Part shown: positions 1 through 44,895 of the stretch, in pieces
Position numbering within the stretch: position 1 is the stretch's first letter
Layout of the letters: each line of letters begins with the position of its first letter
Source of the DNA: a virus
Taxonomy: Duplodnaviria > Heunggongvirae > Uroviricota > Caudoviricetes
Direction: 5' to 3' (one strand)
IMG/VR virus record: IMGVR_UViG_2851982317_000005
DNA: 44,895 bases
Made by a program: the position numbers and the translations under genes
Notes under the pieces: generated by a model
The model's database searches: none
What the model was told of the DNA's origin: nothing
The model's input: the letters and a program-made list of their open reading frames with translations, nothing else

Positions 1-1131
1 TCAAATGACCAGTTTTTTCCACTCCTTACCGCGTACATCGTTGTAAATATCGGTCATTTTTTGATTCGAATGACCTAGCAAAATTTTGGTATCAACCCCC
101 TGCTCTCTGAACAATCGCTCTGATAAAGATCTCTGCTCATGGAAAGAGGGTGGGGTGCCATTAGCACGCCAGTTGTAATCCACAGAATCCCGGGCTTTTT
201 TAAATGCAACTGTTAATGTTGCTGGCTTAACCATCCCGCCGCGCTTAGCTGTCCCTTTCGCGTGATGGTGGTGCAATAGCCACGGACTAAGAACACAATC
301 GCGGCAGGATGACACTACATCATCCAGGGTGAGATTTAATTTATCGCAACGCAGAGCCAGAGGGATGGCAATCCGGGTTCCTGTTTTTTGCTGTTCGACA
401 TGAAGATAACCATCCCGGATATCCGAAAATTGCATTTTGCAAATATCTGAAAGGCGCTGGCCTGTCATCAGTGCCAGCAGCATACCGCGCTGTAAAAAGT
501 AACCATCCTTTTCCGCTGCGTTATAAATCATCATCCACTCATCAAAAGTCAGTCGCTGTCTTGATATCCGCACCTGCGGTTTTTTTGCCGATTCTGCAGG
601 GTTAAAGCCTGGCGGGACATCGCCCGTTTGCTGAGCTTCCCGGAAAACATCGATCAGTACCTTCCTGAAAATTTGTCCCATTCTGTTATGTCCTCTGGCC
701 TTGTACTCTTCCAGTACTGATACCACATCTTTTACGGTTATGGCATCTAACGGTCTGGTGCCAAAACGTTCATCAAATACCCTGAGAGGGGCCGCTTTCT
801 GTTTCAGCGTGTTGAGTTTGATCTCGCCGTTTTCATATCTTTCCTGTTGAATTTTTCTGTAATTATTCAGAAAAATGGTAACGGTTGATGAACCGCCGGT
901 ATCACTAATAATTTTCTCCTGCAGACTGAGCATTTGTTCCATTTGCTGCCGGGCAAGACGGCTGTTCGCTTCTGCTGCAATAGTTTCTGCCAGTTTCTGG
1001 TCAATACTGCCGAGACCGTGATTTTTGCCTGTTATGGGATGCCTGTAACGCCAGTAAACTTTGTTATTTCTTTTGTCAAAATACGGAGATAATCCCGGAA
1101 CATTGGTTTTATATTTTCGCGGGCGCGCCAT
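1..1131 (-). CDS. int: Tyrosine recombinase / phage integrase (lambda family), complete
   Basis: 376-aa ORF with typical lambda-family integrase N-terminus (MARPRKYKT...YWRYRHPITGK) and C-terminal catalytic region; stop codon sits at window positions 1-3; followed upstream by xis-like gene. Confidence 0.9.
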   Translation of the reverse strand: MARPRKYKTNVPGLSPYFDKRNNKVYWRYRHPITGKNHGLGSIDQKLAETIAAEANSRLARQQMEQMLSLQEKIISDTGGSSTVTIFLNNYRKIQQERYENGEIKLNTLKQKAAPLRVFDERFGTRPLDAITVKDVVSVLEEYKARGHNRMGQIFRKVLIDVFREAQQTGDVPPGFNPAESAKKPQVRISRQRLTFDEWMMIYNAAEKDGYFLQRGMLLALMTGQRLSDICKMQFSDIRDGYLHVEQQKTGTRIAIPLALRCDKLNLTLDDVVSSCRDCVLSPWLLHHHHAKGTAKRGGMVKPATLTVAFKKARDSVDYNWRANGTPPSFHEQRSLSERLFREQGVDTKILLGHSNQKMTDIYNDVRGKEWKKLVI

Positions 1132-1357
1132 CTTCCAGTATCCTCTTCAAAGCAGGGTGATCTGTGGCGATCACCTCCGGCTTGTTTACCATTCCGACAA
1201 AGCGAGCTTGCGGATCCACTCGCCAGCGTCTTCCAACTTTTTTGGGGAGAGGAAATATCATTCCGGCTTTAGCGTATTTACTTAACGTACTCGGAGTTGG
1301 GACCGGTTCACTGAATTCCTCTTTTGCCCACTCAGTGAGCAGAATAAGTCTTGCCAT
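1109..1357 (-). CDS. xis: Excisionase-like small DNA-binding protein
   Basis: 82-aa basic ORF immediately upstream of and overlapping int start, the position of excisionase in lambdoid phages; true start may be internal. Confidence 0.6.
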   Translation of the reverse strand: MARLILLTEWAKEEFSEPVPTPSTLSKYAKAGMIFPLPKKVGRRWRVDPQARFVGMVNKPEVIATDHPALKRILEDGAPAKI

Positions 1358-1421
1358 GAGCGTCGTTCGCTAATCATGGTCGCCGCCACTATAGCTGGTG
1401 GGCAACGACCGGGGTTGAACA

Positions 1422-3893
1422 TTAAAAATCAGCCTGATTCGGGATCAGTTTTTGCCAGATAACTGAAACGTATTTTGCCTGGTAACGGGCGTCATCAAGT
1501 GCATTATGGCGCTCACCTTCGAATGGAATAGCCGTTCTGGCATCGAAGTCTATGGCTTTCCCCAGCTCAACGATTGTGCGTACATCGCGATCGTTGTAGT
1601 AACGCCACGGGCAGGGGATCCCCTGCCGTTCGTATGAACGGCGCAAAATCGTGTTGTCGAAGTTGGCTCCATTTCCCCAGACCTGAACAAAAAATTCACC
1701 GGAGTTTTCGTCGATAAATTCCCGCAATTGTAACAGTGCATCATCTAACGGGATTTCATCGGTCATAATGGCAGACTGCGCTTCACGTGATTGCTTCAGC
1801 CACCTTTTAATGACGTCACGATCAATGACTCCGCCAGCAGTTTCCAGATCGATAGTCTTACTAAATTCCGGTCCCATATCTCCGGTTTGCGGATCGAAAA
1901 ATATTGCACCTATTGAGATAATCGGAGCATCAGGATTTTTTCCCATGGTTTCAAGGTCGATCATTAGATGGTCACACGTCCTGCTGGTGGATGTGATAAC
2001 GTGATGACCGTTCATCGTAATTAAGGGATCTGCCGTCTCGCCAGTTTCACTATCGCTGGCGTGATCCTGAGCGCTACCAGCATTCTCCTTGTGTGGATGT
2101 TCAGCGCCTTCCATTTCCTTCGGATCATTTTCCTGAACTTCAACCTGATTCTCTTCATCGAATGTTTCCTGGTATGTTGCGTCACCCATCACCGCGCCAC
2201 AATCAGGGCAGTTGCCGCCACCGCTTTGACCGCAGGCGGTGCAGACTTTTTCCGGTTCCTGTTGCGCTACTGGCTCAGGTTGTTTCGTTTCTGGCTCGTT
2301 TTGTTGCGTATTTGGGCTGTTTTGTTCCGCTTTCTGGTCGTTCTGTTCCGATTCTTGCTGGTTCTGGTTTACAGAATCGCGGGTTTCAATCCCCTTTACC
2401 CATTTCGGATCATTCGGGTCGCTAATCCCTGCAACAAATTCTCCGCGAGAGGCAGCAAGCAACTTATCGGCGTCAGGCTGGCTGATATTGGCTGCCTGCA
2501 TAATTTTGTTTACTTCGTCAGCGGTAACTTTTACCGGCTCTGGTTGTGCGGTCGTGTCAGATGCACCAGTATTTTGTTGTGAACCTGAGTACGTGCCGTT
2601 TTTACGTGCGAAGTATTCCTCTTTTGTGATTTCCGTAGCTCCCAAGGCTAGTGCTTTTTCCAGACCAGAAAGTTTGTTTGCGCGACCGTATTTTTCGCCA
2701 TCCTTGTCGGTGAAGAGGAAGTAGAACGGCCCTTCACGCTCTACAGATGGTTCGACTTCCACTTTGCATTCGGTTTTTTCGTTGTCCGGAATTGCCGTTT
2801 CCACTGCATCAGTTTCTGGTACTGGCGACGAGAGAGTATCAGTTGCGCTCTGATTTCTTCCTTCATCTTCAAACACGCCCTTTGTAGTCAGGTATTCAGT
2901 AATGTATTTGTTCAGTGCCACAGGGTCTTTGTGAATGTCGATCGGACGTTCACGGACAAGGCCAAAAATAGTCTGGCGGTCGTAGCGAAGGGCATCAGGC
3001 TGTTTGCGCATTGATGCCGAGATACGCTTCCAGTCTTCGCGATCGTTGTCGATAACTTCATTTTTTGCCCAGCGATGGATGCTGCCGTCAATGTTTCCGG
3101 CATCCACATCACCAGGCCAGAGAGCGTAGGCCAGTTCGTCATCCAGTGTTTTCCATGTCTGCTTGTATTCGCGATGAGTGGCAGCAATGACCGGGCTGAT
3201 TTTTCCTGTTGAATTTTCAGTGTTCTGTTGATTGGCTCTGGCGCGGGCGAGATCAACAACAGACGTGTATTTTCCGGTTTCCTTGCGTTCACCTTCGCGA
3301 CGTTTTTTCCAGATGCGCATCTCTGCCTGAATTTCGGGCCATTTGGCACCAGGCTTACATTTATGCTTAACCCACCCGATGGCATGCAGCTTAAGCTCCG
3401 GATACATGGCGTTAACTTCTGACATTTTCATCAACGCTTCAACGATATGTCCGTCGAATGTTGCCATGTCTTCCTGCAACAATTCCTGCGCGCTAATCAC
3501 CATATCAACGGTGATGTTTTCACATGTGTCGAACTTAACCATGACAGCGTTCTGTACTTCAGGGGCTAGGTTGTCAAAAGTGACGTTCATCGGATCGGAT
3601 TCAGTCTCGACCGGGACAAAGGAAGCAGACGCCTCATCCCAGCGGTTTTCCTGCATATATTCAGCATCCCAGGAATCGAGGGCAGGGCGGGGTATACCGG
3701 GTTTATCCTCGCAAACAAGAAATTTATAAGCGCAGTCCTGAACAGCCGGATAATGTTCCAGGAATTGCCAGTGAAATTTTGCGCGGGCGCGACGTTCATC
3801 ACCGGCTTCAATGGCAGTGGCTACAGCGACGGCACCTTCTTCCTTTATTGCCTGTTCGTCCGGAATGGCGGCGCAAATAAAGACTTTACTCAT
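1422..3893 (-). CDS. Large early-left protein with C-terminal DnaQ-like (DEDDh) 3'-5' exonuclease domain and CxxC...CxxC zinc ribbon; YdfE-like, often annotated exodeoxyribonuclease VIII-like
   Basis: 823-aa ORF; C-terminal region shows Exo I-like motif (IDLETMG) and Exo III-like motif (HNALDDARY); zinc ribbon CTACGQSGGGNCPDCG; Q/E/N/P-rich low-complexity linker; position downstream of dicB/ydfD as in Qin prophage. Confidence 0.7.
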   Translation of the reverse strand: MSKVFICAAIPDEQAIKEEGAVAVATAIEAGDERRARAKFHWQFLEHYPAVQDCAYKFLVCEDKPGIPRPALDSWDAEYMQENRWDEASASFVPVETESDPMNVTFDNLAPEVQNAVMVKFDTCENITVDMVISAQELLQEDMATFDGHIVEALMKMSEVNAMYPELKLHAIGWVKHKCKPGAKWPEIQAEMRIWKKRREGERKETGKYTSVVDLARARANQQNTENSTGKISPVIAATHREYKQTWKTLDDELAYALWPGDVDAGNIDGSIHRWAKNEVIDNDREDWKRISASMRKQPDALRYDRQTIFGLVRERPIDIHKDPVALNKYITEYLTTKGVFEDEGRNQSATDTLSSPVPETDAVETAIPDNEKTECKVEVEPSVEREGPFYFLFTDKDGEKYGRANKLSGLEKALALGATEITKEEYFARKNGTYSGSQQNTGASDTTAQPEPVKVTADEVNKIMQAANISQPDADKLLAASRGEFVAGISDPNDPKWVKGIETRDSVNQNQQESEQNDQKAEQNSPNTQQNEPETKQPEPVAQQEPEKVCTACGQSGGGNCPDCGAVMGDATYQETFDEENQVEVQENDPKEMEGAEHPHKENAGSAQDHASDSETGETADPLITMNGHHVITSTSRTCDHLMIDLETMGKNPDAPIISIGAIFFDPQTGDMGPEFSKTIDLETAGGVIDRDVIKRWLKQSREAQSAIMTDEIPLDDALLQLREFIDENSGEFFVQVWGNGANFDNTILRRSYERQGIPCPWRYYNDRDVRTIVELGKAIDFDARTAIPFEGERHNALDDARYQAKYVSVIWQKLIPNQADF

Positions 3894-3985
3894 TTTGTTT
3901 TACCTCATTACAGATTTAAGGGTGAACAAATCCCTGCCATTGCTGGCATATAAGAATGAAATCGGATGTTTATTACGGAACTGTT

Positions 3986-4177
3986 TTAAAGACCTGCCGG
4001 GATTTCGTTATTATCCTGGTGAATAACTTTATCGACCGGGTAACAGTTACCGGGAATTTTCTGTTCGGTTGCTGCAGTCACACACTCCTGCATTGTCCTG
4101 TGAACACTGACTGCAATATCAACTGGCTCTCCGGAAACAAGAAAAACTGTCAGAACAAGTGCAAATGCTGTATTCAT
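3986..4177 (-). CDS. ydfD: YdfD-like small lysis/membrane protein (Qin family)
   Basis: 63-aa product MNTAFALVLTVFLVSGEPVDIAVSVHRTMQEC... with N-terminal hydrophobic segment; recalled similarity to Qin YdfD; start directly follows the dicB stop. Confidence 0.6.
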   Translation of the reverse strand: MNTAFALVLTVFLVSGEPVDIAVSVHRTMQECVTAATEQKIPGNCYPVDKVIHQDNNEIPAGL

Positions 4178-4362
4178 TGCCAGCATCCTTTTTGTATCGG
4201 ACGTAAACGGGCCAACATTGAAAGAATGCATATTTTATTTAATAGCTTCCGTTCGTGTTTTCTCTTGTTAATGGCATCTTCAGTAAATACAGGGTTACTG
4301 ATAGTGACACCAATTTCAAAACAACCTTCAGACGTATTAACGTTTGGTAATAACGTTTCCAT
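4174..4362 (-). CDS. dicB: Cell division inhibitor DicB
   Basis: 62-aa product METLLPNVNTSEGCFEIGVTISNPVFTEDAINKRK... matches recalled DicB sequence; located just downstream of DicF as in the Qin dicB operon. Confidence 0.75.
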   Translation of the reverse strand: METLLPNVNTSEGCFEIGVTISNPVFTEDAINKRKHERKLLNKICILSMLARLRPIQKGCWQ

Positions 4363-4531
4363 TATCGCGTCCTCAACAATGAATTTTGTGATGCGGTGCC
4401 TGGTGCCTCCAGGTGACGTTAACCAGTTAACAATTAACGCCGGATACAGAGAATCCACCCATAACACTGTTTTTGGTTTTAACTGTTCCGCGTGCGCTCA
4501 GCCGCATTCACCGCATCACAAAATTCACTTT

Positions 4532-4589
4532 AAAAAGGGCGGCAGAGCAGTCACGGAGTAAAACTGATACCGCCAAACGTCACCAGAAA
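4532..4589 (-). ncRNA. dicF: DicF small regulatory RNA (ftsZ-targeting sRNA of the dicB operon)
   Basis: Minus-strand sequence TTTCTGGTGACGTTTGGCGGTATCAGTTTTACTCCGTGACTGCTCTGCCGCCCTTTTT matches recalled DicF including 3' stem and U-run; sits between ydfC and dicB. Confidence 0.7.
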
Positions 4590-4901
4590 ATTGATAACAG
4601 AGGGCGTTGCAGCGGGGTTGTCACTTAAGCGTATGGTCAACCTGACAACCCGGTGTCCTCAACGGGGGAAGGAATAACCCCGCCATACTTACCGCCGCAC
4701 CATTTCGCGGATTGCCACAACCGGAAGCGCACGGTCGACGAAAATTTAACGACAGGCTATCTATGAACCAGCTACCTCGCCGTGCGCTTTCGCGTTATGG
4801 TCTGACTTTGCAGGGAAATATCCTTTCAGTAAACTGTCTGTGCCGGATGCTCACCCGTGGAGAACTCCTTACTTACCAACCTTAGCTTCGTTGGTTAGCT
4901 A

Positions 4902-5120
4902 TTAACGCGGGTATGTAATCATTCTGGCAATGCTTAATGCCGCTGCTTTTTCCAGATTAGTGATATCCTGCTCCAGAGCGGACAGATTTTCAGCCTGCTT
5001 AGCCCTGGCTTCATTGGCCCATTTCAGATCCTGCGCTGCATTAATTTTCTGGTACGTCCACTCATAAAGTTCATCATCGGTATAGTCTGGCGCGATGATG
5101 ACGGGTTCTCGTTTCTGCAT
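4902..5120 (-). CDS. ydfC: YdfC-like small protein (dicB operon)
   Basis: 72-aa ORF in the expected position and size for Qin ydfC. Confidence 0.5.
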   Translation of the reverse strand: MQKREPVIIAPDYTDDELYEWTYQKINAAQDLKWANEARAKQAENLSALEQDITNLEKAAALSIARMITYPR

Positions 5121-5149
5121 ACTGATTCCTCGCGGTGCTGTTTCGCTTA

Positions 5150-5278
5150 TCAGCCGTTAGATTTTGCCGAACTGGAAAGCGCCTGTTTAAATTCGTTGAA
5201 GCTGAGAGCTTCTTCGCCTTCGGCAAGACCTTCGAAGTATTCTTCGTAAGCCTTTTCCATGATTGTGTCGAAATCCAT
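5150..5278 (-). CDS. ydfB: YdfB-like small acidic protein (42 aa)
   Basis: Manually translated 42-aa ORF MDFDTIMEKAYEEYFEGLAEGEEALSFNEFKQALSSSAKSNG, below the 60-aa cutoff of the ORF track; size and position match Qin ydfB. Confidence 0.5.
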   Translation of the reverse strand: MDFDTIMEKAYEEYFEGLAEGEEALSFNEFKQALSSSAKSNG

Positions 5279-5279
5279 A

Positions 5280-5435
5280 TCACTCACCTGAGTTTCTTTC
5301 CAGCCAGCGACGGGCACCATTTTCGGTTTTAAACGTTTTGCTTTTGGTATACGTCATCGCGGTGAACGTACCGTCCTGGTTGGGGAACACGCCACATACC
5401 AGAGATTCGCTGTTGCCAAGATCGATAGTATCCAT
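5280..5435 (-). CDS. ydfA: YdfA-like small protein (51 aa)
   Basis: Internal Met MDTIDLGNSESLVCGVF... preceded by GAGG ribosome-binding site; first gene of the leftward operon. Confidence 0.5.
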   Translation of the reverse strand: MDTIDLGNSESLVCGVFPNQDGTFTAMTYTKSKTFKTENGARRWLERNSGE

Positions 5436-5616
5436 GCTGACCTCATTTCCCCTTAACGCCGGGGTAGCGGAACAAAAACCTGCTGCATAGTTATTAAAGT
5501 TGAACCCTGCCGTCATGTTCTTACGCCTCGGGCTGGCTACTTAACCCCTGACCACTGCCTGGTAACTCGAAGTATTGCCCTGCATTCTGTGGGGCGGGGT
5601 GGGTGGCAGGTATATA

Positions 5617-5657
5617 ATGTACTTTGTGTTCATTGTTGTAAAGTACATTTAGTACAT
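5617..5657. promoter_or_regulatory. Candidate left operator/promoter region with three ATGTACT/AGTACAT half-sites
   Basis: 7-mer ATGTACT at 5617-5623 and its reverse complement at 5642-5648 and 5651-5657, next to a TATAAT-like hexamer, between ydfA and the repressor gene. Confidence 0.4.
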
Positions 5658-5732
5658 TTTGTGTGTAAAAAAATGAGATGGGATAAAGTGAAGCACAAAC
5701 CCGGAGGAAGGCGCTACCGGATTTATGCTGGT

Positions 5733-6152
5733 TTAAGAGGCTTTTTGTTTTTTCTTTCGTGCTAACTCTTCGTAAATTGCATTGTACTTCTGTTTTTTCT
5801 CTTCAAGAGTTTTTAAAAGTTCATCTGTCTCACTGTCAGGGAGCTCGTCCAGAAGGTCAATGATGATTTTTTGTCTTGGATTTAACTCCTGATAGAAACG
5901 TACCTGTCCACTTTCTTCTGTGTCCTCTCCCAAAAGATAGGTTGGTGTTGTTCCTATTAGTGTTGCTAATTCCCTTAATTTCTCCCGGCGAGGAATTGTT
6001 TCGCCATTAAACCATTTGCTAACCGCTTTTGGTGTTAATTTCATTCGACGGGCAATTTCTGCCTGCCTTCCATGTTGTTCATAACCAGCGTTTTCACAGG
6101 CTAGCGCAAGCCTACTGGCGAACTCTTTACGCGCTTTATCTTCATGAACCAT
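5733..6152 (-). CDS. Prophage repressor, XRE-family helix-turn-helix (CI/RacR/DicA-like, no peptidase domain)
   Basis: 139-aa ORF with HTH-like segment (QAEIARRMKLTPKAVSKWFNGETIP); divergent from Cro-like gene. Confidence 0.7.
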   Translation of the reverse strand: MVHEDKARKEFASRLALACENAGYEQHGRQAEIARRMKLTPKAVSKWFNGETIPRREKLRELATLIGTTPTYLLGEDTEESGQVRFYQELNPRQKIIIDLLDELPDSETDELLKTLEEKKQKYNAIYEELARKKKQKAS

Positions 6153-6176
6153 AAGTTCAATGATATTCGCTCTTGA

Positions 6177-6207
6177 ATGTACTGTCAGTTCTGTTATAGC
6201 ATGTACT
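6177..6207. promoter_or_regulatory. Candidate right operator region: two direct ATGTACT repeats
   Basis: ATGTACT at 6177-6183 and 6201-6207 in the 80-bp divergent intergenic region; same 7-mer as the left-side sites. Confidence 0.4.
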
Positions 6208-6231
6208 CAAAGTTCACATTGTGAGGGTGAT

Positions 6232-6486
6232 ATGAACCAGAAAACACTTGAAGATGTAATCAAAACTGTTCGCGTTGCTGTTGTGGCCGACGTTTGTGGT
6301 GTCAGCCAAAGAGCAATCTATAAATGGATGGATAACGGAAAATTGCCTCGCACAGAATATACCGGCGAAACAAATTACGCTGAAAAAATCGCTCTTGCAT
6401 CAAACGGATTATTTTCTGCCGATGCAATTTTAACTATTGGCAGGAATAAAACTACTACGAAAAAGCTGATGGGAGTTGATTCATGA
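6232..6486 (+). CDS. Cro/YdaS-like small HTH regulator
   Basis: Start at internal Met MNQKTLEDVIKTV...; HTH-like VADVCGVSQRAIYKWMDNGKLP; divergent from repressor. Confidence 0.6.
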   Translation: MNQKTLEDVIKTVRVAVVADVCGVSQRAIYKWMDNGKLPRTEYTGETNYAEKIALASNGLFSADAILTIGRNKTTTKKLMGVDS

Positions 6487-6908
6487 AAATCAAGCATGAA
6501 CACATCCGCATGGCGATGAATGCCTGGGCGCATCCGGACGGCGAAAAAGTACCGGCTGCGAAAATTACCAAAGCGTATTTCGAGCTGGGAATGACGTTCC
6601 CGGAACTGTATGACGACAGCCATCCGGAAGCCCTGGCTCGCAATACTCAGAAAATTTTCCGCTGGGTGGAGAAAGACACCCCTGATGCGGTTAAAAAAAT
6701 TCAGGCGTTGTTACCAGCTATCGAAAAAGCAATGCCACCTCTGCTGGTGGCCCGAATGCGCAGTCATAGCTCAGCCTATTTTCGGGAACTAGTGGAGACG
6801 CGGGAACGACTGGTGAGAGACGCTGATGATTTTGTCGCAGTGGCGATCGCTGGTTTCAACCAGATGAATCGTGGTGGCCCTGCAGGAAATATTGTGGCTG
6901 TGCATTGA
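6483..6908 (+). CDS. YdaT-like protein (Rac-type regulatory/toxin-like module partner)
   Basis: 141-aa ORF beginning MKIKHEHI..., overlapping the Cro-like gene stop; size and position as Rac ydaT. Confidence 0.55.
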   Translation: MKIKHEHIRMAMNAWAHPDGEKVPAAKITKAYFELGMTFPELYDDSHPEALARNTQKIFRWVEKDTPDAVKKIQALLPAIEKAMPPLLVARMRSHSSAYFRELVETRERLVRDADDFVAVAIAGFNQMNRGGPAGNIVAVH

Positions 6909-6973
6909 CTCGCAATATTCATACCGGATCGCTTCCGGCAATTTGTGAGTAAAAAGATTCGGTATCAAAAGAG

Positions 6974-8050
6974 GTGAGTATGGCTAACGCCTGGCTCAGA
7001 TTATGGCATGACATGCCAAATGACCCTAAGTGGCGAACAATTGCCAGGGTGTCAGGGCAGCCAATTGCAACAGTGATGGCAGTGTATATCCACCTCCTGG
7101 TGAGCGCGTCACGAAATGTCACGCGAGGTCACATTGAGGTCACGACAGAAGATTTGGCAAGTGCGCTCGACGTGACAGAAGAGGTAATTGATTCAATTTT
7201 GCAGACGATGCAGGGGCGGGTACTTGATGGTGATTTAATCACTGGATGGGAAAAACGCCAGGTGCTTAAAGAGGACAACGGCAATATTTCGCAAACCGCA
7301 AAATCTCCTGCAGAGCGCAAGAGGGCGCAGCGAGAGAGGGAAAGAAAGCGGGAACAAAATGGCGATTGTCACGGCGCGTCACGAAATGTCACGCATATGT
7401 CACGACGAGTCACGACAGATAAAGATACAGATAAAGATACAGATCAAGAAGATCAAAACACTATGGTCCATGGCGTAAAAAACGCCACGAACCAGGCAGG
7501 GGATGTTCAGACCGTCAATCTTGGTCAGCCAGCAGGCACGACACCGGAAGCCGATTCAGCGTATGCGCTGAAAGCCGATTCGGGCGCTGTGCAGCAGGTG
7601 ATGACCGCAAGGCCGGAGCAATCACACCAACTGCAGCAGCCCGAAGCCGATTCCGCCATTCAGCGGGAAGCCGATCGGGTAGTCCCGGAAAACACCGGGC
7701 AGTCTGTGGGACGAGTGGATTATCCGGATGTGTTCGAACAGGTCTGGCGGGAGTACCCGTTGCGTGCCGGAGCAAACCCGAAGAAATCCGCTTTCAGTGC
7801 CTGGAAGGCCAGATTACGCGAGGGGGTGCCACCAGAGGCCATGCTGGATGGCGTGAGGCGTTACGCAAGATACTTGGCGGCTACCGGGAAAACGGGAACG
7901 GAATTTGTTCAGCGAGCGACGACGTTTTTTGGACCGGACCGGAATTTTGAGAACCCCTGGTTGCTCCCGGTAAGCGGCACGAACAACCAGCGTTGTGTGA
8001 ATCATATTTCTGAACCGGATAACGAAATTCCGCCGGGCTTCAGGGGGTAA
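6974..8050 (+). CDS. Replication initiator / replisome organizer (YdaU/O-like) containing internal iteron arrays
   Basis: 358-aa ORF; two clusters of GTCAC(G) repeats inside the coding sequence; C-terminal region typical of phage replication proteins. Confidence 0.55.
   Translation: MSMANAWLRLWHDMPNDPKWRTIARVSGQPIATVMAVYIHLLVSASRNVTRGHIEVTTEDLASALDVTEEVIDSILQTMQGRVLDGDLITGWEKRQVLKEDNGNISQTAKSPAERKRAQRERERKREQNGDCHGASRNVTHMSRRVTTDKDTDKDTDQEDQNTMVHGVKNATNQAGDVQTVNLGQPAGTTPEADSAYALKADSGAVQQVMTARPEQSHQLQQPEADSAIQREADRVVPENTGQSVGRVDYPDVFEQVWREYPLRAGANPKKSAFSAWKARLREGVPPEAMLDGVRRYARYLAATGKTGTEFVQRATTFFGPDRNFENPWLLPVSGTNNQRCVNHISEPDNEIPPGFRG
7106..7150. repeat. Iteron cluster 1 (four GTCAC motifs at about 10-11 bp spacing)
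   Basis: gcgtcacgaaatgtcacgcgaggtcacattgaggtcacgacag read directly. Confidence 0.6.
7365..7445. repeat. Iteron cluster 2 (five GTCACG motifs) plus AT-rich tandem repeat; candidate origin of replication
   Basis: ttgtcacggcgcgtcacgaaatgtcacgcatatgtcacgacgagtcacgacag followed by ataaagatacag x2; the 19-mer gcgtcacgaaatgtcacgc is shared with cluster 1. Confidence 0.6.
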
Positions 8051-8090
8051 GTGTTAATTTCTGGTCATGAGGTAATTTTCAGGAGGGCTT

Positions 8091-8513
8091 GTGGCAAAAG
8101 TTTTTACACAAGAAGAGCGGGAAAAAATTAAAGGGCAGGTTGTTGAACTCGTACGCCAAAGTGGGCGCGAGACGTTACGACAACTGGAAACTAAAACTGG
8201 GGCAACAAGATATCTGATGAGCGTTCTGGCCAGAGAGCTGGTTGCCAGTGGCGATGTATACAACTCTGGTTACGGGTTATTCCCGTCTGAACAGGCGCGT
8301 AAGGACTGGCAAAATGCCCGTAAAAAGCTCTCAAGGGCAAAGCCGAAGAAACCATCTGCGGTTGATCCGGACCTAATCTGGTCATTACCAGACGGAGAAA
8401 TACGCCGCTACGACAGGCGCCTGAATATAATCTGTCGCGAGTGCCGGAAGAGCGAAGCTATGCAGCGTGTACTGGCTTTCTATCAGGGTAATTTTCAGGA
8501 GGCGGTACTGTGA
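8091..8513 (+). CDS. Hypothetical protein, replication/nin-region
   Basis: 140-aa ORF with plausible composition; no Walker A motif, so not a DnaC-like helicase loader. Confidence 0.4.
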   Translation: MAKVFTQEEREKIKGQVVELVRQSGRETLRQLETKTGATRYLMSVLARELVASGDVYNSGYGLFPSEQARKDWQNARKKLSRAKPKKPSAVDPDLIWSLPDGEIRRYDRRLNIICRECRKSEAMQRVLAFYQGNFQEAVL

Positions 8514-8632
8514 GTGAAATTAGCTATCAGGCTTCAATTGCCGCTGGCATTCGCATCAAAGGAGAGGAGCATGGAAATAAAACCAGAGGATTAGTTAAGC
8601 AATATCGTTTTATTTCCGATAAAAGAGGATGA
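8510..8632 (+). CDS. Small hypothetical protein (MSEISYQ...), possible 5' part of a frameshifted gene
   Basis: GTG-start 40-codon ORF; N-terminus paralogous to the ORF at 9369 (MSEINYQ); a downstream zinc-ribbon ORF in another frame lacks a start codon. Confidence 0.25.
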   Translation: MSEISYQASIAAGIRIKGEEHGNKTRGLVKQYRFISDKRG

Positions 8633-9020
8633 CCCTCGTAATCAGGTTAATTTTCTTTATGAGCCATCGGAAAGACCATATTGCCATCACGCTTCTGTCC
8701 GGGTTGACGAAAAAGAGCGTCAGGTCCGCTGTAAAATCTGCGGTGCAGTTGTGGAGCCATTTGACTGGATGCTCTCTGTGGCGAAAAGAGAAACCAGACT
8801 GGCAGATGATGTAAGGCTCTTGCGCCAGGAGGAACGGGAAAGGCGAAAAAATACAGAAAAGCTAATTCAGATTGAGCGTAACGGGAAAGCGTGGATACGC
8901 AGGGTGACAAAATCCAAAACTGAATAATTAAATTTAGCACTGTTAAAAATTTAATCCTTAACCGGAGGGATTTCTGCACCCTCAGAACAGCAGGAGGCCA
9001 CCCGAAAGGGCGGTAGTGAA

Positions 9021-9203
9021 ATGCGAAAGTTCAAAATAATTATTGAAACGGGAATGGCTGGTGGAGATTTCGAGGATGAATTCGAAGTGGATGCTGATGC
9101 GACGCCTGATGAAATACATGACGAAGCAAAAGATATTTTCTTTAACTACTGCAATTACTCATATCACGAAATAAAAGACGAAGAGGAAGAGCAAAATGGC
9201 TGA
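9021..9203 (+). CDS. Small acidic hypothetical protein
   Basis: 60-aa ORF in a run of small overlapping nin-like ORFs. Confidence 0.35.
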   Translation: MRKFKIIIETGMAGGDFEDEFEVDADATPDEIHDEAKDIFFNYCNYSYHEIKDEEEEQNG

Positions 9204-9372
9204 TTTTGGTTCAACTAAATACAACGTCAGTTTTGAAAAATGGCATGAACTGTTAATGGACTATGCAGAGTTACGTGGTGGCAGTGCTGCTGATGCTGAA
9301 GCATGGCGTGATGATTATGAAGCAGGAAAAAATCCGGTCGAAGCATATTGTGATGAGTGGGGCGATGAATGA
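9196..9372 (+). CDS. Small hypothetical protein
   Basis: 58-aa ORF MADFGSTKYNVSFEKWHELL..., stop overlaps the next start (ATGA). Confidence 0.35.
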   Translation: MADFGSTKYNVSFEKWHELLMDYAELRGGSAADAEAWRDDYEAGKNPVEAYCDEWGDE

Positions 9373-9656
9373 GCGAGATTAATTATCAGGAAGGGTATGA
9401 AACGGCGGAGCAAGCAAAACCAGTGGCATGGCGATATCGCTACGTGAAAAAAGGCGTTACGGACTTTCAGGAGAAGTAGTGGTCTGTTGACTGGAAATAT
9501 GTACCGAAAAAAGAGGATTGTAACGACAGGCCGAACTATCAAATTCAGGCCTTATTCACTGCCTCACCAGCCCTGGTTACATCAGAAGAACTGGTTAAAG
9601 CTGTGCACTTTTATGAACAACTAAAACGCGAAAATCCACCAACATCCGGCAACTAG
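9369..9656 (+). pseudogene. Small nin-region ORF interrupted by an in-frame amber (TAG) codon at 9477-9479
   Basis: Codon-by-codon reading: MSEINYQ...DFQEK-TAG-WSVDWKYVPKKED...PPTSGN continues in the same frame for 59 more codons. Confidence 0.4.
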
Positions 9657-9867
9657 ATTAATGGGTTAACTATGTCGGTTAAACGACCAGCCAACTGAAA
9701 AAGCGGAAACCTGATTATAGGTTGCCAGATAAGGCAATAAGCTACCTGGCGCGGAACGGACTGATAAGTATGGGGAGTGTTTTACGATGAACCTTTAGAC
9801 TAAAGAGTTTGTAAGTAACCGGCTCATTTAAACCGTCTGGTCTGTTTCCTCCGGCTCTACAAAAATA

Positions 9868-10545
9868 ATGTCCATCATTTTTAATGGACACTATCGTATG
9901 AAACACCGGACCTGGATCACTGAAGCTTTACGTCTTCACTTTGAAGAACATTTACCCCGGGTTGTGGCCGGGCGTCGCCTGGGTGTACCAAAATCAACAG
10001 TTTGTAGTATGTTCGTGCGCTTTCGGAGAGCTGGCCTTTCGTGGCCTTTGCCCGCAGGCATGTCGGAGCAGGAACTTGATGCCTGCCTTTACGGACAATT
10101 TTCCACGGTACCAGTCGTACGTCCTGAAAGCACCGTTATATCCGAAGCCCCCGTGGTAAAAAAACGTCCCCGGCGGCCCAACTTCCCTTATGAGTTTAAA
10201 ATCGCCTTAGTGGAGCAGTCACTGCAGCCCGGAGCCTGTGTGGCGCAGATCGCCCGGGAAAACGGAATCAACGATAACCTGCTCTTCAACTGGCGCCATC
10301 AATACCGGAAAGGTGGCCTGCTGCCTTCCGGAAAAAATATGCCGGCACTGCTTCCCGTGACGTTAACGCCGGAGCCGGATAATAAAATCCCGGCCCCCGC
10401 ACAGGAACCAGAGCAGATAAATACACCGTCCGACAGTCTGTGTTGTGAGCTGGTTCTGCCGGCCGGAACTCTCAGGCTTAAAGGTAAACTGACGCCGGCG
10501 TTATTACAGACACTTATCCGCGAAATAAAAGGGAGCAGCCACTGA
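9868..10545 (+). CDS. tnpA: IS66-family accessory protein TnpA (orfA)
   Basis: Contains the conserved YEFKIALVEQSLQPGACVAQIARENGINDNLLFNWRHQY HTH region; ORF start may be N-terminally extended. Confidence 0.75.
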   Translation: MSIIFNGHYRMKHRTWITEALRLHFEEHLPRVVAGRRLGVPKSTVCSMFVRFRRAGLSWPLPAGMSEQELDACLYGQFSTVPVVRPESTVISEAPVVKKRPRRPNFPYEFKIALVEQSLQPGACVAQIARENGINDNLLFNWRHQYRKGGLLPSGKNMPALLPVTLTPEPDNKIPAPAQEPEQINTPSDSLCCELVLPAGTLRLKGKLTPALLQTLIREIKGSSH

Positions 10546-10892
10546 TGATATCTCTCCCTGCAGGTTCGCGTATCTGGCTGGTTGCAGGTATCACCGATAT
10601 GCGAAATGGCTTTAACGGCCTGGCATCAAAAGTTCAGAACGTCCTGAAGGATGACCCGTTCTCCGGACACCTGTTCATCTTCCGCGGACGCCGGGGTGAC
10701 CAGATAAAAGTGTTGTGGGCTGACAGTGACGGACTGTGCCTCTTCACCAAACGCCTGGAGCGGGGCCGCTTCGTCTGGCCAGTCACCCGTGACGGCAAGG
10801 TGCACCTTACTCCGGCTCAGTTATCCATGCTTCTTGAAGGTATCAACTGGAAGCACCCGAAACGAACGGAACGCGCTGGAATCCGCATATAA
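10545..10892 (+). CDS. tnpB: IS66-family TnpB (orfB)
   Basis: 115-aa ORF MISLPAGSRIWLVAGITDMRNGFNGL... typical IS66 Orf2; overlaps orfA stop. Confidence 0.85.
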   Translation: MISLPAGSRIWLVAGITDMRNGFNGLASKVQNVLKDDPFSGHLFIFRGRRGDQIKVLWADSDGLCLFTKRLERGRFVWPVTRDGKVHLTPAQLSMLLEGINWKHPKRTERAGIRI

Positions 10893-10911
10893 CCCGTTGT
10901 AAAGTGAGGAT

Positions 10912-12483
10912 ATGGACACCTCACTTGCTCATGAGAACGCCCGCCTGCGGGCACTGTTGCAGACGCAACAGGACACCATACGCCAGATGGCTGAATACAA
11001 CCGCCTGCTCTCACAGCGGGTGGCGGCTTATGCTTCTGAAATCAACCGGCTGAAGGCGCTGGTTGCGAAACTGCAGCGTATGCAGTTCGGTAAAAGCTCA
11101 GAAAAACTTCGTGCAAAAACCGAACGGCAGATACAGGAAGCACAGGAGCGAATCAGCGCACTTCAGGAAGAAATGGCGGAAACGCTGGGTGAGCAATATG
11201 ACCCGGTACTGCCATCCGCCCTGCGCCAGTCTTCAGCCCGTAAACCGTTACCGGCCTCACTTCCCCGTGAAACCCGGGTTATCCGGCCGGAAGAGGAATG
11301 CTGTCCTGCCTGTGGTGGTGAACTCAGTTCTCTGGGATGTGATGTGTCAGAGCAACTGGAGCTTATCAGCAGCGCCTTTAAGGTTATTGAAACACAACGT
11401 CCGAAACAGGCCTGTTGCCGGTGCGACCATATCGTGCAGGCACCAGTACCTTCAAAACCCATTGCACGCAGTTATGCCGGAGCGGGGCTTCTGGCCCATG
11501 TTGTCACCGGGAAATATGCAGACCATCTGCCGTTATACCGCCAGTCAGAAATATACCGTCGTCAGGGAGTGGAGCTGAGCCGTGCCACACTGGGGCGCTG
11601 GACAGGTGCTGTTGCTGAACTGCTGGAGCCGCTGTATGACGTCCTGCGCCAGTATGTGCTGATGCCCGGTAAAGTCCATGCTGATGATATCCCCGTCCCG
11701 GTCCAGGAGCCGGGCAGCGGTAAAACCCGGACAGCCCGGCTGTGGGTCTACGTCCGTGATGACCGTAACGCCGGTTCACAGATGCCCCCGGCGGTCTGGT
11801 TCGCGTACAGTCCGGACCGGAAAGGTATCCATCCACAAAATCACCTGGCCGGTTACAGCGGTGTGCTTCAGGCCGATGCTTACGGTGGTTACCGGGCGTT
11901 ATACGAATCCGGCAGAATAACGGAAGCCGCGTGTATGGCTCATGCCCGGAGAAAAATCCACGATGTGCATGCAAGAGCGCCCACCTACATCACCACGGAA
12001 GCCCTGCAGCGTATCGGTGAACTGTATGCCATCGAGGCAGAGGTCCGGGGCTGTTCAGCAGAACAGCGTCTGGCGGCAAGAAAAGCCAGAGCCGCGCCAC
12101 TGATGCAGTCACTGTATGACTGGATACAGCAACAGATGAAAACACTGTCGCGTCACTCAGATACGGCAAAAGCGTTCGCATACCTGCTGAAACAGTGGGA
12201 TGCACTGAACGTGTACTGCAGTAATGGCTGGGTGGAAATCGACAACAACATCGCAGAGAACGCCTTACGGGGAGTGGCCGTAGGCCGGAAAAACTGGATG
12301 TTCGCGGGTTCCGACAGCGGTGGTGAACATGCGGCGGTGTTGTACTCGCTGATCGGCACATGCCGTCTGAACAATGTGGAGCCAGAAAAGTGGCTGCGTT
12401 ACGTCATTGAACATATCCAGGACTGGCCGGCAAACCGGGTACGCGATCTGTTGCCCTGGAAAGTTGATCTGAGCTCTCAGTAA
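10912..12483 (+). CDS. tnpC: IS66-family transposase (orfC)
   Basis: 523-aa ORF with N-terminal coiled-coil/leucine zipper, CxxC zinc-finger region and DDE-type core typical of IS66 transposases. Confidence 0.85.
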
Positions 12484-12617
12484 ATATCAATACGGTTCTG
12501 ACGAGTCGCTTACGTTTGTAACGCTATGTAAGTGATTTTTTCTAGTTTAGATATTTATATGTCCGGCCAAATTGAGGTGTGTTTAAATGTAATTGCACAT
12601 TGATTGTAGGAGGAATA

Positions 12618-12797
12618 ATGAAAAACGCATTGCAGTTTTTGTTTGTTGCGTTCTGGTTGTTCGTATCATGTATGCCCATCATCTTCACAGCAAGGTATAT
12701 GGAAAAAGTTGATGTTTTGATATTAATATTTGGATATATAAATGCCCTTTTTTTAGGGGTGTTCATGGCGGTCATGTGCATTGAATACTGGCGGTAA
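12618..12797 (+). CDS. Small hydrophobic membrane protein (59 aa, two predicted TM segments)
   Basis: AGGAGG ribosome-binding site 6 nt upstream of ATG; product MKNALQFLFVAFWLFVSCMPIIF...LFLGVFMAVMCIEYWR. Confidence 0.45.
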   Translation: MKNALQFLFVAFWLFVSCMPIIFTARYMEKVDVLILIFGYINALFLGVFMAVMCIEYWR

Positions 12798-12998
12798 ATA
12801 CAGCGAACTCCATTGGTTTAGTTGGATATTTATTGTGCTGGACAAAAACGGTTTGCGGGGAAATCTTAGTTAAGTAGAATGACTGCGGGTGCTTGAGGCT
12901 ATCTGCCTCGGGCATGAACACCAACGGCAGATAGAGAAAAGCCCCAGGTAACATTACGCGTCCTGCAAGACGTTTAACATTAATCTGAGGCCATATCT

Positions 12999-13058
12999 AT
13001 GCGACACATAGAGATTAGCCTCTTACGGACCGAAAGGTCAAGGAGAAGCAGGCTATGA
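12999..13058 (+). CDS. mok: mok-like leader ORF translationally coupled to hok
   Basis: 19-codon ORF whose TGA stop overlaps the hok ATG (ATGA); inverted repeats in the leader. Confidence 0.35.
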   Translation: MRHIEISLLRTERSRRSRL

Positions 13059-13210
13059 AGCAGCAAAAGGCGATGTTAATCGCCCTGATCGTCATCTGTT
13101 TAACCGTCATAGTGACGGCACTGGTAACGAGGAAAGACCTCTGCGAGGTACGAATCCGAACCGGCCAGACGGAGGTCGCTGTCTTCACAGTCTACGAACC
13201 TGAGGAGTAA
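13055..13210 (+). CDS. hok: Hok/Gef-family type I toxin (HokD/RelF-like)
   Basis: 51-aa product MKQQKAMLIALIVICLTVIVTALVTRKDLCEVRIRTGQTEVAVFTAYEPEE, manually translated; downstream hairpin plus U-run at 13279-13304. Confidence 0.85.
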   Translation: MKQQKAMLIALIVICLTVIVTALVTRKDLCEVRIRTGQTEVAVFTVYEPEE

Positions 13211-13557
13211 GAGACTTGGCGAGGGAGAAATCCCTCGCCACCTCTGATGTGTCAGGCATCCTCAATGCACCCGCACTTAACCCGCTTCGGCGGGTTTATT
13301 TTATCTGTAAATATTTTTATAAAAATAATGCCCACACACAGCATAAAACAAAAAGTATCACAGATAAAAAAGGAGCGTAATGTGCAGATTTGTTGTTTTC
13401 CATATTTACTCACTTTAACATAATCAATATTGATATGGTTGTTGTTTCGGTGGTTTCAAACGAGATGTTATGGTGATCTGGTAAAATTGCATAACATTAA
13501 AATTTAATTTATCTAATCGCTTTTAATAATAAGCGTTGTGTTTATCCCAACAATCTG

Positions 13558-13947
13558 TTGTTTGACTTTTATTCCATTAATGTAGGGGCTTTACACTGGA
13601 ACCAGTTTATTTATACTTTATACGCCAGCCTGAACAACTGGCACCTGCTGCGCCAGCAGAGACAACCGATGGCGCACGATACCAAATTACACAATTCTGA
13701 TGATTCTGCCGTCTTTGCCAGCAGGTGCGGACGGCGTTTTCATGCATTCAAATCGGACTGGTTCCAGCATCCACCATGCACTGAAGAGCAGGCTGAATGG
13801 ATAATTCAGTGTTACCGCAGGCGCGGATACGAGGTTAAAAAAGCCCTTAGCCTCGACTACCGTCACTGGATAATCTCAGTCAGATTGCCTTACTCCGAAC
13901 GCCCGCCGCGTCCGTCCCACACATTCCAGCAACGCATCTGGAGGTAA
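13558..13947 (+). CDS. Hypothetical protein, Rem-like by position; true start probably internal
   Basis: ORF between hok and the ydfU-like gene, the order seen in Qin (hokD-rem-ydfU). Confidence 0.4.
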   Translation: MFDFYSINVGALHWNQFIYTLYASLNNWHLLRQQRQPMAHDTKLHNSDDSAVFASRCGRRFHAFKSDWFQHPPCTEEQAEWIIQCYRRRGYEVKKALSLDYRHWIISVRLPYSERPPRPSHTFQQRIWR

Positions 13948-13948
13948 C

Positions 13949-14997
13949 GTGCGGGTATTACTTCGACCTGTTCTGGTACCGGAACTCGGGCTGGTGATCG
14001 TTAAGCCGGGCCGTGAATCCATGCCGGTATTCCACAATACCCGGTTACTGGTGGAGCCGGAACCGAAAAGCATGCGTAATCTGCCGTCCGGGGTCGTTCC
14101 TGCCGCTCGCCAGCCGCTGGTGGAAGACAAAACATTGCTGCCGTTTTTCAGTAACGCACGGGTGATTCGTGCTGCTGGTGGTGCTGGTGCATTGTCTGAC
14201 TGGCTGTTGCGCCATATTAAATCCTGCCAGTGGCCACACGGCGATTATCATCACAGCGAAACCGTCATTCACCGTTATGGTACCGGCGCAATGGTGTTGT
14301 GCTGGCACTGCGACAACCAGCTGCGTGACCAGACATCCGAATCACTCGAGCAACTTGCTCATCAAAACCTGTCAGCATGGATGATTGACGTCATCGGTCA
14401 CGCAATAAGCGGTACGCAGGAGCGTGAATTATCTCTGGCTGAATTATCCTGGTGGGCGGTCCGCAATCAGGTGGCGGACGCGCTACCGGAAGCGGTATTA
14501 CGTCGTTCGCTGGGGTTGCGTGCGGAAAAATCCGCTCAATGTACCGTGAAAGCGACATCGTACCGGGAGAGCAGACCGCCACCAGCATACTGAAACAGCG
14601 CACAAAAAATCTTGCGCCGCTGCCTCACGCCCACCAGCAACAGAACCCACCACAGGAAAAGACGGTGGTCAGCATTGCCGTTGATCCTGAGTCTCCGGAA
14701 TCTTTTATGAAACGACCTAAACGTCGCCGCTGGGTTAACGAGAAATACACACGCTGGGTGAAGACACAGCCGTGTGCGTGTTGTGGTAAGCCAGCCGACG
14801 ATCCCCATCACCTGATTGGTCATGGTCAGGGCGGAATGGGGACAAAATCTCACGATATTTTCACGCTACCGCTGTGTCGGGAGCATCACAACGAGCTTCA
14901 TGCGGATCCGCTGGCGTTCGAAGAAAAGCATGGTTCTCAGGTTGATTTAATTTTTCGTTTTCTTGATCACGCCTTTGCAACTGGCGTGCTTGGGTAA
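13949..14997 (+). pseudogene. YdfU-like (DUF968-type, HNH-like zinc finger) gene split by a frameshift near 14515-14535
   Basis: Two overlapping ORFs in different frames (13949-14593 and 14452-14997) jointly span 1049 nt, about one 349-codon gene minus one base; C-terminal part has CxxC...HH motifs; A5 run at the junction. Confidence 0.5.
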
Positions 14998-15009
14998 AAG
15001 AGGTGACTG

Positions 15010-15366
15010 ATGCTCATAGATTTGGTTTTACCTTACCCGCCGACGGTGAACACTTACTGGCGACGCCGTGGCAGCACATATTTTATCTCGGAGGAGGGAA
15101 AGCGTTATCGCCGGGCCGTGGCGCTTATTGTTCGCCAGCAGCGGCTGAAATTAAGCCTGTCCGGAAGGCTGGCGATAAAGGTGATTGCAGAGCCACCGGA
15201 TAAGCGTCGTCGCGACCTGGACAATATCCTGAAAGCACCGCTGGATGCGCTGACGCATGCGGGAGTGTTAATGGACGATGAGCAGTTTGATGAAATCAAT
15301 ATCGTTCGTGGTCAGCCAGTATCTGGTGGACGTCTGGGGGTGAAGATTTACCCCATAATGCATTAA
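15010..15366 (+). CDS. rusA: Holliday junction resolvase RusA
   Basis: 118-aa product with RusA hallmarks (YPPTVNTYWRRRG..., DKRRRDLDNILKAPLDALTHAGV...DDEQ). Confidence 0.85.
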   Translation: MLIDLVLPYPPTVNTYWRRRGSTYFISEEGKRYRRAVALIVRQQRLKLSLSGRLAIKVIAEPPDKRRRDLDNILKAPLDALTHAGVLMDDEQFDEINIVRGQPVSGGRLGVKIYPIMH

Positions 15367-15380
15367 GAGCAGGTCAAAAA

Positions 15381-16202
15381 ATGAAACTGGAAGATTTACC
15401 GAAATACTACTCCCCAAAATCCCCTGGCCTGACCGATGCATCGGCCTCAACGTCAAAAGATGCGCTGAGTATCACTGATGTGATGGCCGCGCAGGGCATG
15501 ACACAGAATCGGGCTGAGATGGGTTTTTCTGCGTTCCTGGGGAAAATGGGCATCAGTATGAATGACAGGGCGCGGGCAACAGAATTACTGGCAGATTATG
15601 CACTCAGTCGGTGCGATCGTGTGGCGGCGTTGAGAAAACTTCCGGCAGAAATAAAACCGGTAGTGATGCGCATTATGGCTTCGTACGCTTTTGAGGATTA
15701 TGCCCGTAGCGCAGCGAGTAAAAAGCAGTGCCCTTGTTGCTATGGGGAAAAATTTATTGAAAGCGTAGTTTTTACAAACAAGGTCCAGTATCCGGATGGT
15801 AAGCCGCCGGTATGGGCAAAGTGTACGAAAGGTGTGTATTCGTCTTACTGGGAAGAATGGAAAAAAGTCAGGGAGGTGGTAAAAGTTGCCTGTCCGGAGT
15901 GTGGCGGAAAGGGTGAGGTTTCCACCGCCTGTAAGGATTGCCGTGGGCGTGGTGTCGCCATTCATCGTGAAGAGTCGGTAAAACGTGGTATGCCTGTTAT
16001 CAGAGACTGCCAGCGTTGTGGTGGTCGTGGCTATGAAAGACTACCATCAACGGAGGCATTTAATGCTATATGCGAGGTGACAAACCAGATAACACGCGCG
16101 TCATGGGAAAAAACAGTTAAGAAATTCTATGATGCGCTGGTGACCCGGTTTGATATTGAAGAAGCATGGGCTGAGCGGCAGTTAAAAAAGGTAACTAGGT
16201 AA
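15381..16202 (+). CDS. Late-gene antiterminator Q-like protein
   Basis: 273-aa ORF with repeated CxxCxGxG zinc-finger motifs, immediately upstream of a promoter-like sequence, a short-transcript terminator, tRNAs and the lysis cassette. Confidence 0.6.
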   Translation: MKLEDLPKYYSPKSPGLTDASASTSKDALSITDVMAAQGMTQNRAEMGFSAFLGKMGISMNDRARATELLADYALSRCDRVAALRKLPAEIKPVVMRIMASYAFEDYARSAASKKQCPCCYGEKFIESVVFTNKVQYPDGKPPVWAKCTKGVYSSYWEEWKKVREVVKVACPECGGKGEVSTACKDCRGRGVAIHREESVKRGMPVIRDCQRCGGRGYERLPSTEAFNAICEVTNQITRASWEKTVKKFYDALVTRFDIEEAWAERQLKKVTR

Positions 16203-16212
16203 CAAGGTTGAT

Positions 16213-16246
16213 TTTTCCGGAATCTGTGGTAAATTCGTCATAACAA
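16213..16246 (+). promoter_or_regulatory. Candidate late promoter PR' (TTGATT ... TAAATT) with expected qut region
   Basis: Promoter-like hexamers directly downstream of the Q-like gene and upstream of a terminator. Confidence 0.35.
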
Positions 16247-16284
16247 TGGGCTTTTTATGCCTGACGTTAGAAGAGTTTCTACAA

Positions 16285-16308
16285 CCCGCCGCCGAGCGGG
16301 TTTTTTAT
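16285..16308 (+). terminator. Rho-independent terminator (tR'-like)
   Basis: GC hairpin cccgccgccgagcggg followed by TTTTTT. Confidence 0.6.
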
Positions 16309-16345
16309 TGCGGAATTAATTACGGACCGTTATTATTCTGCTCCC

Positions 16346-16421
16346 GGCCCTTTAGCTCAGTGGTGAGAGCGAGCGACTCATAATCGCCAGGTCGCTGGTT
16401 CAAATCCAGCAAGGGCCACCA
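16346..16421 (+). tRNA. ileZ: tRNA with CAU anticodon, ileX/ileZ-like (tRNA-Ile2)
   Basis: Manual cloverleaf: acceptor GGCCCTT/AAGGGCC, anticodon loop CTCATAA, T-loop TTCAAAT, encoded CCA; closely resembles recalled E. coli ileX. Confidence 0.75.
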
Positions 16422-16428
16422 TCACAAA

Positions 16429-16504
16429 CCGCCATTAGCTTATCAGGAAGAGCAGACGACACGATAACAGGGTTGTTGGTGCGGGGGCGGGTCCCCGATG
16501 GCGG
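16429..16504 (+). other. Degenerate tRNA-like remnant (possible pseudo-tRNA)
   Basis: 76-nt segment with complementary acceptor arms CCGCCAT/ATGGCGG and a GC T-arm, but no canonical D or anticodon arm. Confidence 0.3.
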
Positions 16505-16521
16505 TCCATTATCGGTATTCA

Positions 16522-16595
16522 GCGTTGTTAGCTCAGCCGGACAGAGCAATTGCCTTCTAAGCAATCGGTCACTGGTTCGAATCCAGTACAGCGCG
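16522..16595 (+). tRNA. argO: tRNA-Arg (UCU anticodon)
   Basis: Manual cloverleaf: acceptor GCGTTGT/ACAGCGC (one G-U), anticodon stem ATTGC/GCAAT, loop CTTCTAA, T-loop TTCGAAT. Confidence 0.75.
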
Positions 16596-16708
16596 CTATA
16601 TTCATTCTTCCAGATTCCTTCCGGCAGAGCCTTATACTGAAATATACCTGGCTCAGGATATTGTTGAAAATATTTTATGTTTGTCAAAAATAAAAGTTCT
16701 GTTAAGTA

Positions 16709-17062
16709 TTGATTGAGTGTTTGTTATACGGTCTAATGGTTTTTTCAGCATTAAATATTTATCATTCATATGGTGTGGGTAGAGTGAATATTGATGAGGC
16801 GTCGGGGTGTTTCATCCTTAGGCAGCGTATTGATATAGTCAATGCAGGACGAGCAAAGGCCTTCAGCCGTTTGACAGTTTTGTTCTGTACTCCTGATCGT
16901 CTTTCGGGAAGAGACGTTATTATTCTGAATAGTGATGCTATACAGAGGGTTTGCGATGAGTTCATGGTTGCTAATTCAGAATTATTTGCTCTTGTTCAGG
17001 AGTACAACAGAATAGCCAGGACCTGTGGTATGGATGAACTTCGGATTACTCATCTGGGGTAG
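16709..17062 (+). CDS. Hypothetical moron protein of unknown function
   Basis: 117-aa ORF (TTG start in the ORF track; real start may be ATG 16736 or later); AT-rich sequence unlike the flanking phage genes. Confidence 0.35.
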   Translation: MIECLLYGLMVFSALNIYHSYGVGRVNIDEASGCFILRQRIDIVNAGRAKAFSRLTVLFCTPDRLSGRDVIILNSDAIQRVCDEFMVANSELFALVQEYNRIARTCGMDELRITHLG

Positions 17063-17142
17063 ATACATATCTGGATTATCACTTGTTACGGTAAAAAGTG
17101 ATTGCTTACTGTTTTTGTGAGTGGCATTGCAGCAGCCGGATA

Positions 17143-17229
17143 ATGTCAGTGCTGGCTGACGGTGTACTGGTGGCGGGTGTGGTGGTTGTTGCTTTCCCGT
17201 TGCTGAAAAAGAAAACGCCAGACTGTTAG
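17143..17229 (+). CDS. Possible 28-aa hydrophobic peptide with C-terminal KKK
   Basis: Manual translation MSVLADGVLVAGVVVVAFPLLKKKTPDC; resembles small membrane/type I toxin-like peptides; no clear ribosome-binding site. Confidence 0.2.
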   Translation: MSVLADGVLVAGVVVVAFPLLKKKTPDC

Positions 17230-17454
17230 CCGGGTATCAGTTAGCGGGAGAAATTTTTAAATACTTCACAATTCAGGCGGTTGACTGTTGTCTGGTTTGC
17301 GGGGAGTTTGTTAAAAGAAACTGGCATGGTGAATCCCCCTGTGCGGAGGGGCAATCAGCGAGTAGGTATATGGGATAATCGCGGATTCAGGTGCTGGTAC
17401 TGAATTCACCGGGAGGCACCCGGCACCATGCAATGGCACATAGCGCCACTCTCC

Positions 17455-17490
17455 AGCCCCTCTCCGGAGGGGCTGTTTATATTGATTTTG
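17455..17490 (+). terminator. Hairpin terminator between convergent moron genes
   Basis: agcccctctccggaggggct followed by gtttatattgatttt. Confidence 0.45.
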
Positions 17491-17509
17491 TCAGATGTGA
17501 GTAAACTCC

Positions 17510-17845
17510 TTATGGACTTTGTTGTTTTAGTCCATAAGGACATATTTGCAGAGTGCAACGGTTATTAAAGCATTCATTCAATACGTTATCTGTATTTGTA
17601 GGACATTCCTGGCTGTTTTTGATTAAATTCCAGAATGTTTTATTGAATGGTACTACGTTGTAAATGGTTACAGGTAGCACTTTGTTATTGAGCATGATAC
17701 CTGTGTGAGTCAGTGTAAATATACTTTCAGGAGGTAAGAAAGCATCCGATTGATACCAGATTATTAATTTTATTTTACTCCATATGACTGAAAAAGATAT
17801 TCCGCATGATGGCTGGATAACTGTATCAATCACAATCCACTTCAT
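17510..17845 (-). CDS. Hypothetical Cys-containing moron protein of unknown function
   Basis: 111-aa ORF with good ribosome-binding site (AAGGAAG 6 nt upstream of ATG); AT-rich; 12-bp perfect inverted repeat overlapping its stop codon. Confidence 0.5.
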
Positions 17846-18090
17846 TTAGCTTCCTTGTTTATGCCTTGCTGGTGATGTTCTGAAAAGTATAAATGATATT
17901 TTTGAATATAAACCATAGAGCAGAATTATTTTTCTGATGTTGTTTATTGTTTATTTAAATGCAGGGTGGTTTATATCTCGTCTTGTAGTTTATCCATGCA
18001 TATCTGCTTGATGATCAGGTTTCTATTTAAGGTATGGTTTTGTGTTTTTTCTGTGTTACATGTCTGGTATTTTAAAGAATTATTTTTCAG

Positions 18091-18294
18091 ATGGTGGAAA
18101 GAACCATGGCATTTAAACACTATGATGTTGTCAGGGCGGCGCCGCCGTCAGATCTTGCGGAAAAGCTGACACATAAACTGAAAGAGGGCTGGCAGCCGTT
18201 TGGTAGTCCGGTGGCCATAACCCCTTATACCCTGATGCAGGCGATTGCAGCAGAAGGTGATGTGGTGGTCAGTGGTGCAACTGAGCCCGAGTGA
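18091..18294 (+). CDS. Small conserved lambdoid protein upstream of holin (YbcW-like by size and position)
   Basis: 67-aa ORF MVERTMAFKHYDVV...; true start may be the second Met. Confidence 0.4.
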   Translation: MVERTMAFKHYDVVRAAPPSDLAEKLTHKLKEGWQPFGSPVAITPYTLMQAIAAEGDVVVSGATEPE

Positions 18295-18601
18295 TACTAC
18301 GTCATCGTACTGGCCCGGCATTCCAGGCCATAAAAGACAGTCTGGCAGTGGGACTAAATGTACTGACGCTGACGGATATTACCAAAAATGCAACGTATGG
18401 CGTTGAGATAGAAAGTCTGGTGCTGGAGATAAATGCACCGGCATCATCATAAAAAGTGAGCCAGTCAAATGGAAGGTATCGTTAAACTCACCGGTAGTGT
18501 CAGTGGATCGTCTGAGACGCTTGCATGAGTTATCAGAGCCATCAGTAGTTAACTGGTGGCTTTTTTATTGTTGTCAGCTTCCGGATAACGGGAGACGGGG
18601 T

Positions 18602-18817
18602 ATGGACCAGATGGAAAAAATCACAACAGGTGTGTCATACACCACGTCAGCGGTGGGAACGGGCTACTGGTTCCTGCAGTTGCTGGACAGGGTTTCCCCG
18701 TCTCAGTGGGCGGCAATAGGCGTGCTGGGGAGTCTGCTGTTTGGGCTGCTGACATATCTGACTAACCTGTATTTCAAAATCAGAGAGGACCGTCGTAAGG
18801 CGGCACGGGGAGAGTAA
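18602..18817 (+). CDS. Holin (phage 21 S / EssD-EssQ family) with dual-start motif
   Basis: Product [71 protein letters not shown]: two TM segments and a charged C-terminus. Confidence 0.8.
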
Positions 18818-18821
18818 TTCA

Positions 18822-19172
18822 ATGACTCAAAACTATGAACTGATTGTGAAAGGGATCCGCAATTTTGAGAATAAAGTTACGGTAACTTTAGCGTTACGGG
18901 ACAAAAAACGCTTTGACGGTGAAATTTTTGACCTGGACATCTCGCTGGACCGTGTTGAAGGTGCCGCGCTGGAGTTTTATGAGGCAGCAGCCAGAATGAG
19001 CATCAGACAGGTCTTCCTGGATGTTGCTGCCGGGTTATGTGAAGGGGATGAGCAGTCGCCGGAAAAGCGCCCCGTAATTTTAGAGGCGCAGAATGTATGG
19101 ATAACCTACAAAGGAAAGCTACCGGGAAGAATTACTGGTTCTCTGAAGACTCCTCCGGAATCACAACCTTAA
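18822..19172 (+). CDS. Hypothetical protein between holin and endolysin (YdfR-like by position)
   Basis: 116-aa ORF starting 5 nt after the holin stop. Confidence 0.45.
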   Translation: MTQNYELIVKGIRNFENKVTVTLALRDKKRFDGEIFDLDISLDRVEGAALEFYEAAARMSIRQVFLDVAAGLCEGDEQSPEKRPVILEAQNVWITYKGKLPGRITGSLKTPPESQP

Positions 19173-19235
19173 GTCACTGACCGGAACAGATAAACCTGTC
19201 CGTGGGCAGAAACCGATAAATCCTGATAAATATCC

Positions 19236-19769
19236 ATGAACGCAAAAATCAGATACGGCCTGTCGGCTGCCGTTCTGGCACTGATTGCCGTCGGTGCGCC
19301 CGCGCCTGATATTCTCGACCAGTTTCTGGATGAAAAAGAAGGTAACCACACAACGGCATACCGCGATGGGTCCGGCATCTGGACCATCTGTCGGGGTGCC
19401 ACGATGGTGGATGGAAAACCCGTTTTTCCCGGTATGAAACTGTCGAAGGAAAAATGCGACCAGGTCAACGCCATTGAGCGTGATAAGGCGCTGGCATGGG
19501 TGGAGCGCAATATTAAAGTACTACTGACCGAACCACAAAAAGCGGGTATAGCGTCATTCTGTCCCTATAACATTGGCCCCGGTAAGTGTTTCCCGTCGAC
19601 GTTTTATAAGCGGCTGAATGCCGGTGATCGTAAGGGCGCATGCGAGGCGATTCGCTGGTGGATAAAAGATGGTGGGCGCGATTGCCGCATACGTTCAAAT
19701 AACTGCTATGGACAGGTTATTCGTCGTGACCAGGAAAGCGCATTAGCCTGTTGGGGGATAGAGCAGTGA
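19236..19769 (+). CDS. SAR endolysin (lysozyme, glycoside hydrolase family 24; phage 21 R-like)
   Basis: N-terminal signal-anchor-release segment [24 protein letters not shown] followed by the T4-lysozyme-like motif [22 protein letters not shown]. Confidence 0.85.
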
Positions 19770-20227
19770 GCAGAGTCGCCGCGATTATTTATGCTTTGGT
19801 TATCTGCATCATCGTCTGCCTGTCGTGGGCGGTCAATCATTACCGTGATAACGCCATCGCCTACAAAGAACAGCGTGATAAAAAAGTCAGTGAGCTGAAG
19901 CAGTCGATCGCCACCATCGCTGACATGCAGCAGCGTCAGCGTGATGTTGCTGCACTCGATGCAAAGTACTCGAGAGAATTAGCCAATGCGAAAGCTGAAA
20001 ATGAAACTCTGCGCGCTGATGTTGCCGCTGGTCGTCGTCGGTTGCACATCAAAGCAGTCTGTCAGTCAGTGCGTGAAGCCACCACCGCCTCCGGCGTGGA
20101 TAATGCAACCAGCCCCCGACTGGCAGACACCGCTGAACGGGATTATTTCACCCTCAGAGAGAGGCTGATCACTATGCAAAAACAACTGGAAGGAACCCAG
20201 AAGTATATTAATGAGCAGTGCAGATAG
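19766..20227 (+). CDS. Rz i-spanin
   Basis: N-terminal TM segment then coiled-coil periplasmic domain; overlaps the endolysin stop; start GTG 19766 or TTG 19751. Confidence 0.75.
19986..20168 (+). CDS. Rz1 o-spanin (lipoprotein embedded in Rz in the +1 frame)
   Basis: Lipobox LVVVGC and proline-rich mature region ([18 protein letters not shown]), wholly inside Rz. Confidence 0.75.
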
Positions 20228-20258
20228 AGCTGCCCATATCGATGGGCAACTCATGCAA

Positions 20259-20552
20259 TTATTGTGAGCAATACACACGCGCTTCCAGTGGAGTATAAAT
20301 GCCTAAAGTAATAAAACCGAGAAATCCATTTACGAATGTTTGCTGGGTTTCTGTTTTAACAACATTTTCTGCGCCGCCACAAATTTTGGCTGCATCAACA
20401 GTTTTCTCCTGTCCAATTCCCGAAACGAAGAAATGATGGGTGATGGTTTCCTTTGGTGTTACTGCTGTCGGTTTGTTTCCAACAGTAAACGTCTGTTGAG
20501 CACATCCTGTAATAAGCATTGCCAGAGCGGCAGAAAACAACATTTTTTTCAT
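20259..20552 (-). CDS. bor: Bor lipoprotein (serum-resistance-associated, lambda Bor family)
   Basis: 97-aa product MKKMLFSAALAMLITGCAQQTFTV...GIYTPLEARVYCSQ closely matches recalled lambda Bor; opposite strand after the lysis genes as in lambda. Confidence 0.85.
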   Translation of the reverse strand: MKKMLFSAALAMLITGCAQQTFTVGNKPTAVTPKETITHHFFVSGIGQEKTVDAAKICGGAENVVKTETQQTFVNGFLGFITLGIYTPLEARVYCSQ

Positions 20553-20935
20553 CTTATTATCCTGCATTGTTAAAAACGGCAGAATCCTATGTGACAACAA
20601 TTAAACGATAGTTAAATGGATTGATGAAAATTAAAACTATATAGGTGGATGCTCAGCCTATCGGAGGTAGTCAGGATTTGAATGTCAGTCTGTTGTCGGC
20701 ATTCTGGCAATGCAATTTGGATAAAGCGGGGATTAAAAAGATAGAGGCGAGCCGGTCAGGTAGAAATGAATCAGGCTCAAAGTGAAGCGGAAAAGGTCTG
20801 TGGCACAAGCTGATGCAGCCATAATTACAGCCTGATGATTTGTGGAATGAAACATGTTGAACCTCCTTAATTGATGTTATTCGAGTGATGAAGGCATTCT
20901 GTCCTTCTATAGTGTCCAGTAAATCAAACAGGAAA

Positions 20936-20957
20936 CTTGTCCAACGTGTTGGACAAG
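20936..20957. promoter_or_regulatory. 22-bp perfect palindrome CTTGTCCAACGTGTTGGACAAG upstream of HNH/terminase genes
   Basis: Read directly; lies in the non-coding region between bor and the packaging genes where cos or regulatory sites are expected. Confidence 0.35.
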
Positions 20958-21077
20958 CCTCTCCATTAGTGAGTTGTATTGATCACAACTCTACAAAGAA
21001 TTCATTACTGGGTAGATGAAAATAGTTTCACTATGAATGGAGGAGGCTATGTCGGTGGCTTCTTCATTGGAGTACAT

Positions 21078-21428
21078 ATGCCCCCACGAATCCCACGCGC
21101 CTGCCGTAAGCGTGGATGTGCAGGTACAACCACAGACAGTTCTGGTTACTGCGATAAACATCGTGGCGAAGGATGGGTACAGCATCAACGCGGACTGAGC
21201 CGCCACCAGCGTGGCTATGGCTCGAAATGGGATGCCATACGTGCGCGCATACTGAAGCGTGATAATCATCTGTGTCAGAACTGCCTGCGCAATGGGAGAG
21301 CCGTTGAAGCCAGAACTGTGGACCACATCATTCCGAAAGCTCATGGTGGCACGGATGCAGACAGTAACCTGCAGAGTCTGTGCTGGCCCTGTCATAAAGC
21401 AAAAACAGCGCGCGAACGCATCAATTGA
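21078..21428 (+). CDS. HNH endonuclease (terminase-associated)
   Basis: HNH motif VDHIIPKAHGGTDADSNLQSLCWPCHKAKT plus N-terminal Cys cluster; GGAG ribosome-binding site before ATG 21078. Confidence 0.8.
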   Translation: MPPRIPRACRKRGCAGTTTDSSGYCDKHRGEGWVQHQRGLSRHQRGYGSKWDAIRARILKRDNHLCQNCLRNGRAVEARTVDHIIPKAHGGTDADSNLQSLCWPCHKAKTARERIN

Positions 21429-21575
21429 TAACAGTTCCCATCTGTAGGGGAGGGGCAGGTCAAATCTCTGCAACCCTGGCTGCTCAGTACCGCCGCCTGA
21501 CCTTTCCTCGCATCGCCGCAGGTTCGAAAACTTTTTTTTGGAATGTGATTAAATGATTGATAGGTAAAACCGATT

Positions 21576-22058
21576 ATGTCAGGACCCCTGAAAACCCCGC
21601 CACGCCTGCATTTGATACGAGGCAACCCCTCAAAGCGCCCCGTTAAAGACCCAAAAAAAACCGCTAAAAAGGATGAAAAATGTCTCCCTAAAATTCCGCA
21701 ACATTTAGGGTCGCAGGGGAAGTACTGGTTCAGGCGAATGGCGGAAGAACTGAATGCGGAAGGGATCATTTCTCAGCTTGATGCGCGTGCACTCGAGTTA
21801 CTGGTGGAAGCCTACACCGAATACCGGCATCACTGCGAAACACTCGATGTTGAGGGGTATACCTACCGCACGGAAACGCAGAACGGTGATGTGCTGATTA
21901 AGGCACACCCGGCTGCTGCGATGAAAGCGGATGCCTGGAAGCGGATCCGGGCGATGCTTGCAGAATTTGGTATGTCACCGGCAAGCCGGGCGAAAGTAAA
22001 TACCGCCGGACCGGATGATGTTGATCCGCTGGCGGAGCTTTTAAAAGCGAGAGACTGA
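21576..22058 (+). CDS. Terminase small subunit (P27/HK97-like family)
   Basis: 160-aa ORF directly upstream of and overlapping the large terminase start. Confidence 0.65.
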   Translation: MSGPLKTPPRLHLIRGNPSKRPVKDPKKTAKKDEKCLPKIPQHLGSQGKYWFRRMAEELNAEGIISQLDARALELLVEAYTEYRHHCETLDVEGYTYRTETQNGDVLIKAHPAAAMKADAWKRIRAMLAEFGMSPASRAKVNTAGPDDVDPLAELLKARD

Positions 22059-23815
22059 TGGCAAAAGTGGCTGACGGGATCCGCTACGCCGAACGTGTTG
22101 TTGCAGGAGAAATTGTCGCTGGCGAATTTGTCCGTCTGGCCTGTCAGCGTTTTCTTGATGATCTGAAGTACGGCGAAGAGCGGGGGATTTATTTTAGTGA
22201 ACCCCGTGCGCAGCACATCCTTAATTTCTACAAATTTGTGCCCCATGTGAAAGGGGCGCTGGCAGGCCAGCCCATTGAACTGATGGACTGGCATGTATTT
22301 ATCCTCATTAATATTTTTGGTTTTGTCATTCCGCTGGTGAATGAAGAGACCGGGGAAGTTGTCATGCGCAGCGATGGCAGCGGACGCCCGGTGATGGTGC
22401 GCCGGTTCCGGACGGCGTACAACGAAGTCGCCCGTAAAAACGCAAAATCAACCCTGTCATCGGGTATCGGTCTGTATATGACGGGGGCAGATGGTGAAGG
22501 TGGTGCTGAGGTGTATTCAGCCGCAACCACGCGTGATCAGGCCAGAATCGTGTTTGAAGACGCCAAAAATATGGTCAGAAAAGCCCGGTCGACACTCGGG
22601 CGGTTGTTTGACTTCAACAAGCTGGCGATTTACCAGGAGCAGAGCGCATCAAAATTTGAACCGCTTTCCTCGGATGCAAACAACCTGGACGGTCTGAACA
22701 TCCACTGCGCCATTATTGATGAGCTGCATGCTCATAAAACCCGTGACGTGTGGGACGTTCTGGAAACGGCAACCGGTGCCCGTCTGCAGTCTCTGTTATT
22801 TGGCATCACCACGGCTGGCTTTAACAAGGAAGGGATTTGCTACGAGCAGCGCGATTACGCCATTAAGGTATTGCGAGGCTATAACAGCGACGTGGAGGGC
22901 GCGGTAAAAGACGACTCCTACTTTGCGATCATTTACACGCTCGATGAGGGAGATGATCCGTTTGATGAAACGGTCTGGCAGAAAGCGAATCCTGGCCTGG
23001 GCATCTGTAAACGCTGGGATGATCTGCGTCGTCTGGCGAAAAAAGCGAAGGAGCAGGTCTCTGCGCGGGTGAATTTTTTTACCAAACACATGAATGTGTG
23101 GGTCACTGCCGAATCTGCCTGGATGGATATGATTAAGTGGGAGAAGTGCGAATACATTGCTCCACAACATGAGCTGAAAACATATCCCATGTGGGTCGGC
23201 GTAGACCTTGCTCATAAGATTGATATCTGTGCGGCGGCAAAACTCTGGCGAACCGATAACGGACATGTTCATGCTGATTTTAAATTCTGGCTTCCGGAAG
23301 GACGGCTGGAGCGATGCTCGCGGCAGCAGGCAGAACTTTACCGGAAGTGGGCGGAGATGGATAAGCTCATCCTGACGGATGGTGATGTTATCGATCATGC
23401 TCAGATAAAAAGTGACTTACTGGAATGGATTGGCGGTGAAAACCTCAGGGAACTGGGATTTGACCCGTGGAGCGCAATGCAGTTCAGCCTGGCACTGGCT
23501 GAAGAAGGGATACCGCTGGTGGAGGTTCCGCAGACGGTCCGCAATCTGTCAGAGGCCATGAAGGAAACGGAATCACTGGTTTATGCCGGGCGTTTCCATC
23601 ACAGCAATCATCCGGTCATGAACTGGATGATGTCTAACGTTACGGTAAAACCGGACAAAAACGACAACATCTTCCCGAATAAATCCACGCCTGAAGCCAA
23701 AATCGACGGCCCTGTTGCACTTTTTACGGCCATGAGCCGCTTTCTGGTAAATGGCGGGGGCGTGAATGACTTTCTGTCCACGCTTGATCCTGATGAGGAC
23801 CTGTTAATTCTGTGA
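22058..23815 (+). CDS. Terminase large subunit (HK97-like)
   Basis: 585-aa ORF between small terminase and portal with ATPase and nuclease-like regions. Confidence 0.8.
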   Translation: MAKVADGIRYAERVVAGEIVAGEFVRLACQRFLDDLKYGEERGIYFSEPRAQHILNFYKFVPHVKGALAGQPIELMDWHVFILINIFGFVIPLVNEETGEVVMRSDGSGRPVMVRRFRTAYNEVARKNAKSTLSSGIGLYMTGADGEGGAEVYSAATTRDQARIVFEDAKNMVRKARSTLGRLFDFNKLAIYQEQSASKFEPLSSDANNLDGLNIHCAIIDELHAHKTRDVWDVLETATGARLQSLLFGITTAGFNKEGICYEQRDYAIKVLRGYNSDVEGAVKDDSYFAIIYTLDEGDDPFDETVWQKANPGLGICKRWDDLRRLAKKAKEQVSARVNFFTKHMNVWVTAESAWMDMIKWEKCEYIAPQHELKTYPMWVGVDLAHKIDICAAAKLWRTDNGHVHADFKFWLPEGRLERCSRQQAELYRKWAEMDKLILTDGDVIDHAQIKSDLLEWIGGENLRELGFDPWSAMQFSLALAEEGIPLVEVPQTVRNLSEAMKETESLVYAGRFHHSNHPVMNWMMSNVTVKPDKNDNIFPNKSTPEAKIDGPVALFTAMSRFLVNGGGVNDFLSTLDPDEDLLIL

Positions 23816-23833
23816 AACAGCTTATTACTGATA

Positions 23834-23973
23834 TGACCGGGCTGATCGGTTTCGGTTTGCTCACTGCTGGCGTTTATCTGTATGCAGGTCTGCCAGCGTC
23901 TCTGATGCTGTCGGGCTGTTTGTTGCTGCTTTATGCACTGGTGGTGTCCATGAGGAGAAAACATGCTTCTTGA
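23834..23973 (+). CDS. Possible small membrane protein between terminase and portal
   Basis: Manual translation MTGLIGFGLLTAGVYLYAGLPASLMLSGCLLLLYALVVSMRRKHAS (alternative GTG start at 23812). Confidence 0.25.
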
Positions 23974-25189
23974 TGCTCTGTTTCGCAGTGAGCCTCTGGA
24001 AAATCCCTCGGTTCCGGTAACCGGAGAGGCCGCTGAGACGGATAATATTTTTGCCCGGGATGTGTATGTCAGTCCGGAAACATCCATGAAGCTGGCTGCT
24101 GTCTATGCCTGTATTTATGTTATTTCATCCAGTGTGGCTCAGATGCCCCTGCATGTGATGCGAAAAACGAATGAGCATGTTCAGCCTGCACGCGATCATC
24201 CGTTGTTCTGGCTCGTTCATGATGAACCGAATGCCTGGCAGACCAGCTATAAGTGGCGGGAACTGAAGCAGCGTCATGTGCTGGGGTGGGGCAATGGTTA
24301 TACGTGGGTAAAACGTAATCGTCGTGGAGAGGTTACCAGCCTTGAATGCTGTATGCCATGGGAAACTACGTTACTTAACACCGGTGGGCGTCATACTTAC
24401 GGGGTGTATAACGAAGAGGGTGCATTTGCGGTAAGTCCGGACGACATGATCCATATCAGGGCGCTGGGAAACAATCAGAAAATGGGACTGAGCCCGATCA
24501 TGCAGCATGCTGAAACCATTGGTATGGGAATGAGTGGCCAGCAGTATACCAGCGCCTTTTTTAACGGTAATGCCCGTCCTGCCGGTATTATTTCTGTGAA
24601 AAATGAACTGAACGAACAAAGCTGGGGCAGGCTTAAAAATATGTGGCAGCGGGCGGTGACAGCGCTTCGCAGCCAGGAAAATAAAACCATGTTGCTGCCT
24701 GCGCAACTGGATTACCGCGCTCTGACAGTTTCTCCGGTGGATGCTCAGATCATTGATATGACCAAGCTGAACCGGTCGATGATTGCCGGGATTTTTAATG
24801 TCCCGGCGCACATGATTAATGACCTGGAAAAAGCCACATTTTCGAATATTACGCAGCAGGCGATTCAGTTTGTTCGCTACACGATGATGCCCTGGGTTGC
24901 GAACTGGGAGCAGGAGCTTAACCGTCGCCTGTTTACCCGTACAGAACGGGCTGCCGGGTATTACGTTCGTTTCAACCTCACGGGGTTGCTCCGTGGGACC
25001 CCACAGGAGCGTGCGCAGTTCTATCACTTTGCCATTACAGATGGCTGGATGAGTCGGAATGAAGCCAGGGTATTTGAGGATATGAACCCGGTTGACGGTC
25101 TGGATGAAATGCTGGTCAGCGTAAATGCAGCAAATCCGTTGAATAACTTTAAAGATACGAAAGGCAAAGAGGAAAAGAACGATGAATGA
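23963..25189 (+). CDS. Portal protein (HK97 family)
   Basis: 408-aa ORF with conserved order terminase-portal-protease-capsid. Confidence 0.8.
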   Translation: MLLDALFRSEPLENPSVPVTGEAAETDNIFARDVYVSPETSMKLAAVYACIYVISSSVAQMPLHVMRKTNEHVQPARDHPLFWLVHDEPNAWQTSYKWRELKQRHVLGWGNGYTWVKRNRRGEVTSLECCMPWETTLLNTGGRHTYGVYNEEGAFAVSPDDMIHIRALGNNQKMGLSPIMQHAETIGMGMSGQQYTSAFFNGNARPAGIISVKNELNEQSWGRLKNMWQRAVTALRSQENKTMLLPAQLDYRALTVSPVDAQIIDMTKLNRSMIAGIFNVPAHMINDLEKATFSNITQQAIQFVRYTMMPWVANWEQELNRRLFTRTERAAGYYVRFNLTGLLRGTPQERAQFYHFAITDGWMSRNEARVFEDMNPVDGLDEMLVSVNAANPLNNFKDTKGKEEKNDE

Positions 25190-25781
25190 CCGTGAAACGC
25201 GCTGTTACAGCGGGGAGGTGCGGGCGGAACAATATGATAATGCCCCGACCCACATTCTGGGGTATGGCTCGGTATTTAACAGTCGTTCAGAACCTCTGTG
25301 GGGATTTCGTGAAATCATCAAGCCGGGGGCTTTTGATGATGTACTGAATGATGATGTACGTGGCTTGTTTAATCATGATCCTAATTTCATTCTCGGACGA
25401 AGTTCTGCCGGCACGTTGTCATTGTCGGTGGATGAACGCGGTTTACGTTATGACATTGTTGCACCGGATACTCCGACTATTTGTGACCTGGTGCTGTCTC
25501 CAATGTTGCGTGGTGACATTAATCAGTCCTCGTTCGCGTTTCGTGTCGCCCGTGACGGAGAGAGCTGGTATGAAGACGACGAGGGGATTGTTATCCGGGA
25601 AATCACGCGCATTTCTCGTCTGTATGACGTCAGCCCGGTGACATATCCGGCCTATCAGGACGCAGACTCTGGTGTCCGCTCAATGAAAGCCTGGCAGGAA
25701 GCGCGGGCGAGTGGTGCGCTGAAGAAAGCTGTTAACGAACGAATGGCGCGTGAGCGTCTTTTGACCCTTCTTAATGCATAA
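25182..25781 (+). CDS. Prohead maturation protease (HK97 family)
   Basis: 199-aa ORF between portal and major capsid genes. Confidence 0.75.
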   Translation: MNDRETRCYSGEVRAEQYDNAPTHILGYGSVFNSRSEPLWGFREIIKPGAFDDVLNDDVRGLFNHDPNFILGRSSAGTLSLSVDERGLRYDIVAPDTPTICDLVLSPMLRGDINQSSFAFRVARDGESWYEDDEGIVIREITRISRLYDVSPVTYPAYQDADSGVRSMKAWQEARASGALKKAVNERMARERLLTLLNA

Positions 25782-25795
25782 GGATACTACTGACG

Positions 25796-27013
25796 ATGAA
25801 ACTTCATGAGATGAAGCAAAAACGAAACACCATTGCAAAGGATATGCGTGCACTGCATGAAAAAATTGGTGATAACGCATGGACTGATGAGCAACGGGCA
25901 GAGTGGAACAGGGCGAAAGCTGAGCTGGATGCGCTGGATGAGCAAATCGCCCGTGAAGAAGAGTTGCGCCGTCAGGATCAGGCATATGTGGATGAGTCCG
26001 GGCCGGAAGAGCGCCAGAATAATGAGGCGGAGAACGGGAAAAAGGCGGTGGAAGAGAAGCGCGCTGCGGCATTTAACCGTTTTCTGCGTGCCGGATTTGC
26101 AGAACTGAATGCTGAAGAGCGTAATCTGATGCGTGAACTGCGGGCTCAGAGTGTAACAACGGATTCTCAGGGCGGATATACGGTGCCCACGCAGATGCGT
26201 AACAAAATCATTGACACCATGAAGGCTTATGGCGGGATTGCCAGTGTGGCGCAACTTCTGACCACATCAACCGGGCAGGATATCACCTGGTCAACGTCTG
26301 ATGGCACGACTGAAGAGGGCGAACTGCTGGCGGAGAATACAGCCGCAACGGAACAGGATGTGACGTTCGGGACCGCTATTCTGGGGGCTAAAAAGCTGTC
26401 ATCAAAAATAATTCGTGTGTCCAATGAGCTGCTCCAGGACAGTGGGGTGGATATTGAATCTTATCTGGCAAACCGTATTGCCCAGCGTATTGGTCGTGGA
26501 GAGGCAAAATATCTGGTTCAGGGGACCGGAACGGGATCACCGTTACAGCCAAAAGGGCTGGCAGCGTCGGTGACGGGAACCATCCAGACTGCAGCCTCTG
26601 CCGCTTTCACCTGGAAAGAAATGAATGCCCTGAAACATGCTATTGATCCGGCATATCGTGGTGGGCCGAAATACCGCTGGGCATTCAATGATGCCACATT
26701 GCAGACTATTGAAGAGATGGAGGATGGACAGAAACGCCCGTTATGGCTGCCGGATATTGCAGGCGGTACGCCGGCTACTGTGCTGGGGATCCCTTATGTT
26801 ATTGATCAGGCTATTGACGGGATTGGTACCGGAAAAAAATTCATTTTCCTGGGGGATTTCAACCGCTTTATTATTCGCCGCGTTACTTATATGGAACTGA
26901 AACGTCTGGTTGAGCGTTATGCTGAGTTTGATCAGGTGGCATTTCTGGCTTTCCATCGTTTTGACTGTGTGCTGGAAGATGTGGCAGCCATCAAGGCGCT
27001 CACTGGCAAATAA
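25796..27013 (+). CDS. Major capsid protein (HK97 fold) with N-terminal coiled-coil delta domain
   Basis: 405-aa ORF; charged coiled-coil N-terminus then capsid-like body; followed by a strong terminator. Confidence 0.85.
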   Translation: MKLHEMKQKRNTIAKDMRALHEKIGDNAWTDEQRAEWNRAKAELDALDEQIAREEELRRQDQAYVDESGPEERQNNEAENGKKAVEEKRAAAFNRFLRAGFAELNAEERNLMRELRAQSVTTDSQGGYTVPTQMRNKIIDTMKAYGGIASVAQLLTTSTGQDITWSTSDGTTEEGELLAENTAATEQDVTFGTAILGAKKLSSKIIRVSNELLQDSGVDIESYLANRIAQRIGRGEAKYLVQGTGTGSPLQPKGLAASVTGTIQTAASAAFTWKEMNALKHAIDPAYRGGPKYRWAFNDATLQTIEEMEDGQKRPLWLPDIAGGTPATVLGIPYVIDQAIDGIGTGKKFIFLGDFNRFIIRRVTYMELKRLVERYAEFDQVAFLAFHRFDCVLEDVAAIKALTGK

Positions 27014-27034
27014 CCACTCGTTGTTCAGTTACAG

Positions 27035-27057
27035 ACCGCGCCGACGCGGTTTTTTTA
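27035..27057 (+). terminator. Rho-independent terminator after capsid gene
   Basis: accgcgccgacgcggt hairpin followed by TTTTTTT. Confidence 0.6.
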
Positions 27058-27089
27058 TGCCCGCACAGTGTTGCGGGCAGGAGTTTCTG

Positions 27090-27407
27090 ATGGCAGCAAT
27101 AGTGGAAAAACTCAGGGCGCAGTGCCGTATTGATACAGATGATGCAACTGATGATGAGTTACTGATGCTGTATTTCCGGGCTGCCTGCCGCAAGGCAGAA
27201 AATTTTATCAACCGTAAGCTTTATGAGGAGACGGTGCCGGAAGGTGATCCTGAAGGGGTGCTTATAGCTGATGATGTTTTGCTGGCGCTCATGTTGCTGG
27301 TCGGGCACTGGCACGAAAACCGGGAAAATTCCTCAGATGTCAGCAAGGCACCAGTCCCGTTTGGTTTTTCTTCTCTGCTGGAGCCTTATCGTTTTATTCC
27401 TTTGTAG
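27090..27407 (+). CDS. Head-tail connector protein (gp6-like)
   Basis: Small ORF directly after the capsid gene; start at ATG 27090 (MAAIVEKLRAQ...). Confidence 0.6.
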   Translation: MAAIVEKLRAQCRIDTDDATDDELLMLYFRAACRKAENFINRKLYEETVPEGDPEGVLIADDVLLALMLLVGHWHENRENSSDVSKAPVPFGFSSLLEPYRFIPL

Positions 27408-27415
27408 GAGGAGAG

Positions 27416-27754
27416 ATGCAGGCGGGCAGATTACGTGATCGCGTAATTATTCTGAATGTCACCACCGCCCGCTCTCCGTCAGGGCATCCGGTGGAGACGG
27501 TGACGGAGGGAGCTACCGTATGGGCAGAAGTTAAGGGTATCAGCGGGAGGGAGATAATCTCAGGCGGAGCAGAAACCGCTCAGGCTACGGTCAGAGTCTG
27601 GATGAGATTCCGGCGCGATGTGACAGCGACTTCACGTCTGAAAGTGCTGACCGGTGCATTTAAAGGGGCCATTCTGGGTATAGAAGGTCCACCAATACCG
27701 GATGCACGCGCTACCCGGCTTGAAATACTCTGCAGCCTGAAGGGGAATGTGTGA
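27416..27754 (+). CDS. Head-tail adaptor / head closure protein
   Basis: 112-aa ORF with AGGAGG ribosome-binding site; conserved position. Confidence 0.6.
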   Translation: MQAGRLRDRVIILNVTTARSPSGHPVETVTEGATVWAEVKGISGREIISGGAETAQATVRVWMRFRRDVTATSRLKVLTGAFKGAILGIEGPPIPDARATRLEILCSLKGNV

Positions 27755-28200
27755 TGGATTTCAGTCTTGATTTTTCCGGCCTGGCGGATATTGCACGGGA
27801 TTTGGAGACGCTCAGCAGGGCAGAAAACAATAAGGTTCTGCGCGATGCCACCCGTGCCGGTGCTGAAGTTATGCGGGATGCAGTTGTTGAACGTGCGCCG
27901 GAGCGAACCGGGAAACTGAAGAAAAATGTGGTTGTTCTCACTCAGCGTTCAAAGCGTCGGGGGGAAATTATCTCGGGTGTCCACATTCGCGGACGGAACC
28001 TGCGAACCGGAAACAGTGATAACAGCATGAAAGCCAGCGATCCCCGAAATGCATTTTACTGGCGCTTTGTGGAGCTGGGAACGATAAACATGCCCGCGCA
28101 TCCATTCATTCGCCCGGCTTTCGATACGACAGAGGAGCTGGCGGCGCAGGTTGCCATACAGCGAATGAATCAGGCTATTGATGAGGTCTTAAGTAAATGA
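27751..28200 (+). CDS. Tail component (HK97 gp10-like)
   Basis: 149-aa ORF overlapping its neighbours by 4 nt. Confidence 0.55.
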   Translation: MMDFSLDFSGLADIARDLETLSRAENNKVLRDATRAGAEVMRDAVVERAPERTGKLKKNVVVLTQRSKRRGEIISGVHIRGRNLRTGNSDNSMKASDPRNAFYWRFVELGTINMPAHPFIRPAFDTTEELAAQVAIQRMNQAIDEVLSK

Positions 28201-28541
28201 GGGAGGCCACACTGTATTCCCTGTTGTCTCAGCTGGCCGGAGGACAGGTTTATCCTTATGTGGTCCCGCTGACGGAGGGAAAGCCTGCGGTATCTCCGCC
28301 GTGGCTGGTGTTTTCTGTGGTGTCTGACACGGCATCTGATGTGCTTGATGGGCAGGCTGAATCCAGAATTACCGTGCAGATCGATGTCTGGGCGACAGTA
28401 CCTGATGACGCAGATAATATTCGTGAGCAGGCGCTTGATGCGGTAAGGAAACTGGCACCCTCCGTTATTTCTAAAACGCAGGGTTATGATCCTGATTCCC
28501 GTCTGAGCAGAGCCACGCTTGAATTTCAGGTAATAGCCTGA
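28197..28541 (+). CDS. Tail completion/terminator-like protein (gp11/DUF3168-like)
   Basis: 114-aa ORF immediately upstream of the major tail gene. Confidence 0.5.
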   Translation: MREATLYSLLSQLAGGQVYPYVVPLTEGKPAVSPPWLVFSVVSDTASDVLDGQAESRITVQIDVWATVPDDADNIREQALDAVRKLAPSVISKTQGYDPDSRLSRATLEFQVIA

Positions 28542-28557
28542 GGTCGTTAATGATTTT

Positions 28558-28584
28558 ACCCACCCGCCGCTGGCGGGTTTTTTA
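28558..28584 (+). terminator. Hairpin plus T-run upstream of major tail gene
   Basis: cccacccgccgctggcgggt followed by TTTTTT. Confidence 0.5.
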
Positions 28585-28600
28585 TTTTCAGGAGACGAGT

Positions 28601-29305
28601 ATGTCCTCTAATTTTGAGCGTTCGCAACTGACGAAAATTATGATTTCGTCTGCACCGGTAACAGCAGAAACCCTGGATTCTGCCAGCTATCTTGGCCTGA
28701 GCTGTACAATCAAAGAAGTGCAGTTTACCGCTGGACAAAAGCAGGATATTGATGTCACCACGCTGTGTTCTGTTGAGCAGGAAAATATTAACGGTCTTGG
28801 TGCCGCGTCAGAGATTTCCATGTCAGGCAACTTTTACCTCAATGCTGCCCAGAATGCGTTGCGCAGTGCCTATGACAATGACACCACGTATGGCTTTAAA
28901 GTTATTTTTCCGTCAGGCAACGGATTTACCTTTATGGCAGAAGTGCGTCAGCATACCTGGTCTGCAGGAACCAATGGTGTTGTGGCTGTAACGTTTTCCC
29001 TGCGTCTGAAAGGCAAACCTGTGCTGACGACAGCTTCGCTGAAAGTGAAGGTTGATTTAAAAAGCACGCTGCGGGTTGCTTCCGGAGCGAAACTTGAAAT
29101 GGCGGTTGAGGCTGCGGGTGGTGTGCCGCCTTATTCTTATGTCTGGAAGAAAGGTGGTTCTCCTGTTTCCGGACAGACGGCGGCAACGTTCAGTAAGGCA
29201 TCAGCATCATCCGGTGATGCGGGTGCGTATACCTGCGAGATTTCTGATTCAGCGAGCCCGGTTAACAAAGTGACCTCCACTTCCTGCACTGTAACCGTCA
29301 GTTAA
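28601..29305 (+). CDS. Major tail protein with C-terminal Ig-like domain
   Basis: Start at ATG 28601 with GGAGACGAG ribosome-binding site; C-terminal segment (GGVPPYSYVWKKGGSPVSGQTAATF...GAYTCEISD) has the pattern of an Ig-like domain. Confidence 0.75.
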   Translation: MSSNFERSQLTKIMISSAPVTAETLDSASYLGLSCTIKEVQFTAGQKQDIDVTTLCSVEQENINGLGAASEISMSGNFYLNAAQNALRSAYDNDTTYGFKVIFPSGNGFTFMAEVRQHTWSAGTNGVVAVTFSLRLKGKPVLTTASLKVKVDLKSTLRVASGAKLEMAVEAAGGVPPYSYVWKKGGSPVSGQTAATFSKASASSGDAGAYTCEISDSASPVNKVTSTSCTVTVS

Positions 29306-29691
29306 TGAGGATGGATGTGATGACTAAAAATATCCGTAATCTGGCACTGGCAACGATGTCGGGGTTTCGCCATAAAACCGTTGATGTGCCTGAATGGGAG
29401 GGAGCAACGGTTGTGTTACGGGAACCTTCTGCAGAAGCCTGGTTGCGCTGGCAGGAGATCGTTAAAGCAAAAGATGATGAGACACCGTTATCCGTTGCGG
29501 AGCGCGCCCGCCGAAATCTGGAGGCAGATGTTGAACTGTTCATTGATGTTCTGTGTGATACCGGACTGCAACCCGTATTTTCAGAGGATGATCGTGAACA
29601 GGTGATTGCCGTGTATGGCCCGGTGCATGCGCGGCTTCTTCGGCAGTCTCTGGAACTGATCAGTGATGCCGGCGAGGTTAAAAAAAAGTAG
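29305..29691 (+). CDS. Tail assembly chaperone (lambda G-like)
   Basis: 128-aa ORF ending at the slippery sequence A AAA AAG. Confidence 0.75.
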   Translation: MRMDVMTKNIRNLALATMSGFRHKTVDVPEWEGATVVLREPSAEAWLRWQEIVKAKDDETPLSVAERARRNLEADVELFIDVLCDTGLQPVFSEDDREQVIAVYGPVHARLLRQSLELISDAGEVKKK

Positions 29692-29993
29692 CGCTTCCGG
29701 GGATGCGTTTTCTGATGATGCTGGCGCTCAGGATGGGGCGCACATTGTCAGAGTTACGCCGGGAAATGTCCGCATCAGAAATCATGATGTGGGCAGAATT
29801 TGACAGGTTCAGCCCGCTGGGGGACGAACGGGCTGATTTCCGGGCTGCCCAGATTGTTTCAGCTGTTTACGGTGCGCAGGGGGTCAAAGTGTCACTGAAT
29901 GATGCGCTTCTTCAGTGGGAGAAGGAGCAGACAGAAGGCGCTTCAGATCCATTTGCCGGACTGGAAAACGCGCTTTTAATAGTGTCTCAGTGA
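29682..29993 (+). CDS. -1 frameshift extension of the tail assembly chaperone (lambda GT-like)
   Basis: The downstream ORF is in the -1 frame relative to G and reachable by a slip on AAAAAAG at 29680-29688. Confidence 0.65.
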   Translation, partial: KKVALPGMRFLMMLALRMGRTLSELRREMSASEIMMWAEFDRFSPLGDERADFRAAQIVSAVYGAQGVKVSLNDALLQWEKEQTEGASDPFAGLENALLIVSQ

Positions 29994-30001
29994 GTCAACA
30001 T

Positions 30002-30024
30002 AACCGCTTCGGCGGTTTTTTTTC
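30002..30024 (+). terminator. Hairpin plus T-run before tape measure gene
   Basis: aaccgcttcggcggtt followed by TTTTTTTT. Confidence 0.45.
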
Positions 30025-30033
30025 GTCCGGAGA

Positions 30034-33000
30034 ATGAGTGTGGCGACATTACGTGAACTGATTATTAAAATCTCGGCAAATTCCCGGTCATTCCAGTCAG
30101 AGATCTCCCGGGCTTCGCGTATGGGGCAGGATTACTACCGTACCATGCAGAACGGAGGCCGGCAGTCCGCTGCTGCATCCCGTGAAATGCGGCGTGCACT
30201 GGCAGAAGTGACGGATCAGATAAATACAGCTAAATCTTCGGCACTGAATATGGCGGGGGCATTTGCCGGGGCTTTTGCTACCGGTCATCTTATTTCTCTC
30301 GCCGATGAGTGGAATTCAGTAAATGCCCGTCTGAAGCAGGCCTCACAGTCCAGTGATGATTTTCAGGTATCACAACGTGAATTAATGGCGATCAGCCAGA
30401 GAACGGGGACGGCGTTTTCTGATAACGCCAGGCTTTTTGCCCGTTCTGCAGCTTCCATGCGGGAGTATGGTTACAGTTCTGAGGAGGTACTGAAAGTCAC
30501 CGAGGCGATCTCCACGGGCCTGAAATTATCCGGTGCCAGTACAGCAGAAGCCAGTTCGGTGATCACGCAGTTCAGTCAGGCACTGGCGCAGGGAGTGCTG
30601 CGCGGTGAAGAGTTTAACTCGGTGAATGAGAGCGGTGATCGTGTTATTCGTGCGCTGGCTGCGGGAATGGGCGTTGCCCGTAAGGATCTGAAGGCCATGG
30701 CGGATAACGGAAAACTAACCGCCGATAAGGTTGTTCCTGCACTGATTAGTCAGCTTGGGGCGTTGCGTGATGAATATGCAGCAATGCCTGATACGGTTTC
30801 ATCCTCTGCAACCAAAGTTGAAAACGCCTTTATGGCCTGGGTTGGTGGTGCGAACGAGGCAAGCGGAGTGACGAAGACGCTCTCCGGGGTGCTGAATGGT
30901 CTTGCAGGCAATATTGATACCGTGGCAACCGCTGCCAGTGCTCTGGTTGCCGTCGGGGTAGCCCGATATTTTGGCAATATGGCGTCTTCTGCTGGATCTG
31001 CAACTGCCGGATTAATTACTGCAGCCAGAAACGAAGTGGCTCTTGCTGAAGCGCAACTTCGGGGGACACAGATAGCAACCGCCAGGGCGCGTGCGGCGGT
31101 TTATCGTGCGCAACAGGCGGTTGTTGCTGCTCGCGGTACCGAAAGGCAGGCCGCAGCAGAAGCGAAGCTGACAGCTGCTCAGGCGTCACTTACCCGTAAT
31201 ATTGCGGCCAGAACAGCGGCACAGACAACGCTGAATACTGTCACGTCAGTGGGGAGTCGTCTGTTAAGTGGTGCGCTGGGGTTGGTTGGTGGTGTGCCGG
31301 GACTCGTCATGCTGGGGGCGACGGCCTGGTACACGATGTATCAGAATCAGGAGCAGGCCAGAGAATCTGCACGCCAGTATACCGCAACAATCGACGAAAT
31401 TCGCCAGAAAACGTCGGCAATGTCGCTTCCTGAAGCGTCAGATAATGAGGAAAAGACGCGGCAGGCACTTGATGAGCAAAACAGGTTAATTGACGAGCAG
31501 AAAAGTAAGATTAAATCCTTACAGGAAAAAATTGCTGGCTATCAGTATGTGCTGGCAAACCAGGGCTGGACAACCGATAACGGTTTTATGATTAACCACA
31601 TGACGTCGGTAAAAACTGTCACAGAAGGGCTTGCAGAAGCAACAAATCAACTGGCAGTTGAACAGTCCCGTCTCACACAAATGCAGGGCAAAGCGCAATC
31701 CATTCAGGATGTGCTTGCCGGGCTGGAGGAGCGACGGGTGGCGTTGATCCGTCAACAGGCCGCGGAACAAAACAAAGCGTATCAGTCCCTGTTGATCATG
31801 AATGGGCAGCATACCGAGTTTAATCGCCTTCTCGGGCTCGGTAATGAATTACTTCAGCAGCGACAGGGGCTGGTGAATGTACCGTTACGGCTACCACAGG
31901 CAACCCTGGATGATAAACAGCAGACTGCACTGAATAACAGCGAGCGCGAACTGGCTCTGTCCCGCCTGAAGGGGGAAGCCCGTGAGCGTGCCCGCCTGGG
32001 TTATGCTGCGGATGATCTCGGCTTTGTGGGAGAGGCGTATCAGACAGCCAGACAGAATTATATCAATAACTCACTGGATGCCTGGCGAAATAACCAGGCA
32101 AATAAACCCAAAGCGCATAAAAAGACCGAAGCGGAAAAAACAGAAGATATTTATAAACGGCTGATTAAACAGCAAAAAGAACAAATAGCACTGGCAGGGC
32201 AGAATACTGAACTGGCTAAGATGAAATATCAGGTCAGTCAGGGCGAATTATCAACCCTGTCAGAAGCGCAGAAAAAAACGCTTTTGCAGAATGCAGCACT
32301 CATCGACCAGAAAAAGATTCGTGAGCAGCTTGCTGCGTATGAAAGCAGCCTGGCGGACAGTAATGCCAGTGCCCGGGCATCTGACGACGCGCAGTTACTG
32401 GGATATGGTGAAGGCTCACGGATGCGTGAACGACTCCAGGAAATGTGGAGTATCCGGCATGAGTTTGAGCAGAAAAATAACGAGCTGCTGAGACAGTATC
32501 AGGCCGGAGAAATTGAAGAAGCCCTGTGGAAACAGGAGAAAGAACTGAATAAAAAATATCTGGAAGAGCGTCTCAGCGATCAGCAGGATTATTATGCAAA
32601 GGCCGATGCTTTACGTAATAACTGGAATGCAGGACTCCAGGAGGGGCTGACCAACTGGGCAGACAGTGCCACCGATTATGCTTCGCAGGCGGCAGATGCT
32701 GTCGTTTCCACTATGGACGGACTGGTATCAAATATTTCCGATGCACTGGCCGGAAATGTTGTGGACTGGAGAAACTGGGGGAGTTCAGTTCTCCGGGAAG
32801 TTTCAAAAATTCTGATGAATGCGGCCATTGTTAACGGACTGAAGTCACTCTCCGGTGCCGGAGGGTGGCTTGGTACGGTCGGCGGATGGATTTCGGGGGC
32901 GGTGGCAAACGCAAAAGGTGGTGTTTACACATCGGCAAATCTGAGTGCTTACAGTAACACTATTGTGGATACACCGACGTATTTTGCTTTTGCGAAAGGT

Positions 33001-33267
33001 GCCGGGCTGATGGGCGAGGCCGGGCCTGAAGCTATCATGCCACTGACACGGGCAGCGGACGGCTCTCTTGGGGTCAGAGCCATTGGCAATGTGAATAGTG
33101 GCGGGGGGGGTGTTTATTCTCCCGTGTATCACATCAGCATTCAGAATCAAGGGAGCAATGGCGAGATAGATGCGCGCTCAGCCAGGGGACTGGTGGATCT
33201 GATCGACAGCAGGGTTGTGTCAATTATGCAGTCATCGCGTCGGGATGGAGGATTGTACAGTGCCTGA
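30034..33267 (+). CDS. Tail tape measure protein
   Basis: 1077-aa ORF, Ala/Gln-rich and coiled-coil, downstream of G/GT. Confidence 0.9.
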   Translation: MSVATLRELIIKISANSRSFQSEISRASRMGQDYYRTMQNGGRQSAAASREMRRALAEVTDQINTAKSSALNMAGAFAGAFATGHLISLADEWNSVNARLKQASQSSDDFQVSQRELMAISQRTGTAFSDNARLFARSAASMREYGYSSEEVLKVTEAISTGLKLSGASTAEASSVITQFSQALAQGVLRGEEFNSVNESGDRVIRALAAGMGVARKDLKAMADNGKLTADKVVPALISQLGALRDEYAAMPDTVSSSATKVENAFMAWVGGANEASGVTKTLSGVLNGLAGNIDTVATAASALVAVGVARYFGNMASSAGSATAGLITAARNEVALAEAQLRGTQIATARARAAVYRAQQAVVAARGTERQAAAEAKLTAAQASLTRNIAARTAAQTTLNTVTSVGSRLLSGALGLVGGVPGLVMLGATAWYTMYQNQEQARESARQYTATIDEIRQKTSAMSLPEASDNEEKTRQALDEQNRLIDEQKSKIKSLQEKIAGYQYVLANQGWTTDNGFMINHMTSVKTVTEGLAEATNQLAVEQSRLTQMQGKAQSIQDVLAGLEERRVALIRQQAAEQNKAYQSLLIMNGQHTEFNRLLGLGNELLQQRQGLVNVPLRLPQATLDDKQQTALNNSERELALSRLKGEARERARLGYAADDLGFVGEAYQTARQNYINNSLDAWRNNQANKPKAHKKTEAEKTEDIYKRLIKQQKEQIALAGQNTELAKMKYQVSQGELSTLSEAQKKTLLQNAALIDQKKIREQLAAYESSLADSNASARASDDAQLLGYGEGSRMRERLQEMWSIRHEFEQKNNELLRQYQAGEIEEALWKQEKELNKKYLEERLSDQQDYYAKADALRNNWNAGLQEGLTNWADSATDYASQAADAVVSTMDGLVSNISDALAGNVVDWRNWGSSVLREVSKILMNAAIVNGLKSLSGAGGWLGTVGGWISGAVANAKGGVYTSANLSAYSNTIVDTPTYFAFAKGAGLMGEAGPEAIMPLTRAADGSLGVRAIGNVNSGGGGVYSPVYHISIQNQGSNGEIDARSARGLVDLIDSRVVSIMQSSRRDGGLYSA

Positions 33268-33601
33268 GCCTGAAGTTTTTAACTGGATCCCCCGTGAGGG
33301 GATGGAGACGACACGAAAGCCATCAGTTATTACGGTAAAGTTTGGTGACGGATATGAACAGCGACGGGCTGGTGGTCTGAATGCGGATCTGAAAACGTTT
33401 AAACCGGTATTTCGTGTCACAGATGAATATTCCCGTGCCGCGCTGGACAGTTTTTTATCCCGTCATGCCGGGATTCGTGCTTTTTTGTGGCGTCCGCCAA
33501 AACACAACAGGACTGTCCGGGTTGTCTGCAGGGAGTGGAGCATTTCGGATAATGCCATGTATACCGATTTTAACTGTACCTTTGAAGAGGTCACTCACTG
33601 A
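33260..33601 (+). CDS. Minor tail protein M
   Basis: Lambda tail gene order; GTG start overlapping the tape measure stop (alternative ATG at 33302). Confidence 0.7.
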   Translation: MPEPEVFNWIPREGMETTRKPSVITVKFGDGYEQRRAGGLNADLKTFKPVFRVTDEYSRAALDSFLSRHAGIRAFLWRPPKHNRTVRVVCREWSISDNAMYTDFNCTFEEVTH

Positions 33602-34299
33602 TGCAGGATATACAGCAGGAAACACTCAATGAGTGCACTAAAACGGAGCAATCCGCGCTGATCGTGCTCTGGGAAATCGATCTGACAGAGGTCGGTGGTG
33701 AACGTTATTTTTTCTGTAATGAGCAGAACGAAAAAGGTGAGCCGGTCACCTGGCAGGGGCGGCAGTATCAGGCATACCCCATTCAGGGGACGGGATTTGA
33801 ACTGAACGGTAAGGGCAGTGCTGCCCGTCCGACACTGACGGTCTCTAACCTGCACGGCATGGTCACCGGGATGGCGGAAGACCTGCAGAGTCTGGTCGGC
33901 GGAACGGTGGTCAGGCGTAAGGTTTACGCCCGTTTTCTGGATGCGGTGAACTTCGTCAACGGAAACAGCGACGCCGATCCGGAGCAGGAGGTGATCAGCC
34001 GCTGGCGCATCGAGCAGTGTAGCGAACTGAGTGCGGTCAGTGCCTCCTTTGTGCTCTCCACACCGACGGAAACGGATGGTGCTGTTTTTCCGGGGCGCAT
34101 CATGCTGGCCAACACCTGCACCTGGACCTATCGCGGTGATGAGTGCGGTTATCACGGTCCGGCTGTCGCTGATGAATATGACCAGCCGACGTCCGATATC
34201 ACGAAGGATAAATGCAGCAAATGCCTGAGTGGCTGTAAGTTTCGCAATAACGTCGGCAACTTTGGCGGCTTCCTTTCCATTAACAAACTTTCGCAGTAA
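33601..34299 (+). CDS. Minor tail protein L
   Basis: 232-aa ORF with C-terminal Cys cluster; conserved position. Confidence 0.8.
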   Translation: MQDIQQETLNECTKTEQSALIVLWEIDLTEVGGERYFFCNEQNEKGEPVTWQGRQYQAYPIQGTGFELNGKGSAARPTLTVSNLHGMVTGMAEDLQSLVGGTVVRRKVYARFLDAVNFVNGNSDADPEQEVISRWRIEQCSELSAVSASFVLSTPTETDGAVFPGRIMLANTCTWTYRGDECGYHGPAVADEYDQPTSDITKDKCSKCLSGCKFRNNVGNFGGFLSINKLSQ

Positions 34300-34303
34300 T
34301 CCC

Positions 34304-35047
34304 ATGACACAGACAGAATCAGCGATTCTGGCGCACGCCCGGCGATGTGCGCCAGCGGAATCGTGCGGCTTCGTGGTGAGAACGCCGGAGGGGGAAAGAT
34401 ATTTTCCCTGCGTGAATATCTCCGGTGAGCCGGAGGCGTATTTCCGGATGTCGCCGGAGGACTGGCTGCGGGCAGAGATACAGGGTGAGATTGTGGCGCT
34501 GGTCCACAGCCACCCCGGTGGTCTGCCCTGGCTGAGTGAGGCTGACAGGCGGCTGCAGGTGCAGAGCGATTTGCCTTGGTGGCTGGTCTGCCGGGGTGAG
34601 ATTCATAAATTCCGCAGTGTGCCGCATCTTACCGGGCGGCGCTTTGAGCACGGGGTGACGGACTGTTACACGCTGTTCCGGGATGCTTATCATCTGGCGG
34701 GGATTGAGATGCCGGATTTTCATCGCGGGGATGACTGGTGGCGTCACGGTCAGAATCTCTATCTGGATAATCTGGAGGCCACAGGGCTGTATCAGGTGCC
34801 GTTGTCAGCGGCGCAGCCGGGCGATGTGCTGCTGTGCTGTTTTGGTTCATCGGTGCCGAATCATGCCGCCATTTACTGTGGTGACGGCGAGCTGCTGCAC
34901 CATATTCCTGAACAACTGAGCAAACGAGAGAGGTATACCGACAAATGGCAGCGACGCACACACTCCCTCTGGCGTCACCGGGCATGGCACGCATCTGCCT
35001 TTACGGGGATTTGCAACGATTTGGCCGCCGCATCGACCTTCGTGTGA
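34304..35047 (+). CDS. Tail assembly protein K (JAB/MPN plus NlpC/P60-like)
   Basis: Start MTQTESAILAHARRC; HSHP motif (ALVHSHPGG) and downstream Cys/His residues. Confidence 0.8.
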   Translation: MTQTESAILAHARRCAPAESCGFVVRTPEGERYFPCVNISGEPEAYFRMSPEDWLRAEIQGEIVALVHSHPGGLPWLSEADRRLQVQSDLPWWLVCRGEIHKFRSVPHLTGRRFEHGVTDCYTLFRDAYHLAGIEMPDFHRGDDWWRHGQNLYLDNLEATGLYQVPLSAAQPGDVLLCCFGSSVPNHAAIYCGDGELLHHIPEQLSKRERYTDKWQRRTHSLWRHRAWHASAFTGICNDLAAASTFV

Positions 35048-35592
35048 AAACGGGGGCCGAAGCCATCCGGGCGCTGGCCACACAGCTCCCGGCGTTTCGT
35101 CAGAAACTGAATGACGGCTGGTATCAGGTGCGCATTGCCGGGCGTGATGCAGGTGAAACCGAATTATCTGCCCGTCTTAATGAGCCGCTGGCAAATGGTG
35201 CCGTGATCCATATCGTGCCGCGTCTGGCGGGAGCTAAAAGTGGCGGTGTATTTCAGGTGGTGCTGGGGGCGGCGTTGATTGCGGTGGCATGGTGGAACCC
35301 TGTGGGCTGGCTGGGTGCCGCGGCTGTATCGGGCATGTATGCGGCAGGGGCCAGTATGATCCTGGGCGGTGTGGCGCAGATGCTGGCACCGAAAGCCAGG
35401 ACGTCCACGGCAGCCAGTACAGATAACGGCAAACAGAACACCTATTTTTCCTCACTGGATAACATGGTTGCTCAGGGCAATGTTTTGCCTGTTCTGTACG
35501 GGGAAATGCGTGTGGGGTCGCGGGTGGTTTCTCAGGAGATCAGCACGGCAGACGAAGGGGACGGTGGTCAGGTTGTGGTGATTGGTCGCTGA
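34945..35592 (+). CDS. Tail assembly protein I
   Basis: Product MAATHTLPLASPGMARICLYGDLQRFGRRIDLRVKTGAEAIRALATQL... closely matches recalled lambda I. Confidence 0.8.
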   Translation: MAATHTLPLASPGMARICLYGDLQRFGRRIDLRVKTGAEAIRALATQLPAFRQKLNDGWYQVRIAGRDAGETELSARLNEPLANGAVIHIVPRLAGAKSGGVFQVVLGAALIAVAWWNPVGWLGAAAVSGMYAAGASMILGGVAQMLAPKARTSTAASTDNGKQNTYFSSLDNMVAQGNVLPVLYGEMRVGSRVVSQEISTADEGDGGQVVVIGR

Positions 35593-35610
35593 TGCAAAAT
35601 GTTTTATGTG

Positions 35611-35638
35611 AAACCGCCTCCGGGCGGTTTTGTCGTTT
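35611..35638 (+). terminator. Hairpin upstream of J
   Basis: aaaccgcctccgggcggttt followed by a T-rich tract. Confidence 0.4.
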
Positions 35639-35652
35639 ATGGAGCATGAGGA

Positions 35653-38600
35653 ATGGGTAAAGGCAGCAGTAAGGGGCATACCCCGCGCGAAGCGAAGGAC
35701 AACCTGAAATCCACGCAGTTGCTGAGTGTGATTGATGCCATCAGTGAAGGGCCGATTGAAGGTCCGGTGGATGGATTAAAAAGCGTGCTGCTGAACAGTA
35801 CGCCGGTGCTGGACACTGAGGGGAATACCAACATCTCCGGTGTCACGGTGGTGTTCCGGGCAGGTGAGCAGGAGCAGACTCCGCCGGAGGGATTTGAATC
35901 CTCCGGCTCCGAGACGGTGCTGGGTACGGAAGTGAAATATGACACGCCGATCACCCGGACCATCACGTCTGCAAATATCGACCGTCTGCGCTTTACCTTC
36001 GGTGTGCAGGCACTGGTGGAAACCACCTCAAAGGGGGACAGGAATCCGTCGGAAGTCCGCCTGCTGGTTCAGATACAACGTAACGGTGGCTGGGTGACAG
36101 AAAAAGACATCACCATTAAGGGCAAAACCACTTCACAGTATCTGGCCTCGGTGGTGGTGGATAACCTGCCGCCGCGCCCGTTTAATATCCGGATGCGCAG
36201 GATGACGCCGGACAGCACCACAGACCAGCTGCAGAACAAAACGCTCTGGTCGTCATACACCGAAATTATCGATGTGAAACAGGGCTACCCGAACACGGCA
36301 CTGGTCGGCGTGCAGGTGGACTCGGAGCAGTTCGGCAGCCAGCAGGTGAGCCGTAATTATCATCTGCGCGGGCGCATTCTGCAGGTGCCGTCGAACTATA
36401 ACCCGCAGACGCGGCAATACAGCGGTATCTGGGACGGAACGTTTAAGCCAGCATACAGCAACAACATGGCCTGGTGTCTGTGGGATATGCTGACCCATCC
36501 GCGCTACGGCATGGGGAAACGTCTTGGTGCGGCAGATGTGGATAAATGGGCGCTGTATGTCATCGGCCAGTACTGCGACCAGTCGGTGCCGGACGGTTTT
36601 GGCGGCACGGAGCCGCGCATCACCTGTAATGCCTACCTGACCACGCAGCGTAAGGCGTGGGATGTGCTCAGTGATTTCTGCTCGGCGATGCGCTGTATGC
36701 CGGTATGGAACGGGCAGACGCTGACGTTCGTGCAGGACCGACTATCAGATAAGGTGTGGACCTATAACCGCAGTAATGTGGTGATGCCGGATGATGGCGC
36801 GCCGTTCCGCTACAGCTTCAGCGCCCTGAAGGACCGCCATAATGCCGTTGAGGTGAACTGGATTGACCCGAACAACGGCTGGGAGACGGCGACAGAGCTT
36901 GTTGAAGATACGCAGGCCATTGCCCGTTACGGTCGTAATGTCACGAAGATGGATGCTTTTGGCTGTACCAGCCGGGGGCAGGCACACCGCGCCGGGCTGT
37001 GGCTGATTAAAACTGAACTGCTGGAGACGCAGACCGTGGATTTCAGCGTGGGTGCTGAAGGGCTTCGCCATGTACCGGGCGATGTCATTGAAATCTGCGA
37101 TGATGACTATGCCGGTATCAGCACCGGTGGTCGCGTGCTGGCGGTGAACAGCCAGACCCGGACGCTGACGCTCGACCGTGAAATCACGCTGCCATCCTCC
37201 GGTACCACGCTGATAAGCCTGGTTGACGGAAGTGGTAATCCGGTCAGCGTGGAGGTCCAGTCCGTCACCGACGGACTTAAGGTGAAAGTGAACCGGGTTC
37301 CTGATGGCGTTGCAGAATACAGTGTGTGGGGGCTGAAGTTGCCGACGTTGCGTCAGCGCCTGTTCCGCTGTGTGAGTATCCGTGAGAACGATGACGGCAC
37401 GTATGCCATCACTGCCGTGCAGCATGTACCGGAAAAAGAAGCCATCGTGGATAACGGGGCGCACTTTGACGGCGACCAGAGCAGCACGGTGAATGGTGTC
37501 ACGCCGCCAGCGGTGCAGCACCTGACCGCCGAAGTCACCGCAGACAGCGGGGAATATCAGGTGCTGGCGCGCTGGGACACGCCGAAGGTGGTGAAGGGCG
37601 TGAGCTTCCTGCTCCGTCTGACCGTAACAGCGGATGACGGCAGTGAGCGGCTGGTCAGCACAGCCCGGACGACGGAAACCACATACCGCTTCACGCAACT
37701 GGCGCTGGGGAACTACAGGCTGACAGTCCGGGCGGTAAATGCGTGGGGGCAGCAGGGCGATCCGGCGTCGGTATCGTTCCGGATTGCCGCACCGGCAGCA
37801 CCGTCGAGGATTGAGCTGACGCCGGGCTATTTTCAGATAACCGCCACGCCGCATCTTGCGGTTTATGACCCGACGGTACAGTTTGAGTTCTGGTTCTCGG
37901 AAAAGCGGATTACCGATATCAGGCAGGTTGAAACCACAGCACGCTATCTTGGCACGGCGCTGTACTGGATAGCCGCCAGTATCAATATCAAACCGGGCCA
38001 TGATTATTACTTTTATATCCGCAGTGTGAACACCGTTGGCAAATCGGCATTCGTGGAGGCTGTCGGTCGGGCGAGCGATGATGCGGAAGGTTACCTGGAT
38101 TTTTTCAAAGGAGAAATCGGGAAAACACATCTGGCCCAGGAGTTGTGGACGCAGATTGATAACGGTCAGCTTGCGCCGGACCTGGCTGAAATCAGGACGT
38201 CCATTACGAATGTCAGCAATGAAATCACGCAGACCGTCAATAAAAAACTGGAAGACCAGAGTGCGGCAATCCAGCAGATACAGAAAGTTCAGGTTGATAC
38301 AAATAATAACCTGAACAGCATGTGGGCCGTGAAACTGCAGCAGATGAAGGACGGACGCCTTTATATTGCGGGTATCGGAGCCGGTATTGAGAATACGCCA
38401 GCAGGTATGCAGAGTCAGGTGCTTCTGGCTGCTGACCGGATTGCGATGATTAATCCTGCGAATGGCAACACAAAGCCGATGTTTGTTGGTCAGGGCGATC
38501 AGATATTCATGAACGACGTGTTCCTGAAACGCCTGACGGCTCCGACCATTACCAGCGGCGGTAATCCTCCGGCATTTTCCCTGACACCGGACGGGCGGCT

Positions 38601-39132
38601 GACGGCGAAAAATGCCGATATCAGCGGTAACGTGAATGCGAATTCCGGGACGCTCAACAACGTCACGATTAACGAGAACTGTCGGGTTCTGGGAAAATTG
38701 TCCGCCAACCAGATTGAAGGCGATCTCGTTAAAACAGTGGGCAAAGCTTTCCCCCGGGACTCCCGTGCACCGGAACGGTGGCCATCAGGGACCATCACCG
38801 TCAGGGTTTATGACGATCAGCCGTTTGACCGGCAGATTGTTATTCCGGCGGTGGCATTCAGCGGCGCTAAACATGAGCGGGAGAATAACGATATTTATTC
38901 GTCATGCCGCCTGATAGTACGGAAAAACGGTGCTGAAATTTATAACCGTACCGCGCTGGATAATACGTTGATTTACAGTGGTGTTATTGATATGCCTGCC
39001 GGTCACGGTCACATGACACTGGAGTTTTCGGTGTCAGCATGGCTGGTAAATAACTGGTATCCCACAGCAAGTATCAGCGATTTGCTGGTTGTGGTGATGA
39101 AGAAAGCCACTGCAGGCATCACGATTAGCTGA
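35653..39132 (+). CDS. Host specificity protein J (central tail fibre / tip attachment)
   Basis: 1159-aa ORF, N-terminus [24 protein letters not shown] typical of lambda J. Confidence 0.9.
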
Positions 39133-39151
39133 ATTTTATAACCCAGATACG

Positions 39152-39176
39152 GGCGCCAGAAATGGCGCCTTTTTTA
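39152..39176 (+). terminator. Rho-independent terminator after J
   Basis: ggcgccagaaatggcgcc followed by TTTTTT. Confidence 0.55.
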
Positions 39177-39199
39177 TTGCAGAAAAGCGAGAGGTAATT

Positions 39200-39799
39200 A
39201 TGCGTAAATTATGTGCTGTTATTTTGTCCGCAGTAGTCTGGCAGGTCGCCGCTGCTACGCCAGCGAGTGCAGCAGAACATCAGTCCACGCTGAGCGCGGG
39301 GTATCTCCATGCCTCGACGAACGTTCCCGGTAGTGATGATCTGAACGGGATTAACGTGAAATACCGTTATGAGTTTACGGACGCGCTGGGGCTGATTACG
39401 TCCTTCAGTTATGCCAATGCTGAGGATGAGCAAAAAACGCGCTACAGCGATACCCGCTGGCATGAAGATTCCGTGCGTAACCGCTGGTTCAGCGTGATGG
39501 CGGGGCCGTCTGTACGCGTGAATGAATGGTTCAGCGCGTATGCGATGGTGGGTGTGGCTTACAGCCGTGTGTCGACTTTCTCCGGGGATTATCTCCGCGT
39601 AACTGACAACAAGGGGAAAACGCACGATGTGCTGACCGGAAGTGATGACGGTCGCCACAGCAACACGTCTCTGGCGTGGGGGGCTGGCGTGCAGTTTAAT
39701 CCGACCGAATCCGTGACCATTGACCTTGCTTATGAAGGTTCCGGTAGTGGCGACTGGCGAACGGATGCATTTATTGTTGGTATCGGATACCGTTTCTGA
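39200..39799 (+). CDS. lom: Lom-like outer membrane protein (Ail/Lom/PagC family beta-barrel)
   Basis: 199-aa ORF with signal peptide, alternating beta-strand pattern and C-terminal aromatic residue (IGYRF). Confidence 0.8.
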   Translation: MRKLCAVILSAVVWQVAAATPASAAEHQSTLSAGYLHASTNVPGSDDLNGINVKYRYEFTDALGLITSFSYANAEDEQKTRYSDTRWHEDSVRNRWFSVMAGPSVRVNEWFSAYAMVGVAYSRVSTFSGDYLRVTDNKGKTHDVLTGSDDGRHSNTSLAWGAGVQFNPTESVTIDLAYEGSGSGDWRTDAFIVGIGYRF

Positions 39800-39904
39800 C
39801 AACAGACGCCGATTTATCTTCTGTAAATATTGTTATGATACGCAGGTTCATCCACCTTATGGGGTGAACTGCGTTTGAGGAAACGTAAAGTTACACTGTC
39901 CTGA

Positions 39905-39937
39905 AGCCCGTGGCGTCACTGCTGCGGGCTTTTTTTA
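39905..39937 (+). terminator. Hairpin plus T-run after lom
   Basis: agcccg...cgggct followed by TTTTTTT. Confidence 0.45.
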
Positions 39938-39950
39938 TTGGTGGAAAAGT

Positions 39951-42900
39951 ATGACAGTAAAAATTTCTGGCGTGCTTAAAGATGGCACAGGAAAACCAGT
40001 ACAGAACTGCACCATTGTGCTGAAGGCCAGACGAACCAGCAGCACGGTGGTGGTGAACACGGTGGCCTCTGAAAATCCGGATGAAGCCGGACGTTACAGC
40101 ATGGATGTTGAGCATGGTCAGTACAGCGTCACCCTGCTGGTTGAAGGTTTTCCGCCTTCACATGCCGGGACCATTACCGTCTATGAAGGTTCCAGACCAG
40201 GTACGCTGAATGATTTTCTCGGTGCCATGACGGAGGATGATGTCCGACCGGAGGCACTGCGCCGCTTTGAGCAGATGGTGGAAGAGGTGTCACGTAACGC
40301 CTCCGCGGTTGCACAGAATACGGCAGCCGCGAAAAAATCAGCCAGCGATGCCAGTGCATCAGCCAGCGAGGCGGCAACTCATGCAACCGATGCTGCAGCC
40401 TCAGCACGTGCCGCCAGCACGTCAGCCGGACAGGCCGCGTCGTCGGCTCAGTCAGCGTCTTCCAGCGCAGGAACGGCATCGACAAAGGCCCGTGAAGCAG
40501 CAAAAAGTGCTGCTGCTGCAGAGTCATCAAAAAGCGCGGCAGCTACCAGCGCCAGTGCCGCGAAAACGTCAGAAACGAATGCCGCAGCATCACAAAAATC
40601 GGCAGCCACTTCTGCATCCACAGCGACCACGAAGGCGTCAGAAGCTGCCACCTCGGCACGGGGTGCGGCGGCCTCAAAAGAGGCAGCGAAATCTTCAGAA
40701 ACGAATGCATCATCAAGTGCCAGTAGTGCAGCTTCCTCGGCAACGGCGGCAGGAAATTCCGCGAAGGCGGCAAAAACGTCCGAGACGAACGCTAAGTCTT
40801 CTGAAACAGCAGCGGGACAGAGCGCCTCAGCTGCGGCAGGTTCAAAAACAGCGGCTGCATTATCTGCCAGTGCCGCGTCAACAAGTGCCGGGCAGGCCTC
40901 AGCCAGTGCCACCGCCGCCGGAAAATCGGCAGAAAGCGCCGCATCATCCGCTTCAACAGCCACAACGAAGGCTGGCAAAGCCACTGAGCAAGCCACTGCA
41001 GCAGCGAGGTCTGCTTCTGCAGCAAAAACCTCTGAAACAAATGCAAAGACTTCAGCAGACAATGCTGCTTCCTCTAAGGCGGCAGCCGCATCGTCAGCCA
41101 GTTCAGCGGCGTCATCGGCATCATCTGCGTCTGCTTCAAAAGATGAGGCGACCAGACAAGCGTCAGCAGCGAAAGGTAGTGCCACGACAGCAACAACGAA
41201 AGCATCAGAGGCGGCAGGCAGTGCGACGGCTGCATCTCAGAGCAAAGTTGCTGCTGAATCCGCGGCAACGCGCGCCGAGACAGCAGCAAAACGGGCAGAG
41301 GATATTGCATCCGCCGTAGCGCTGGAGGATGCGAGCACGACGAAAAAGGGGATAGTACAGCTCAGCAGTGCAACAAACAGCACCAGTGAAAAGCTGGCGG
41401 CAACGCCAAAGGCAGTTAAAACTGTTAAAGATAGTTCAGTTCAAAAAACTGGCGACACAATGGGAGGGCAGTTAAAAATCAGCACGATAAATGCTCTTCG
41501 AATATTCAACCAAGCCTTTGGCCTTATTTTTAGGCGTTCCGAAGATCATCTTCATCTTATTCCGACTAATGAAGGGGAGGGGGAAAATGGAGACATCGGT
41601 TCATTAAGACCATTCTCTATAAACTTAAGATCAGGGTTGGTGTCCATCGGTAATGGACTAAAAGTTGGTGGTAGTGTTACTGGTAATTTGACCGGAAACG
41701 CAGATACTGCGACCAAGATCAAGACAGCACGTAAGATTGGGGGCGTGGCATTTGATGGATCGGCAGATATCAACTTGCCTGGAGTCAACGCTACCGGTAA
41801 TCAAAACACTACAGGTAATGCTGCGACCGCCACGAAACTTCAGGCAGCCAGAACGATTAACGGTGTGTCATTTGATGGTAGTGCAAATATCACATTGACC
41901 CCTTCAAATATTGGGGCATTGGCATTAACTGGAGGGACTCTTTCAGGTGGTTTAACTGCTGCTGGTGAGGTTATTTCAAGGTCAGCAAATGGTCTGCGTA
42001 TTGCCTATGGCAACTATGGATTCTTTATCCGAAATGATGGATCAAACACATATTTTATGTTGACAGATTCGGGTAACAGTCTTGGTACGCACAATAGCTT
42101 AAGGCCGTTTATAATTAGTAACCATACTGGCAATGTTACAATTGCAACTAAATTAAACGCGAGTGGTGGTATCACTGGATCTTTATCGGGTAATGCAAGC
42201 ACAGCAACCAAATTGCAAACTGCAAGGACAATTAACGGCGTAAAATTTGACGGCTCGGCAAATATTGAAGCGTTTCCGCCAGGTGTTCCGCTGCCGTGGC
42301 CATCAGATACACCACCTGCAGGTTATGCAATCATGCAGGGGCAGACGTTTGATAAGGCAGCATATCCGAAACTGGCTATTGCCTATCCTTCAGGTGTTAT
42401 TCCAGATATGCGCGGCTGGACAATCAAGGGCAAACCCGCCAGTGGCCGGGCCGTATTGTCTCAGGAACAGGACGGCATTAAATCGCACACCCACAGCGCC
42501 AGCGCATCCAGTACGGATTTAGGGACGAAAACCACATCGTCGTTTGATTACGGCACTAAATCCACGAATAACACCGGGGCGCATACGCACAGTCTGAGTG
42601 GCTCTACGGGGTCTGCCGGTGTTCATACTCATGGTAATGGTATTCGTTGGCCAGGAGGCGGCGGTTCTGCGTTAGCATTTTATGATGGCGGTGGGTTCAC
42701 TTATGTCCAGAATTCACAGTATCAAGTAAGCCCGGAGACTTCTTCCTATAGATCGTATTATCAACGTATTCAGACACAGTCAGCAGGTGCTCATACCCAC
42801 TCGCTGTCTGGTACTGCAGCAAGTTCTGGCGCACATGCACATACTGTAGGTATTGGTGCGCATACGCACTCCGTTGCGATTGGTTCACATGGACACACCA

Positions 42901-42977
42901 TCACCGTTAACGCTGCGGGTAACGCGGAAAACACCGTCAAAAACATCGCATTTAACTATATTGTGAGGCTTGCATAA
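39951..42977 (+). CDS. stf: Side tail fibre protein with long Ala/Ser-rich repeat region and C-terminal HxH-repeat domain
   Basis: 1008-aa ORF; reiterated ...KTSETNA.SS.... segments; C-terminal GAHTHS/HAHTV repeats typical of E. coli phage tail fibres. Confidence 0.85.
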
Positions 42978-43561
42978 TGGCATTCAGAATGAGTGAACAA
43001 GCACGGACCATAAAAATTTATAATCTGCTGGCCGGAACTAATGAATTTATTGGTGAAGGTGACGCATATATTCCGCCTCATACAGGTCTGCCAGCAAACA
43101 GTACCGATATTGCACCGCCAGATATTCCGGCTGGCTTTGTGGCTGTTTTCAACAGTGATGAGGCATCGTGGCATCTCGTTGAAGACCATCGGGGTAAAAC
43201 GGTTTATGACGTAGCGTCAGGGGACGAGTTATTTATTTCTGAACTCGGTCCGTTACCGGAAAATGTTACCTGGTTATCGCCGGAAGGGGAGTTTCAGAAG
43301 TGGAACGGCACAGCCTGGGTGAAGGATACGGAAGCAGAAAAACTGTTCCGGATCCGGGAGGCGGAAGAAACAAAAAACAACCTGATGCAGGTAGCCAGTG
43401 AGCATATTGCGCCGCTTCAGGATGCTGCAGATCTGGAAATTGCAACGGAGGAAGAAACCTCATTGCTGGAAGCCTGGAAAAAGTATCGGGTGTTGCTGAA
43501 CCGTGTTGATACATCAACTGCACCTGATATTGAGTGGCCTACGAACCCTGTCAGGGAGTAA
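42977..43561 (+). CDS. tfa: Tail fibre assembly protein (Tfa)
   Basis: 194-aa ORF overlapping the stf stop; typical Tfa N-terminus ([48 protein letters not shown]). Confidence 0.85.
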
Positions 43562-43610
43562 TCATTGGGATTATGCCGCAGCACGTCTTAAGCAAGAACG
43601 TGCTGCGGTT
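43403..43610. repeat. Direct repeat copy 1 (3' end of tfa plus downstream hairpin)
   Basis: About 200 bp repeated with roughly 90 percent identity at 44452-44660. Confidence 0.7.
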
Positions 43611-43615
43611 GGATG

Positions 43616-44284
43616 CTATTTTTTCCCTGAAGCGGAAAACATTACTACAGTACCTTGAACCTTGGTTTTAACATTCTCGAAATGCTCTGAGAGTATATGT
43701 GTTAAGCCTTCTTCGGAATCTTTTGTGTTTGAAAAGATGCCTTTCTGATTGTAAATGCGCATCAGTTTTTGACCGAAGCTATTGTGCACAACTCCATCGC
43801 CAAGAATTGTGGCTCCGTATAGAGTTCCATCGTCAGTTAAGGCCTGCGCCGCATTGCGTATTACACAGCTTTTTGTAGTTATATTTCCAGGCAGGCAGTG
43901 AAGAAGGTAAAACATGGAAATGGAATCAAATTGACCATGTAACGCCGCGGGATAAGGTTCAAAAACATCATGGCTAATTTTATGTTTAATTTTTGATTCC
44001 CCAGCCCTTGTAGATGCCGCGTTCAGGCTAGCTTCGTTCAAATCCATTAAAGATATCAGACTACTCTCAGGTACGTGAGTAAGGTAAAACCCAGTTCCAA
44101 CACCAATATCCAGATGGTTGTTACCTAAATGTTCCAGAAAGTGTGGAAGAAGGTGTTCCTTTGTAGGACATCCCCATGCAAGCCAATTTGATACTCCCAA
44201 AACCCACCAGTCATAAAGCTTTAGGGTAAGTGGTGTGTAAATTTTAGCCCCATCATCTGTGTTTTTTTTCATTAATTTCACCAT
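43616..44284 (-). CDS. Class I SAM-dependent methyltransferase (non-DNA type), substrate unknown
   Basis: 222-aa ORF with motif I LDIGVGTGFY, acidic post-I residue (LMDLN) and motif III-like LTDDGTLYG; no DPPY/NPPY DNA-methyltransferase motif; AT-rich; weak ribosome-binding site. Confidence 0.6.
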   Translation of the reverse strand: MVKLMKKNTDDGAKIYTPLTLKLYDWWVLGVSNWLAWGCPTKEHLLPHFLEHLGNNHLDIGVGTGFYLTHVPESSLISLMDLNEASLNAASTRAGESKIKHKISHDVFEPYPAALHGQFDSISMFYLLHCLPGNITTKSCVIRNAAQALTDDGTLYGATILGDGVVHNSFGQKLMRIYNQKGIFSNTKDSEEGLTHILSEHFENVKTKVQGTVVMFSASGKK

Positions 44285-44340
44285 GTTATAGTTTTATTTG
44301 TGAATTAAATCAATTATGGCGATGAATTACAAGGGGTTAA

Positions 44341-44610
44341 ATGCTGCCGCAGCATAGCGATATTGAAATAGCCTGGTATGCTTCGATACAGCAGGAGCCG
44401 AATGGCTGGAAGACCGTCACCACACAGTTCTACATCCAGGAATTCAGTGAGTATATTGCGCCACTGCAGGATGCTGTAGATCTGGAAATCGCAACGGAGG
44501 AAGAAAGATCGTTGCTGGAGGCATGGAATAAATATCGGGTATTGTTGAATCGTGTTGATACATCAACTGCACCTGATATTGAGTGGCCTGCAAATCCTGT
44601 CAGGGAGTAA
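44341..44610 (+). pseudogene. Chimeric/partial tfa: unrelated N-terminus fused to a Tfa C-terminal 50 aa (duplicate of tfa 3' end)
   Basis: C-terminal [52 protein letters not shown] is near-identical to the Tfa C-terminus. Confidence 0.5.
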
Positions 44611-44660
44611 TCATTGGGATTATGCCGCAGACACGTCGTATACAGGAACGTGCTGCGGTT
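44452..44660. repeat. Direct repeat copy 2 (tfa 3' end plus hairpin)
   Basis: See copy 1. Confidence 0.7.
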
Positions 44661-44895
44661 AGTTTGTGAGCTTTCGATAGTGGTTGTTATTTTTGCCCTT
44701 ATTTGTTCCGGAGGCCATGGTTCAATGGTCCGTCTGCCCCCTGTGGTGATGTCAGCAAAATCAGCCACTGCGCGAACCACAATAGCCCGGGAAGATGCTG
44801 AAGATCACCAGGTAAAGCTGTCAGCGCAGAAACTGGAAGAACTGCTCGCATCAATGGTTAAGGATGAGGTTGATCGCAATGATGGGATTTATTGA
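44614..44895 (+). CDS. Hypothetical small protein at window edge
   Basis: 93-aa ORF ending exactly at the window end; start uncertain. Confidence 0.2.
   Translation: MGLCRRHVVYRNVLRLVCELSIVVVIFALICSGGHGSMVRLPPVVMSAKSATARTTIAREDAEDHQVKLSAQKLEELLASMVKDEVDRNDGIY

Follow-up and report, generated by a model that had tools for sequence, protein, structure and literature searches.

The gene at positions 1422–3893 on the reverse strand of the window (the whole 44,895-nt stretch of phage DNA that was analysed, hereafter 44.9 kb) encodes an 823-aa protein that, judged by its homologies, is a relative of the RecE scaffold with a swapped nuclease. The product is best explained as a modular early-lytic prophage protein in which the scaffold would deliver a 3'-end exonuclease acting on DNA, an explanation that we hold with about as much confidence as doubt. 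The CDS is complete, running from an ATG to a stop codon at 1422–1424, and a GAGG Shine-Dalgarno sequence is located at 3903–3906 of the same strand with the ATG 9 nt further on, which bears out an earlier sequence-only reading in which the gene was called intact. The protein exhibits 100% identity to WP_074504043.1, an 'exonuclease' encoded in NZ_CP024257, and PHROG 2082 matches it over its full length (1–823 of 823). It is already catalogued in PGAP, PHROG and Pfam, and literature searches found no biochemical or genetic data on it. Initiation within the gene at M644, the point at which stand-alone homologues of the C-terminal domain begin, was considered and rejected, as no Shine-Dalgarno sequence precedes it.

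The protein is, by sequence comparison, the intact version of ydfE, a prophage remnant of E. coli K-12. The ydfE remnant in the Qin prophage corresponds to nt 1–767 of the gene at 95% nucleotide identity and is followed by IS2; its product, YdfE, is 96% identical to aa 1–256 over 256 residues. The suspected relationship to ydfE is thus upheld, and the K-12 gene should be read as the first third of a nuclease gene and not as encoding a small protein. The intact form is a very common prophage protein. Of 5426 complete E. coli genomes, 3532 have a copy with at least 80% coverage of the gene. A genome often has more than one copy, the prophages concerned are often defective, and the sequenced phage mEp460 encodes a copy with 94% identity. 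The C-terminal nuclease tail is found in 75% of complete E. coli genomes, compared to 32% for the RecE of the Rac prophage.

The nuclease domain is located at aa 642–813 (1455–1970, reverse strand) and is predicted to be a DEDDh 3'-5' exonuclease of the Rv2179c/DexA type. It matches the Rv2179c-like Pfam family PF16473 over model positions 2–177 of 177 (E 2.8e-63, 213.3 bits against a cut-off of 27). Residues D646, E648, D746, H796 and D801 align with D7, E9, D119, H186 and D191 of T4 DexA, and the D-x-E (Exo I), D (Exo II) and H-x4-D (Exo III) motifs are all present; the five catalytic residues are invariant or nearly so among 40 homologues. The AlphaFold2 model of aa 627–823 (pLDDT 85, pTM 0.82) has an RNase-H-like alpha/beta fold, and the top Foldseek hit obtained with it was DexA (8KEL, E 2e-10, TM-score 0.72), followed by RNase T, DnaQ and Orn. 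DexA was also the sole match, a weak one, when PDB sequences were searched with the full protein. Sequence and model together identify the domain as a DEDDh 3'-5' exonuclease with a complete predicted two-metal catalytic set, and the DnaQ-like exonuclease proposed for the C-terminus from its motifs is confirmed by the profile match, the catalytic residues and the DexA-like model. Stand-alone homologues of this domain are encoded by P2-like and lambdoid phages, in their early operons.

N-terminal to the nuclease, aa ~262–626 exhibit homology with residues 278–592 of RecE (BLASTP E 7e-64), with 40% identity overall and ~80% over aa 474–626, and it is because of this homology that the protein is considered a RecE-scaffold relative. 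Identity with canonical RecE was rejected: the NCBIfam RecE equivalog NF007259 scored 283.8 bits against a cut-off of 1269, with only model positions 260–603 of 877 matched, and PF12684, the PD-(D/E)XK 5'-3' nuclease domain present in Rac and Gifsy-1 RecE, is absent. The N-terminal Exonuc_VIII domain (PF06630) has no match in the protein either. The protein had previously been set apart from canonical RecE, and this holds, but the middle region places it closer to RecE than was claimed.

The remaining modules, all on the reverse strand, are arranged from the N-terminus as follows. The head consists of an alpha/beta module at aa 1–97 (3603–3893) and a helical module at aa 101–225 (3219–3593), which were assigned to YdfE_N and YdfE_C (PF27430/PF27432) through Pfam matches precomputed on homologues at 65–97% identity. 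The head is modelled by AlphaFold2 with a pLDDT of about 90 up to residue ~205, and the helical module has a dN/dS of 0.12 between diverged alleles. This N-terminal part had been described as unrecognised; it is already in Pfam as these two families. A helical module in common with RecE-family proteins follows at aa 245–340 (2874–3161), for which BLASTP gives matches to Rac RecE from residues 278–336 onward and to Gifsy-1 STM2632; it has a pLDDT of about 90 and a dN/dS of 0.09. The next module is a small beta-hairpin/helix unit (GPFYF...RANK...) at aa 385–432 (2598–2741, pLDDT 85–92), with a dN/dS of 0.03–0.05 although dS reaches 1.0 in this region. A conserved short motif, LLAASRGEFVAGISDPNDPKWVK (core GISDPxDPKW), is found at aa 478–500 (2394–2462) and is kept in Rac RecE, the Gifsy-1 RecE-like protein and an 813-aa phage variant described below.

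Three further segments separate this motif from the nuclease. The Q/E/N/P-rich disordered linker at aa 510–545 (2259–2366, pLDDT below 50) is encoded by degenerate 21-nt repeats at 2260–2366 (TRF scores 54–76, 74–77% matches) that are translated into six Q-initiated heptads (aa 510–551); the repeat-encoded linker was correctly noticed before, but the repeats do not reach 2400. A CxxC-x7-CxxC motif at aa 551–565 (2199–2243) contains the four cysteines, C551, C554, C562 and C565, that were also noticed earlier. Its interpretation as a putative zinc ribbon is weakly supported, with a Pfam DZR match of E 0.11 (13.1 bits, cut-off 27.3) and a pLDDT of 40–55. The motif appears to be an optional insert of the family, being present with the same spacing in Rac RecE and in only 8 of 51 long members. 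The acidic disordered linker between scaffold and nuclease spans aa 570–640 (1974–2186), with 17 D+E and 3 K+R residues, a pLDDT of 30–40 and a dN/dS of 0.4–0.9. Its C-terminal end is the domain-swap junction, as the homology to RecE stops at aa 626, equivalent to RecE residue 592.

This family is small, 1.84 billion proteins yielding 244 representatives, and its architectures are combinatorial. Either a YdfE-type or a RecE-type (PF06630) head is joined to the common middle and to one of three tails, namely the DEDDh exonuclease, the RecE-type PD-(D/E)XK exonuclease or a Rad52-like annealing protein. The aa 245–340 module is present with all tail types, the aa 385–432 module also occurs in YdfE-headed relatives with PD-(D/E)XK and Rad52-like tails, and the GISDPxDPKW core is found in 26 of 51 long members spanning all three. 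The Rad52 identity of the third tail was established transitively, through profile matches (E ~1e-63) to proteins named Rad52/Rad22, 6 of 10 of which pass the PF04098 threshold; the same profile gave nothing significant against PDB sequences. PHROG labels the Rad52-tailed relatives 'exonuclease', probably incorrectly.

Comparison with diverged alleles gave dN/dS values of 0.19–0.28 for the whole gene, 0.03–0.17 for the folded modules and 0.4–0.9 for the linkers, while dS along the gene ranges from 0.03 to 1.0. Every folded module is under purifying selection. A chance ORF at 1422–3893 was rejected on the whole-gene dN/dS and the wide occurrence in E. coli. The gene could instead be a decaying, functionless mosaic relic of RecE kept just by the persistence of defective prophages, and truncated or interrupted copies are indeed frequent, including the IS2-disrupted K-12 gene, many partial copies and internal-deletion variants (e.g., P0028, P0119 and P0239). 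The relic explanation is hardly credible, however, as it is contradicted by the relaxed linkers alongside constrained modules, by the near invariance of the catalytic residues and by the thousands of genomes and sequenced phages that hold the full-length form.

The gene is the last of a dicB-type early operon with the order ydfABC-dicF-dicB-ydfD-exo, followed by xis-int. Immediately upstream in the same operon is ydfD (DUF1482; 3986–4177), preceded by the cell-division inhibitor gene dicB (4174–4362) and the DicF sRNA (4537–4588; Rfam RF00039 at 76.7 bits, gathering score 48). The excisionase gene (1109–1357) is immediately downstream and the integrase gene occupies 1–1131; all of these are on the reverse strand, and the protein-coding ORFs were named from PGAP annotation, that of ydfD coming from a colinear genome. 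The operon reading is based on the established co-transcription of the K-12 dicB operon. No promoter-like site was found in a search directly upstream of the exonuclease gene. The interval between ydfD and the gene contains a weak 5-bp hairpin at 3935–3948, but terminator-like sites are no commoner than in shuffled sequence.

This position, directly before xis-int, is the slot of recE-recT. A two-component phage recombinase would have an annealing-protein gene next; here xis and int come next instead. A tblastn search of the whole window for RecT, Rad52-like and RecE-nuclease homologues found none (best E 0.26), with a best E of only 0.67 for the RecE nuclease domain, and PGAP annotated no annealing protein in the near-identical prophage of NZ_CP024257. 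For Erf, Red-beta, Sak4 and Gp2.5, the negative result comes from PGAP annotation and Pfam scans. The earlier remark that no annealing-protein gene is adjacent is therefore sustained. An annealing gene is nearby in 0 of 8 DEDDh-tailed loci (that of the window and seven others), whereas RecT follows in 3 of 3 PD-(D/E)XK-tailed loci.

The favoured explanation combines these features. A non-catalytic RecE/YdfE scaffold of ~626 residues is connected through the disordered acidic linker to the DexA/Rv2179c-type exonuclease. Because the gene is probably co-transcribed with dicB from a repressor-controlled early promoter, the protein would be made upon induction or infection and not in the quiescent lysogen. 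The C-terminal domain would take nucleotides off free 3' ends, and the scaffold would bring or tether it either to DNA ends or to a shared partner contacted through the conserved GISDPxDPKW motif. The protein may then stand in functionally for the RecE-RecT module whose genomic slot it occupies. It would be a single-protein DNA-end processor of opposite polarity, trimming 3' tails or flaps or digesting linear DNA from the 3' end, and would depend on host functions in place of a phage annealing protein. The context favours a function at DNA ends or in recombination, all three alternative tails on the scaffold being DNA-end or recombination effectors. A 3'-5' exonuclease leaves 5' overhangs; since neither annealing nor RecA loading can use these, a role in promoting recombination is not self-evident. 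Linear-linear recombination is enhanced more by full-length RecE than by its nuclease domain on its own (PMC11611040), which bears on the scaffold here because the N-terminal part of RecE is the same scaffold. Against the favoured explanation, the sharing of the scaffold could also represent ordinary prophage mosaicism, given the dS range of 0.03 to 1.0.

By analogy, DNA is more likely than RNA as the substrate, since T4 DexA, its nearest relative of solved structure, is a DNA exonuclease and the context is of the recombination type. PF16473 is itself named for the M. tuberculosis 3'-5' exoribonuclease Rv2179c, which defines the family, so that the substrate may also be RNA. The protein might accordingly trim RNA 3' ends like Rv2179c, for example in the maturation or turnover of host RNAs or of transcripts of its own operon, from which DicF, encoded about 650 nt upstream, is processed. 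RNase T and oligoribonucleases are the structural neighbours after DexA, which is compatible with such a role, but RNase T also acts on DNA. An exoribonuclease is nevertheless very unlikely: the DNA exonuclease DexA is the nearest structure known and the one PDB entry matched by sequence, the scaffold is otherwise linked to DNA-recombination effectors, and DicF maturation presumably proceeds in K-12, where ydfE is truncated.

The operon position also bears on two host-directed functions. If the protein served prophage defence or superinfection exclusion, its DEDDh domain would break down the incoming nucleic acid of competing phages, such as modified T-even DNA or the 3' ends of RNA-phage genomes, with the scaffold as an auxiliary or specificity domain. 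EcD ('HREX'), a stand-alone E. coli DexA homologue, is reported to protect against T4 (PMC12153337), and MS2 and Q-beta are blocked by the DEDDh proteins called TONDO, which carry auxiliary domains and are encoded by plasmids and prophages (PMC13344964); retention of the gene in 65–75% of complete E. coli genomes is likewise expected of a gene useful to the host. A defence function is still unlikely. At the end of a repressor-controlled early operon and with no promoter-like site of its own, the gene is expected to be silent in the lysogen. The DexA residues proposed to recognise 5hmC are changed (W152 to Y766 and D169 to A780), the tetramer residue lost in EcD is kept (D90 to D718), and none of the close stand-alone homologues matches EcD at its termini, which read MIDTET and TIPETYD. 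PADLOC-DB v2 gives just a generic CRISPR-associated 'DEDDh' model (E 1.5e-5, 23.7 bits), and the same scaffold carries recombination effectors.

The early-operon place beside the host-directed dicB, dicF and ydfD would instead suit an early-lytic anti-defence or host-takeover nuclease that degrades host nucleic acids bearing free 3' ends. Its targets could be the 3' single-stranded DNA tails of RecA/SOS or RecBCD-linked sensing, retron msDNA or other defence-associated DNA or RNA, or else host chromosomal fragments for nucleotide scavenging as in T4, where the part of DexA in host-DNA scavenging is documented (PMC12153337). The absence of a phage recombination partner from the window and the early-operon location of the stand-alone homologues in P2-like and lambdoid phages fit this proposal as well. 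It is improbable in our view, as the literature searches found no defence system countered by this family, and simple scavenging fails to explain a large conserved scaffold common to RecE and an annealing protein.

RecE-RecT is the workhorse of recombineering, and exchange of tails on its scaffold amounts to a natural experiment on scaffold function. The N-terminal ~600 residues of RecE are described as 'of unknown function', yet boost linear-linear recombination (PMC11611040). The scaffold is not tied to the RecE nuclease, having been selected and recombined with three DNA-end effectors, and the DEDDh version, in about 75% of complete E. coli genomes, is more than twice as frequent as Rac RecE. 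A broader proposal, which we consider possible but doubtful, is that the RecE/YdfE N-terminal region is a general effector-delivery platform of enterobacterial lambdoid phages and that the DEDDh form is a one-protein recombination or end-processing system. If so, an interchangeable 5'-3' exonuclease, 3'-5' exonuclease or Rad52-like annealer would reach one common site or host partner, with the GISDPxDPKW motif plausibly the contact, and the form commonest in E. coli would be opposite in polarity to every known phage recombination exonuclease. The gene also poses the puzzle that so many prophages maintain a 3'-5' exonuclease, and no annealing protein, in the recombination slot.

Among known systems, T4 DexA (PDB 8KEL/8KEN) resembles the protein in the fold of the C-terminal 180 residues and in all five catalytic residues, though the identity is only about 21–24% and is limited to the DEDDh tail. 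The extra loops of DexA are not conserved, nor are W152 and D169, the residues proposed to recognise 5hmC. DexA, Rv2179c and most PF16473 members are stand-alone proteins of ~180–230 aa, whereas here such a domain forms the C-terminal end of a chain of 823 aa. DexA has a documented part in intron homing in addition to scavenging (PMC12153337). EcD and TONDO are likewise DEDDh 3'-5' exonucleases found in E. coli or on mobile elements. EcD, which was compared by its primer-derived ends, differs in being stand-alone and of different sequence, and the specificity residues proposed for it are not those of the 823-aa protein. TONDO, compared by description, combines a nuclease with an auxiliary domain as is seen here, but EcTon is plasmid-borne and shorter than 500 aa. 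YdfE of the K-12 Qin prophage occupies the same operon position (dicB-ydfD-ydfE) but stops after 31% of the gene, where IS2 interrupts it, and lacks the RecE-like middle and the nuclease.

The RecE proteins are comparable in position and size. Rac RecE (866 aa) and the Gifsy-1 RecE-like protein (961 aa) are encoded in the same slot, where the early-left operon ends and xis-int follows, and share with the 823-aa protein a middle comprising the GISDPNDPKW motif, the Q-rich linker, the Cys4 motif and the acidic linker. The boundary of this homology is the start of the RecE nuclease domain, where the RecE PD-(D/E)XK 5'-3' nuclease (PF12684) is replaced by the DEDDh 3'-5' exonuclease (PF16473). The heads also differ, with YdfE_N/YdfE_C in place of PF06630, and recT follows the RecE-type loci but not this gene. 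A similar arrangement is that of an 813-aa 'exodeoxyribonuclease VIII' from phage vB_EcoS-640R1 (also P0243, P0255 and P0363), which has the same middle and DEDDh tail, with 68% identity over aa 245–823, and the same dicB-ydfD-exo-xis-int context without an annealing gene; in this protein, a RecE-type PF06630 head replaces the YdfE head.

The gene at 1422-3893 (-) of the window is one unbroken ORF of 823 codons in the ORF list and encodes a YdfE-family exonuclease. A GAGG Shine-Dalgarno sequence is read 9 nt ahead of its ATG, and no promoter-like site of its own was found. The gene is flanked downstream by xis/int and upstream by ydfD (3986-4177, -) and dicB (4174-4362, -), both intact, and by a full-length DicF sRNA (4537-4588, -; Rfam 76.7 bits), and this combination of DicF and dicB-ydfD marks the window as a Qin/dicB-type lambdoid prophage. 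Expression of the K-12 dicB operon from a repressor-controlled early promoter is established, and the gene would be expressed together with dicB from a promoter of this kind. A prophage adjoining ompW in E. coli NZ_CP024257 matches the window colinearly at 99.98%, and PGAP labels its identical product 'exonuclease'. An IS66-family ISCro1 element (tnpA, tnpB, transposase; GC 0.55-0.57) is inserted in the early-right region of the window at 9815-12513; the NZ_CP024257 prophage lacks ISCro1 and carries an IS21-family ISEc62 close to that site instead. A sok antitoxin RNA, part of a hok/sok locus, is located at 12887-13057 (+; Rfam 100.8 bits), and hokD is annotated at the corresponding place in NZ_CP024257. 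The Q antiterminator region has two tRNA genes close by (16346-16418 and 16522-16595, +), and 17295-17484 and 43320-43518 (+) are accounted for by matches to the STnc100 sRNA (132 bits) and, towards the window's right end, the IS009 RNA (225 bits). Following a YdaT-like gene, at the position expected of a replication initiator, a 358-aa ORF (6974-8050, +) holds the acidic repeat DKDTDKDTD and has no Pfam match.

The C-terminal domain, or tail, of the gene product (aa 642-813) matches Pfam PF16473, the Rv2179c-like 3'-5' exoribonuclease domain, with an E-value of 2.8e-63, and residues D646, E648, D746, H796 and D801 occupy the catalytic positions of T4 DexA when the two are aligned. For aa 627-823, modelled by AlphaFold2 with pLDDT 85 and pTM 0.82, the best solved structural match is DexA (8KEL; E 2e-10, TM 0.72); RNase T, DnaQ domains and oligoribonucleases come next. 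These results bear out the C-terminal DEDDh exonuclease proposed in the sequence-only reading, and alignment and model together show a predicted two-metal DEDDh active site that is intact and set on a DexA-like fold; the architecture and enzymatic class are assigned with high confidence. Enterobacterial genomes commonly contain stand-alone versions of the nuclease, 180-240 aa long (59-90% identity), and in two phages, a P2-like one of Klebsiella and a lambdoid one of Yersinia, remoter stand-alone forms (33-55% identity) belong to the early operon. One stand-alone cluster, P0154 (180 aa, 28 member sequences), is 90% identical to aa 644-823 and has an asparagine in place of the Exo II catalytic aspartate (NFNN versus NFDN), which suggests an inactive or altered variant.

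K-12 strains match nt 1-767 of the gene only, at 95%; beyond this the ydfE frame enters IS2 and a truncated integrase. The 256 residues left in K-12 YdfE are 96% identical to the gene product, and the gene is the intact form of ydfE of the K-12 Qin prophage. Over the first ~230 residues, homologues match two recent Pfam families, PF27430 (YdfE_N) and PF27432 (YdfE_C). A full-length copy is present in 17 sequenced phages, such as mEp460, with 90-95% protein identity. Among 5426 complete E. coli genomes, 3532 contain the full gene (at least 80% covered) and 4047 (75%) the DEDDh tail, in up to 7 copies per genome; the Rac-type RecE nuclease tail occurs in 1730 (32%), so that, of the RecE-scaffold proteins of this species, the DEDDh form is the more frequent. 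This high retention keeps alive the reading of the product as a defence nuclease, after the report of the DEDDh exonuclease EcD/'HREX' (PMC12153337) and the 'TONDO' proteins, which combine DEDDh with an auxiliary domain (PMC13344964). Such a role is nevertheless unlikely, as the gene sits in a repressed operon, the proposed 5hmC-recognition residues of DexA are not conserved (Y766 and A780, with D718 retained), and no specific PADLOC match was obtained. A nuclease of anti-defence or host takeover is given a similarly small chance.

The non-catalytic remainder of the protein, a scaffold of ~626 residues, comprises an N-terminal head and a middle shared with RecE. From aa 1-640 and an alignment of 43 sequences, AlphaFold2 predicts an alpha/beta module (aa 1-97), two helical modules (aa 101-225 and 245-340) and a module of beta-hairpins with one helix (aa 385-432), all with confidence, and separators of low confidence at aa 222-237, 345-384, 438-457, 502-548 and 567-640. 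Comparison with two full-length alleles, 92-95% identical in nucleotide sequence, gives a dN/dS of 0.19-0.28 for the whole gene; the value falls to 0.03-0.17 in the nuclease and the folded modules and rises to 0.4-0.9 in the predicted linkers. This pattern independently supports the module map and shows the RecE-family scaffold to be under selection; it contradicts the view of the gene as a decaying relic, which is held to be very improbable. Between segments of the gene, dS ranges from 0.03 to 1.0 against the alleles of loci L016 and L017, with shifts near the disordered linkers, indicating that the alleles are mosaics produced by repeated recombination of prophages at module boundaries. The repeat-encoded linker of the sequence-only reading was recovered as degenerate 21-nt repeats at window 2260-2366, encoding six Q-initiated heptads (aa 510-551). 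The CxxC pairs of that reading are likewise present, as CxxC-x7-CxxC at C551-C565, and form a tentative zinc ribbon, with a Pfam DZR E-value of 0.11 and low AlphaFold2 confidence over these residues. The Cys4 motif is found in only 8 of the 51 long family members, and the GISDPxDPKW core in 26 of 51, with all three tail types. This core lies in a poorly ordered stretch (aa 478-500, window 2394-2462, -), is nearly invariant in those 26 members whatever the head or tail, and looks like a short linear motif for a common partner.

An exhaustive HMMER search of 1.84 billion representatives with aa 1-640 retrieved only 244 proteins at E ≤0.001. The long matches were sorted by domain probes and Pfam, and on this classification the family appears small and combinatorial, with every head/tail combination in existence. 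The DEDDh tail follows a YdfE-type head in the gene product, P0238 and P0239, a PF06630 plus YdfE_C head in P0240, and a PF06630 head in the 813-aa protein of phage vB_EcoS-640R1, P0243, P0255 and P0363. The PD-(D/E)XK tail follows a YdfE-type head in P0247, P0310 and P0358 and a PF06630 head in Rac RecE, Gifsy-1 STM2632 and others. The third type of tail, ~260 aa long and mostly behind YdfE heads, contains the motif KKSLTDAxKKALSxLGFSADVWLGLYD and matches Rad52_Rad22 weakly, at E 0.004-0.05. Its profile retrieves, at E ~1e-63, stand-alone proteins of ~243 aa entered in NCBI and UniRef as 'Rad52/Rad22 family DNA repair protein', and 6 of 10 of these pass the PF04098 gathering threshold; because of these matches, the tail is identified as a Rad52-type single-strand annealing protein. 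Proteins in which a YdfE head and middle are fused to this tail include P0254 (5001-7370 in both L009 and L010), P0244, P0249, P0270, P0278, P0300 and P0301. PHROGs labels Rad52-tailed proteins 'exonuclease' (PHROGs 2489 and 7838), a label that was probably transferred by way of the shared N-terminus. In a fourth group, no domain could be recognised in the tails.

The genes following these proteins differ with the tail. PD-(D/E)XK-tailed genes are directly followed by recT in Rac, Gifsy-1 and locus L011, and behind the Rad52-tailed gene lies a homologue of Sipho_Gp157. None of the eight DEDDh loci examined (the window, the K-12 remnant, phage 640R1, L012, L013/L014, L015, L016 and L017) has an annealing-protein gene beside the DEDDh-tailed gene, which leads straight into xis/int. 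Six-frame searches of the whole window with RecT, Rad52-like, Gp157 and RecE-nuclease queries returned a best E-value of 0.26, in agreement with the earlier statement that no RecT-like protein is adjacent. Acting on free 3' ends, most probably those of DNA, the nuclease would strip off nucleotides. The scaffold, to which an annealing protein or a 5'-3' recombination exonuclease is joined in other members of the family, may guide the nuclease to DNA ends or to some shared partner. Of the characterised relatives T4 DexA is the nearest, and scavenging of host DNA as well as a part in intron homing are ascribed to it (PMC12153337). These roles offer a precedent for a DNA substrate and also for the involvement of a 3'-5' exonuclease in transactions of the recombination type. 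Activity directed at RNA is considered improbable. Because of its active site, scaffold, position and lack of an annealing partner, together with these putative steps, the gene product is proposed, with modest confidence, to occupy the recombination slot of dicB-type lambdoid prophages as a single-protein 3'-end processor working with host functions.

As an annotation the find is ordinary. The gene is catalogued already as PGAP 'exonuclease', PHROG 2082 and Pfam YdfE_N/YdfE_C plus Rv2179c-like. No functional study of it was found in the literature, and a recombineering review makes no mention of DnaQ/DEDD-type exonucleases or fusion proteins. Canonical RecE was rejected as its identity because the NCBIfam RecE equivalog scores 284 bits (aa 237-626, model 260-603) against a cut-off of 1269, PF12684 and PF06630 are absent, and no recT lies alongside; the claim that this is not a classic recET pair thus holds. 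The sequence-only reading is upheld, with one correction: the product is related to RecE through its scaffold. By BLASTP, aa 262-626 align with Rac RecE 278-592 (E 7e-64), with ~80% identity from residue 474 onward across the LLAASRGEFVxGISDPNDPKWVK motif, the Q-rich linker, the Cys4 motif and the acidic linker, and the homology ends where the crystallised PD-(D/E)XK nuclease domain of RecE begins. The gene offers a direct means of addressing what the N-terminal region of RecE does, a question of long standing. Compared with RecE, the product is, as judged from these alignments, a nuclease-swap relative in the same genomic slot, in which a homologous scaffold carries a nuclease of predicted opposite polarity.

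Follow-up and report, generated by a model that had tools for sequence, protein, structure and literature searches.

The minus strand of the analyzed DNA was described in a preliminary account as carrying a sequence matching the DicF RNA, followed by dicB and a ydfD-like lysis gene and preceded by ydfA/B/C-like ORFs, an arrangement familiar from the defective Qin prophage of Escherichia coli K-12. This raises the question of whether the locus is a genuine and intact dicBF operon, and how far its likeness to Qin extends beyond the cassette itself. The stretch of DNA that was analyzed, referred to below as the window (44,895 nucleotides), is 100% identical to the chromosome of E. coli E2528-C1 and contains a ~45-kb lambdoid prophage inserted at ompW. 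In the E2528-C1 genome record ompW is located directly past the int gene, and a partial copy of ompW is found at the opposite prophage end.

The 53-nt DicF small RNA is encoded at positions 4537-4589 of the minus strand. The Rfam covariance model RF00039 (gathering score, 48 bits), which had been proposed as a check of this assignment, matched window positions 4537-4588 (minus strand) over its entire length (model positions 1-52 of 52) with a score of 76.7 bits and an E-value of 2.5e-15, and no non-canonical pairs were flagged. The reverse complement of 4537-4589 is identical to K-12 dicF (b1574) at all 53 positions. The range of 4532-4589 that was originally given for the RNA additionally includes the U-tract at 4532-4536, which follows the 3' stem-loop of DicF and is predicted to form an intrinsic terminator with it. 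In the minimum free energy (MFE) fold of the RNA, 15 unpaired nucleotides at the 5' end are followed by the 3' hairpin and U5 (-15.9 kcal/mol, z -2.3). Because of the complete identity to K-12 DicF, both seed regions defined previously (PMC5069750) are intact, namely the 3' region for ftsZ and the 5' region for xylR, pykA, and manX. The ftsZ leader, which is the target of DicF, is conserved at 99% identity or more in 5388 of 5424 genomes. The DicF:ftsZ duplex energy calculated by RNAduplex (-38.5 kcal/mol) was dropped as evidence, as it is matched by 105 of 1000 shuffled DicF sequences and thus does not discriminate. Since RNAduplex ignores accessibility, the claim that DicF pairs with ftsZ rests on the published compensatory mutations by which this pairing was proven (PMC5069750).

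The dicB gene (4174-4362, minus strand) encodes a 62-aa cell-division inhibitor and has exactly the coordinates of the RefSeq dicB CDS in the identical genome record. The protein is matched over its full length (1-62 of 62) by both Pfam PF05358 (126.3 bits, cutoff 27) and NCBIfam NF049927 (131.9 bits, cutoff 100), with E-values of 3.6e-37 and 5.2e-39. The preliminary description was to be abandoned if a formal search gave no significant alignment to DicF or DicB; both were found to align in full length with scores above the curated cutoffs. Compared with K-12 DicB, the window protein is identical at 54 of 62 residues (87%). The eight differences (K2E, Q36H, E39K, V47L, L55P, M56I, P57Q, A61W) include five within the last eight residues, and the C-terminus reads RLRPIQKGCWQ in the window versus RLRLMPKGCAQ in K-12. 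All eight map to family-variable columns in an alignment of 19 sequences, in which the window protein keeps 22 of 22 invariant and six nearly invariant columns. Binding of MinC by DicB, its ZipA-directed recruitment to the septum, MinC-dependent filamentation, and inhibition of ManYZ were demonstrated for the K-12 allele only (PMC6832061).

The start of a ydfD homolog (3986-4177, minus strand; 63 aa, DUF1482) overlaps the dicB stop by 4 nt (ATGA). This is the lysis gene expected after dicB: it scores 88 bits against PF07358 (cutoff 25), and its product is identical at 59 of 63 residues to K-12 YdfD, the 'lysis protein' of Qin, which interacts with IspG (PMC8835842). The ydfA/B/C-like ORFs anticipated upstream proved to be close homologs of the K-12 genes, all on the minus strand. 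They are ydfA, the first gene of the operon (5280-5435; 51 aa, DUF1391, PF07151 at 96.2 bits), ydfB (5150-5278; 42 aa), and ydfC (4902-5120; 72 aa), the latter two being named so in RefSeq, and their products are identical to K-12 YdfA, YdfB, and YdfC at 49 of 51, 41 of 42, and 70 of 72 residues, respectively. The genes form a single collinear series on one strand, ydfA-ydfB-ydfC-dicF-dicB-ydfD, with dicF located between ydfC and dicB. The same genes are found in the same order and on the same strand in the dicBF operon of K-12 Qin (ydfA-ydfB-ydfC-dicF-dicB-ydfD-ydfE; b1571-b1577), and all elements named initially are present, intact, and in K-12 order.

At the DNA level, the Qin cassette is ~96% identical to window positions 3127-5473, that is, from 38 nt upstream of the ydfA start codon into the exonuclease/ydfE gene, and the four Ydf proteins YdfA, YdfB, YdfC, and YdfD are 94-98% identical. 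The possibility that the DicF and DicB matches reflect chance or low-complexity resemblance is refuted by the covariance and HMM scores, by the identity to K-12, and by the collinearity of DNA ~96% identical over 2.3 kb; nothing was found in its favor. We are highly confident that the cassette is a genuine, intact dicBF operon, and this judgement embraces the control and processing proposed below together with the identity of the components.

Both untranslated spacers that flank dicF contain candidate processing sites. The 312-nt ydfC-dicF spacer (4590-4901, minus strand) lacks 29 bp just after ydfC relative to K-12, the one indel by which the spacer lengths of the window and Qin differ. A long imperfect hairpin is predicted at ~4716-4800, and the same hairpin is predicted in K-12. 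A DicF precursor of 190 nt with a 5' end cut by RNase III has been reported (PMC10448788); its start would correspond to ~4726, on the 3' arm of this hairpin. The predicted hairpins common to the window and K-12 are located at the published RNase III cut positions (PMC10448788; PMC5069750).

The 174-nt dicF-dicB spacer (4363-4536, minus strand) is characterized by an unusually stable predicted fold, with an MFE of -67.7 kcal/mol (z -5.81) that was reached by none of 200 shuffles. The predicted structure includes a closing helix with arms at ~4509-4536 and 4370-4398 and hairpins at 4416-4442 and 4400-4414, and the Shine-Dalgarno sequence of dicB, GAGGA (4370-4374), pairs in it with the U-tract at the helix base. 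A scan of genome contigs for the DicF core gave only six loci, and conservation was therefore assessed with 47 unique spacer variants from IMG/VR contigs with 87-100% identity, a set of limited statistical power. The helix core and the two 3' hairpins are conserved among these variants, and variable columns are found at 40 of 120 paired versus 36 of 62 unpaired positions. The full MFE structure is only partly supported, as the central domain (spacer nt 50-93) is not conserved and is broken in many variants. The long closing helix of the model fits the published RNase III cut. We further infer that the U-tract may mask the dicB ribosome-binding site, through U:purine pairs that are weak and include some breaks. 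The predicted stable fold of this spacer is the one mildly new detail of the locus.

The cassette had been called Qin-type, a designation that holds for the cassette but not for its surroundings. Homology to Qin extends to 5473 and does not reach the promoter region, and both the promoter/operator region and the immunity genes of Qin differ from those of the window. The prophage repressor gene (5733-6152, minus strand) encodes a 139-aa protein composed of an HTH_3 domain (37.9 bits) and a C-terminal helical region, and no S24 peptidase domain was found in this protein. Its alignment with DicA covers 112 aa at 29% identity (E 5e-15), and its score against the NCBIfam DicA model is 56.8 bits, below the cutoff of 101; judged by its sequence, the repressor is DicA-like in architecture but heteroimmune. 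The divergently oriented gene at 6232-6486 (plus strand) encodes an 84-aa Cro-like HTH protein, annotated in RefSeq as a helix-turn-helix transcriptional regulator; it matches HTH_17 with 23.3 bits (E 7.8e-05), which is below the Pfam cutoff of 27, and gave no alignment with DicC. We rejected a DicA/DicC immunity region on the basis of the low similarity of the repressor to DicA, below the family cutoff, and of a Cro-like protein unrelated to DicC.

Two further features separate the prophage from Qin. The Rem antirepressor, encoded between ydfU and hokD in Qin, has no homolog at the equivalent position of the window prophage: the 92-aa ORF found there (13669-13947, between hokD and the DUF968 gene) was rejected as a candidate antirepressor, giving no alignment with Rem. 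The integration sites are also distinct, Qin being located next to ynfP/rspB and the window prophage at ompW. For annotation, the window is a clear illustrative case: the cassette is mobile and becomes joined by recombination to unrelated immunity regions, so the term 'dicB operon' implies neither 'DicA-regulated' nor 'Qin'.

A candidate early-left promoter accompanied by operator-like repeats was identified at 5614-5657 (minus strand). It consists of a TTTACA-17-CATTAT site (5642-5614) and of ATGTACT motifs at 5617-5631 and 5643-5657, and the region also contains an inverted repeat (I4). OR-like operator-like repeats were found between the repressor and cro-like genes (6177-6215), where they overlap a promoter-like site for the repressor gene (6188-6160, minus strand). 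The 15-nt operator-like motif ATGTACTNNNNGTTC has four matches in 44.9 kb, all of them at 5617-5657 or 6177-6215, so that it occurs only on both sides of the repressor gene; none of 100 shuffles reached four matches. Promoter-like sites are about as numerous in this region as expected from shuffles (4 versus 4.1), and the promoter call therefore rests on the overlap with the operator repeats. Because one cluster of the motif overlaps the promoter-like site upstream of ydfA, the cassette looks like a repressor-controlled early-left operon. The candidate promoter region is not homologous to dicBp of Qin.

Distal to dicB in the same leftward gene string is the gene for an 823-aa exonuclease (1422-3893, minus strand) with a Rv2179c-like 3'-5' exonuclease domain (213 bits). 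Over its first 255 aa, which reach to the IS2 junction of K-12 ydfE, the protein is 96% identical to the K-12 sequence, and the gene is the intact version of the ydfE pseudogene, which is truncated by IS2 in K-12. Past the exonuclease, at the ompW-proximal prophage end, are the intact xis (1109-1357, minus strand; Pfam Exc) and int (1-1131, minus strand; Pfam Arm-DNA-bind_1 and Phage_integrase) genes. The prophage also encodes replication, Q, lysis, head, and tail genes, and no N-type antiterminator gene was recognized in it. The expectation of a more complete prophage with int and xis was borne out, as the element is far more complete than Qin; the exonuclease gene intervenes between ydfD and xis. 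The prophage is not pristine: it has acquired an IS66-family insertion, its DUF968 gene is frameshifted, one ORF is interrupted by an internal stop, and several ORFs at its right end are truncated.

This damage, together with the tight repression of K-12 dicBF under standard conditions (PMC10448788), would be expected of a silent relic, that is, a cassette that is intact but never expressed in a defective prophage and that persists as a recent or hitch-hiking passenger. We consider such a fate very unlikely for several reasons. The six small genes and dicF are all intact, the invariant residues of DicB are kept, and thousands of genomes carry the cassette, often more than once, with at least ~96% identity. 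The lower variability of paired as compared with unpaired spacer positions also argues against a relic. Moreover, DicF builds up in K-12 during stationary phase, and spontaneous firing of dicBp is seen in a subpopulation of cells (PMC10448788). A functional operon remains the favored reading of the locus.

The early region of the prophage is shared with Tritos (OV696610.1), an active prophage of AIEC strain LF82 that forms plaques (PMC9928086). The two are 94-97% identical over window positions 1414-8488, a segment that in Tritos comprises the exonuclease, ydfD, dicB, dicF, ydfCBA, CI, Cro, YdaT-like, replication, and DUF977 genes, and they also share part of the tail module (window 33598-38111). 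The CI repressor of Tritos is identical to the window repressor at 139 of 139 residues. The Tritos DicF, already annotated as a misc_RNA, has one base change at the last position, and its DicB is a K-12-type allele, unlike that of the window. The integrase, head genes, late region, and morons of Tritos differ from those of the window, and Tritos carries an ImmA/IrrE-type gene that is missing from the window and from the shared segments. Tritos is plaque-forming, whereas the window prophage carries an IS insertion. Another group of related elements is PPompW, the ompW-integrated lambdoid prophages of STEC, which occupy the same locus and carry ydfC and the dicB cell-division inhibitor. They are ~96% identical to the window over the ydfC-dicF-dicB segment but share only 33% of a 2.6-kb query, and their immunity region is different.

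In phage lambda, the FtsZ inhibitor Kil is encoded in the pL operon, and an RNase III site is present in the N leader. The likeness to lambda consists in the placement of a division inhibitor upstream of exo/xis/int, in a leftward early operon under repressor control, and in the processing by RNase III of a long leader helix beside a ribosome-binding site. It does not extend to sequence, as lambda has no sequence relationship to the cassette; DicB works via MinC/ZipA, and DicF is an RNA. By analogy with Kil, the cassette could mainly serve the phage lytic programme, blocking host division early and only after induction or infection. Its early-left position between the repressor and exo-xis-int genes, under apparent OL-type operators, is in line with such a role, as is the presence of the same cassette in the viable, plaque-forming Tritos (PMC9928086) and in other deposited phage genomes. 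We regard a predominantly lytic role as a real but less than even possibility. It does not exclude a benefit to the lysogen, and both ManYZ-dependent phage exclusion and stationary-phase DicF accumulation were demonstrated in a cryptic prophage lacking a lytic cycle (PMC6832061, PMC10448788).

The explanation that we favor, an intact dicBF operon under the control of a non-Qin repressor, can be summarized as follows. The operon ydfA-ydfB-ydfC-dicF-dicB-ydfD, running on into the exonuclease, xis, and int genes, would constitute the early-left operon of a mosaic lambdoid prophage. In the lysogen, the 139-aa DicA-family repressor of the prophage itself would hold the operon off by binding the operator repeats over a sigma-70-like promoter located ~180 nt upstream of ydfA. 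It would also bind the similar repeats in the repressor/cro intergenic region, which suggests an OL/OR-type layout. After derepression, RNase III, cutting at the ~4716-4800 hairpin and in the closing helix between dicF and dicB, would act with RNase E on the polycistronic transcript to yield the 53-nt DicF; transcription may also terminate at the hairpin and U-tract of DicF itself and so define its 3' end. These processing steps, and the functions considered next, are extrapolated from K-12 on the strength of identical or nearly identical sequences.

DicF, together with Hfq, would pair with the ribosome-binding region of ftsZ and block FtsZ synthesis, and would further repress xylR, pykA, and manX. 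Read-through transcripts would encode DicB, which is expected to bind MinC and take it to ZipA at midcell, where Z rings would dissolve. Acting through MinC, DicB would also disable ManYZ, and lambda-like phages that inject their DNA via ManYZ would be excluded. YdfD probably inhibits IspG and could lyse the cell. The net outcome would be a host division block combined with superinfection exclusion whenever the early-left operon fires. The activities ascribed to the two inhibitors in the preliminary description agree with published work, in which DicF represses ftsZ and DicB inhibits FtsZ function via MinC/ZipA (PMC5069750, PMC6832061), and in which DicB excludes phages that use ManYZ (PMC6832061). 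Because K-12 Northern blots revealed no full-length ydfABC-dicFB-ydfDE transcripts (PMC10448788), it is uncertain how much read-through reaches dicB.

The dicF-dicB core is present in 4645 of 5426 complete E. coli genomes (about 86%), with a median of two copies. Work on the dicBF cassette goes back to the 1980s, and dicB, ydfB, and ydfC already carry annotations in the identical RefSeq record, so the locus is already known and of little weight as a discovery. Its occurrence in Tritos and in other deposited phage genomes contradicts the statement made in 2016 that no sequenced phage carried it (PMC5069750). The cassette is found in near-complete prophages and also in lambdoid phages of demonstrated viability, which brings up to date an older view that confined it to defective prophages. 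The dicF gene lacks a PGAP annotation in the identical RefSeq record, which makes the RNA component of the cassette easy to miss.

Finally, the dicF-dicB spacer resembles the STnc100 RNA family (RF02076), the whole model of which it matches with a score of 40.1 bits (E about 1e-7 to 9e-7); the K-12 spacer behaves likewise and scores 34.4 bits. Both scores are below the gathering score of 47, and the spacer was not assigned to the family, the match being a resemblance only. The features common to the spacer and STnc100/PasD are an outer GGUG/CACC helix and a CCNGG-AGGCA-CCNGG hairpin. A true STnc100 copy is located in the late region of the window (17295-17484), whereas the spacer lies within the early-left operon; one difference between the two is compensatory (U-A to G-C), and the place of the 3' terminator part of STnc100 is taken in the spacer by the dicB start. 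It can be speculated, though we think it doubtful, that the spacer is a conserved STnc100/PasD-related RNA module. An RNase III cut in its ~28-bp closing helix would then make the 72-nt DicF 3' end and, at the same time, free the dicB ribosome-binding site, coupling DicF maturation to DicB translation, and STnc100-type sRNAs and the spacer would derive from one processing module of lambdoid phage transcripts. The STnc100-like spacer thus offers a small lead on a possible tie between DicB translation and RNase III processing.

The cassette ydfA-ydfB-ydfC-dicF-dicB-ydfD was identified on the minus strand of the window, in the known arrangement of a known system. The products of ydfA (5280-5435; DUF1391, 96 bits), ydfB (5150-5278) and ydfC (4902-5120) are identical to K-12 YdfA, YdfB and YdfC at 49/51, 41/42 and 70/72 residues, respectively. 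An untranslated spacer of 312 nt separates ydfC from dicF (4537-4589), which is followed by a second spacer of 174 nt, by dicB (4174-4362) and by ydfD (3986-4177; DUF1482, 88 bits; 59/63 residues identical to K-12 YdfD), the start of the latter overlapping the dicB stop codon as ATGA. The Rfam DicF covariance model matches 4537-4588 (minus strand) over its whole length with 76.7 bits (gathering score 48), and in the alignment with the 53-nt K-12 dicF every base is identical. The predicted fold has, as expected, an unpaired 5' region followed by a 3' hairpin and U5. Two DicB models, PF05358 of Pfam with 126.3 bits and NF049927 of NCBIfam with 131.9 bits (cutoff 100), each cover all 62 residues of the protein, of which 54 are identical to K-12 DicB. 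Among 19 diverse family members, each of the eight differing positions is variable, and all 22 invariant columns are kept in the window allele; thus nothing points to a defect in the protein. The preliminary description had placed dicB exactly, its DicF on the minus strand (4532-4589) included the terminator U-tract, and its ydfD-like lysis gene and ydfA/B/C-like ORFs are all present; significant alignments were obtained for both DicF (Rfam model, K-12 dicF) and DicB (Pfam and NCBIfam models). Directly after ydfC, at 4859-4888 (minus strand), 29 bp of K-12 (GGTGGAGTGCGTGCGCCGGACACGGGTGC) are absent from the window; this segment is bounded by CACGGGTG direct repeats and forms its own small hairpin when folded, and the length variants with and without it are each common across E. 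coli genomes.

All 44,895 bases correspond, with 0 mismatches, to the reverse complement of positions 1059420-1104314 of the E. coli E2528-C1 chromosome (NZ_CP035870.1). The window is a lambdoid prophage inserted at ompW of this strain, with int adjoining the intact ompW and a partial ompW copy at the other end. The RefSeq record of the identical DNA annotates dicB, ydfB, ydfC and the DUF1482 and DUF1391 proteins, and dicF is without annotation in it. The prophage encodes int, xis, an 823-aa exonuclease, the repressor, a Cro-like protein, a YdaT-like protein, a replication gene, hokD/sok and RusA; it further has a Q-type antiterminator, two tRNAs, genes for lysis, terminase and portal, a protease and capsid of HK97 type, and a lambda-like tail. 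By this gene content, from int through tail, the prophage is far more complete than Qin, as had been supposed. It is not pristine, and carries an IS insertion, a frameshift, an internal stop and several truncated right-end ORFs. In the early-right region, small hypothetical ORFs are separated from hokD by an inserted IS66-family element, ISCro1 (tnpA, tnpB and transposase; ~9868-12483), and the ORF beside it (9369-9656) has the internal stop. The DUF968 (ydfU-like) gene at 13949-14997 (plus strand) is frameshifted into two overlapping ORFs (13949-14593 and 14452-14997) and is a pseudogene in RefSeq.

The likeness to Qin, the cryptic prophage of K-12, is limited in extent. BLAST of the whole window against Qin aligned 3127-5473 at ~96% identity and found nothing beyond this stretch and the hokD region. 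The left edge of the homology coincides with the IS2 interruption of ydfE in K-12, and the right edge is found 38 nt before the ydfA start codon. Over its first 255 residues the exonuclease shares 96% identity with the product of the K-12 ydfE pseudogene, hence the window has an intact version of this gene. Past the right edge, in contrast, the repressor (139 aa) shares only 29% identity with Qin DicA (E 5e-15), and with the DicA model of NCBIfam it reaches 56.8 bits, under the cutoff of 101. Similarity of the Cro-like protein to DicC was undetectable, and the ORF at the position of Qin rem is unrelated to the antirepressor Rem. The cassette is thus a recombination module joined to a different immunity region. 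The term "Qin-type" therefore holds for the cassette and not for the prophage; with this caveat, the earlier observation is confirmed and its interpretation supported.

The 15-nt motif ATGTACTNNNNGTTC has four matches in the window at one mismatch or fewer, a count reached in 0 of 100 shuffled controls. Two copies (5617-5657) and another two (6177-6215) flank the repressor gene on either side. The left pair is an inverted repeat and shares bases with a promoter-like site (TTTACA-17-CATTAT, 5642..5614) of the operon strand, and the right pair overlaps a promoter-like site directly upstream of the repressor gene; the promoter scan alone is not significant (4 sites vs 4.1 expected). As putative operators, these pairs have the OL/OR layout of lambdoid phages, which suggests that the ydfA-dicF-dicB string is a repressor-controlled early-left operon. 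A Pfam domain search detected no S24 peptidase domain in the repressor, which therefore probably depends, as DicA does, on an antirepressor or other trigger; none was identified for it.

The best phage match is Tritos (OV696610.1), a phage of E. coli LF82, which is 94-97% identical to the window over the entire early region (1414-8488) and encodes the same repressor (139/139 residues). Its record already marks DicF as a misc_RNA. Tritos is one of the LF82 prophages that yield virions and plaque on an MG1655 derivative (PMC9928086). Its DicF is one base off the window and K-12 sequence, C to G at 29634, the last nucleotide of the 53-nt RNA, next to the U-tract, and scores 72.5 bits in Rfam vs 76.7. 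DicB and DicF were stated in 2016 to be absent from every phage genome sequenced by then (PMC5069750); as carriers among phage genomes now include Tritos, mEp460_ev081, several vB_Eco phages and PPompW phages, this statement is no longer valid.

The mechanism is described from K-12 experiments on sequences identical or nearly identical to those of the window. DicA represses dicBp in K-12. The polycistronic RNA has its start upstream of ydfA; cleavage by RNase III yields a 190-nt precursor, and cleavage by RNase E the 53-nt DicF (PMC10448788). The 3' end of the 53-nt form results from intrinsic termination and the 72-nt form from RNase III cleavage (PMC5069750, after Faubladier 1990). DicF pairs with the ribosome-binding region of ftsZ, as proven by compensatory mutations, and likewise represses xylR and pykA (PMC5069750). 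The DicB-MinC complex is taken to ZipA and Z rings dissolve; through MinC, DicB also blocks ManYZ, conferring ~100-fold resistance to lambda and other ManYZ-using phages (PMC6832061). YdfD is an inhibitor of IspG and brings about lysis (PMC8835842). The roles proposed for DicB and DicF as inhibitors of FtsZ function, and for DicB in phage exclusion, agree with this literature (PMC5069750, PMC6832061). Of 5424 genomes, 5388 carry an ftsZ leader with 99% identity or more; analysis of DicF:ftsZ pairing by RNAduplex failed to discriminate. A long imperfect hairpin is predicted at ~4716-4800 for the window and K-12 alike, and, by the position mapped from K-12, the 190-nt species would start at ~4726, in its 3' arm.

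The sole lead with some novelty is the dicF-dicB spacer, which is structured and resembles STnc100, a prophage sRNA family. In a permissive Rfam scan, 4330-4539 (minus strand) matched STnc100 (RF02076) over its full length; the 40.1 bits fall short of the gathering score, 47 (E ~1e-7 to 9e-7), and the K-12 spacer behaved in the same way (34.4 bits). The spacer alone folds at -67.7 kcal/mol (z = -5.8), and 0 of 200 shuffles fold equally well. In the predicted fold, the U-tract just 3' of DicF pairs in a closing helix of ~28 bp with the stretch that directly precedes dicB and contains the Shine-Dalgarno sequence GAGGA; the published 3' end of the 72-nt DicF would be located at ~4518, within the 5' arm of this helix. 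Among 47 unique variants (87-100% identity) taken from genome contigs and IMG/VR, the helix core and the two 3' hairpins are kept, with changes that are nearly all wobble-compatible and a few that are compensatory; the central domain is without support in this set, and the base of the closing helix has some breaks. Variable columns make up 40 of 120 paired and 36 of 62 unpaired positions. The window and K-12 spacers differ by only two substitutions, both in the closing helix and both still pairing as G-U. We interpret the spacer as a real structured element, very probably the RNase III substrate known since the 1990 work. The element might also mask the dicB ribosome-binding site, and it might have a common ancestry with the sRNAs of the STnc100/PasD family (treated in bioRxiv 10.64898/2026.05.13.724894). 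A hairpin common to the spacer and the true STnc100 copy of the window differs between the two by one compensatory pair. This true copy (17295-17484, plus strand; 132.4 bits) belongs to the late region, where it is preceded by the two tRNAs and followed by the holin gene; it stops just short of an iraM-like gene (~17510-17845, minus strand), which is convergent and has its 3' end there.

Of 5426 complete E. coli genomes, 4645 have a match to the 416-bp dicF-dicB core, covering at least 80% of the query in 3837 of them, with a median of 2 and a maximum of 9 copies per genome; E2528-C1 itself has a second copy besides that of the window. Balasubramanian et al. 2016 described the cassette in multiple prophage contexts, with multiple copies in O157:H7 (PMC5069750). 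DicB homologs form only 151 clusters in 5.8 billion proteins; those with a source name belong almost exclusively to Escherichia and Shigella, a few to Citrobacter and Salmonella, and the name DicB is already given to most of the named ones. Exact DicF-core matches were also found on contigs of metagenome-assembled genomes labelled Veillonella parvula and Collinsella sp.; most likely these contigs derive from an Escherichia phage or prophage and were mis-binned, and are not real occurrences outside Enterobacteriaceae.

Among other features of the prophage, the segment 12887-13210 (plus strand) encodes a sok antisense RNA (100.8 bits) together with hokD (13055-13210), a type I toxin gene, and its DNA shares ~97% identity with the hokD region in Qin. 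The Q-type antiterminator gene is followed by the two tRNA genes, at the usual stx position in Stx phages, and no toxin gene is annotated at this site. The first (16346-16421, plus strand) is tRNA-Met (CAT) according to ARAGORN vs tRNA-Ile, presumably lysidine-modified, in RefSeq; the second (16522-16596, plus strand) is tRNA-Arg (TCT). Rfam IS009 matches 43320-43518 (plus strand) with 225 bits, within the gene for tail fibre assembly towards the right end of the prophage. In Tritos a weaker match, whose 65.7 bits do not reach the gathering score (117), occurs at 22677-22775, just downstream of the tail-fibre gene cluster. Finally, moron-type cargo, by RefSeq names, includes an iss/bor-like serum-survival lipoprotein (20259-20552), an Ail/Lom outer-membrane protein (39200-39799) and, on the right-end side, a class I SAM-dependent methyltransferase (43616-44284).

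Follow-up and report, generated by a model that had tools for sequence, protein, structure and literature searches.

A probable replication origin written into the initiator gene of a lambdoid Escherichia coli prophage

The segment from 7104 to 7494 of the 44,895-nt window (the whole stretch of viral DNA analysed here) is very probably the vegetative replication origin of a lambdoid prophage, and it lies inside the reading frame of the prophage's own initiator gene. It is most likely an iteron and unwinding-element origin, a known design in a two-array layout; both binding by the initiator and origin activity are what we infer from the sequence.

Results

The initiator gene ('phage replisome organizer') occupies 6980-8050 of the + strand, begins with an ATG at 6980 just downstream of AGAGGTGA, and encodes 356 amino acids. 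It had been called a replication initiator in a first-pass annotation made from the letters alone, and this assignment was borne out by a full-length match to PHROG 3729 'replication initiation protein' (E 2e-257; residues 1-356 on profile positions 1-356), by its location at the position of lambda O, and by the loader and helicase genes found 3′ of it in relatives. The gene order in the prophage is repressor, cro, a YdaT/cII-like gene and then the initiator. No match to the lambda O family (Pfam Phage_rep_O) was obtained for the initiator even at E ≤ 10, and the label 'DNA replication protein O' found in phage records is a positional name. Scores against Pfam PF09681, Phage_rep_org_N (12.7 bits, cut-off 23.3), and TIGR01714 (14.1 bits, cut-off 49.8) were below threshold. 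Since the alignment spans the whole model (5-122 to 1-118), a remote kinship with Phage_rep_org_N is possible.

A locus 100% identical to this one is present in E. coli F5505-C1, where the initiator is annotated at 36851-37921 of locus L052 and is labelled 'hypothetical protein' by PGAP, the same label that is often given to it elsewhere. The host prophage, from E. coli, is lambdoid and defective, with IS21 and IS66 insertions and frameshifted tail genes, so its origin may have fallen out of use. At least 80% of the initiator module is held by 1540 of 5426 complete E. coli genomes (roughly a quarter), and the N-terminal domain of the initiator is also encoded by prophages of Pseudomonas, Bordetella, Serratia, Chromobacterium, Sphingomonas and others. 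When small replicons that rely on the initiator were sought, the only finds were large plasmids carrying a prophage and circular Pseudomonas phage genomes of 51 kb. No paper on this initiator family, nor any description of its origin, was found in the literature; the family is widespread but unstudied.

Two arrays of short direct repeats lie within the gene. Iteron array 1 (7104-7149, + strand) contains four GTCAC(G/A) cores, GTCACG at 7108, 7118 and 7139 and GTCACA at 7128, at spacings of 10, 10 and 11 bp, and encodes aa 42-57 (ASRNVTRGHIEVT), which form the end of helix 3 and an indel-rich loop. A single inverted copy of GTCACG follows 27 bp after it (7171-7176, - strand), within the codons GAC GTG ACA for D64-V65-T66. 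Iteron array 2 (7365-7414, + strand) contains five direct GTCACG cores, at 7368, 7378, 7388, 7399 and 7409 (spacing 10, 10, 11 and 10 bp), and encodes aa 130-145, in a disordered linker. These clusters of four and five GTCAC(G) copies at helical-turn spacing had been noticed in the first-pass annotation, and every copy was found again in place, 10-11 bp apart. The exact repeat described there as a 19-mer is in fact 21 nt long (GCGCGTCACGAAATGTCACGC, at 7104 and 7374), and its 270-nt offset is in frame, giving rise to the duplicated ASRNVT that had likewise been recognised at the protein level.

The clustering of these motifs is far from random, with 9 of the 53 + strand copies of GTCAC in the window falling within 321 nt, where 0.32 would be expected (Poisson 7e-11), and with a maximum density of five per 50 nt compared with a maximum of three per 50 nt over 300 shuffles. 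No other iteron-like arrays were found in the window, and the remaining tandem arrays sit in coding repeats only. Within 6000-9000 there are no DnaA boxes with one mismatch or fewer; TATATCCACC at 7085-7094 is not conserved at synonymous sites. A scan of 5600-8700 for promoters and terminators gave no more than shuffles give.

Conservation of the arrays was followed across relatives. Both are present at the same codons in about 40 relatives from the Gamma-, Beta- and Alphaproteobacteria, and the ORF offsets of array 1 (129/139/149/160) are common to about 20 species. The codons of array 1 are frozen (GTC 19/19, ACG 19/19, GGT 19/19, CAC 18/18); in 19 species the top-codon fraction of codons overlapping its hexamers is 0.92, as against 0.53 for 37 other conserved residues (Mann-Whitney p = 2e-5), and the spacer codons between the hexamers vary. 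Insertions at array 1 in relatives add further cores. The inverted copy corresponds to GTGAC at ORF nt 193 in most class-A relatives, and third-position identity at codon 65 is 0.84, compared with about 0.5 typically. Equivalents of array 2 have three to six copies per relative, and their core always matches array 1 of that locus. For 192 cores from 24 loci, a spacing of 10 bp was seen 106 times and one of 11 bp 33 times, and the same 5-mer occurs 3-6 times per array compared with 0.3-1.7 times per kb per strand in the flanks. The cores fall into three classes, GTCACG, GTAACG and CGAACGC, and the two arrays switch in concert: between L024 and its close relatives L020 and L025, every copy in either array shows the same C to A difference. 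Only a hint of N-domain residues tracking the iteron class was seen, in the basic helix (aa 100-126). The frozen synonymous sites show that both arrays are under selection at the DNA level.

Array 2 is directly adjoined by a candidate AT-rich DNA-unwinding element (7415-7462), which consists of 2.9 copies of ACAGATAAAGAT at 7415-7449, as delimited by TRF, and an A-rich tail, and encodes DKDTDKDTDQEDQN. The tandem repeat had been seen next to the second cluster from the letters alone, and 7415-7449 proved to contain the least stable 30-bp duplex in the ORF (dG -32, compared with a mean of -42.6, sd 3.2), at the 99th percentile of the window. In nearly all relatives array 2 passes straight into a AGATAAAGATAAAGA-like run, with an AT content of 0.61-0.89 compared with 0.32-0.63 for the ORF, and a AGATAAAGA run is found directly 3′ of array 2 in hosts of 34-69% GC. 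In the relatives the ratio of GAT to GAC is 91:2 in the AT-rich run and 333:335 elsewhere, a codon-bias test that took each gene's most AT-rich segment and is therefore partly circular. These observations support conservation of the AT-rich repeat as DNA even in GC-rich hosts (61-69% GC).

An inverted repeat at 7464-7494 (TGGTCCATGGCGT-AAAAA-ACGCCACGAACCA), 14 nt to the right of the AT-rich repeat, is predicted to fold as a DNA hairpin (z = -4.6 on the - strand and -2.8 on the + strand). Of 8 orthologues, 7 have the identical core CATGGCGAAAAAAnCGCCA; the window reads CATGGCGTAAAAAACGCCA. Codons 164-169, which lie in the hairpin, are identical in every orthologue keeping the residue (7/7 or 8/8), with a top-codon fraction of 0.93 compared with 0.63. 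The hairpin is probably a third cis element of the origin.

The protein that carries these elements in its coding sequence has distinct domains. The N-terminal domain (aa 1-126; 6980-7357, + strand) has a helical core (aa 1-80), which is probably a winged helix, and a basic helix (aa 110-126), and is presumed to be the part that binds the iterons. The loop encoded by array 1 was modelled with pLDDT below 50 and the linker with array 2 with pLDDT of about 30; a low-confidence loop and a disordered linker are places where a peptide sequence dictated by the DNA is tolerated. The C-terminal helical domain (aa 245-332; 7712-7975, + strand) was modelled by AF2 with pLDDT 80-94 and matches PHROG 18526 and 1701.

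The C-terminal tail (aa 333-356, ending in QRCVNHISEPDNEIPPGFRG; 7976-8047, + strand) copies the extreme C-terminus of the host primosomal protein DnaT. A phmmer search against the PDB matched these residues only, to 6aep (E 0.0027), 2ru8 and 9zbt_D; 12 of 13 residues are identical to 6aep_A, the DnaT motif ..SEPD..IPPGFRG is present, and the tail aligns to positions 156-179 of the NCBIfam DnaT model NF002770 (E 7e-4). It is kept as ..IPxGFRG in orthologues. The DnaT three-helix-bundle ssDNA-binding domain, PF17948, found no match in the initiator, and a wider similarity to DnaT was rejected after a PDB profile search gave no extension past the terminal 24 residues. In sister initiators the same N-domain is joined to a true DnaT ssDNA-binding domain (PF17948). 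DnaT is thought to recruit DnaB/DnaC (PMC13377028); the role of the tail in DnaT itself is not established (PMC13377028, PMC4132743).

The gene downstream of the initiator (8091-8513, + strand) is 140 aa long, as first annotated, but it is not the unknown that it was taken for, homology searches identifying it as DUF977/'LygF' (Pfam PF06163, E 2e-29) and as PHROG 142 'Ren-like exclusion protein'. It is neither a helicase loader nor part of the origin; in L002 the DUF977 gene is found further downstream, after a P-like loader. The earlier statement that no DnaC/P-like loader ORF comes after the initiator extends to the whole prophage, in which no dnaB-, dnaC- or P-like genes were found apart from the istB of IS21.

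Genes directly 3′ of the same N-domain in relatives are lambda-P-like (L002, L003, L005, L028, L058), DnaC/IstB-like (L016, L017, L025, L033, L054-57, L059, L060), DnaB (L019, L031) or primase-helicase (L012, L013, L053), and their start codons often overlap the stop codon of the initiator. Most relatives have a loader or helicase gene behind the initiator; origins of this kind do not strictly need one. Loci with the C-domain have a DnaC/IstB-like gene directly downstream in 16 of about 24 cases, a count for which an automated classification that under-called overlapping genes was taken only together with Pfam results and gene calls. The idea that the DnaT-like tail tracks DnaC-like loaders was rejected: loci in which the same C-domain core ends in another tail (L038-L047, L051) have DnaC-like genes as well, so it is the C-domain that goes with the loader, and the tail is an addition. 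A DnaC-like gene is carried by close orthologues (47-79% identical), and absence of the loader is specific to the lineage of the window. The same loader-less module is the only replication gene of phage Tritos, a 46-kb deposited phage genome. Since the C-domain usually pairs with a DnaC-like loader, and the last 24 residues copy the host DnaT tail, the lineage of the window probably uses host DnaC/DnaB.

Discussion

The order of these elements suggests a route to initiation. The N-terminal domain of the initiator would bind the GTCACG cores, the four of array 1 with their single inverted copy and the five of array 2; as direct repeats one helical turn apart, the cores share one face of the helix. 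The arrays are about 260 bp from each other, and initiator oligomers bound to them would probably loop or wrap the DNA in between, and the resulting strain could open the adjoining AT-rich repeat at 7415-7462. The C-terminal domain with its DnaT-like tail would then bring the host DnaC-DnaB complex to the opened strands, a step proposed because the lineage has no loader gene of its own, and the hairpin at 7464-7494 may mark the right edge of the opened region.

A fuller version of this scheme, which as a whole we regard as unlikely, is that of a two-part, self-encoded origin without a loader. Arrays bridged by the initiator would loop about 260 bp and melt the AT-rich repeat, while the DnaT-tail mimic and the DnaC-partner C-domain would capture host DnaC-DnaB or the PriA primosome, perhaps at the hairpin. 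With array 1 written into a surface loop of the DNA-binding domain, each switch in iteron specificity would also rewrite part of the initiator.

Other roles for the repeats were weighed against that of an origin. It is improbable that the arrays are instead regulatory sites for the initiator, used for autoregulation or for 'handcuffing' copy control like P1 incA or the Vibrio chrII 39-mers, whether this applies to both or at least to array 1, with array 2 and the AT-rich element as the origin. Two separated iteron sets with different roles are nevertheless common in iteron plasmids, array 1 has no AT-rich element of its own and is followed by ordinary coding sequence, and conservation, which shows function, cannot tell an origin role from a control role. 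Vibrio chrII likewise has two separated iteron sets with different roles (PMC3401445). Against regulatory sites, array 2 adjoins a conserved unwinding element, which is an origin signature; a lytic phage origin has little need of negative copy control; and the arrays lie 130-430 nt into the gene, a poor position for operators, with no convincing promoter there.

Binding of the hexamers by a protein other than the initiator (a host factor, one of the repressor/cro/cII set, or a partition or packaging protein), unrelated to initiation, is very improbable. One relative (L014) does have a ParB-HTH gene downstream, but the core differs between close relatives in similar hosts, which argues against a conserved host factor, and the arrays accompany the N-domain through widely differing immunity and morphogenesis settings and many C-domain/loader combinations. 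The adjoining AT-rich element and the helicase and loader genes also point to initiation. That the repeats are a by-product of internal duplication in the protein (ASRNVT twice) or of chance, without any function as DNA, is hardly credible: the 21-mer is repeated exactly and in frame, as it would be after recent duplication or gene conversion, but across 19 species the hexamers keep their synonymous positions fixed while drift is seen in the spacers, the peptide follows three reading frames of GTCACG (VT, xH, SR) and changes whenever the core changes, and the clustering is far beyond chance.

The iteron and unwinding-element origin that we prefer was first likened to that of lambda O. The likeness stands in design (an initiator-type gene at the lambda O position, frozen synonymous sites, arrays switching together and a conserved AT-rich repeat) and falls in homology (no Phage_rep_O match, short direct hexamers, two arrays). 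As in lambda, the predicted origin is inside the initiator gene, between a DNA-binding N-domain and a loader-recruiting C-domain, the gene comes after cro and cII in the lambdoid early-right operon, and the N- and C-domains are exchanged as modules. To the right of its AT-rich region lambda, too, has a palindrome. The lambda origin has four iterons and a 38-bp AT-rich stretch inside O, and initiator-binding repeats that pass directly into an AT-rich unwinding stretch (about 38 bp in lambda) are common to both (PMC3349717). The lambda array is single, its four iterons being 18-19 bp long and each having internal dyad symmetry, whereas here two arrays carry 6-bp direct cores every 10-11 bp, one of them within the folded N-domain; and lambda brings its own loader, P, which the lineage of the window does not.

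The oriL of the Bacillus phage SPP1, within gene 38, is made up of repeated AB boxes, to which G38P binds, and an adjoining AT-rich DUE (PMC5737612). SPP1 and the present locus share the layout of repeats and AT-rich element in the initiator gene, as well as the NCBI name 'replisome organizer', and the N-terminal DNA-binding part of the initiator resembles Phage_rep_org_N weakly, below threshold. The repeats of the two are unrelated in sequence, however; in SPP1 the loader (G39P) and the helicase (G40P) are phage-encoded, and G38P has a second, distant site (oriR).

The last 24 residues of the initiator match the C-terminus of E. coli DnaT (SEPDNEIPPGFRG compared with SEPDNHIPPGFRG or SEPDSQIPPGFRG). 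This resemblance is confined to the tail, the helical C-domain giving no DnaT match even with a profile, and DnaT acts at forks via PriA and PriB rather than at a sequence-specific origin.

Two separated sets of the same short repeat, served by one initiator with looping or pairing between them, are known from P4 (ori/crr) and from iteron plasmids (P1 incC/incA, R6K). The present arrays share this two-set arrangement; in those replicons, however, kilobases separate the sets, or they lie on either side of the rep gene, and they are non-coding, whereas here both are within 310 bp inside coding sequence.

The origin module offers a ready-made cis element for annotation, origin prediction and phage-derived replicons, and shows clearly how signals in the DNA can constrain the choice of codons and even the peptide. 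Its natural specificity classes (GTCACG, GTAACG and CGAACGC) present an initiator and its sites co-changing while locked in one reading frame. The DnaT-like tail, together with the pairing of the C-domain with DnaC-type loaders, provides a testable lead on recruitment of DnaB/DnaC without DnaA; recruitment by DnaT has been stated to be a still open question (PMC13377028). If the two-part, loader-less reading is true, these phage proteins would point to the surface of DnaT that recruits DnaB/DnaC.

Results

The first-pass annotation had described two clusters of GTCAC(G) motifs, four and five copies at helical-turn spacing, and both were recovered at those positions within the initiator gene (6980-8050, + strand). 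Array 1 consists of GTCACG at 7108, 7118 and 7139 and GTCACA at 7128, and array 2 of GTCACG at 7368, 7378, 7388, 7399 and 7409, all on the + strand. Spacing is 10, 10 and 11 bp in array 1 and 10, 10, 11 and 10 bp in array 2, about one helical turn. A single inverted GTCACG lies at 7171-7176 on the - strand. Of the 53 + strand GTCAC copies in the window, nine are packed into 321 nt, against an expectation of 0.32 (Poisson 7e-11), and the local density of 5 per 50 nt compares with never more than 3 per 50 nt in shuffles of the window. The 19-mer reported as exactly repeated proved to be part of a 21-nt exact repeat, GCGCGTCACGAAATGTCACGC, at 7104 and 7374; since the 270-nt offset is in frame, the initiator carries ASRNVT twice, as had also been noted. 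GTCACG reads in its three frames as V-T, x-H-x and S-R, and the peptide ASRNVTRGHIEVT is the plain translation of the four cores of array 1. Elsewhere, a tandem 21-nt unit of about five copies (74-77% matches) at 2260-2366, - strand, within a large RecE-like exonuclease gene, is probably a repetitive protein linker.

A scan using one genome per species returned 51 related loci, of which about 35 have the N-terminal domain (WLRLWHDMPNDPKWRTI...), from Serratia, Rahnella, Pseudomonas, Bordetella, Aquitalea, Chromobacterium, Acidovorax, Gilvimarinus and Sphingomonas, among others. The ORF offsets at which GTCAC lies in the window (129, 139, 149, 160, then ∼387-430) recur exactly in about 20 of these ∼35 loci. 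For 19 species the first 100 codons could be aligned without gaps, and the codons making up the hexamers were near-invariant (GTC 19/19, ACG 19/19, GGT 19/19, CAC 18/18, GTC 19/19, ACG 18/19, TCA 18/19, GCG 17/19), while spacer codons 45, 49, 52 and 56 varied freely and 37 other conserved-residue columns used 3-6 synonymous codons apiece. The mean top-codon fraction was 0.92 for hexamer codons versus 0.53 for the 37 other columns (Mann-Whitney p = 2e-5). Because the hexamer codons are frozen while other conserved residues vary synonymously, a purely protein-level origin of the repeats is ruled out, and the repeats are almost certainly functional DNA elements.

Within every lineage the core of array 1 is that of array 2, and three classes were found: GTCACG in most loci, GTAACG in eight (L020, L025, L031, L033, L054, L055, L057, L060) and CGAACGC in four (L028, L030, L032, L036). 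Each array holds 3-6 copies, compared with a flanking density of 0.3-1.7 per kb on each strand. Between locus L024 and its close relatives L020 and L025, C is changed to A in all copies of both arrays alike, and variants with added cores (protein P0003, loci L002 and L059) have gained them at both arrays. Among 192 cores in 24 loci, 10-bp spacing occurs 106 times and 11-bp spacing 33 times, with flanking bases only weakly conserved. GTAACG is unreadable in the third frame, since xxG TAA is a stop, and peptides of this class, read directly from the sequences, use the VT and xN frames only; the permitted 10/11-bp spacing patterns are therefore limited by the coding frame. Among E. coli population variants of the initiator, to which P0003 and L059 also belong, P0019 has neither array 2 nor the AT-rich repeat and probably no longer works as an origin.

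The AT-rich tandem repeat said to adjoin the second cluster is ACAGATAAAGAT ×2.9 at 7415-7449, where duplex stability over 30 bp reaches its ORF minimum (dG -32 kcal/mol, against an ORF mean of -42.6, sd 3.2). In nearly all relatives AGATAAAGATAAAGA... or a near variant, encoding DKDKD or DTDTD, lies directly 3′ of array 2, and the AT-rich run is kept even where host GC is 61-69% (L010, L016, L017, L018). AT content of this stretch is 0.61-0.89, versus 0.32-0.63 for the ORF. GAT:GAC is 91:2 for Asp and AAA:AAG 86:13 for Lys in the stretch, versus 333:335 and 291:229 elsewhere, a comparison that is partly circular since it takes each gene's most AT-rich window; the location of that window, directly after array 2 in 29 of 33 genes, is not.

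A probable third element, an inverted repeat with 13-bp arms, TGGTCCATGGCGT-AAAAA-ACGCCACGAACCA, occupies 7464-7494, to the right of the AT-rich repeat and 14 nt from it. Folded as ssDNA and compared with shuffles, it gave z = -4.6 for the - strand (0/200 as good) and z = -2.8 for the + strand. The comparison covered eight orthologues sharing this C-domain, namely the window's own and L054-L060 (47-79% protein identity): seven have an unvarying core, CATGGCGAAAAAAnCGCCA, and the window has CATGGCGTAAAAAACGCCA, one base different (GCGTAAAAAA). Codons 164-169 are identical in all orthologues retaining the residue (7/7 or 8/8), with a top-codon fraction of 0.93 versus 0.63 in 108 other conserved columns, and the outer stem varies in sequence by lineage with complementarity kept. 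In relatives with other C-domains a CCCCC...GGGGG inverted repeat (peptide PPLTPP..G) takes the hairpin's place right of the AT-rich element (L005, L007, L010 and L014 at ∼nt 440-480 of the ORF; L053:4450-4490). Read on the - strand, the hairpin looks like a terminator, the T-rich complement of the AT-rich element coming after it.

The initiator matches PHROG 3729, 'replication initiation protein', at E 2e-257; NCBI's name for it in many genomes is 'phage replisome organizer', and PGAP calls it 'hypothetical' in the window's genome. A Pfam search of the initiator found no family, Phage_rep_org_N aligning end to end with a score below threshold, and a literature search on its protein family found no paper. 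In an AF2 model built from a 35-sequence alignment, aa 1-80 form a helical N-domain (pLDDT 70-84) in which array 1 encodes aa 42-57, covering the last part of helix 3 and a loop (pLDDT below 50) that is an indel hotspot among relatives. No DNA element falls in a basic helix (aa 110-126). The disordered linker (aa 127-243, pLDDT ∼30) takes in aa 130-172, which are encoded by array 2, the AT-rich repeat and the hairpin; none of the elements falls in the confident helical C-domain (aa 245-330, pLDDT 80-94). The linker also contains a 36-nt direct repeat, 75% identical and 96 nt apart (7544-7579 and 7640-7675); 324-aa forms of the initiator, frequent in E. coli (P0004 among them), are missing exactly these 32 codons, as a deletion between the two copies would produce.

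The last 24 residues (aa 333-356, QRCVNHISEPDNEIPPGFRG, 7976-8047) reproduce almost exactly the very C-terminal end of host DnaT (6aep, 2ru8, 9zbt; ..SEPDNEIPPGFRG); no such resemblance is seen in the remainder of the C-domain. In sister initiators that share the N-domain, a true DnaT domain (PF17948) is present, and a lambda-P-like loader gene comes next. The tail may take part in DnaB/DnaC recruitment, a role that stays hypothetical because the mechanism by which DnaT recruits these proteins is still to be established (PMC13377028; PMC4132743).

In initiator relatives the downstream gene is directly adjacent, often overlapping the initiator stop codon, and is lambda-P-like (L002, L003, L005, L028, L058), DnaC/IstB-like (L016, L017, L025, L033, L054-57, L059, L060), DnaB (L019, L031) or a primase-helicase (L012, L013, L053). 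These arrangements correspond to the classic initiator-loader or initiator-helicase module, in the Weigel & Seitz classification as cited in PMC9144972. The array-bearing N-domain is joined to several C-domains, and the window's C-domain to at least three other N-domains. Across ∼24 loci with a window-type C-domain core the adjacent gene is DnaC/IstB-like in 16, primase-helicase in two, P-like in two and none of these in four, versus a DnaC-like gene in only four of ∼30 loci with the same N-domain and another C-domain. The DnaC-like gene has been lost from the window's lineage; an E. coli orthologue 76% identical (P0022/L059) still has it. As the first-pass annotation had observed, no DnaC/P-like loader follows the initiator, and the homology search it suggested for the next, 140-aa ORF identified DUF977 ('LygF', PHROG 'Ren-like'; 8091-8513). 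In phage Tritos (deposited genome, 46 kb) the same loader-less module is the sole replication gene. On the simplest inference, the C-domain of this lineage would work with host DnaC. Within the window, istB of IS21 encodes the sole DnaC-like ATPase and is an IS gene outside the replication module. The position of DUF977 after the replication genes resembles that of ren after P in lambda; in L002 it follows the P-like loader.

A prophage of E. coli O25:H16 F5505-C1 matches the window at 100% identity. It is lambdoid, with integrase, excisionase, exonuclease and dicB genes. The repressor (5733-6152, - strand) is followed by a cro-like gene, a YdaT/cII-like gene (6483-6908), the initiator and DUF977, beyond which lie RusA, Q and the genes for lysis, head and tail. 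The prophage is defective, given insertions of IS21 (9472-11438) and IS66 (26565-29180) and frameshifted tape-measure (32168-35394) and J (37781-41259) genes. Cargo genes annotated in the identical RefSeq locus are tRNA-Ile (15768-15843) and tRNA-Arg (15944-16017), both on the - strand, serum-survival iss (19681-19974), the hokD toxin (12477-12632) and dicB (4174-4362, ydfA-D nearby). Of 5426 complete E. coli genomes, 1540 carry the initiator plus DUF977 module (≥80% present), as do seven deposited phage genomes; the N-domain occurs in only 25 phage records.

Discussion

The first-pass observation is borne out, and its reading of the repeats gains support: the arrays and the AT-rich element probably form an origin bound by the initiator. 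In the main rival reading, array 1 would instead serve as a control site outside the origin proper. Two-part iteron origins are known from P4 (ori/crr) and iteron plasmids. In the window's lineage, unlike ori-lambda and SPP1 oriL, there are two co-evolving arrays, one of them in a folded domain, and the phage loader is absent.

An initiator-bound origin of this kind shares its layout, repeats and an AT-rich stretch or DUE inside the initiator gene, with ori-lambda, where four iterons and a 38-bp AT-rich stretch lie within O (PMC3349717), and with SPP1 oriL, where AB boxes and a DUE lie within gene 38 (PMC5737612). The earlier comparison with a lambda O-like iteron and unwinding-element origin holds for layout but not for protein family or repeat type: the initiator has no Phage_rep_O hit and, with Phage_rep_org_N below threshold, belongs to another family than either system, and its repeats are 6-bp direct cores at each helical turn rather than 18-19-bp dyad iterons. 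We rate this as a new, uncharacterised initiator and probable origin with a variant two-array layout, the overall design being that expected for a lambdoid phage. Its value lies in the spread of the initiator family and the clean codon-level evidence, together with natural specificity classes and the DnaT/DnaC lead.

Follow-up and report, generated by a model that had tools for sequence, protein, structure and literature searches.

Locus and prophage setting

Positions 12852-13304 of the 44,895-nucleotide window (the whole stretch of viral DNA analyzed here) very probably hold a complete hokD-type hok/mok/sok cassette located in the nin region of an Escherichia coli prophage that is lambdoid and Qin-like. 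The cassette would act by a mechanism like those of plasmid R1 and phage Sp5, and an upstream open reading frame of 59 codons (ORF59) would be a separate, probably genuine gene that lies outside the toxin-antitoxin mechanism. Judged by its sequence, the plus strand from 12887 to 13304 encodes a complete transcript of a hok-type type I toxin-antitoxin system. The first-pass annotation, made from the sequence alone, had proposed a hok/mok type I locus with mRNA fold-back and a Sok antisense RNA on the minus strand. This proposal is upheld by Pfam, PHROG and Rfam matches, by predicted tac and fbi elements, and by 91% DNA identity to hokW-sokW, and every element that it named lies where it had placed it. 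The hok/sok module is a well-known, already described system, of which this is an ordinary complete copy. [quoted passage not shown]

The Hok toxin gene

The hok coding sequence (13055-13210, plus strand), preceded by the Shine-Dalgarno (SD) sequence AAGGAG at 13040-13045, encodes a HokD-type toxin of 51 amino acids, and PGAP names the gene hokD. The first-pass annotation had assigned this frame to the Hok family. Consistent with that, the protein covers the whole profile (positions 1-42 of 42) of Pfam PF01848 HOK_GEF at 78.6 bits (E = 2.6e-22; the score cut-off is 22 bits), and it also matches PHROG 251, 'MokW-like host killing' (2.8e-32). It has the layout of the family, which comprises about 50 amino acids with a hydrophobic N-terminal helix (residues 7-23, LIALIVICLTVIVTALV) and a polar C-terminal part with a conserved Cys (C30). 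The codon of Y47 lies in the context TAC-G, the motif reported as edited to Cys in hokB-E (cited in bioRxiv 10.1101/2025.08.07.668861). Among hok variants, 10 changes are synonymous and 8 are non-synonymous (dN/dS about 0.26, P = 0.004), a pattern indicating that the coding sequence is under purifying selection. Expression of HokD is toxic (bioRxiv 10.1101/2025.08.07.668861). HokW is toxic as well and is neutralized by sokW transcribed from its own promoter, and both hokW and sokW respond to mitomycin C induction (PMC8621323).

Ends and fold of the hok mRNA

The full-length hok (mok-hok) mRNA is predicted to be about 418 nt long (12887-13304, plus strand), from the first position of a match to Rfam RF01794 to the intrinsic terminator. 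Rfam had been named in the first-pass annotation as a check on the locus. The leader at 12887-13057 matches RF01794 ('sok') over the full model (1-157) at 100.8 bits (E = 8e-22; gathering score, 59 bits), whereas the minus strand reaches 15 bits only, so that the model evidently describes the hok-sense leader, ending at the hok AUG. A low-threshold Rfam search of 12480-13450 gave nothing further that was credible. The terminal hairpin, also seen earlier, was recovered by the terminator scan; the terminator (13279-13304, plus strand) consists of a 7-bp stem with five G-C pairs (13279-13296) followed by the T-rich tail TATTTTAT.

The minimum free energy (MFE) fold of the full-length mRNA has -174.9 kcal/mol (z = -7.98 versus shuffles). 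In this fold the tac element (GGGTGCTTGAGG, 12887-12898, plus strand) serves as the 5′ fold-back partner of the fbi element (CCTCAATGCACCC, 13260-13272, plus strand). The 12 tac/fbi pairs are paired in 100% of cells among 81 distinct relatives, with only G-U changes, and 10 of the 12 are invariant; since the relatives are too alike and tac/fbi is nearly invariant, these figures are no covariation proof of the pairing. When 13259-13304 is removed in silico, the 5′ end of the mRNA refolds into a local hairpin and tac/fbi is lost.

Two inverted repeats had been read from the leader by eye, CTATCTGCC (12899-12907) with GGCAGATAG (12926-12934) and ATCTATG (12995-13001) with CATAGAGAT (13007-13015), and both stems are present in the Rfam consensus and in the MFE fold. 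The first pair forms the arms of the 5′ leader hairpin (12899-12934, plus strand), for which 99.5% of cells are paired among the 81 distinct relatives and one pair has changed on both sides. The MFE fold contains two further plus-strand hairpins. A tetraloop hairpin, GACC-GAAA-GGTC (13028-13039), stands just 5′ of the hok SD; the relatives' version is TGCC-GAAA-GGCA, with another 4-bp stem and an identical loop. The other, GGCGAGGGA-GAAA-TCCCTCGCC (13218-13239), lies in the 3′-UTR and, by analogy with R1, is likely to be the protective 3′ stem of the processed mRNA. One of its pairs is G-U in 37 relatives, A-U in 33 and G-C in 10.

The putative hok promoter (12852-12880, plus strand) combines a weak -35 element, TTTGCG/TTGCGG (12852-12858), with the -10 element TAGAAT (12875-12880), which ends 7 nt 5′ of the mRNA start. 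This -10 element is invariant or nearly so in the 81 distinct relatives, and the sequence further upstream varies between loci. The putative sok promoter (13012-13041, minus strand) has the -10 element TAATCT (13017-13012; a 3/6 match), an 18-nt spacer and the -35 element TTGACC (13041-13036). Both promoters appear as weak matches, and a generic sigma-70 scan of 12480-13420 reported no promoter. Because the known promoters of hok and sok likewise escape the scan, it is not counted as evidence either way.

The predicted Sok antisense RNA and a hypervariable block

Sok had been expected on the minus strand but left without limits. By homology with the experimentally characterized hokW-sokW of phage 933W/Sp5 (91% DNA identity), it maps to about 13005→12937, with putative ends accurate to within a few nucleotides. 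The predicted RNA of about 69 nt carries a 13-nt single-stranded 5′ tail, GUCGCAUAGAUAU, followed by a long hairpin and UUUUCU, and its fold has -26.4 kcal/mol (z = -3.98). It aligns with the annotated sokW of phage 933W, and the start site and the -10 element coincide. The sokW RNA is visible on Northern blots and acts as an antitoxin, and mutation of its -10 hexamer (primers YO-421/422) abolished the antitoxin activity (PMC8621323). It is this hexamer, TAACCT, with which TAATCT in the window aligns.

It is also evident that near-identical cassettes vary mostly within 20 nt (12992-13011), which comprise the Sok 5′ tail, its target around the mok AUG, and the spacer that separates the -10 element from the start site of sok. 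The mean column entropy of this block is 0.74 bit, versus 0.03-0.12 bit in the adjoining conserved parts, and at least eight types of it are found in the 81 distinct relatives.

The mok frame and the integrity of the cassette

A coupled leader frame of 19 codons had been reported ahead of hok, and it is indeed present. The mok frame (12999-13058, plus strand; MRHIEISLLRTERSRRSRL) begins at the conserved mok ATG (12999) behind the conserved SD sequence GAGG (12987-12990), passes through the hok SD out of frame with hok, and terminates at the hok start codon, its TGA (13056-13058) overlapping the hok ATG as ATGA. In 933W, mokW extends hokW in frame and has 70 codons. The window differs from mokW by a 2-nt deletion and a 1-nt insertion, so that mok is read here in a shifted frame, unlike the usual form with its 70 codons in phase with hok. 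Mutagenesis of R1 has shown that ribosomes need to read mok no farther than the hok SD and start (PMC9841398), and by this analogy the 19 codons here are as much of mok as R1 requires. Since this mok does not share the frame of the common 70-codon form, mok-hok coupling in this cassette is argued by analogy with the R1 stop-codon data. The window-type mok was found in 48 sampled loci, which represent 19 distinct sequences in several flanking contexts, and hok is intact in 18 of these 19. This common natural allele, ending on the hok ATG, can be regarded as a natural equivalent of the stop-codon experiments done with R1.

The same frameshift could be taken to uncouple hok, and the cassette would then be a decaying, non-functional copy amid prophage debris. 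This is improbable in our judgment. The prophage does look defective, with an IS66 element 104 nt upstream of ORF59 and a frameshifted DUF968 gene. Moreover, about 24 of 80 related loci have an insertion sequence precisely at the hok ATG, so that inactivation is common, and the chromosomal hok loci tested earlier gave no post-segregational killing (cited in bioRxiv 10.1101/2025.08.07.668861). However, the altered mok still begins with its own ATG and SD and ends where the R1 data place the limit of the requirement, and an allele shared by 19 distinct sequences with hok intact in nearly all of them does not look like debris. The purifying selection indicated for hok also argues against decay, as do the regulatory elements, all of which are intact as judged from Rfam, the MFE fold and the 81 distinct relatives.

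Comparison with known hok systems

The closest characterized system is hokW-mokW-sokW of the Stx2 phages 933W/Sp5 (Takada et al. 2021, PMC8621323), in which the same cassette is 90.8% identical in DNA across about 450 bp; 47 of the 51 Hok residues are the same in HokW (92%). The two loci share the leader, tac/fbi, the mok start and the positions of the sok -10 element and start site, and both lie on the early-right strand of a lambdoid prophage. They differ in the form of mok and in the Sok 5′ tail and target, which depart from sokW at most positions and thus make cross-recognition doubtful. The intrinsic terminator is kept in the window, whereas 933W diverges after fbi; 933W also lacks ORF59 and has different upstream neighbors.

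The Qin prophage of E. coli K-12 carries the same toxin gene, hokD (relF), with the same 3′ UTR. Between the hok SD and the terminator the two sequences are almost identical, and the two loci have the neighbors rem, ydfU (DUF968) and the Q antiterminator in common. In K-12 the homology ends just 5′ of the hok SD, where relBE abuts, so K-12 hokD is without leader, mok and sok. By this comparison, the Qin-like prophage of the window, with its IS66 insertion, has the full-length regulated version of K-12 hokD.

Plasmid R1 hok/mok/sok (parB) has the same architecture, with the tac/fbi fold-back, the GAGG mok SD and 19 mok codons before the hok start, and its Sok, like the one predicted here, is a short antisense RNA with a 5′ tail and a terminator hairpin. 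In R1, mok continues beyond the hok start, whereas mok in the window stops there. R1 hok/sok resides on a plasmid, and its role in post-segregational killing has been demonstrated; R1 Hok and HokW are only 44% identical (PMC8621323).

Proposed mechanism

Following plasmid R1 hok/sok and phage Sp5 hokW-sokW, the complete cassette would work as follows. A weak promoter would give the stable mRNA, in which tac is clamped to fbi, and the mok SD would thereby be sequestered and the RNA silent. Slow trimming of the 3′ end would strip off fbi and let the 5′ end refold, after which the mok start would be open either to ribosomes or to Sok. Sok would be a short-lived antisense RNA whose 5′ tail covers the mok AUG and SD; as long as it is present, the duplex would block mok translation and be degraded, with RNase III cleaving it. 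Sok may be lost through loss of the element, transcription shut-off or prophage induction, the last as shown for sokW. Ribosomes would then read through the 19 codons of mok, past the hok SD, and on terminating at the hok ATG they would initiate hok, whose product would depolarize the inner membrane.

ORF59 and its paralog

ORF59 (12618-12797, plus strand) had been described as a two-transmembrane frame with a strong ribosome-binding site, and the frame is indeed present. The canonical, exposed SD sequence AGGAGG (12608-12613) lies 4 nt 5′ of the ATG, and the small, hydrophobic product of 59 amino acids has two predicted transmembrane helices, modeled by AlphaFold at residues 2-26 and 32-58 (mean pLDDT 72). 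The frame belongs to a separate AT-rich module (12514 to about 12870) upstream of the hok cassette, with a GC content of 37% versus 50% for the window, and it is not part of the cassette. It is found in roughly 30% of complete E. coli genomes.

A word-indexed protein search returned only relatives at 71% identity or more. It took an exhaustive HMMER search to find a paralog elsewhere in E. coli, in the ttcA-uspF island (a UniRef A0A2S5RMW9-type 'hypothetical protein'), with 59 amino acids and 41% identity without gaps, present in about 20% of complete E. coli genomes. The two have W13 and the motifs SCxPII, FGxxNAL and ExWR-stop in common, and both stand in prophage-derived DNA adjoining hok-derived sequence. 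The paralog differs in having a weaker SD and a fixed chromosomal site by an integrase remnant with no intact prophage. A scan of GTDB genomes with the family alignment yielded only two Shigella loci and one spurious Asticcacaulis match, and tblastn against phages and plasmids yielded only the same two subfamilies. A literature search with peptide strings of ORF59 gave no match.

Is ORF59 a chance open frame in a non-coding AT-rich spacer? We consider this rather unlikely. There is some reason to ask, since the variants within its own group comprise one synonymous and seven non-synonymous changes (dN/dS about 1.7; with only eight variable sites, uninformative or adverse), and frameshifts recur in its T7 run, with frameshifted and truncated forms in the protein database. 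In addition, no family was found in Pfam, PHROG, NCBIfam or PADLOC, PGAP/RefSeq annotates nothing there in 1584 genomes, and phage records call the opposite strand. A chance frame would, however, hardly be expected to have an ungapped paralog with the same length, start and stop. Identity between the two is 58/73/47% by codon position, with pN (0.33) below pS (0.72), a pattern absent in shifted frames, so their divergence appears to follow a coding pattern; the frame on the opposite strand has two stops in the paralog. Furthermore, the paralog is intact in 1045 genomes despite the decay of the adjoining hok, of which a 66-nt pseudogene fragment remains 55 nt downstream. Together with the canonical SD of ORF59, these results suggest that ORF59 is probably a real gene, and as such it deserves annotation.

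Possible roles of ORF59

A broader proposal, which we regard as quite doubtful, is that ORF59 founds an unrecognized, Escherichia-restricted family of two-helix inner-membrane proteins, omitted by RefSeq and annotated on the wrong strand in phage records. Its association with prophage hok cassettes would be old enough for its members to have diverged to 41% identity, and the family could act with Hok (e.g., tuning Hok-assisted lysis or release on induction) or as a prophage exclusion or host-modulating factor. As a separate part of the same proposal, the 20-nt hypervariable block would be a specificity cassette; if true, several hok/sok copies could share one genome and remain free of cross-talk.

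A functional tie of ORF59 to hok, as a second membrane toxin or as a membrane partner or modulator of Hok, is unlikely: the hok leader follows ORF59 in 80 of 80 sampled loci, the paralog likewise adjoins a hok remnant (so that the adjacency is old), and the small hydrophobic frame lies on the same strand with no predicted terminator between it and hok, but at least six unrelated sequence contexts are found upstream of the hok cassette, ORF59 is present in only about 15% of sampled hok loci, the paralog is maintained where hok is dead and thus does not need Hok, there are no matches to defense-system or toxin families, and a low-threshold Rfam search and a terminator scan around ORF59 found no RNA family, terminator, antisense unit or leader structure typical of type I systems. 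The preferred reading remains that of a separate, probably genuine gene next to a complete hok cassette.

ORF59 was also considered as a phage holin and rejected, as it has no Pfam or PHROG match and the prophage has its own lysis cassette (class II holin, YdfR and lysozyme) about 5.4 kb downstream. When the ORF59 model was compared with viral structures, the fold search returned nothing beyond generic helical hairpins, none of them significant (E ≥ 0.79). Similarly rejected was a minus-strand frame of 79 amino acids (12542-12781), which lacks an SD and, in 6 of the 22 sequences that are distinct, is interrupted by a nonsense variant, in addition to its two stops in the paralog. This frame appears in phage records as 'hornerin' or 'hypothetical', and the strand that deposited phage records annotate here is the one opposite to ORF59.

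A complete hok/sok cassette

The locus is a known system that the first-pass annotation identified correctly: RefSeq annotates the module as hokD, and its closest relative has been characterised experimentally. The present analysis adds the coordinates of Sok, the nature of the mok allele, a hypervariable putative recognition block and an argument for annotating the upstream ORF59. The hok-type toxin proposed at 13055-13210 is a 51-aa ORF that matches Pfam HOK_GEF (78.6 bits, threshold 22) and also PHROG 251, "MokW-like host killing". Variants of this coding sequence comprise 10 synonymous and 8 non-synonymous changes (dN/dS ~0.26, p = 0.004). The codon for Tyr47 is TAC followed by G (13193-13196), and this TACG is invariant in 81 distinct related hok cassettes from IMG/VR; in hokB-E mRNAs, TACG is the motif at which TadA is reported to edit A to I, turning Tyr into Cys (bioRxiv 10.1101/2025.08.07.668861).

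An Rfam search for Sok and hok-family elements matched the whole RF01794 model at 12887-13057 on the plus strand, scoring 100.8 bits (gathering threshold 59). The match stops at the hok AUG and the minus strand gives only 15 bits, so this "sok" model represents the hok-sense leader and not the antisense RNA, and using it to assign strands would misplace Sok onto the opposite strand. Sok itself runs antisense to just part of the region matched by RF01794 ("sok antitoxin"). Both inverted repeats quoted in the first-pass annotation lie where it placed them, and the Rfam alignment as well as the thermodynamic fold show them as stems. The terminal hairpin of that annotation was recovered by a terminator scan as a 7-bp G+C-rich stem (13279-13296) followed by a T-rich tail.

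The whole RNA (12887-13304) folds at -174.9 kcal/mol (z = -7.98 against dinucleotide shuffles). In the thermodynamic fold, its first 12 nucleotides, GGGUGCUUGAGG (12887-12898), pair with CCUCAAUGCACCC at 13260-13272, which corresponds to the tac/fbi fold-back described for R1 hok (summarised in PMC9841398). The helix is paired in all 81 related cassettes, with G-U wobbles as the only changes; this is consistent with a tac/fbi helix but, with 10 of the 12 pairs invariant, does not amount to proof by covariation. One pair of a 3′-UTR hairpin at 13218-13239 is seen as G-U, A-U and G-C, and this hairpin probably serves as the 3′ stem that protects the processed RNA. In silico removal of the last 46 nucleotides deprived the 5′ end of its partner, and the prediction then showed it folded into a local hairpin, a modelled refolding in the direction that the R1 model requires. 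The -10 element TAGAAT (12875-12880) is kept in all relatives, and at least six unrelated sequence contexts are found upstream of ~12870, which places the start of the cassette near its own -10 to -20 region.

The K-12 Qin prophage carries the order ydfU-rem-hokD-relE-relB. Between the hok SD and the terminator its hokD is nearly identical to the window, but the alignment breaks directly upstream of the SD. Thus, the window holds the complete, regulated form, whereas K-12 hokD, third in line behind relBE, lacks both promoter and Sok.

Predicted Sok RNA and a hypervariable block

In phage 933W, hokW, mokW and sokW are annotated, with ~91% identity in the alignment with the window. HokW is toxic and is neutralised by sokW, a 71-nucleotide RNA expressed from its own promoter; a promoter-less sokW mutant gives no protection (Takada et al., PMC8621323). 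Transfer of the sokW coordinates places Sok at 13005 to 12937 on the minus strand, both ends being putative. The window hexamer TAATCT (13017-13012, minus strand) aligns with TAACCT, the hexamer altered by mutagenic primers in the sokW study (Takada et al., PMC8621323), and TTGACC (13041-13036) lies an 18-nucleotide spacer away. RNA starting at 13005 folds into a 13-nucleotide free 5′ tail and a long hairpin followed by UUUUCU (-26.4 kcal/mol, z = -3.98). The tail is complementary to 12993-13005, including the mok AUG, and an arm of the hairpin covers the mok SD.

Across the 81 cassettes, alignment columns of the leader, Sok hairpin, sok promoter, CDS and fbi have a mean entropy of 0.03-0.12 bit, but those of 12992-13011 have a mean of 0.74 bit, equal to the level of unrelated flanking DNA. 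This block comprises the Sok 5′ tail, the target of that tail and the 6 nucleotides between the sok start site and the -10 element, and at least eight types of it occur. From this pattern we infer that the block may set Sok/hok specificity among the several copies in a genome.

The mok allele and inactivation of hok

The coupled leader ORF reported at 12999-13058 indeed has 19 codons, with its TGA overlapping the hok ATG. In most of the relatives, 933W included, mok has 70 codons and amounts to hok plus 19 additional in-frame N-terminal codons. The window allele carries a 2-nucleotide deletion right after the mok ATG and a 1-nucleotide insertion in a GAAA-tetraloop hairpin, so that the ATG-initiated frame runs 19 codons out of frame. 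At the insertion, the hairpin TGCC-GAAA-GGCA becomes GACC-GAAA-GGTC, which still has a 4-bp stem. The frame traverses the hok SD (13040-13045) and stops at 13056-13058 on the hok ATG. In R1, mok translation proved to be needed up to the hok SD/start and dispensable beyond, as shown by saturation mutagenesis (PMC9841398); the window frame extends as far as this start. The allele is no one-off lesion: the 48 sampled loci that carry it comprise 19 distinct sequences, set in more than one kind of flanking DNA, and 18 of these sequences retain an intact hok.

In about 24 of 80 sampled loci with the ORF59 module, homology to the window ends exactly at the hok ATG (13056) and an insertion sequence follows (e.g., at ~position 1940 in L054, L056-L071 and similar loci, and at 3015-4328 in L173). 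Phage PhiR42_1 labels the inserted sequence "mobile element protein" and "transposase". Inactivation of hok by IS insertion has thus recurred, with the leader and sok left intact.

ORF59, a predicted small membrane protein

The 59-aa ORF at 12618-12797 lies in an AT-rich module (36% G+C vs 52% in the hok cassette) that is present in 1584 of 5426 complete genomes and annotated by PGAP in none. No family matches to ORF59 were found in Pfam, PHROG, NCBIfam or PADLOC. In favour of a gene, an exhaustive HMMER search detected a 59-aa paralog (41% identity, zero gaps). The paralog maps to the Rac attachment region, flanked by ttcA and uspF, next to an integrase fragment, and 1045 of the 5426 genomes carry it, again unannotated. 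ORF59 and the paralog are identical at 58%, 73% and 47% of first, second and third codon positions, respectively, and divergence is 0.33 at non-synonymous and 0.72 at synonymous sites, a pattern absent in shifted frames. An AlphaFold model gives a two-helix hairpin (pLDDT 72), with no specific matches in a fold search. Counting against a gene are the lack of family matches, the within-group variants (1 synonymous vs 7 non-synonymous) and a run of seven T (12748-12754) that is a recurrent frameshift site. On balance, ORF59 is likely to be a real gene, with a small membrane protein as its predicted product. Several database variants frameshifted at the T run (at least 57 member sequences) encode a 55-aa product without the end of helix 2, and could reflect real phase-type variation or sequencing error. 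An antisense ORF (12542-12781, minus strand) has two stops in the paralog, and the comparison favours the plus-strand ORF59; phages vB_EcoS-640R1, vB_EcoS-813R8 and PhiR42_1 label it "hornerin" or "hypothetical protein".

The hok leader follows the module in all 80 sampled loci, but the module is present at just ~15% of sampled hok loci, so ORF59 is a neighbour of the cassette rather than a component. At 55 nucleotides downstream of the paralog lies a 66-nucleotide hok fragment (80% identity, in-frame stop), which indicates that the ORF59-hok adjacency is old. In this small prophage remnant (L168, 5001-5300, the ttcA-uspF island), the order is integrase fragment, intact paralog, hok pseudogene fragment and ABC-3 permease fragments; the ORF is retained where the adjoining hok is dead. 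A functional tie of ORF59 to Hok is conceivable, unsupported and improbable.

Prophage setting

The E. coli E2528-C1 chromosome is 100% identical to 12484-13400, and similar DNA is found in 4743 of 5426 complete E. coli genomes (median 2, maximum 10 places per genome). RefSeq annotation surrounds the segment with a Qin/Rac-like lambdoid prophage in the order YdaT-family gene, DUF977 gene, IS66-family element (tnpA, tnpB, transposase), hokD, rem-like gene, frameshifted DUF968 gene (ydfU), rusA, Q antiterminator, two tRNAs and a holin/YdfR/lysozyme cassette. A relative without the interruption served to delimit a complete IS66-family element (tnpA, tnpB, ISCro1-like transposase) at 9815-12513 in the nin region, flanked by the 8-bp target duplication GTTTGTAA (9807-9814 and 12514-12521). 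This element cuts ORF59, hok and Q off from the early-right operon, which makes it probable that the prophage is defective. The ydfU-like DUF968 gene (13949-14997), downstream of the rem-like gene, consists of two ORFs and is frameshifted according to PGAP, another sign of prophage decay. Rfam also matched DicF sRNA (4537-4588, minus strand), STnc100 (17295-17484) and IS009 (43320-43518), both on the plus strand, and two plus-strand tRNAs (16346-16418 and 16522-16595) downstream of the Q antiterminator gene, all of which are typical of Qin-like or Stx-like lambdoid prophages.

Follow-up and report, generated by a model that had tools for sequence, protein, structure and literature searches.

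A probable mosaic accessory locus in an Escherichia coli lambdoid prophage carries iraL, an IraM-family anti-adaptor gene, next to a conserved small late-region gene

What do the small, AT-rich genes between the tRNAs and the lysis cassette of an Escherichia coli lambdoid prophage encode, and do they form one functional unit? We addressed this question for a locus at positions 16600 to 18090 of a 44,895-nucleotide viral sequence (IMG/VR record IMGVR_UViG_2851982317_000005), the whole of which is referred to here as the window. Gene Q (15381 to 16202) and tRNAs precede the locus and the lysis cassette follows it, which places it in a moron slot of the prophage, as the original prediction from sequence had recognized. 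That prediction described two convergent ORFs, one at 16709 to 17062 on the plus strand and one at 17510 to 17845 on the minus strand, and both are present. It regarded their products as unrecognizable and proposed late-promoter-driven cargo at the stx site, plausibly a toxin/immunity, anti-phage, or host interaction module. We instead favor, with a probability of roughly 0.88, a mosaic in which two accessory modules are independent of each other; in one of them, iraL would act by lysogenic conversion via RssB and RpoS. Most of the locus is already known, and it opens no new class of system.

The locus was expected to be AT-richer than its surroundings, and overall it is (39.4% GC versus 50.4% for the window), but the composition is not uniform. 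GC content is 31% at positions 16597 to 16783, 44% in orf92, 51% in the DUF3927 gene, 55% in STnc100, and 32.5% in the block containing iraL (17491 to 18090), with about 30% over 17846 to 18090. The iraL block is the lowest-GC 600-bp stretch anywhere in the window (600-bp windows: mean, 50.5%; standard deviation [SD], 4.9%). The features are listed in Table 1. Upstream of these, a weak, subthreshold Trp_leader match at 16203 to 16309 was rejected; it most likely represents the late-promoter leader, with a terminator at 16283 to 16302.

Table 1. Features of the locus and its downstream border (window coordinates)
Feature	Position	Strand	Basis or remarks
orf92, small protein-coding gene (start most likely)	16784..17062	+	PHROG 2873; core of the 117-aa ORF 16709-17062
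DUF3927/TciB-like gene, predicted small membrane protein, 43 aa	17098..17229	+	Pfam PF13064, phrog_1470
STnc100 small RNA gene	17295..17484	+	Rfam RF02076; terminator-like stem 17454-17475, T-rich tail
12-nt perfect inverted repeat	17507..17540	-	Spans the final ten codons and stop codon of iraL
iraL, IraM-family RssB anti-adaptor, 111 aa	17510..17845	-	Identity to the CFT073 gene, NCBIfam NF007393
iraL 5′ untranslated region, transcription start (17878), and -10-like hexamer TATACT (17886-17891)	17846..17891	-	Published 5′ RACE; hexamer by eye
AT-rich region upstream of iraL, putatively regulatory; upstream end of the inserted block	17892..18090	-	GC content, alignments
DUF1737 ORF, N-terminal remnant of an esterase gene of the nanS-p (DUF1737-SASA) type	18091..18294	+	Pfam PF08410

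The minus-strand gene has the cysteine codons (five) and the good ribosome-binding site (an AAGGA motif some 8 nt upstream of the ATG) ascribed to it earlier. Its product is identical at 111 of 111 residues to IraL of E. coli CFT073 (WP_000871291.1), the product of a gene located on the potB island of that strain (Hryckowian et al., 2014, mBio, PMC4045071). The coding DNA differs from that of CFT073 at only two positions and so falls within the ≥95% identity over the coding region by which those authors recognize iraL. We inspected 49 kb of CFT073 containing most of the potB prophage and saw no IraM-family gene there other than iraL. NCBIfam model NF007393 (IraM) matched residues 1 to 110 on profile positions 1 to 113 of 114 (162 bits against a cutoff of 121; E = 4.7e-48), placing IraL above the cutoff in the same family as K-12 IraM (YcgW/ElbA) and Salmonella RssC, and PGAP labels the gene "anti-adapter protein IraM." IraL is 62% identical to K-12 IraM, consistent with the published value of 58.9% (PMC4045071). 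On this sequence evidence, the minus-strand gene is iraL, an already characterized RssB anti-adaptor of the IraM family. In CFT073, IraL binds RssB in two-hybrid and pull-down assays and stabilizes RpoS in log phase, as determined by immunoblotting and a stability assay (PMC4045071). Host interaction, one of the options in the original prediction, therefore fits the product of this gene.

A structural mechanism has been described for the action of IraM, the IraL paralogue, on RssB (PMC10844676). Using phmmer, we aligned IraL residues 1 to 78 without gaps to positions 4 to 81 of 8twd_A (PDB 8twd, IraM residues 1 to 78; E = 9.1e-32), from which we infer an N-terminal, PmrD-like, RssB-binding beta-barrel in IraL. 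Four C-terminal cysteines (C81, C92, C97, and C102) are invariant across IraL, IraM, and the Stx2c-phage paralogue discussed below. The two proteins differ in the conditions under which they operate (Mg2+ starvation, which induces IraM, versus unstressed log phase for IraL) and in their reported contacts with RssB (PMC4045071; PMC10844676). IraL also has a four-residue C-terminal extension (QQSP) relative to IraM, which is created by the inverted repeat at the end of the gene.

The gene also appears to have its own sigma70-type promoter. The published 5′ RACE sequence of iraL mRNA (PMC4045071) matched positions 17878 to 17847 on the minus strand with two mismatches (chance expectation, 0 matches), and the -10-like hexamer lies upstream of this start. 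Given this published sigma70-type start and its location on the other strand, iraL is not under late-promoter control, contrary to what had been proposed. Compared with CFT073, the 65 bp preceding the iraL start codon contain four substitutions: two in the 5′ untranslated region (17848 and 17850), one adjoining the start site (17879), and one near a possible -35 element (17908). No change affects the Shine-Dalgarno sequence, start codon, or TATACT hexamer. Some strains carry a -35 variant of iraL whose activity is unknown (PMC4045071). At the other end of the gene, the 12-nt inverted repeat is perfect and covers the stop codon (17510 to 17512) as first described, but its arms are at 17507 to 17518 and 17529 to 17540, not within 17498 to 17531. 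It is possibly a 3′ stabilizing or terminator hairpin; because no T-run follows it on the minus strand, we suggest the terminator role tentatively.

The hairpin between the two convergent genes, previously called an intrinsic terminator at 17455 to 17490, is real but has the boundaries given in Table 1, and in the terminator scan its stem is followed by TTTATATT. It belongs to an STnc100 small RNA gene, of which it forms the 3′ end. The match to the Rfam family (132.4 bits against a gathering score of 47; E = 4.4e-30) is untruncated, covering model positions 1 to 206 of 206. STnc100 family members are expressed in EHEC EDL933, where one has been verified by Northern blotting (PMC5331693), and a preprint describes STnc100 as a PasD-related sRNA of prophages (bioRxiv 10.64898/2026.05.13.724894). 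As in Stx phages, the gene lies just downstream of cargo and upstream of nanS-p, with the predicted terminator of the family present; here, it is preceded by orf92 and the DUF3927 gene, whereas in Stx phages it is preceded by stx2. A minus-strand "hypothetical protein, incomplete" annotated by PGAP at 17315 to 17440 is antisense within STnc100, and we rejected it as a gene.

The hydrophobic, KKK-tailed peptide of 28 aa reported at 17143 to 17229 exists but is only the C-terminal portion of a longer ORF (43 aa, GTG start). This ORF matches DUF3927 (E = 1.7e-27; 95.6 bits against a cutoff of 25) and phrog_1470 ("TciB-like"), and PGAP names its product a DUF3927 family protein (WP_000562553.1); the "Tci" function names rest on annotation. 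In the Escherichia phage JLK-2012, whose backbone order is tciA-tciB-STnc100 region-nanS-p, the DUF3927 gene occupies the same place, ahead of the STnc100 region and nanS-p. In JLK-2012 and in Citrobacter-type loci, the TerB-like gene upstream overlaps the DUF3927 gene and is apparently translationally coupled to it. The present locus is different: tblastn detected no TerB-like (tciA) gene, the usual upstream partner, in the E. coli-type loci, and the DUF3927 start codon follows the orf92 stop codon after a gap of only 35 bp. The product is also shorter than the JLK-2012 protein (43 versus 50 to 54 aa), lacking the first hydrophobic helix found in 50-aa versions. With both this helix and the TerB-like partner missing, the DUF3927 ORF may be nonfunctional.

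We surveyed the slot in 80 related viral contigs. The orf92-DUF3927-STnc100 block was constant, being found wherever a contig extended far enough, whereas iraL was present in about 60 loci and missing from at least 14. As iraL comes and goes while the block stays, orf92 and iraL are separate modules and not a functional pair. The boundaries of the insert are visible in alignments with the STEC1585 prophage, to which positions 17892 to 18090 have no homology; there, the STnc100 copies run into nanS-p, and homology with the window picks up again at about 18096, around the DUF1737/nanS-p start codon. Judged from these alignments, iraL is a separable AT-rich cassette of about 600 bp with a fixed insertion point, STnc100 lying on one side and the nanS-p remnant on the other, and its block bears the classic moron signature of AT-rich DNA, opposite strand, own promoter, and 3′ hairpin. 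Downstream, the locus is bordered by the DUF1737 ORF, which belongs to the backbone. It matches its Pfam family with an E value of 4.2e-17 as well as phrog_143, a profile of 634 positions, and it can be aligned with the start of the 1,965-bp SASA esterase gene of STEC1585.

The same arrangement occurs elsewhere. In CFT073, the order is tRNAs, DUF3927, STnc100 region, iraL, DUF1737, and holin. Over 1.6 kb (16500 to 18120), its DNA matches that of the window at 99% identity. The two prophages differ on the upstream side, where the window has two tRNAs and CFT073 an IS200 copy in addition to three tRNAs, and in integration: the CFT073 prophage is at potB, while a prophage 100% identical to ours in ETEC strain ATCC 43886 adjoins ompW. 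In an O157:H7 Stx2c prophage, the place of iraL downstream of STnc100 is taken by an IraM-family paralogue in the same orientation, and stx2c lies upstream of STnc100. The two kinds of cargo thus co-occur, and the iraL position is not the stx site, contrary to what had been supposed.

The remaining gene, orf92, is the only one in the locus for which the claim of no known function holds. The longest reading of the plus-strand ORF starts at a TTG (16709) and gives the 117 aa originally reported. However, every alignment with remote homologues of 91 to 95 aa begins at residue 26, and codons 1 to 25 lack a coding signature (dN/dS, 0.6; one synonymous and four nonsynonymous segregating sites; one gapped copy). 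For these two reasons, the gene most likely encodes 92 aa from a GTG start at 16784. As starts, we rejected both the TTG and an ATG at 16736 that some gene-calling programs choose, since conservation favors the GTG. From codon 26 onward, comparison with a homologue 56 to 60% identical gave a dN/dS of 0.27 at a dS of about 1.1, with identities at codon positions 1, 2, and 3 of 74, 75, and 53%. The remaining two frames contain stops and have omega values of about 0.8 to 1.2. The gene is unbroken in 84 of 84 copies, and third positions make up 7 of 11 segregating sites, although the copies are mostly 97 to 99% identical and such polymorphism counts have low power. In these comparisons, orf92 behaves as a real gene under purifying selection across deep divergence. 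It is unannotated in the RefSeq records inspected (ATCC 43886, CFT073, and STEC1585).

The product of orf92 matches PHROG 2873 (function unknown; E = 3.5e-70) but no sequence in Pfam, NCBIfam, PADLOC, or the PDB, where the best hit of a profile search had an E value of 1.1. A subthreshold RHIM match was regarded as chance. An exhaustive HMMER search of 1.84 billion representatives yielded only 20 proteins, all small and unnamed; one repeat protein at an E value of 8e-4 was disregarded. Scanning genome contigs with a profile from a five-sequence alignment matched no more than three species records. These were E. coli, Citrobacter braakii, and a metagenome-assembled genome labeled "Bacillota" but probably misbinned, with phage genes of enterobacterial type. 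The neighbors of homologues with 38 to 64% identity, including those in C. braakii, are TerB-like, DUF3927, and holin genes. The AF2 model (pLDDT, 90.8) consists of a helix, a short beta-hairpin, and a helix. This topology is shared with prefoldin beta (Foldseek TM score, 0.70 to 0.73), but prefoldin subunits have neither sequence homology nor significant structural homology to orf92, and the helical-hairpin matches are nonspecific; the predicted fold would be a generic coiled-coil hairpin. The protein is probably cytoplasmic and transcribed with the late operon.

Taken together, the mosaic would work as follows. The first module, co-oriented with Q and the lysis genes, comprises orf92, the DUF3927/TciB-like gene, and STnc100 with its terminator. 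It appears to be a reduced form of the conserved late-region series (AraC-like regulator)-orf92-TerB-like TciA-DUF3927 TciB-STnc100 from which the TerB-like gene is missing, and its orientation suggests transcription from the late promoter. The second is the AT-rich block of about 600 bp on the minus strand, between the STnc100 terminator and the nanS-p remnant, with iraL under its sigma70-type promoter. By analogy with the identical CFT073 protein, IraL would be made in the lysogen during exponential growth and would bind the adaptor RssB, which would then be unable to pass sigma-S (RpoS) to ClpXP. RpoS would be stabilized and the general stress response prearmed, so that the outcome would be lysogenic conversion of host stress physiology, neither toxin/immunity nor anti-phage activity.

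The locus might alternatively be a decaying remnant without current function here, its conservation reflecting recent spread of one prophage lineage. The substitutions upstream of iraL could mean that the gene is silent, the TerB-like gene has been lost and the DUF3927 N terminus altered, and PGAP annotates the DUF1737 ORF as a pseudogene without its C terminus and a nearby DUF968 gene as frameshifted; the high identity among copies also weakens the polymorphism counts. We nevertheless consider decay improbable: besides the unchanged translation and -10 signals and the purifying selection on orf92, iraL is whole in 60 of 60 full-length copies examined, with neither stop codons nor gaps, and roughly one in four complete E. 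coli genomes carries it at ≥95% identity (1,419 of 4,775 matching records; collection of 5,426 genomes).

It is also quite unlikely that orf92 encodes an anti-activator or partner of an AraC-type regulator, like the small helical ANR/Aar or TraM proteins, orphaned here by loss of the regulator. An AraC-family HTH_18 gene does lie directly upstream of homologues with 56 to 64% identity (STEC prophages and two other assemblies) and in 2 of 80 IMG/VR loci, and TraM of TraR-TraM (2q0o) is among the weak Foldseek matches of the helical hairpin, at rank 31. Most orf92 loci, however, including the present one and those of the Citrobacter type, have no AraC gene; orf92 has no sequence similarity to any curated family, regulator-binding ones included; and the structural matches are of the nonspecific kind noted above. 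Finally, a novel anti-phage, toxin/immunity, or other two-component module formed by the convergent ORFs, with or without the peptide, is very improbable: the ORFs are small, convergent, and AT-rich, the slot is known for defense genes and toxins, and orf92 has no assigned function, yet the demonstrated function of IraL is different, orf92 and iraL occur independently with the DUF3927 and sRNA genes between them, the conserved neighbors of orf92 are TerB-like and DUF3927 genes and not iraL, and no PADLOC defense model matched the 117-aa ORF, IraL, DUF3927, or DUF1737 proteins at an E value of ≤0.01.

The practical result of the mosaic reading is correct annotation: the lysogen carries a horizontally acquired iraL, here in an ETEC-type background, a factor that increases RpoS in growing cells and for which a link with the niche adaptation of pathogenic E. 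coli has been made, together with a conserved gene, orf92, that is missing from the RefSeq annotations inspected. A broader proposal, possible but on balance doubtful, is that orf92 founds an unstudied and usually unannotated late-region prophage family, confined to Escherichia, Citrobacter, and close relatives and linked to the TerB-like/DUF3927 membrane genes just ahead of the holin gene. Its discrete role could be, for instance, to set the timing of lysis, to serve the envelope or superinfection, or to antagonize the AraC-like regulator found before it in some prophages. A separate part of the proposal is that IraM-family genes are general lysogenic-conversion cargo behind STnc100, even where stx2c precedes them directly. 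The paralogue right behind stx2c in O157:H7 (WP_001303568.1), a third one of the IraM family, could bear on the high log-phase RpoS of some EHEC strains without iraL. If IraM-family genes are indeed general cargo, RpoS stabilization would be tied to the carriage of toxin phages.

The window is a lambdoid prophage of Escherichia coli. Its AT-rich region at 16600-18090 (1,491 bp) occurs at 100% identity in seven complete genomes, including ETEC O25 strain ATCC 43886, where the prophage adjoins ompW, and at ≥80% coverage in 863 of 5,426 complete E. coli genomes. The order of genes (Q, hairpin, tRNA-Ile2, tRNA-Arg, the region, DUF1737 ORF, holin, YdfR-family protein, lysozyme, Rz, and iss/bor) bears out the placement in the gap between Q, the tRNAs, and the lysis cassette. 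The sequence features that the original prediction listed are real, although some coordinates were off, and AT-richness is limited to two sub-blocks of the region. Overall, the observation was partly confirmed and the interpretation partly supported.

Features of the prophage region and of a comparison locus (window coordinates unless a locus is named)
Feature	Coordinates	Strand	Remarks
DicF	4537-4588	minus	Rfam, above gathering score; dicB adjoins in the identical genome's annotation
sok	12887-13057	plus	Rfam, above gathering score; hokD beside it in the identical genome's annotation
Antiterminator Q	15381-16202
Terminator-like hairpin	16283-16302
tRNA-Ile2 (CAT)	16346-16421		ARAGORN: Met; PGAP: tRNA-Ile
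tRNA-Arg (TCT)	16522-16596
orf92	16784-17062	plus	GTG start
DUF3927 ORF, 43 aa	17098-17229		Pfam DUF3927, E = 1.7e-27; PHROG annotated "TciB-like"
STnc100 sRNA	17295-17484		Rfam RF02076, 132 bits (gathering score, 47)
iraL	17510-17845	minus	NCBIfam IraM model, 162 bits (cut-off, 121)
TATACT hexamer	17886-17891
DUF1737 ORF	18091-18294		directly 3′ of the region
IS009	43320-43518	plus	Rfam, above gathering score; near tail-fibre end
IraM-family paralogue, WP_001303568.1	L099 3281-3826 (NZ_CP038425.1, around 2069251-2069796)	minus	E. coli O157:H7 strain 2571

The minus-strand gene had been described as being of unknown function, which was not upheld: by sequence, we identify it as iraL, encoding an RssB anti-adaptor. 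Residues 1 to 78 align with the IraM crystal structure 8twd (E = 9e-32), which covers the RssB-binding domain, and PGAP labels the product "anti-adapter protein IraM" (WP_000871291.1). CFT073 carries this accession in its potB prophage, with an identical translation (111/111) and DNA that is 99% identical across the whole of 16500-18120. Hryckowian et al. gave the name IraL to this potB-island homologue of IraM in 2014 (PMC4045071) and published an amino acid identity to K-12 IraM of 58.9% (62% for the window protein by BLASTP). IraL has been shown experimentally to bind RssB and to raise the level and stability of RpoS in exponential phase (PMC4045071), and the structural mechanism of its paralogue IraM has been solved: IraM reshapes the RssB linker and keeps sigma-S from binding (PMC10844676). 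Given its protein identity with the CFT073 gene, iraL is presumably active in the window's strain. The published iraL 5′RACE sequence (PMC4045071) has a single match in the window (17878-17847, minus strand) with two mismatches, and there is a modest chance that four promoter/5′UTR substitutions make regulation differ from that in CFT073. In a blastn search of the 5,426 genomes, 1,419 of 4,775 matching records had an iraL-type copy at ≥95% identity, with K-12-type iraM appearing at ∼71%.

The tail of IraL (residues 80 to 111; 17510-17608) carries four cysteines (C81, C92, C97, and C102; C-x10-C-x4-C-x4-C) that are invariant across IraL, K-12 IraM, and the Stx2c-phage paralogue. Yet the tail has been described as flexible, little conserved, and not needed to bind RssB; the cysteines could conceivably have a metal- or redox-related function. 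A perfect 12-nt inverted repeat (17507-17540) lies within the final ten iraL codons and gives rise to QQSP, the C-terminal extension that distinguishes IraL from IraM. As no T-run follows it on the minus strand, it is not a canonical terminator.

We surveyed modularity in 80 IMG/VR loci with near-identical orf92. DUF3927 followed orf92 in all but two, both of which end shortly after orf92, and STnc100 followed DUF3927 wherever the contig extended far enough. About 60 loci carried iraL and at least 14 lacked it; in the latter, STnc100 was directly followed by holin or the DUF1737 ORF. Homology between the window and the E. coli STEC1585 prophage spans STnc100, ends at ∼17490, and resumes at ∼18096, around where the DUF1737/nanS-p reading frame starts. 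At 32.5% GC, the intervening block (17491-18090) is below every other 600-bp stretch of the window (mean, 50.5%; SD, 4.9%). Therefore, iraL is a self-contained moron inserted between STnc100 and a nanS-p gene that is now truncated, with no fixed association with orf92. The proposal of a host-directed moron in the cargo slot stands for the iraL block. The suggested toxin/immunity or defence pair does not, given this lack of association and the absence of a PADLOC match for the plus-strand frame. Related prophages fill the same slot with a further cargo variant, a TolA C-terminal-domain protein of 142 aa (PF06519; E = 2.4e-23) (L002 3997-4425 in phage mEp460_ev081; L005 3041-3469 in STEC1585), which possibly interferes with the host Tol system.

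The region had also been equated with the stx position. An O157:H7 Stx2c prophage reads Q, tRNAs, stx2cAB, STnc100, an IraM-family gene (minus strand), and nanS-p, with stx where the window has orf92/DUF3927. The IraM-family gene lies directly behind stx2c and STnc100, placed and oriented like iraL in the window, and encodes a third family member (107 aa; 75% identical to IraL). The IraM-family cassette therefore has its own slot, one element downstream of the stx position, and can co-occur with stx. Our literature search found no paper mentioning IraM together with Stx2c; the IraL paper noted EHEC strains that lack iraL yet have high log-phase RpoS (PMC4045071).

The plus-strand frame, proposed as 117 codons (ORF117; 16709-17062), had no match in Pfam, NCBIfam, PADLOC, or PDB and falls in PHROG 2873, annotated as function unknown. 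Only 20 relatives emerged from an exhaustive HMMER search; those that are distant and full length have 91 to 95 aa, and their alignments start at residue 26. Against a homologue 56% identical overall (60% across the orf92 core), codons from 26 onwards gave a dN/dS of 0.27 (dS, ∼1.1), with 74/75/53% identity at codon positions 1/2/3. The first 25 codons gave an omega of 0.6 and aligned as DNA only with gaps, and the two alternative frames gave ∼0.8 to 1.2 and contained stops. The 92-codon frame is intact in 84/84 copies from IMG/VR and reference genomes, with 7 of 11 segregating sites at third positions. The codon signal, homologue alignments, and intact frame thus set the gene at orf92, which is real but most likely shorter than proposed. 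It is missing from the three RefSeq annotations inspected (ATCC 43886, CFT073, and STEC1585). AlphaFold2 gave a confident model (pLDDT, 90.8) in which a short beta-hairpin separates two long helices. The product is a conserved small protein, predicted to be a coiled coil and usually left without annotation. Some prophages, of STEC and other strains, have an AraC-family (HTH_18) regulator gene directly before their orf92 homologue (241 to 242 aa; phrog_1450; L004 164-889 and L013 3142-3870). AppY, another prophage AraC-like regulator, stabilises RpoS independently of Ira proteins (PMC10057817).

The order in distant relatives is (AraC-type HTH gene), orf92, TerB-like gene, DUF3927, and holin, and the phage JLK-2012 backbone reads tciA (TerB-like), tciB (DUF3927), the STnc100 region, nanS-p esterase, S, and R. 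In contrast, the window lacks the TerB-like gene, leaving just 35 bp between orf92 and the orphaned DUF3927 ORF, which may be non-functional. The predicted 28-aa KKK-tailed peptide is present, but as part of this ORF, whose product lacks the first hydrophobic helix of 50-aa versions. The intrinsic terminator hairpin (stem, 17454-17475) is likewise present and is the 3′ end of STnc100, a multicopy prophage sRNA family that is expressed in EHEC and was recently tied to PasD; Stx2 phages carry it 75 nt downstream of stx2. A partial "hypothetical protein" annotated antisense within STnc100 by PGAP (17315-17440, minus strand) is probably spurious. The STEC1585 late region (L005 3575-3787 and 5547-6256) holds four STnc100 copies, one after the TolA-domain gene and three in tandem after an AraC-like gene and orf92 homologue. 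Cargo cassettes thus far seem to be flanked by copies of this sRNA, which could act as borders for recombination when modules are exchanged.

Elsewhere in the prophage, the DUF968-family gene upstream of rusA (13949-14997) is broken into two overlapping ORFs and marked as frameshifted by PGAP in the identical genome, which suggests partial decay; that genome also has an IS66-family element in the early region. The tRNA-Ile2 is of the lysidine-modified ileZ type typical of Stx-like phages, and the window has two tRNAs, 100 bp apart, versus three (Ile, Arg, and Arg) in CFT073 and the Stx2c phage. The core of the finding is already known and annotated in RefSeq.

Follow-up and report, generated by a model that had tools for sequence, protein, structure and literature searches.

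The window, the whole stretch of 44,895 nucleotides that was analysed, shows near its right end a methyltransferase gene on the opposite strand, located between two copies of the 3' end of a tail-fibre assembly gene, which raises the question of how this gene came to lie there and what it does for the phage or its host. By sequence comparison, the locus (43385-44660) corresponds to tfaD-ybcY-tfaX in the prophage DLP12 of E. coli K-12 and is already catalogued. Both regions share 1,465 nt with 97% identity at the DNA level, the order tfa, ybcY on the opposite strand and tfaX is present in the window as in K-12, and the genes, their strands and both joints are those of tfaD-ybcY'-tfaX (b0561-b0563) in DLP12. 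The gene is also annotated as 'YbcY' in a phage record, and its DNA is 98.9% identical to that of K-12 strains. Two differences were found. In DLP12, ybcY (b0562) has become a pseudogene by frameshift, while the window copy is intact. The second copy of the tfa 3' end stops at about 44587 in K-12, with appY-ompT next to it; the window has all of it, hairpin included, and then a tail-fibre remnant and the ompW attR. The locus has little weight as a discovery: annotations of ybcY, of the genes beside it and of the doubled tfa ends exist for K-12 (DLP12) and for thousands of genomes and phage records. It is very probably a ybcY moron cassette of lambdoid E. coli prophages, with a sequential two-joint history and a small-molecule-type methyltransferase as host-type cargo (Table 1).

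Table 1. Features of the ybcY cassette and its surroundings, in window coordinates.
Feature	Position	Strand	Evidence or remarks
tfa, intact side-tail-fibre assembly gene, 194 aa	42977-43561	+	Pfam Caudo_TAP, E 1.9e-44; WP_000885577.1 in identical genome
Repeat copy 1, tfa 3' end and hairpin, 226 nt	43385-43610	+	Repeat search; Rfam IS009
Hairpin 1, 11-bp perfect stem, CCGCAGCACGT...ACGTGCTGCGG	43576-43608		RNA fold; between convergent tfa and ybcY
Unique cassette core, 823 bp, 41% GC: ybcY, divergent spacer and first ~31 orfX codons	43611-44433		
ybcY, class I SAM-dependent methyltransferase, longest ORF 222 aa	43616-44284	-	Pfam, PHROG, AF2, structure searches
AT-rich spacer (27% GC) between divergent ybcY and orfX'::tfa'	44285-44340		Promoter-like hexamers in both directions
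Chimeric ORF, 89 aa, K-12 tfaX equivalent	44341-44610	+	PHROG 2341, E 4e-61; PHROG 3893; Caudo_TAP
Repeat copy 2, tfa 3' end and hairpin 2, 227 nt	44434-44660	+	Repeat search; Rfam IS009
DUF4376 tail-fibre pseudogene remnant, last feature of prophage right end	44707-44895	+	RefSeq annotation, identical genome NZ_CP024257

From its sequence and that of identical genomes, the window is a lambdoid prophage integrated in ompW, with the cassette at the prophage right end. The last ORF (44614-44895) matches PHROG 1141 and PHROG 7703 in residues 34-93, and in the identical genomes the DUF4376 pseudogene is followed by an ompW 3' fragment (attR), which starts about 300 bp past the window end in NZ_CP024257, and then by yciE. 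The original prediction saw a single gene in the window, as is the case, and supposed that the module may extend past its end, where only the DUF4376 pseudogene, the ompW fragment and yciE are found. The ybcY cassette has no partner genes because the prophage ends there.

Between tfa and the chimeric ORF, a class I methyltransferase of 222 aa on the minus strand had been predicted, and both Pfam and PHROG agree with this assignment. The ORF scores above the Pfam cut-offs for Methyltransf_12, 23, 25 and 11, and PHROG 2132 spans residues 5-222 with profile positions 1-218 of 218 (E 3.9e-155). Since M5 is invariant, is the first residue in most of the 22 aligned homologues and has a GGTGA ahead of it, the true start is probably M5, at 44272, which would give a product of 218 aa. 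Motif I is D59-I-G-V-G-T-G65, and its residues G61, G63 and G65 are invariant in 23 homologues, as are D81 (MDLN) and D106 (HDVF). Assigned by position, D81 would be the ribose-binding acidic residue at the end of beta-2, and D106 would correspond to the adenine-binding site after beta-3. The protein also shows an invariant signature of its own: YDWWVL...SN..AW.C.T, LLHCLPG, GATILG and YN.KGIFSN..D. The AF2 model (pLDDT 89.6) contains one domain of 218 aa and no additional domain, and its seven-stranded beta-sheet fold matches solved methyltransferases in the structure searches. YbcY is thus predicted to be a stand-alone single-domain class I SAM methyltransferase. The sequence contains neither [DNS]PP[YFW] nor PCQ according to a regular-expression search, in line with the absence of DNA-methyltransferase motifs remarked on in the original prediction. 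With these motifs absent and no target-recognition domain in the model, YbcY is predicted not to be a DNA methyltransferase of the N6A/N4C or C5 type.

The substrate class can be approached through the nearest relatives of YbcY, O- and N-methyltransferases whose substrates are carboxylates, quinols, lipid head groups and natural products. The small-molecule methyltransferases JHAMT (7ec0), UbiG (4kdr), bacterial PmtA (8ys9), NodS (3ofj), BelI/CysG (9fce/9g0k) and MM_2633 (3dtn) show 12-21% identity to YbcY. A profile search against the PDB gives JHAMT (E 8e-6) and UbiG (E 9e-4), both weak matches, and no NCBIfam equivalog model reaches its cut-off, the sub-threshold hits being CpaM, RquA and PmtA (E about 1e-3). 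Neither NCBIfam nor the phmmer and profile searches of the PDB gave a hit usable for placing YbcY in a subfamily by sequence, and the search by profile and structure that had been proposed for this purpose singles out no methyltransferase family. The sequence and fold neighbours nevertheless indicate that YbcY most probably methylates a small molecule. In the earlier choice among a small-molecule, protein or RNA methyltransferase, the balance leans to the first, protein and RNA being less favoured. Chromosomal homologues do not help in this respect: those with 55-68% identity stand alone in the chromosomes of Salmonella, Enterobacter, Yersinia, Erwinia and one Pasteurellaceae genome, and six loci (these five and one of Shewanella) show no conserved neighbour, so genome context was discarded as a source for the function. 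In the literature searched, no paper was found with experimental work on YbcY function, and 'ybcY' occurs solely in gene lists or as a landmark.

A defence or counter-defence role, or protection of lysogen or phage through methylation of nucleic acid (DNA, tRNA or rRNA), is decidedly improbable. YbcY shows zero matches in PADLOC-DB at E <= 0.01, it has no N6, N4 or C5 motifs, and its single domain comes without a target-recognition domain. Neither a nuclease nor a partner gene lies alongside, only gene fragments and the prophage end. Its orthologues are solitary and chromosomal in many Enterobacterales, and the best sequence and fold neighbours have small-molecule substrates. Of the host-modifying or defence moron first proposed, the non-core cargo gene stands and the defence part, with no PADLOC match or partner gene, does not. 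ybcY would instead be host-type metabolic cargo and not part of phage development. A tentative proposal, possible although doubtful, is that YbcY is a lysogenic-conversion enzyme that methylates a host metabolite, an envelope lipid, a quinone or an incoming toxic compound. If true, such a benefit would account for an intact and strongly conserved ybcY in about 70% of E. coli genomes, on Klebsiella plasmids and in often decayed prophages. K-12, the strain behind most biochemistry, has the pseudogene only, and a methylation of metabolites or lipids by YbcY could consequently have been missed.

The K-12 pseudogene can also be read in the opposite direction, as a sign that the cassette is decaying junk in which ybcY and the chimeric ORF are non-functional and are kept by linkage to common prophage remnants. 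The neighbours orfX, tfa copy 2 and the DUF4376 gene are all fragments, and most of ybcY is deleted in phage Ayreon. This is nonetheless very unlikely, given that intact full-length copies prevail, both in the cluster of the 222-aa form, with 6,589 member sequences, and in RefSeq, where ybcY is annotated intact in nearly all sampled genomes. The dN/dS values against orthologues are 0.11-0.22 and every SAM-binding motif residue is invariant; by these sequence comparisons, ybcY is shown to be under purifying selection. It is among the commonest prophage-borne enzymes of E. coli.

At 95% identity or more, ybcY is present in 3,835 of 5,426 complete E. coli genomes (71%). The phage collection, too, has it in no fewer than 14 records, 2G7b, ev243, PhiR26_1 and Turner among them, and it is present on hundreds of Klebsiella plasmids, where the plasmid copy is near rmpD and iroN with no obvious operon. 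Lambda, HK629/630 and other phages do not have the gene and match at the tfa 3' end only, and the sibling ompW prophage of NZ_CP043406 does not contain the cassette, its tfa being directly joined to the DUF4376 remnant. A core gene common to all relatives, the outcome that would have spoken against cargo, is thus not what was found, ybcY being absent from lambda, many relatives and a sibling at the same att site. Its patchy presence, deviant GC and opposite strand mark ybcY, on comparative grounds, as non-core and optional phage cargo and a probable moron. The moron concept, reportedly due to Hendrix and colleagues, refers in lambdoid phages to additional genes that the prophage expresses, lom and bor among them. 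Like these, ybcY is optional, lies among conserved genes and shows a deviant GC, the opposite strand, promoter-like sequences and an adjacent hairpin. Classic morons are not known to be flanked by direct repeats of the 3' end of a neighbouring gene, whereas ybcY has such repeats of 226 nt, and the literature search found no paper on methyltransferase morons at lambdoid tail fiber assembly genes.

The repeats are direct, and the coding portion of copy 1 consists of the last ~58 tfa codons. Two segment pairs were found, 43385-43581 with 44434-44630 (89%) and 43582-43610 with 44632-44660 (86%), and as a single gapped alignment 226 nt and 227 nt share 200 matches (88.1%). The match is far beyond chance (BLAST E 2e-79), and the tfa 3' repeat has two copies only within the window. 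The original prediction, with direct repeats of about 200 bp from 43403 that contain the tfa 3' end and a hairpin with an 11-bp stem, was close: the repeats are longer and begin at 43385, the formal alignment that it called for shows that they are related, and the stem is present, with one bulged A in copy 2. Hairpin 1 folds with -28.5 kcal/mol (z -4.2) on the plus strand and -25.4 kcal/mol (z -4.5) on the minus strand; hairpin 2, at 44625-44658, folds with -24.1 kcal/mol (z -2.8). Hairpin 1 lies 7 nt past the ybcY stop codon, without a U-tract on the ybcY strand, and the terminator scan made no call at this position. It may terminate the transcripts of both tfa and ybcY or stabilise their 3' ends.

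Part of the repeat belongs to an Rfam family, RF02111 (IS009), which matches 43320-43518 in copy 1 with 225.2 bits, against a gathering score of 117, and copy 2 with 112.5 bits, slightly under it. These scores would suit a functional small-RNA gene in two copies, and not a by-product of tfa recombination. However, the match falls within the tfa frame on the coding strand, and outside the joint codons most differences between the two copies are synonymous (11 synonymous and 8 non-synonymous codons, three of the latter at the joint), which makes this reading extremely improbable. In the window IS009 is the coding 3' end of tfa, and independent evidence of an sRNA was not found. As the match overlaps the tfa coding sequence, membership in IS009 says little about function. 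The repeat search found no inverted repeats in 42900-44895 and the cassette contains no transposase. The insertion of a transposable element was rejected, the flanking duplication being 226 nt of gene sequence, as was an invertible tail-fibre segment, considered for the DNA invertase located near the cassette in Turner and HK225; both readings fail because the tfa copies are direct and inverted repeats are absent.

The DNA between the repeats would have a different origin. The GC content is 40.7% in ybcY and 26.8% in the spacer, against 50.4% in the window and 48-56% in tfa, stf and J. The core is 91.5% identical over 825 nt to the C. freundii contigs L024 and L026, and this homology ends at 43604 and 44427, at both repeat borders. 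In C. freundii the chromosomal ybcY, whose protein is 89% identical to YbcY, is paired with a divergent intact gene followed by an S24-peptidase-like pseudogene. The name orfX is given here to this native gene of 79 aa (PHROG 3893 family). Intact orfX of 79-80 aa is present in Citrobacter and a Klebsiella phage, and no Pfam domain was found in the full-length proteins of Citrobacter and Klebsiella. Klebsiella phage Kp4882-3 and HK225 gp28 (PHROG 3893) have proteins 39-53% identical to the orfX N-terminus. In C. freundii, Kp4882-3 and HK225, orfX is full length (79-99 aa) and the module has no flanking tfa repeats, unlike the window; in HK225 orfX diverges from dinI and not from ybcY. A DinI-like N-terminus of the chimeric ORF, suggested by tblastn and the annotation of Eeyore, was discarded, the HK225 homologue being gp28, which adjoins dinI and is not dinI itself.

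In the chimeric ORF, PHROG 3893 matches residues 3-37 and Caudo_TAP residues 31-86 (profile positions 75-130 of 131); this partial match is its only one to the Tfa profile. By these matches, orfX codons 1 to ~31 are fused in frame to the 3' end of a second tfa allele, codons ~32-89. A duplication of the Tfa C-terminus over the last 50 residues had been predicted, and it extends to the last 54, with five differences. More speculatively, the orfX'::Tfa-C-terminus product (TfaX), expressed from a divergent promoter, might hinder the tail-fibre assembly of competing phages.

A history in two steps would explain both joints. A module of ybcY and divergent orfX, of bacterial or prophage-island origin, would have been joined illegitimately just after the tfa hairpin (joint 1, ~43604-43611). 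Later, orfX would have been broken at about codon 31-35 and fused, with the frame kept, to another tfa allele at about its codon 137 (joint 2, ~44427-44444), an event that would have imported a second tfa 3' end with its hairpin, 12% diverged from copy 1. Phage Ayreon is informative in this regard. It shows 43416-43651 contiguous with 95.8% identity, 43652-44310 is missing, and its orfX is native to at least residue 50 with no switch to tfa. With the left joint present next to a native orfX, the two joints would have arisen in sequence, although Ayreon could also have regained the native orfX stretch secondarily. Both the order of the recombination events and their direction are inferred, from a handful of genomes.

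The same structure might have arisen in one step, by a microhomology-mediated replication template switch at the tfa hairpin that copied about 0.8 kb of ybcY-orfX and re-entered tfa upstream, so that the insert and the 226-nt duplication would date from one event and the 12% divergence would have come later by conversion with other tfa alleles. Each joint coincides exactly with an end of the duplicated unit and has a few shared bases (ACCGCA on the left, ACACAG/CAGG on the right), and a strong hairpin stands at the left joint. Such an origin is unlikely, however, since in Ayreon joint 1 occurs in the absence of joint 2 and native orfX sequence runs past 44427, and since the differences between the copies, at 26 of 226 positions, are scattered over their full length, the pattern expected of different alleles.

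Under the two-step history, the two repeat copies would act as portable homology arms. Crossing over within either copy would link the cassette to new tail-fibre modules or right-arm DNA, and crossing over between copy 1 and copy 2 would delete it. The left neighbours of the cassette are a full tfa in the window and PhiR26_1, another fibre gene in 2G7b and an invertase region in Turner; the right neighbours are the ompW end in the window, appY-ompT in K-12 and hydrolase-ompT in phages. The tfa 3' end of the sibling NZ_CP043406 is a hybrid: 18 diagnostic sites on its 5' side resemble copy 1, and 10 others, mostly at the 3' end and in the hairpin, resemble copy 2. This fits a repeat-mediated loss of the cassette, although NZ_CP043406 could be a gene-conversion mosaic and not a deletion product. 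By these comparisons, recombination does act on the tfa 3' repeats. The idea that cargo was gained or exchanged by recombination at the tfa 3' end is thus supported by the varying neighbours and the hybrid sibling tfa, but the repeats are not the signature of one insertion. The cassette illustrates clearly how cargo may be built and moved in lambdoid phages, by two illegitimate joints and then homologous exchange or loss through the repeats.

In the spacer, the minus strand contains TTAACC-16-CATAAT, and TTGATT-17-TATAAC is also readable, such promoter-like hexamers being no more frequent than in shuffled sequence. Both hexamer pairs lie close to the start codons, so that the leaders would be very short. 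In the lysogen, transcription of ybcY probably runs from a promoter of its own, opposite to late phage transcription. The K-12 ybcY-tfaX spacer is tabulated among the constitutive RpoD promoters determined by SELEX, with an 'HNS' mark (PMC3946193).

On sequence comparison the methyltransferase gene at the right end of the window corresponds to ybcY, an already known and long-annotated cassette of lambdoid prophages. The segment 43123-44587 shows 97% identity over 1,465 nt with the K-12 DLP12 prophage, whose gene order is tfaD, ybcY (a pseudogene on the opposite strand), tfaX, appY and ompT, and the same gene is labelled 'YbcY' in the phage record PhiR26_1. The identity includes both borders of the insert: joint 1, between the tfa hairpin and the ybcY 3' end, and joint 2, between orfX (divergent from ybcY) and tfa within a chimeric ORF equivalent to K-12 tfaX. 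ORFs, direct repeats and hairpins were all recovered as in the original prediction, whose observations agree in every particular and whose interpretation stands in part.

Gene layout at the right end of the window
Feature	Position	Strand	Assignment
J	35653-39132	+	ORF map
lom	39200-39799	+	ORF map
stf	39951-42977	+	ORF map
tfa	42977-43561	+	Pfam Caudo_TAP, full length
ybcY (methyltransferase ORF, 222 aa)	43616-44284	minus	Pfam Methyltransf_12/23/25/11, generic class I domains
Chimeric ORF (89 aa)	44341-44610	+	Caudo_TAP match on residues 31-86 only
93-aa ORF	ends at last base of the window		downstream of the 89-aa ORF

The likely start of ybcY is M5, which is invariant, is the first residue in most of 22 aligned homologues, coincides with the start of the PHROG profile and is preceded by GGTGA, so the product is likely 218 aa rather than 222. 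A 45-aa RefSeq 'hypothetical protein' (WP_001309429.1, 43534-43671, plus strand), which crosses the hairpin and enters the 3' end of ybcY in antisense, seems to be an annotation artefact.

The repeat finder gives two blocks with a one-base offset, 43385-43581 versus 44434-44630 (89%) and 43582-43610 versus 44632-44660 (86%). As a single gapped alignment, copy 1 and copy 2, to the left and right of the core, show 200 matches over 226 and 227 nt, and there is no third copy within the window. Copy 1 ends in the hairpin CCGCAGCACGT/ACGTGCTGCGG (43576-43608, -28.5 kcal/mol, z -4.2) and copy 2 in a hairpin with a bulged A (44625-44658, -24.1 kcal/mol, z -2.8). Both copies match Rfam RF02111 'IS009', a family classed as an sRNA gene (43320-43518, 225 bits; 44364-44567, 112.5 bits), and the match coincides with the tfa 3' coding end on the sense strand. 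IS009 may thus be this conserved coding end and not an independent RNA gene; one RNA-seq/Ribo-seq study placed it on an exclusion list, ribosome footprints being expected on such RNAs.

The Caudo_TAP match of the chimeric ORF covers profile positions 75-130 of 131 (Pfam). Its N-terminal ~35 residues are not Tfa-like and match PHROG 3893, with 53% identity to a 79-aa ORF of Klebsiella phage Kp4882-3 and 39% to HK225 gp28. Citrobacter freundii contigs contain a ybcY orthologue (89% protein identity) divergent from an intact orfX of 79-80 aa, with dinI on the opposite side. Window positions 43604-44427 are 91.5% identical to C. freundii DNA and, since this homology ends at the inner repeat borders, the unique core 43611-44433 (823 bp) is a piece of a ybcY-orfX module between two novel joints. 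At joint 1 the hairpin end meets the ybcY 3' end, and at joint 2 orfX codon ~31-35 passes in frame to tfa codon ~137; few bases are shared at each. In phage Ayreon joint 1 is present: 43416-43651 aligns without a break at 95.8%, crossing the hairpin and reaching 36 nt into the 3' end of ybcY, and 43652-44310 has been lost. The Ayreon orfX remains native past 44427, up to residue 50 or further, with no change to tfa but with an intervening stop codon. Joint 1 appears to predate joint 2, because Ayreon combines joint 1 with native orfX past 44427. Copy 2 would then have been brought in by a second event with another tfa allele, which would explain why the copies differ by 12%. A one-step template switch giving both insert and duplication is possible, although it is less well supported than sequential joints.

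Native orfX encodes 79 aa with no Pfam domain (PHROG 3893; C. freundii locus L024, 4307-4941; Kp4882-3 locus L013, 3004-3571) and recurs beside SOS-type genes. It is followed in Kp4882-3 by an ORF of ~130 aa, S24-peptidase/UmuD-like by eye, and in Citrobacter by an S24-peptidase-like pseudogene, a broken ORF weakly matching Pfam Peptidase_S24 (E ~1e-3); the divergent partner of the HK225 homologue is dinI.

Exchange of cargo by recombination at the tfa 3' end, as originally proposed, is borne out in the form of varied flanks and one apparent deletion between the repeats. On the left, the cassette follows a full tfa in the window and PhiR26_1, a different fibre gene in 2G7b (match from 43441) and an invertase region in Turner (match from exactly the hairpin, 43576). 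On the right, the window shows a complete copy 2, a DUF4376 remnant and attR, while copy 2 is truncated and followed by appY-ompT in K-12 and by hydrolase-ompT in the phages. A query representing the expected product of cassette deletion between the repeats gave uninterrupted, full-length matches in the three genomes ranked highest. One of these, NZ_CP043406, contains a sibling ompW prophage that shares the lom protein and is 99.5% identical in the 5' part of tfa; there tfa is joined directly to the DUF4376 remnant without the cassette. At 18 diagnostic sites toward the 5' end, the tfa 3' end of this sibling resembles copy 1, and at 10 others, most of them in the final ~70 nt and the hairpin, it resembles copy 2. 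This is the pattern expected if a crossover between the repeats had deleted the cassette; a conversion mosaic is a possible alternative to this deletion. NZ_CP043406 (L022, 5324-6153) also has genes that the window-type prophage lacks: those of a Rha-family regulator and of the ash family, lying after the DUF4376 remnant and before the ompW attR.

For YbcY the data show fold, motifs and selection directly. Among 23 homologues (56-89% identity), motif I DIGVGTG, D81 and D106 are invariant, as is the family signature YDWWVL..SN..AW.C.T, LLHCLPG, GATILG and YN.KGIFSN..D, and dN/dS against orthologues is 0.11-0.22. As predicted, YbcY shows no DNA-methylase motifs, and it has no room for a target-recognition domain. 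No NCBIfam model came near its cut-off and PADLOC gave no match; in the profile search of PDB sequences JHAMT ranked first (E 8e-6), followed by UbiG. At 55-68% identity, homologues occur as lone genes on the chromosomes of Salmonella, Enterobacter, Yersinia, Erwinia, a Pasteurellaceae genome and Shewanella, with neighbours unrelated between loci. We read YbcY as a stand-alone bacterial methyltransferase acquired as phage cargo, presumably acting on small molecules and most likely an O- or N-methyltransferase.

Of 5,426 complete E. coli genomes, 3,835 contain the ybcY core, never below 95% identity and with a median of one copy per genome; the core is also present in at least 14 phage-collection records (2G7b, ev243, PhiR series, Turner, Kati, 204576). 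With 6,589 member sequences, the cluster of the intact 222-aa form far exceeds all others in size. This prophage-borne enzyme, a pseudogene in K-12, is conserved and very widespread. Though extremely common and already annotated, ybcY is an accessory gene and not a conserved core gene of all related phages, since lambda, HK629/630 and others in the phage collection match the tfa 3' end alone. In literature searches ybcY came up solely as an entry in gene lists or a landmark on maps. A homologue with 64-67% identity is found on hundreds of Klebsiella plasmids (603 plasmid records), mostly large and non-mobilizable; on the K. pneumoniae IncFIB plasmid CP035906.1 (L014, 7002-7655) rmpD is ~2 kb away from it and iroN close by, with no operon link evident. 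The Bacillus thuringiensis CT-43 plasmid record HM037272.1 (53375-54102) contains a 98.9% identical E. coli ybcY of K-12-like length (728 nt), which suggests that the record includes DNA from an E. coli cloning host.

The GC content is 40.7% in ybcY and 26.8% in the 56-bp spacer, versus 50.4% in the whole window, and ybcY is opposed to late transcription. Promoter-like hexamers occur in both directions, TTAACC-16-CATAAT and TTGATT-17-TATAAC, the latter being the pair listed for K-12, where a genomic SELEX list of constitutive RpoD promoters includes the ybcY-tfaX spacer, marked 'HNS' (PMC3946193). Such hexamers are no commoner than in shuffled sequence, a few of them lying across start codons, and the hairpin, beginning 7 nt past the ybcY stop codon, lacks a U-tract on that strand, so a putative promoter and a putative terminator of its own are at most plausible for ybcY.

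The 1.5 kb surrounding the cassette are 100% identical in several E. coli chromosomes. In NZ_CP024257 the tfa fragment is followed by a DUF4376 (tail-fibre) pseudogene, an ompW 3' fragment and yciE-yciF-yciG-trpA. Given this order and the lambda-type integrase at the opposite window end, the window is an almost complete lambdoid prophage in ompW, its right attachment site ~300 bp beyond the window end. The suggested continuation of the module past that end is therefore refuted, and the methyltransferase has no downstream partners. In NZ_CP024257 (L004, 1255-4733; L023, 12707-15933) the annotation gives gpJ and the tape-measure gene as pseudogenes with frameshifts, whereas J in the window is an intact 1,159-aa ORF, so the window represents a different, possibly less decayed copy of the prophage. 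The early region of the window contains an IS66-family element (9868-12483) with a TnpA-like HTH protein and a 523-aa DDE_Tnp_IS66 transposase; the prophage of NZ_CP024257, which has the identical cassette, contains IS66 and IS21 copies at different sites.
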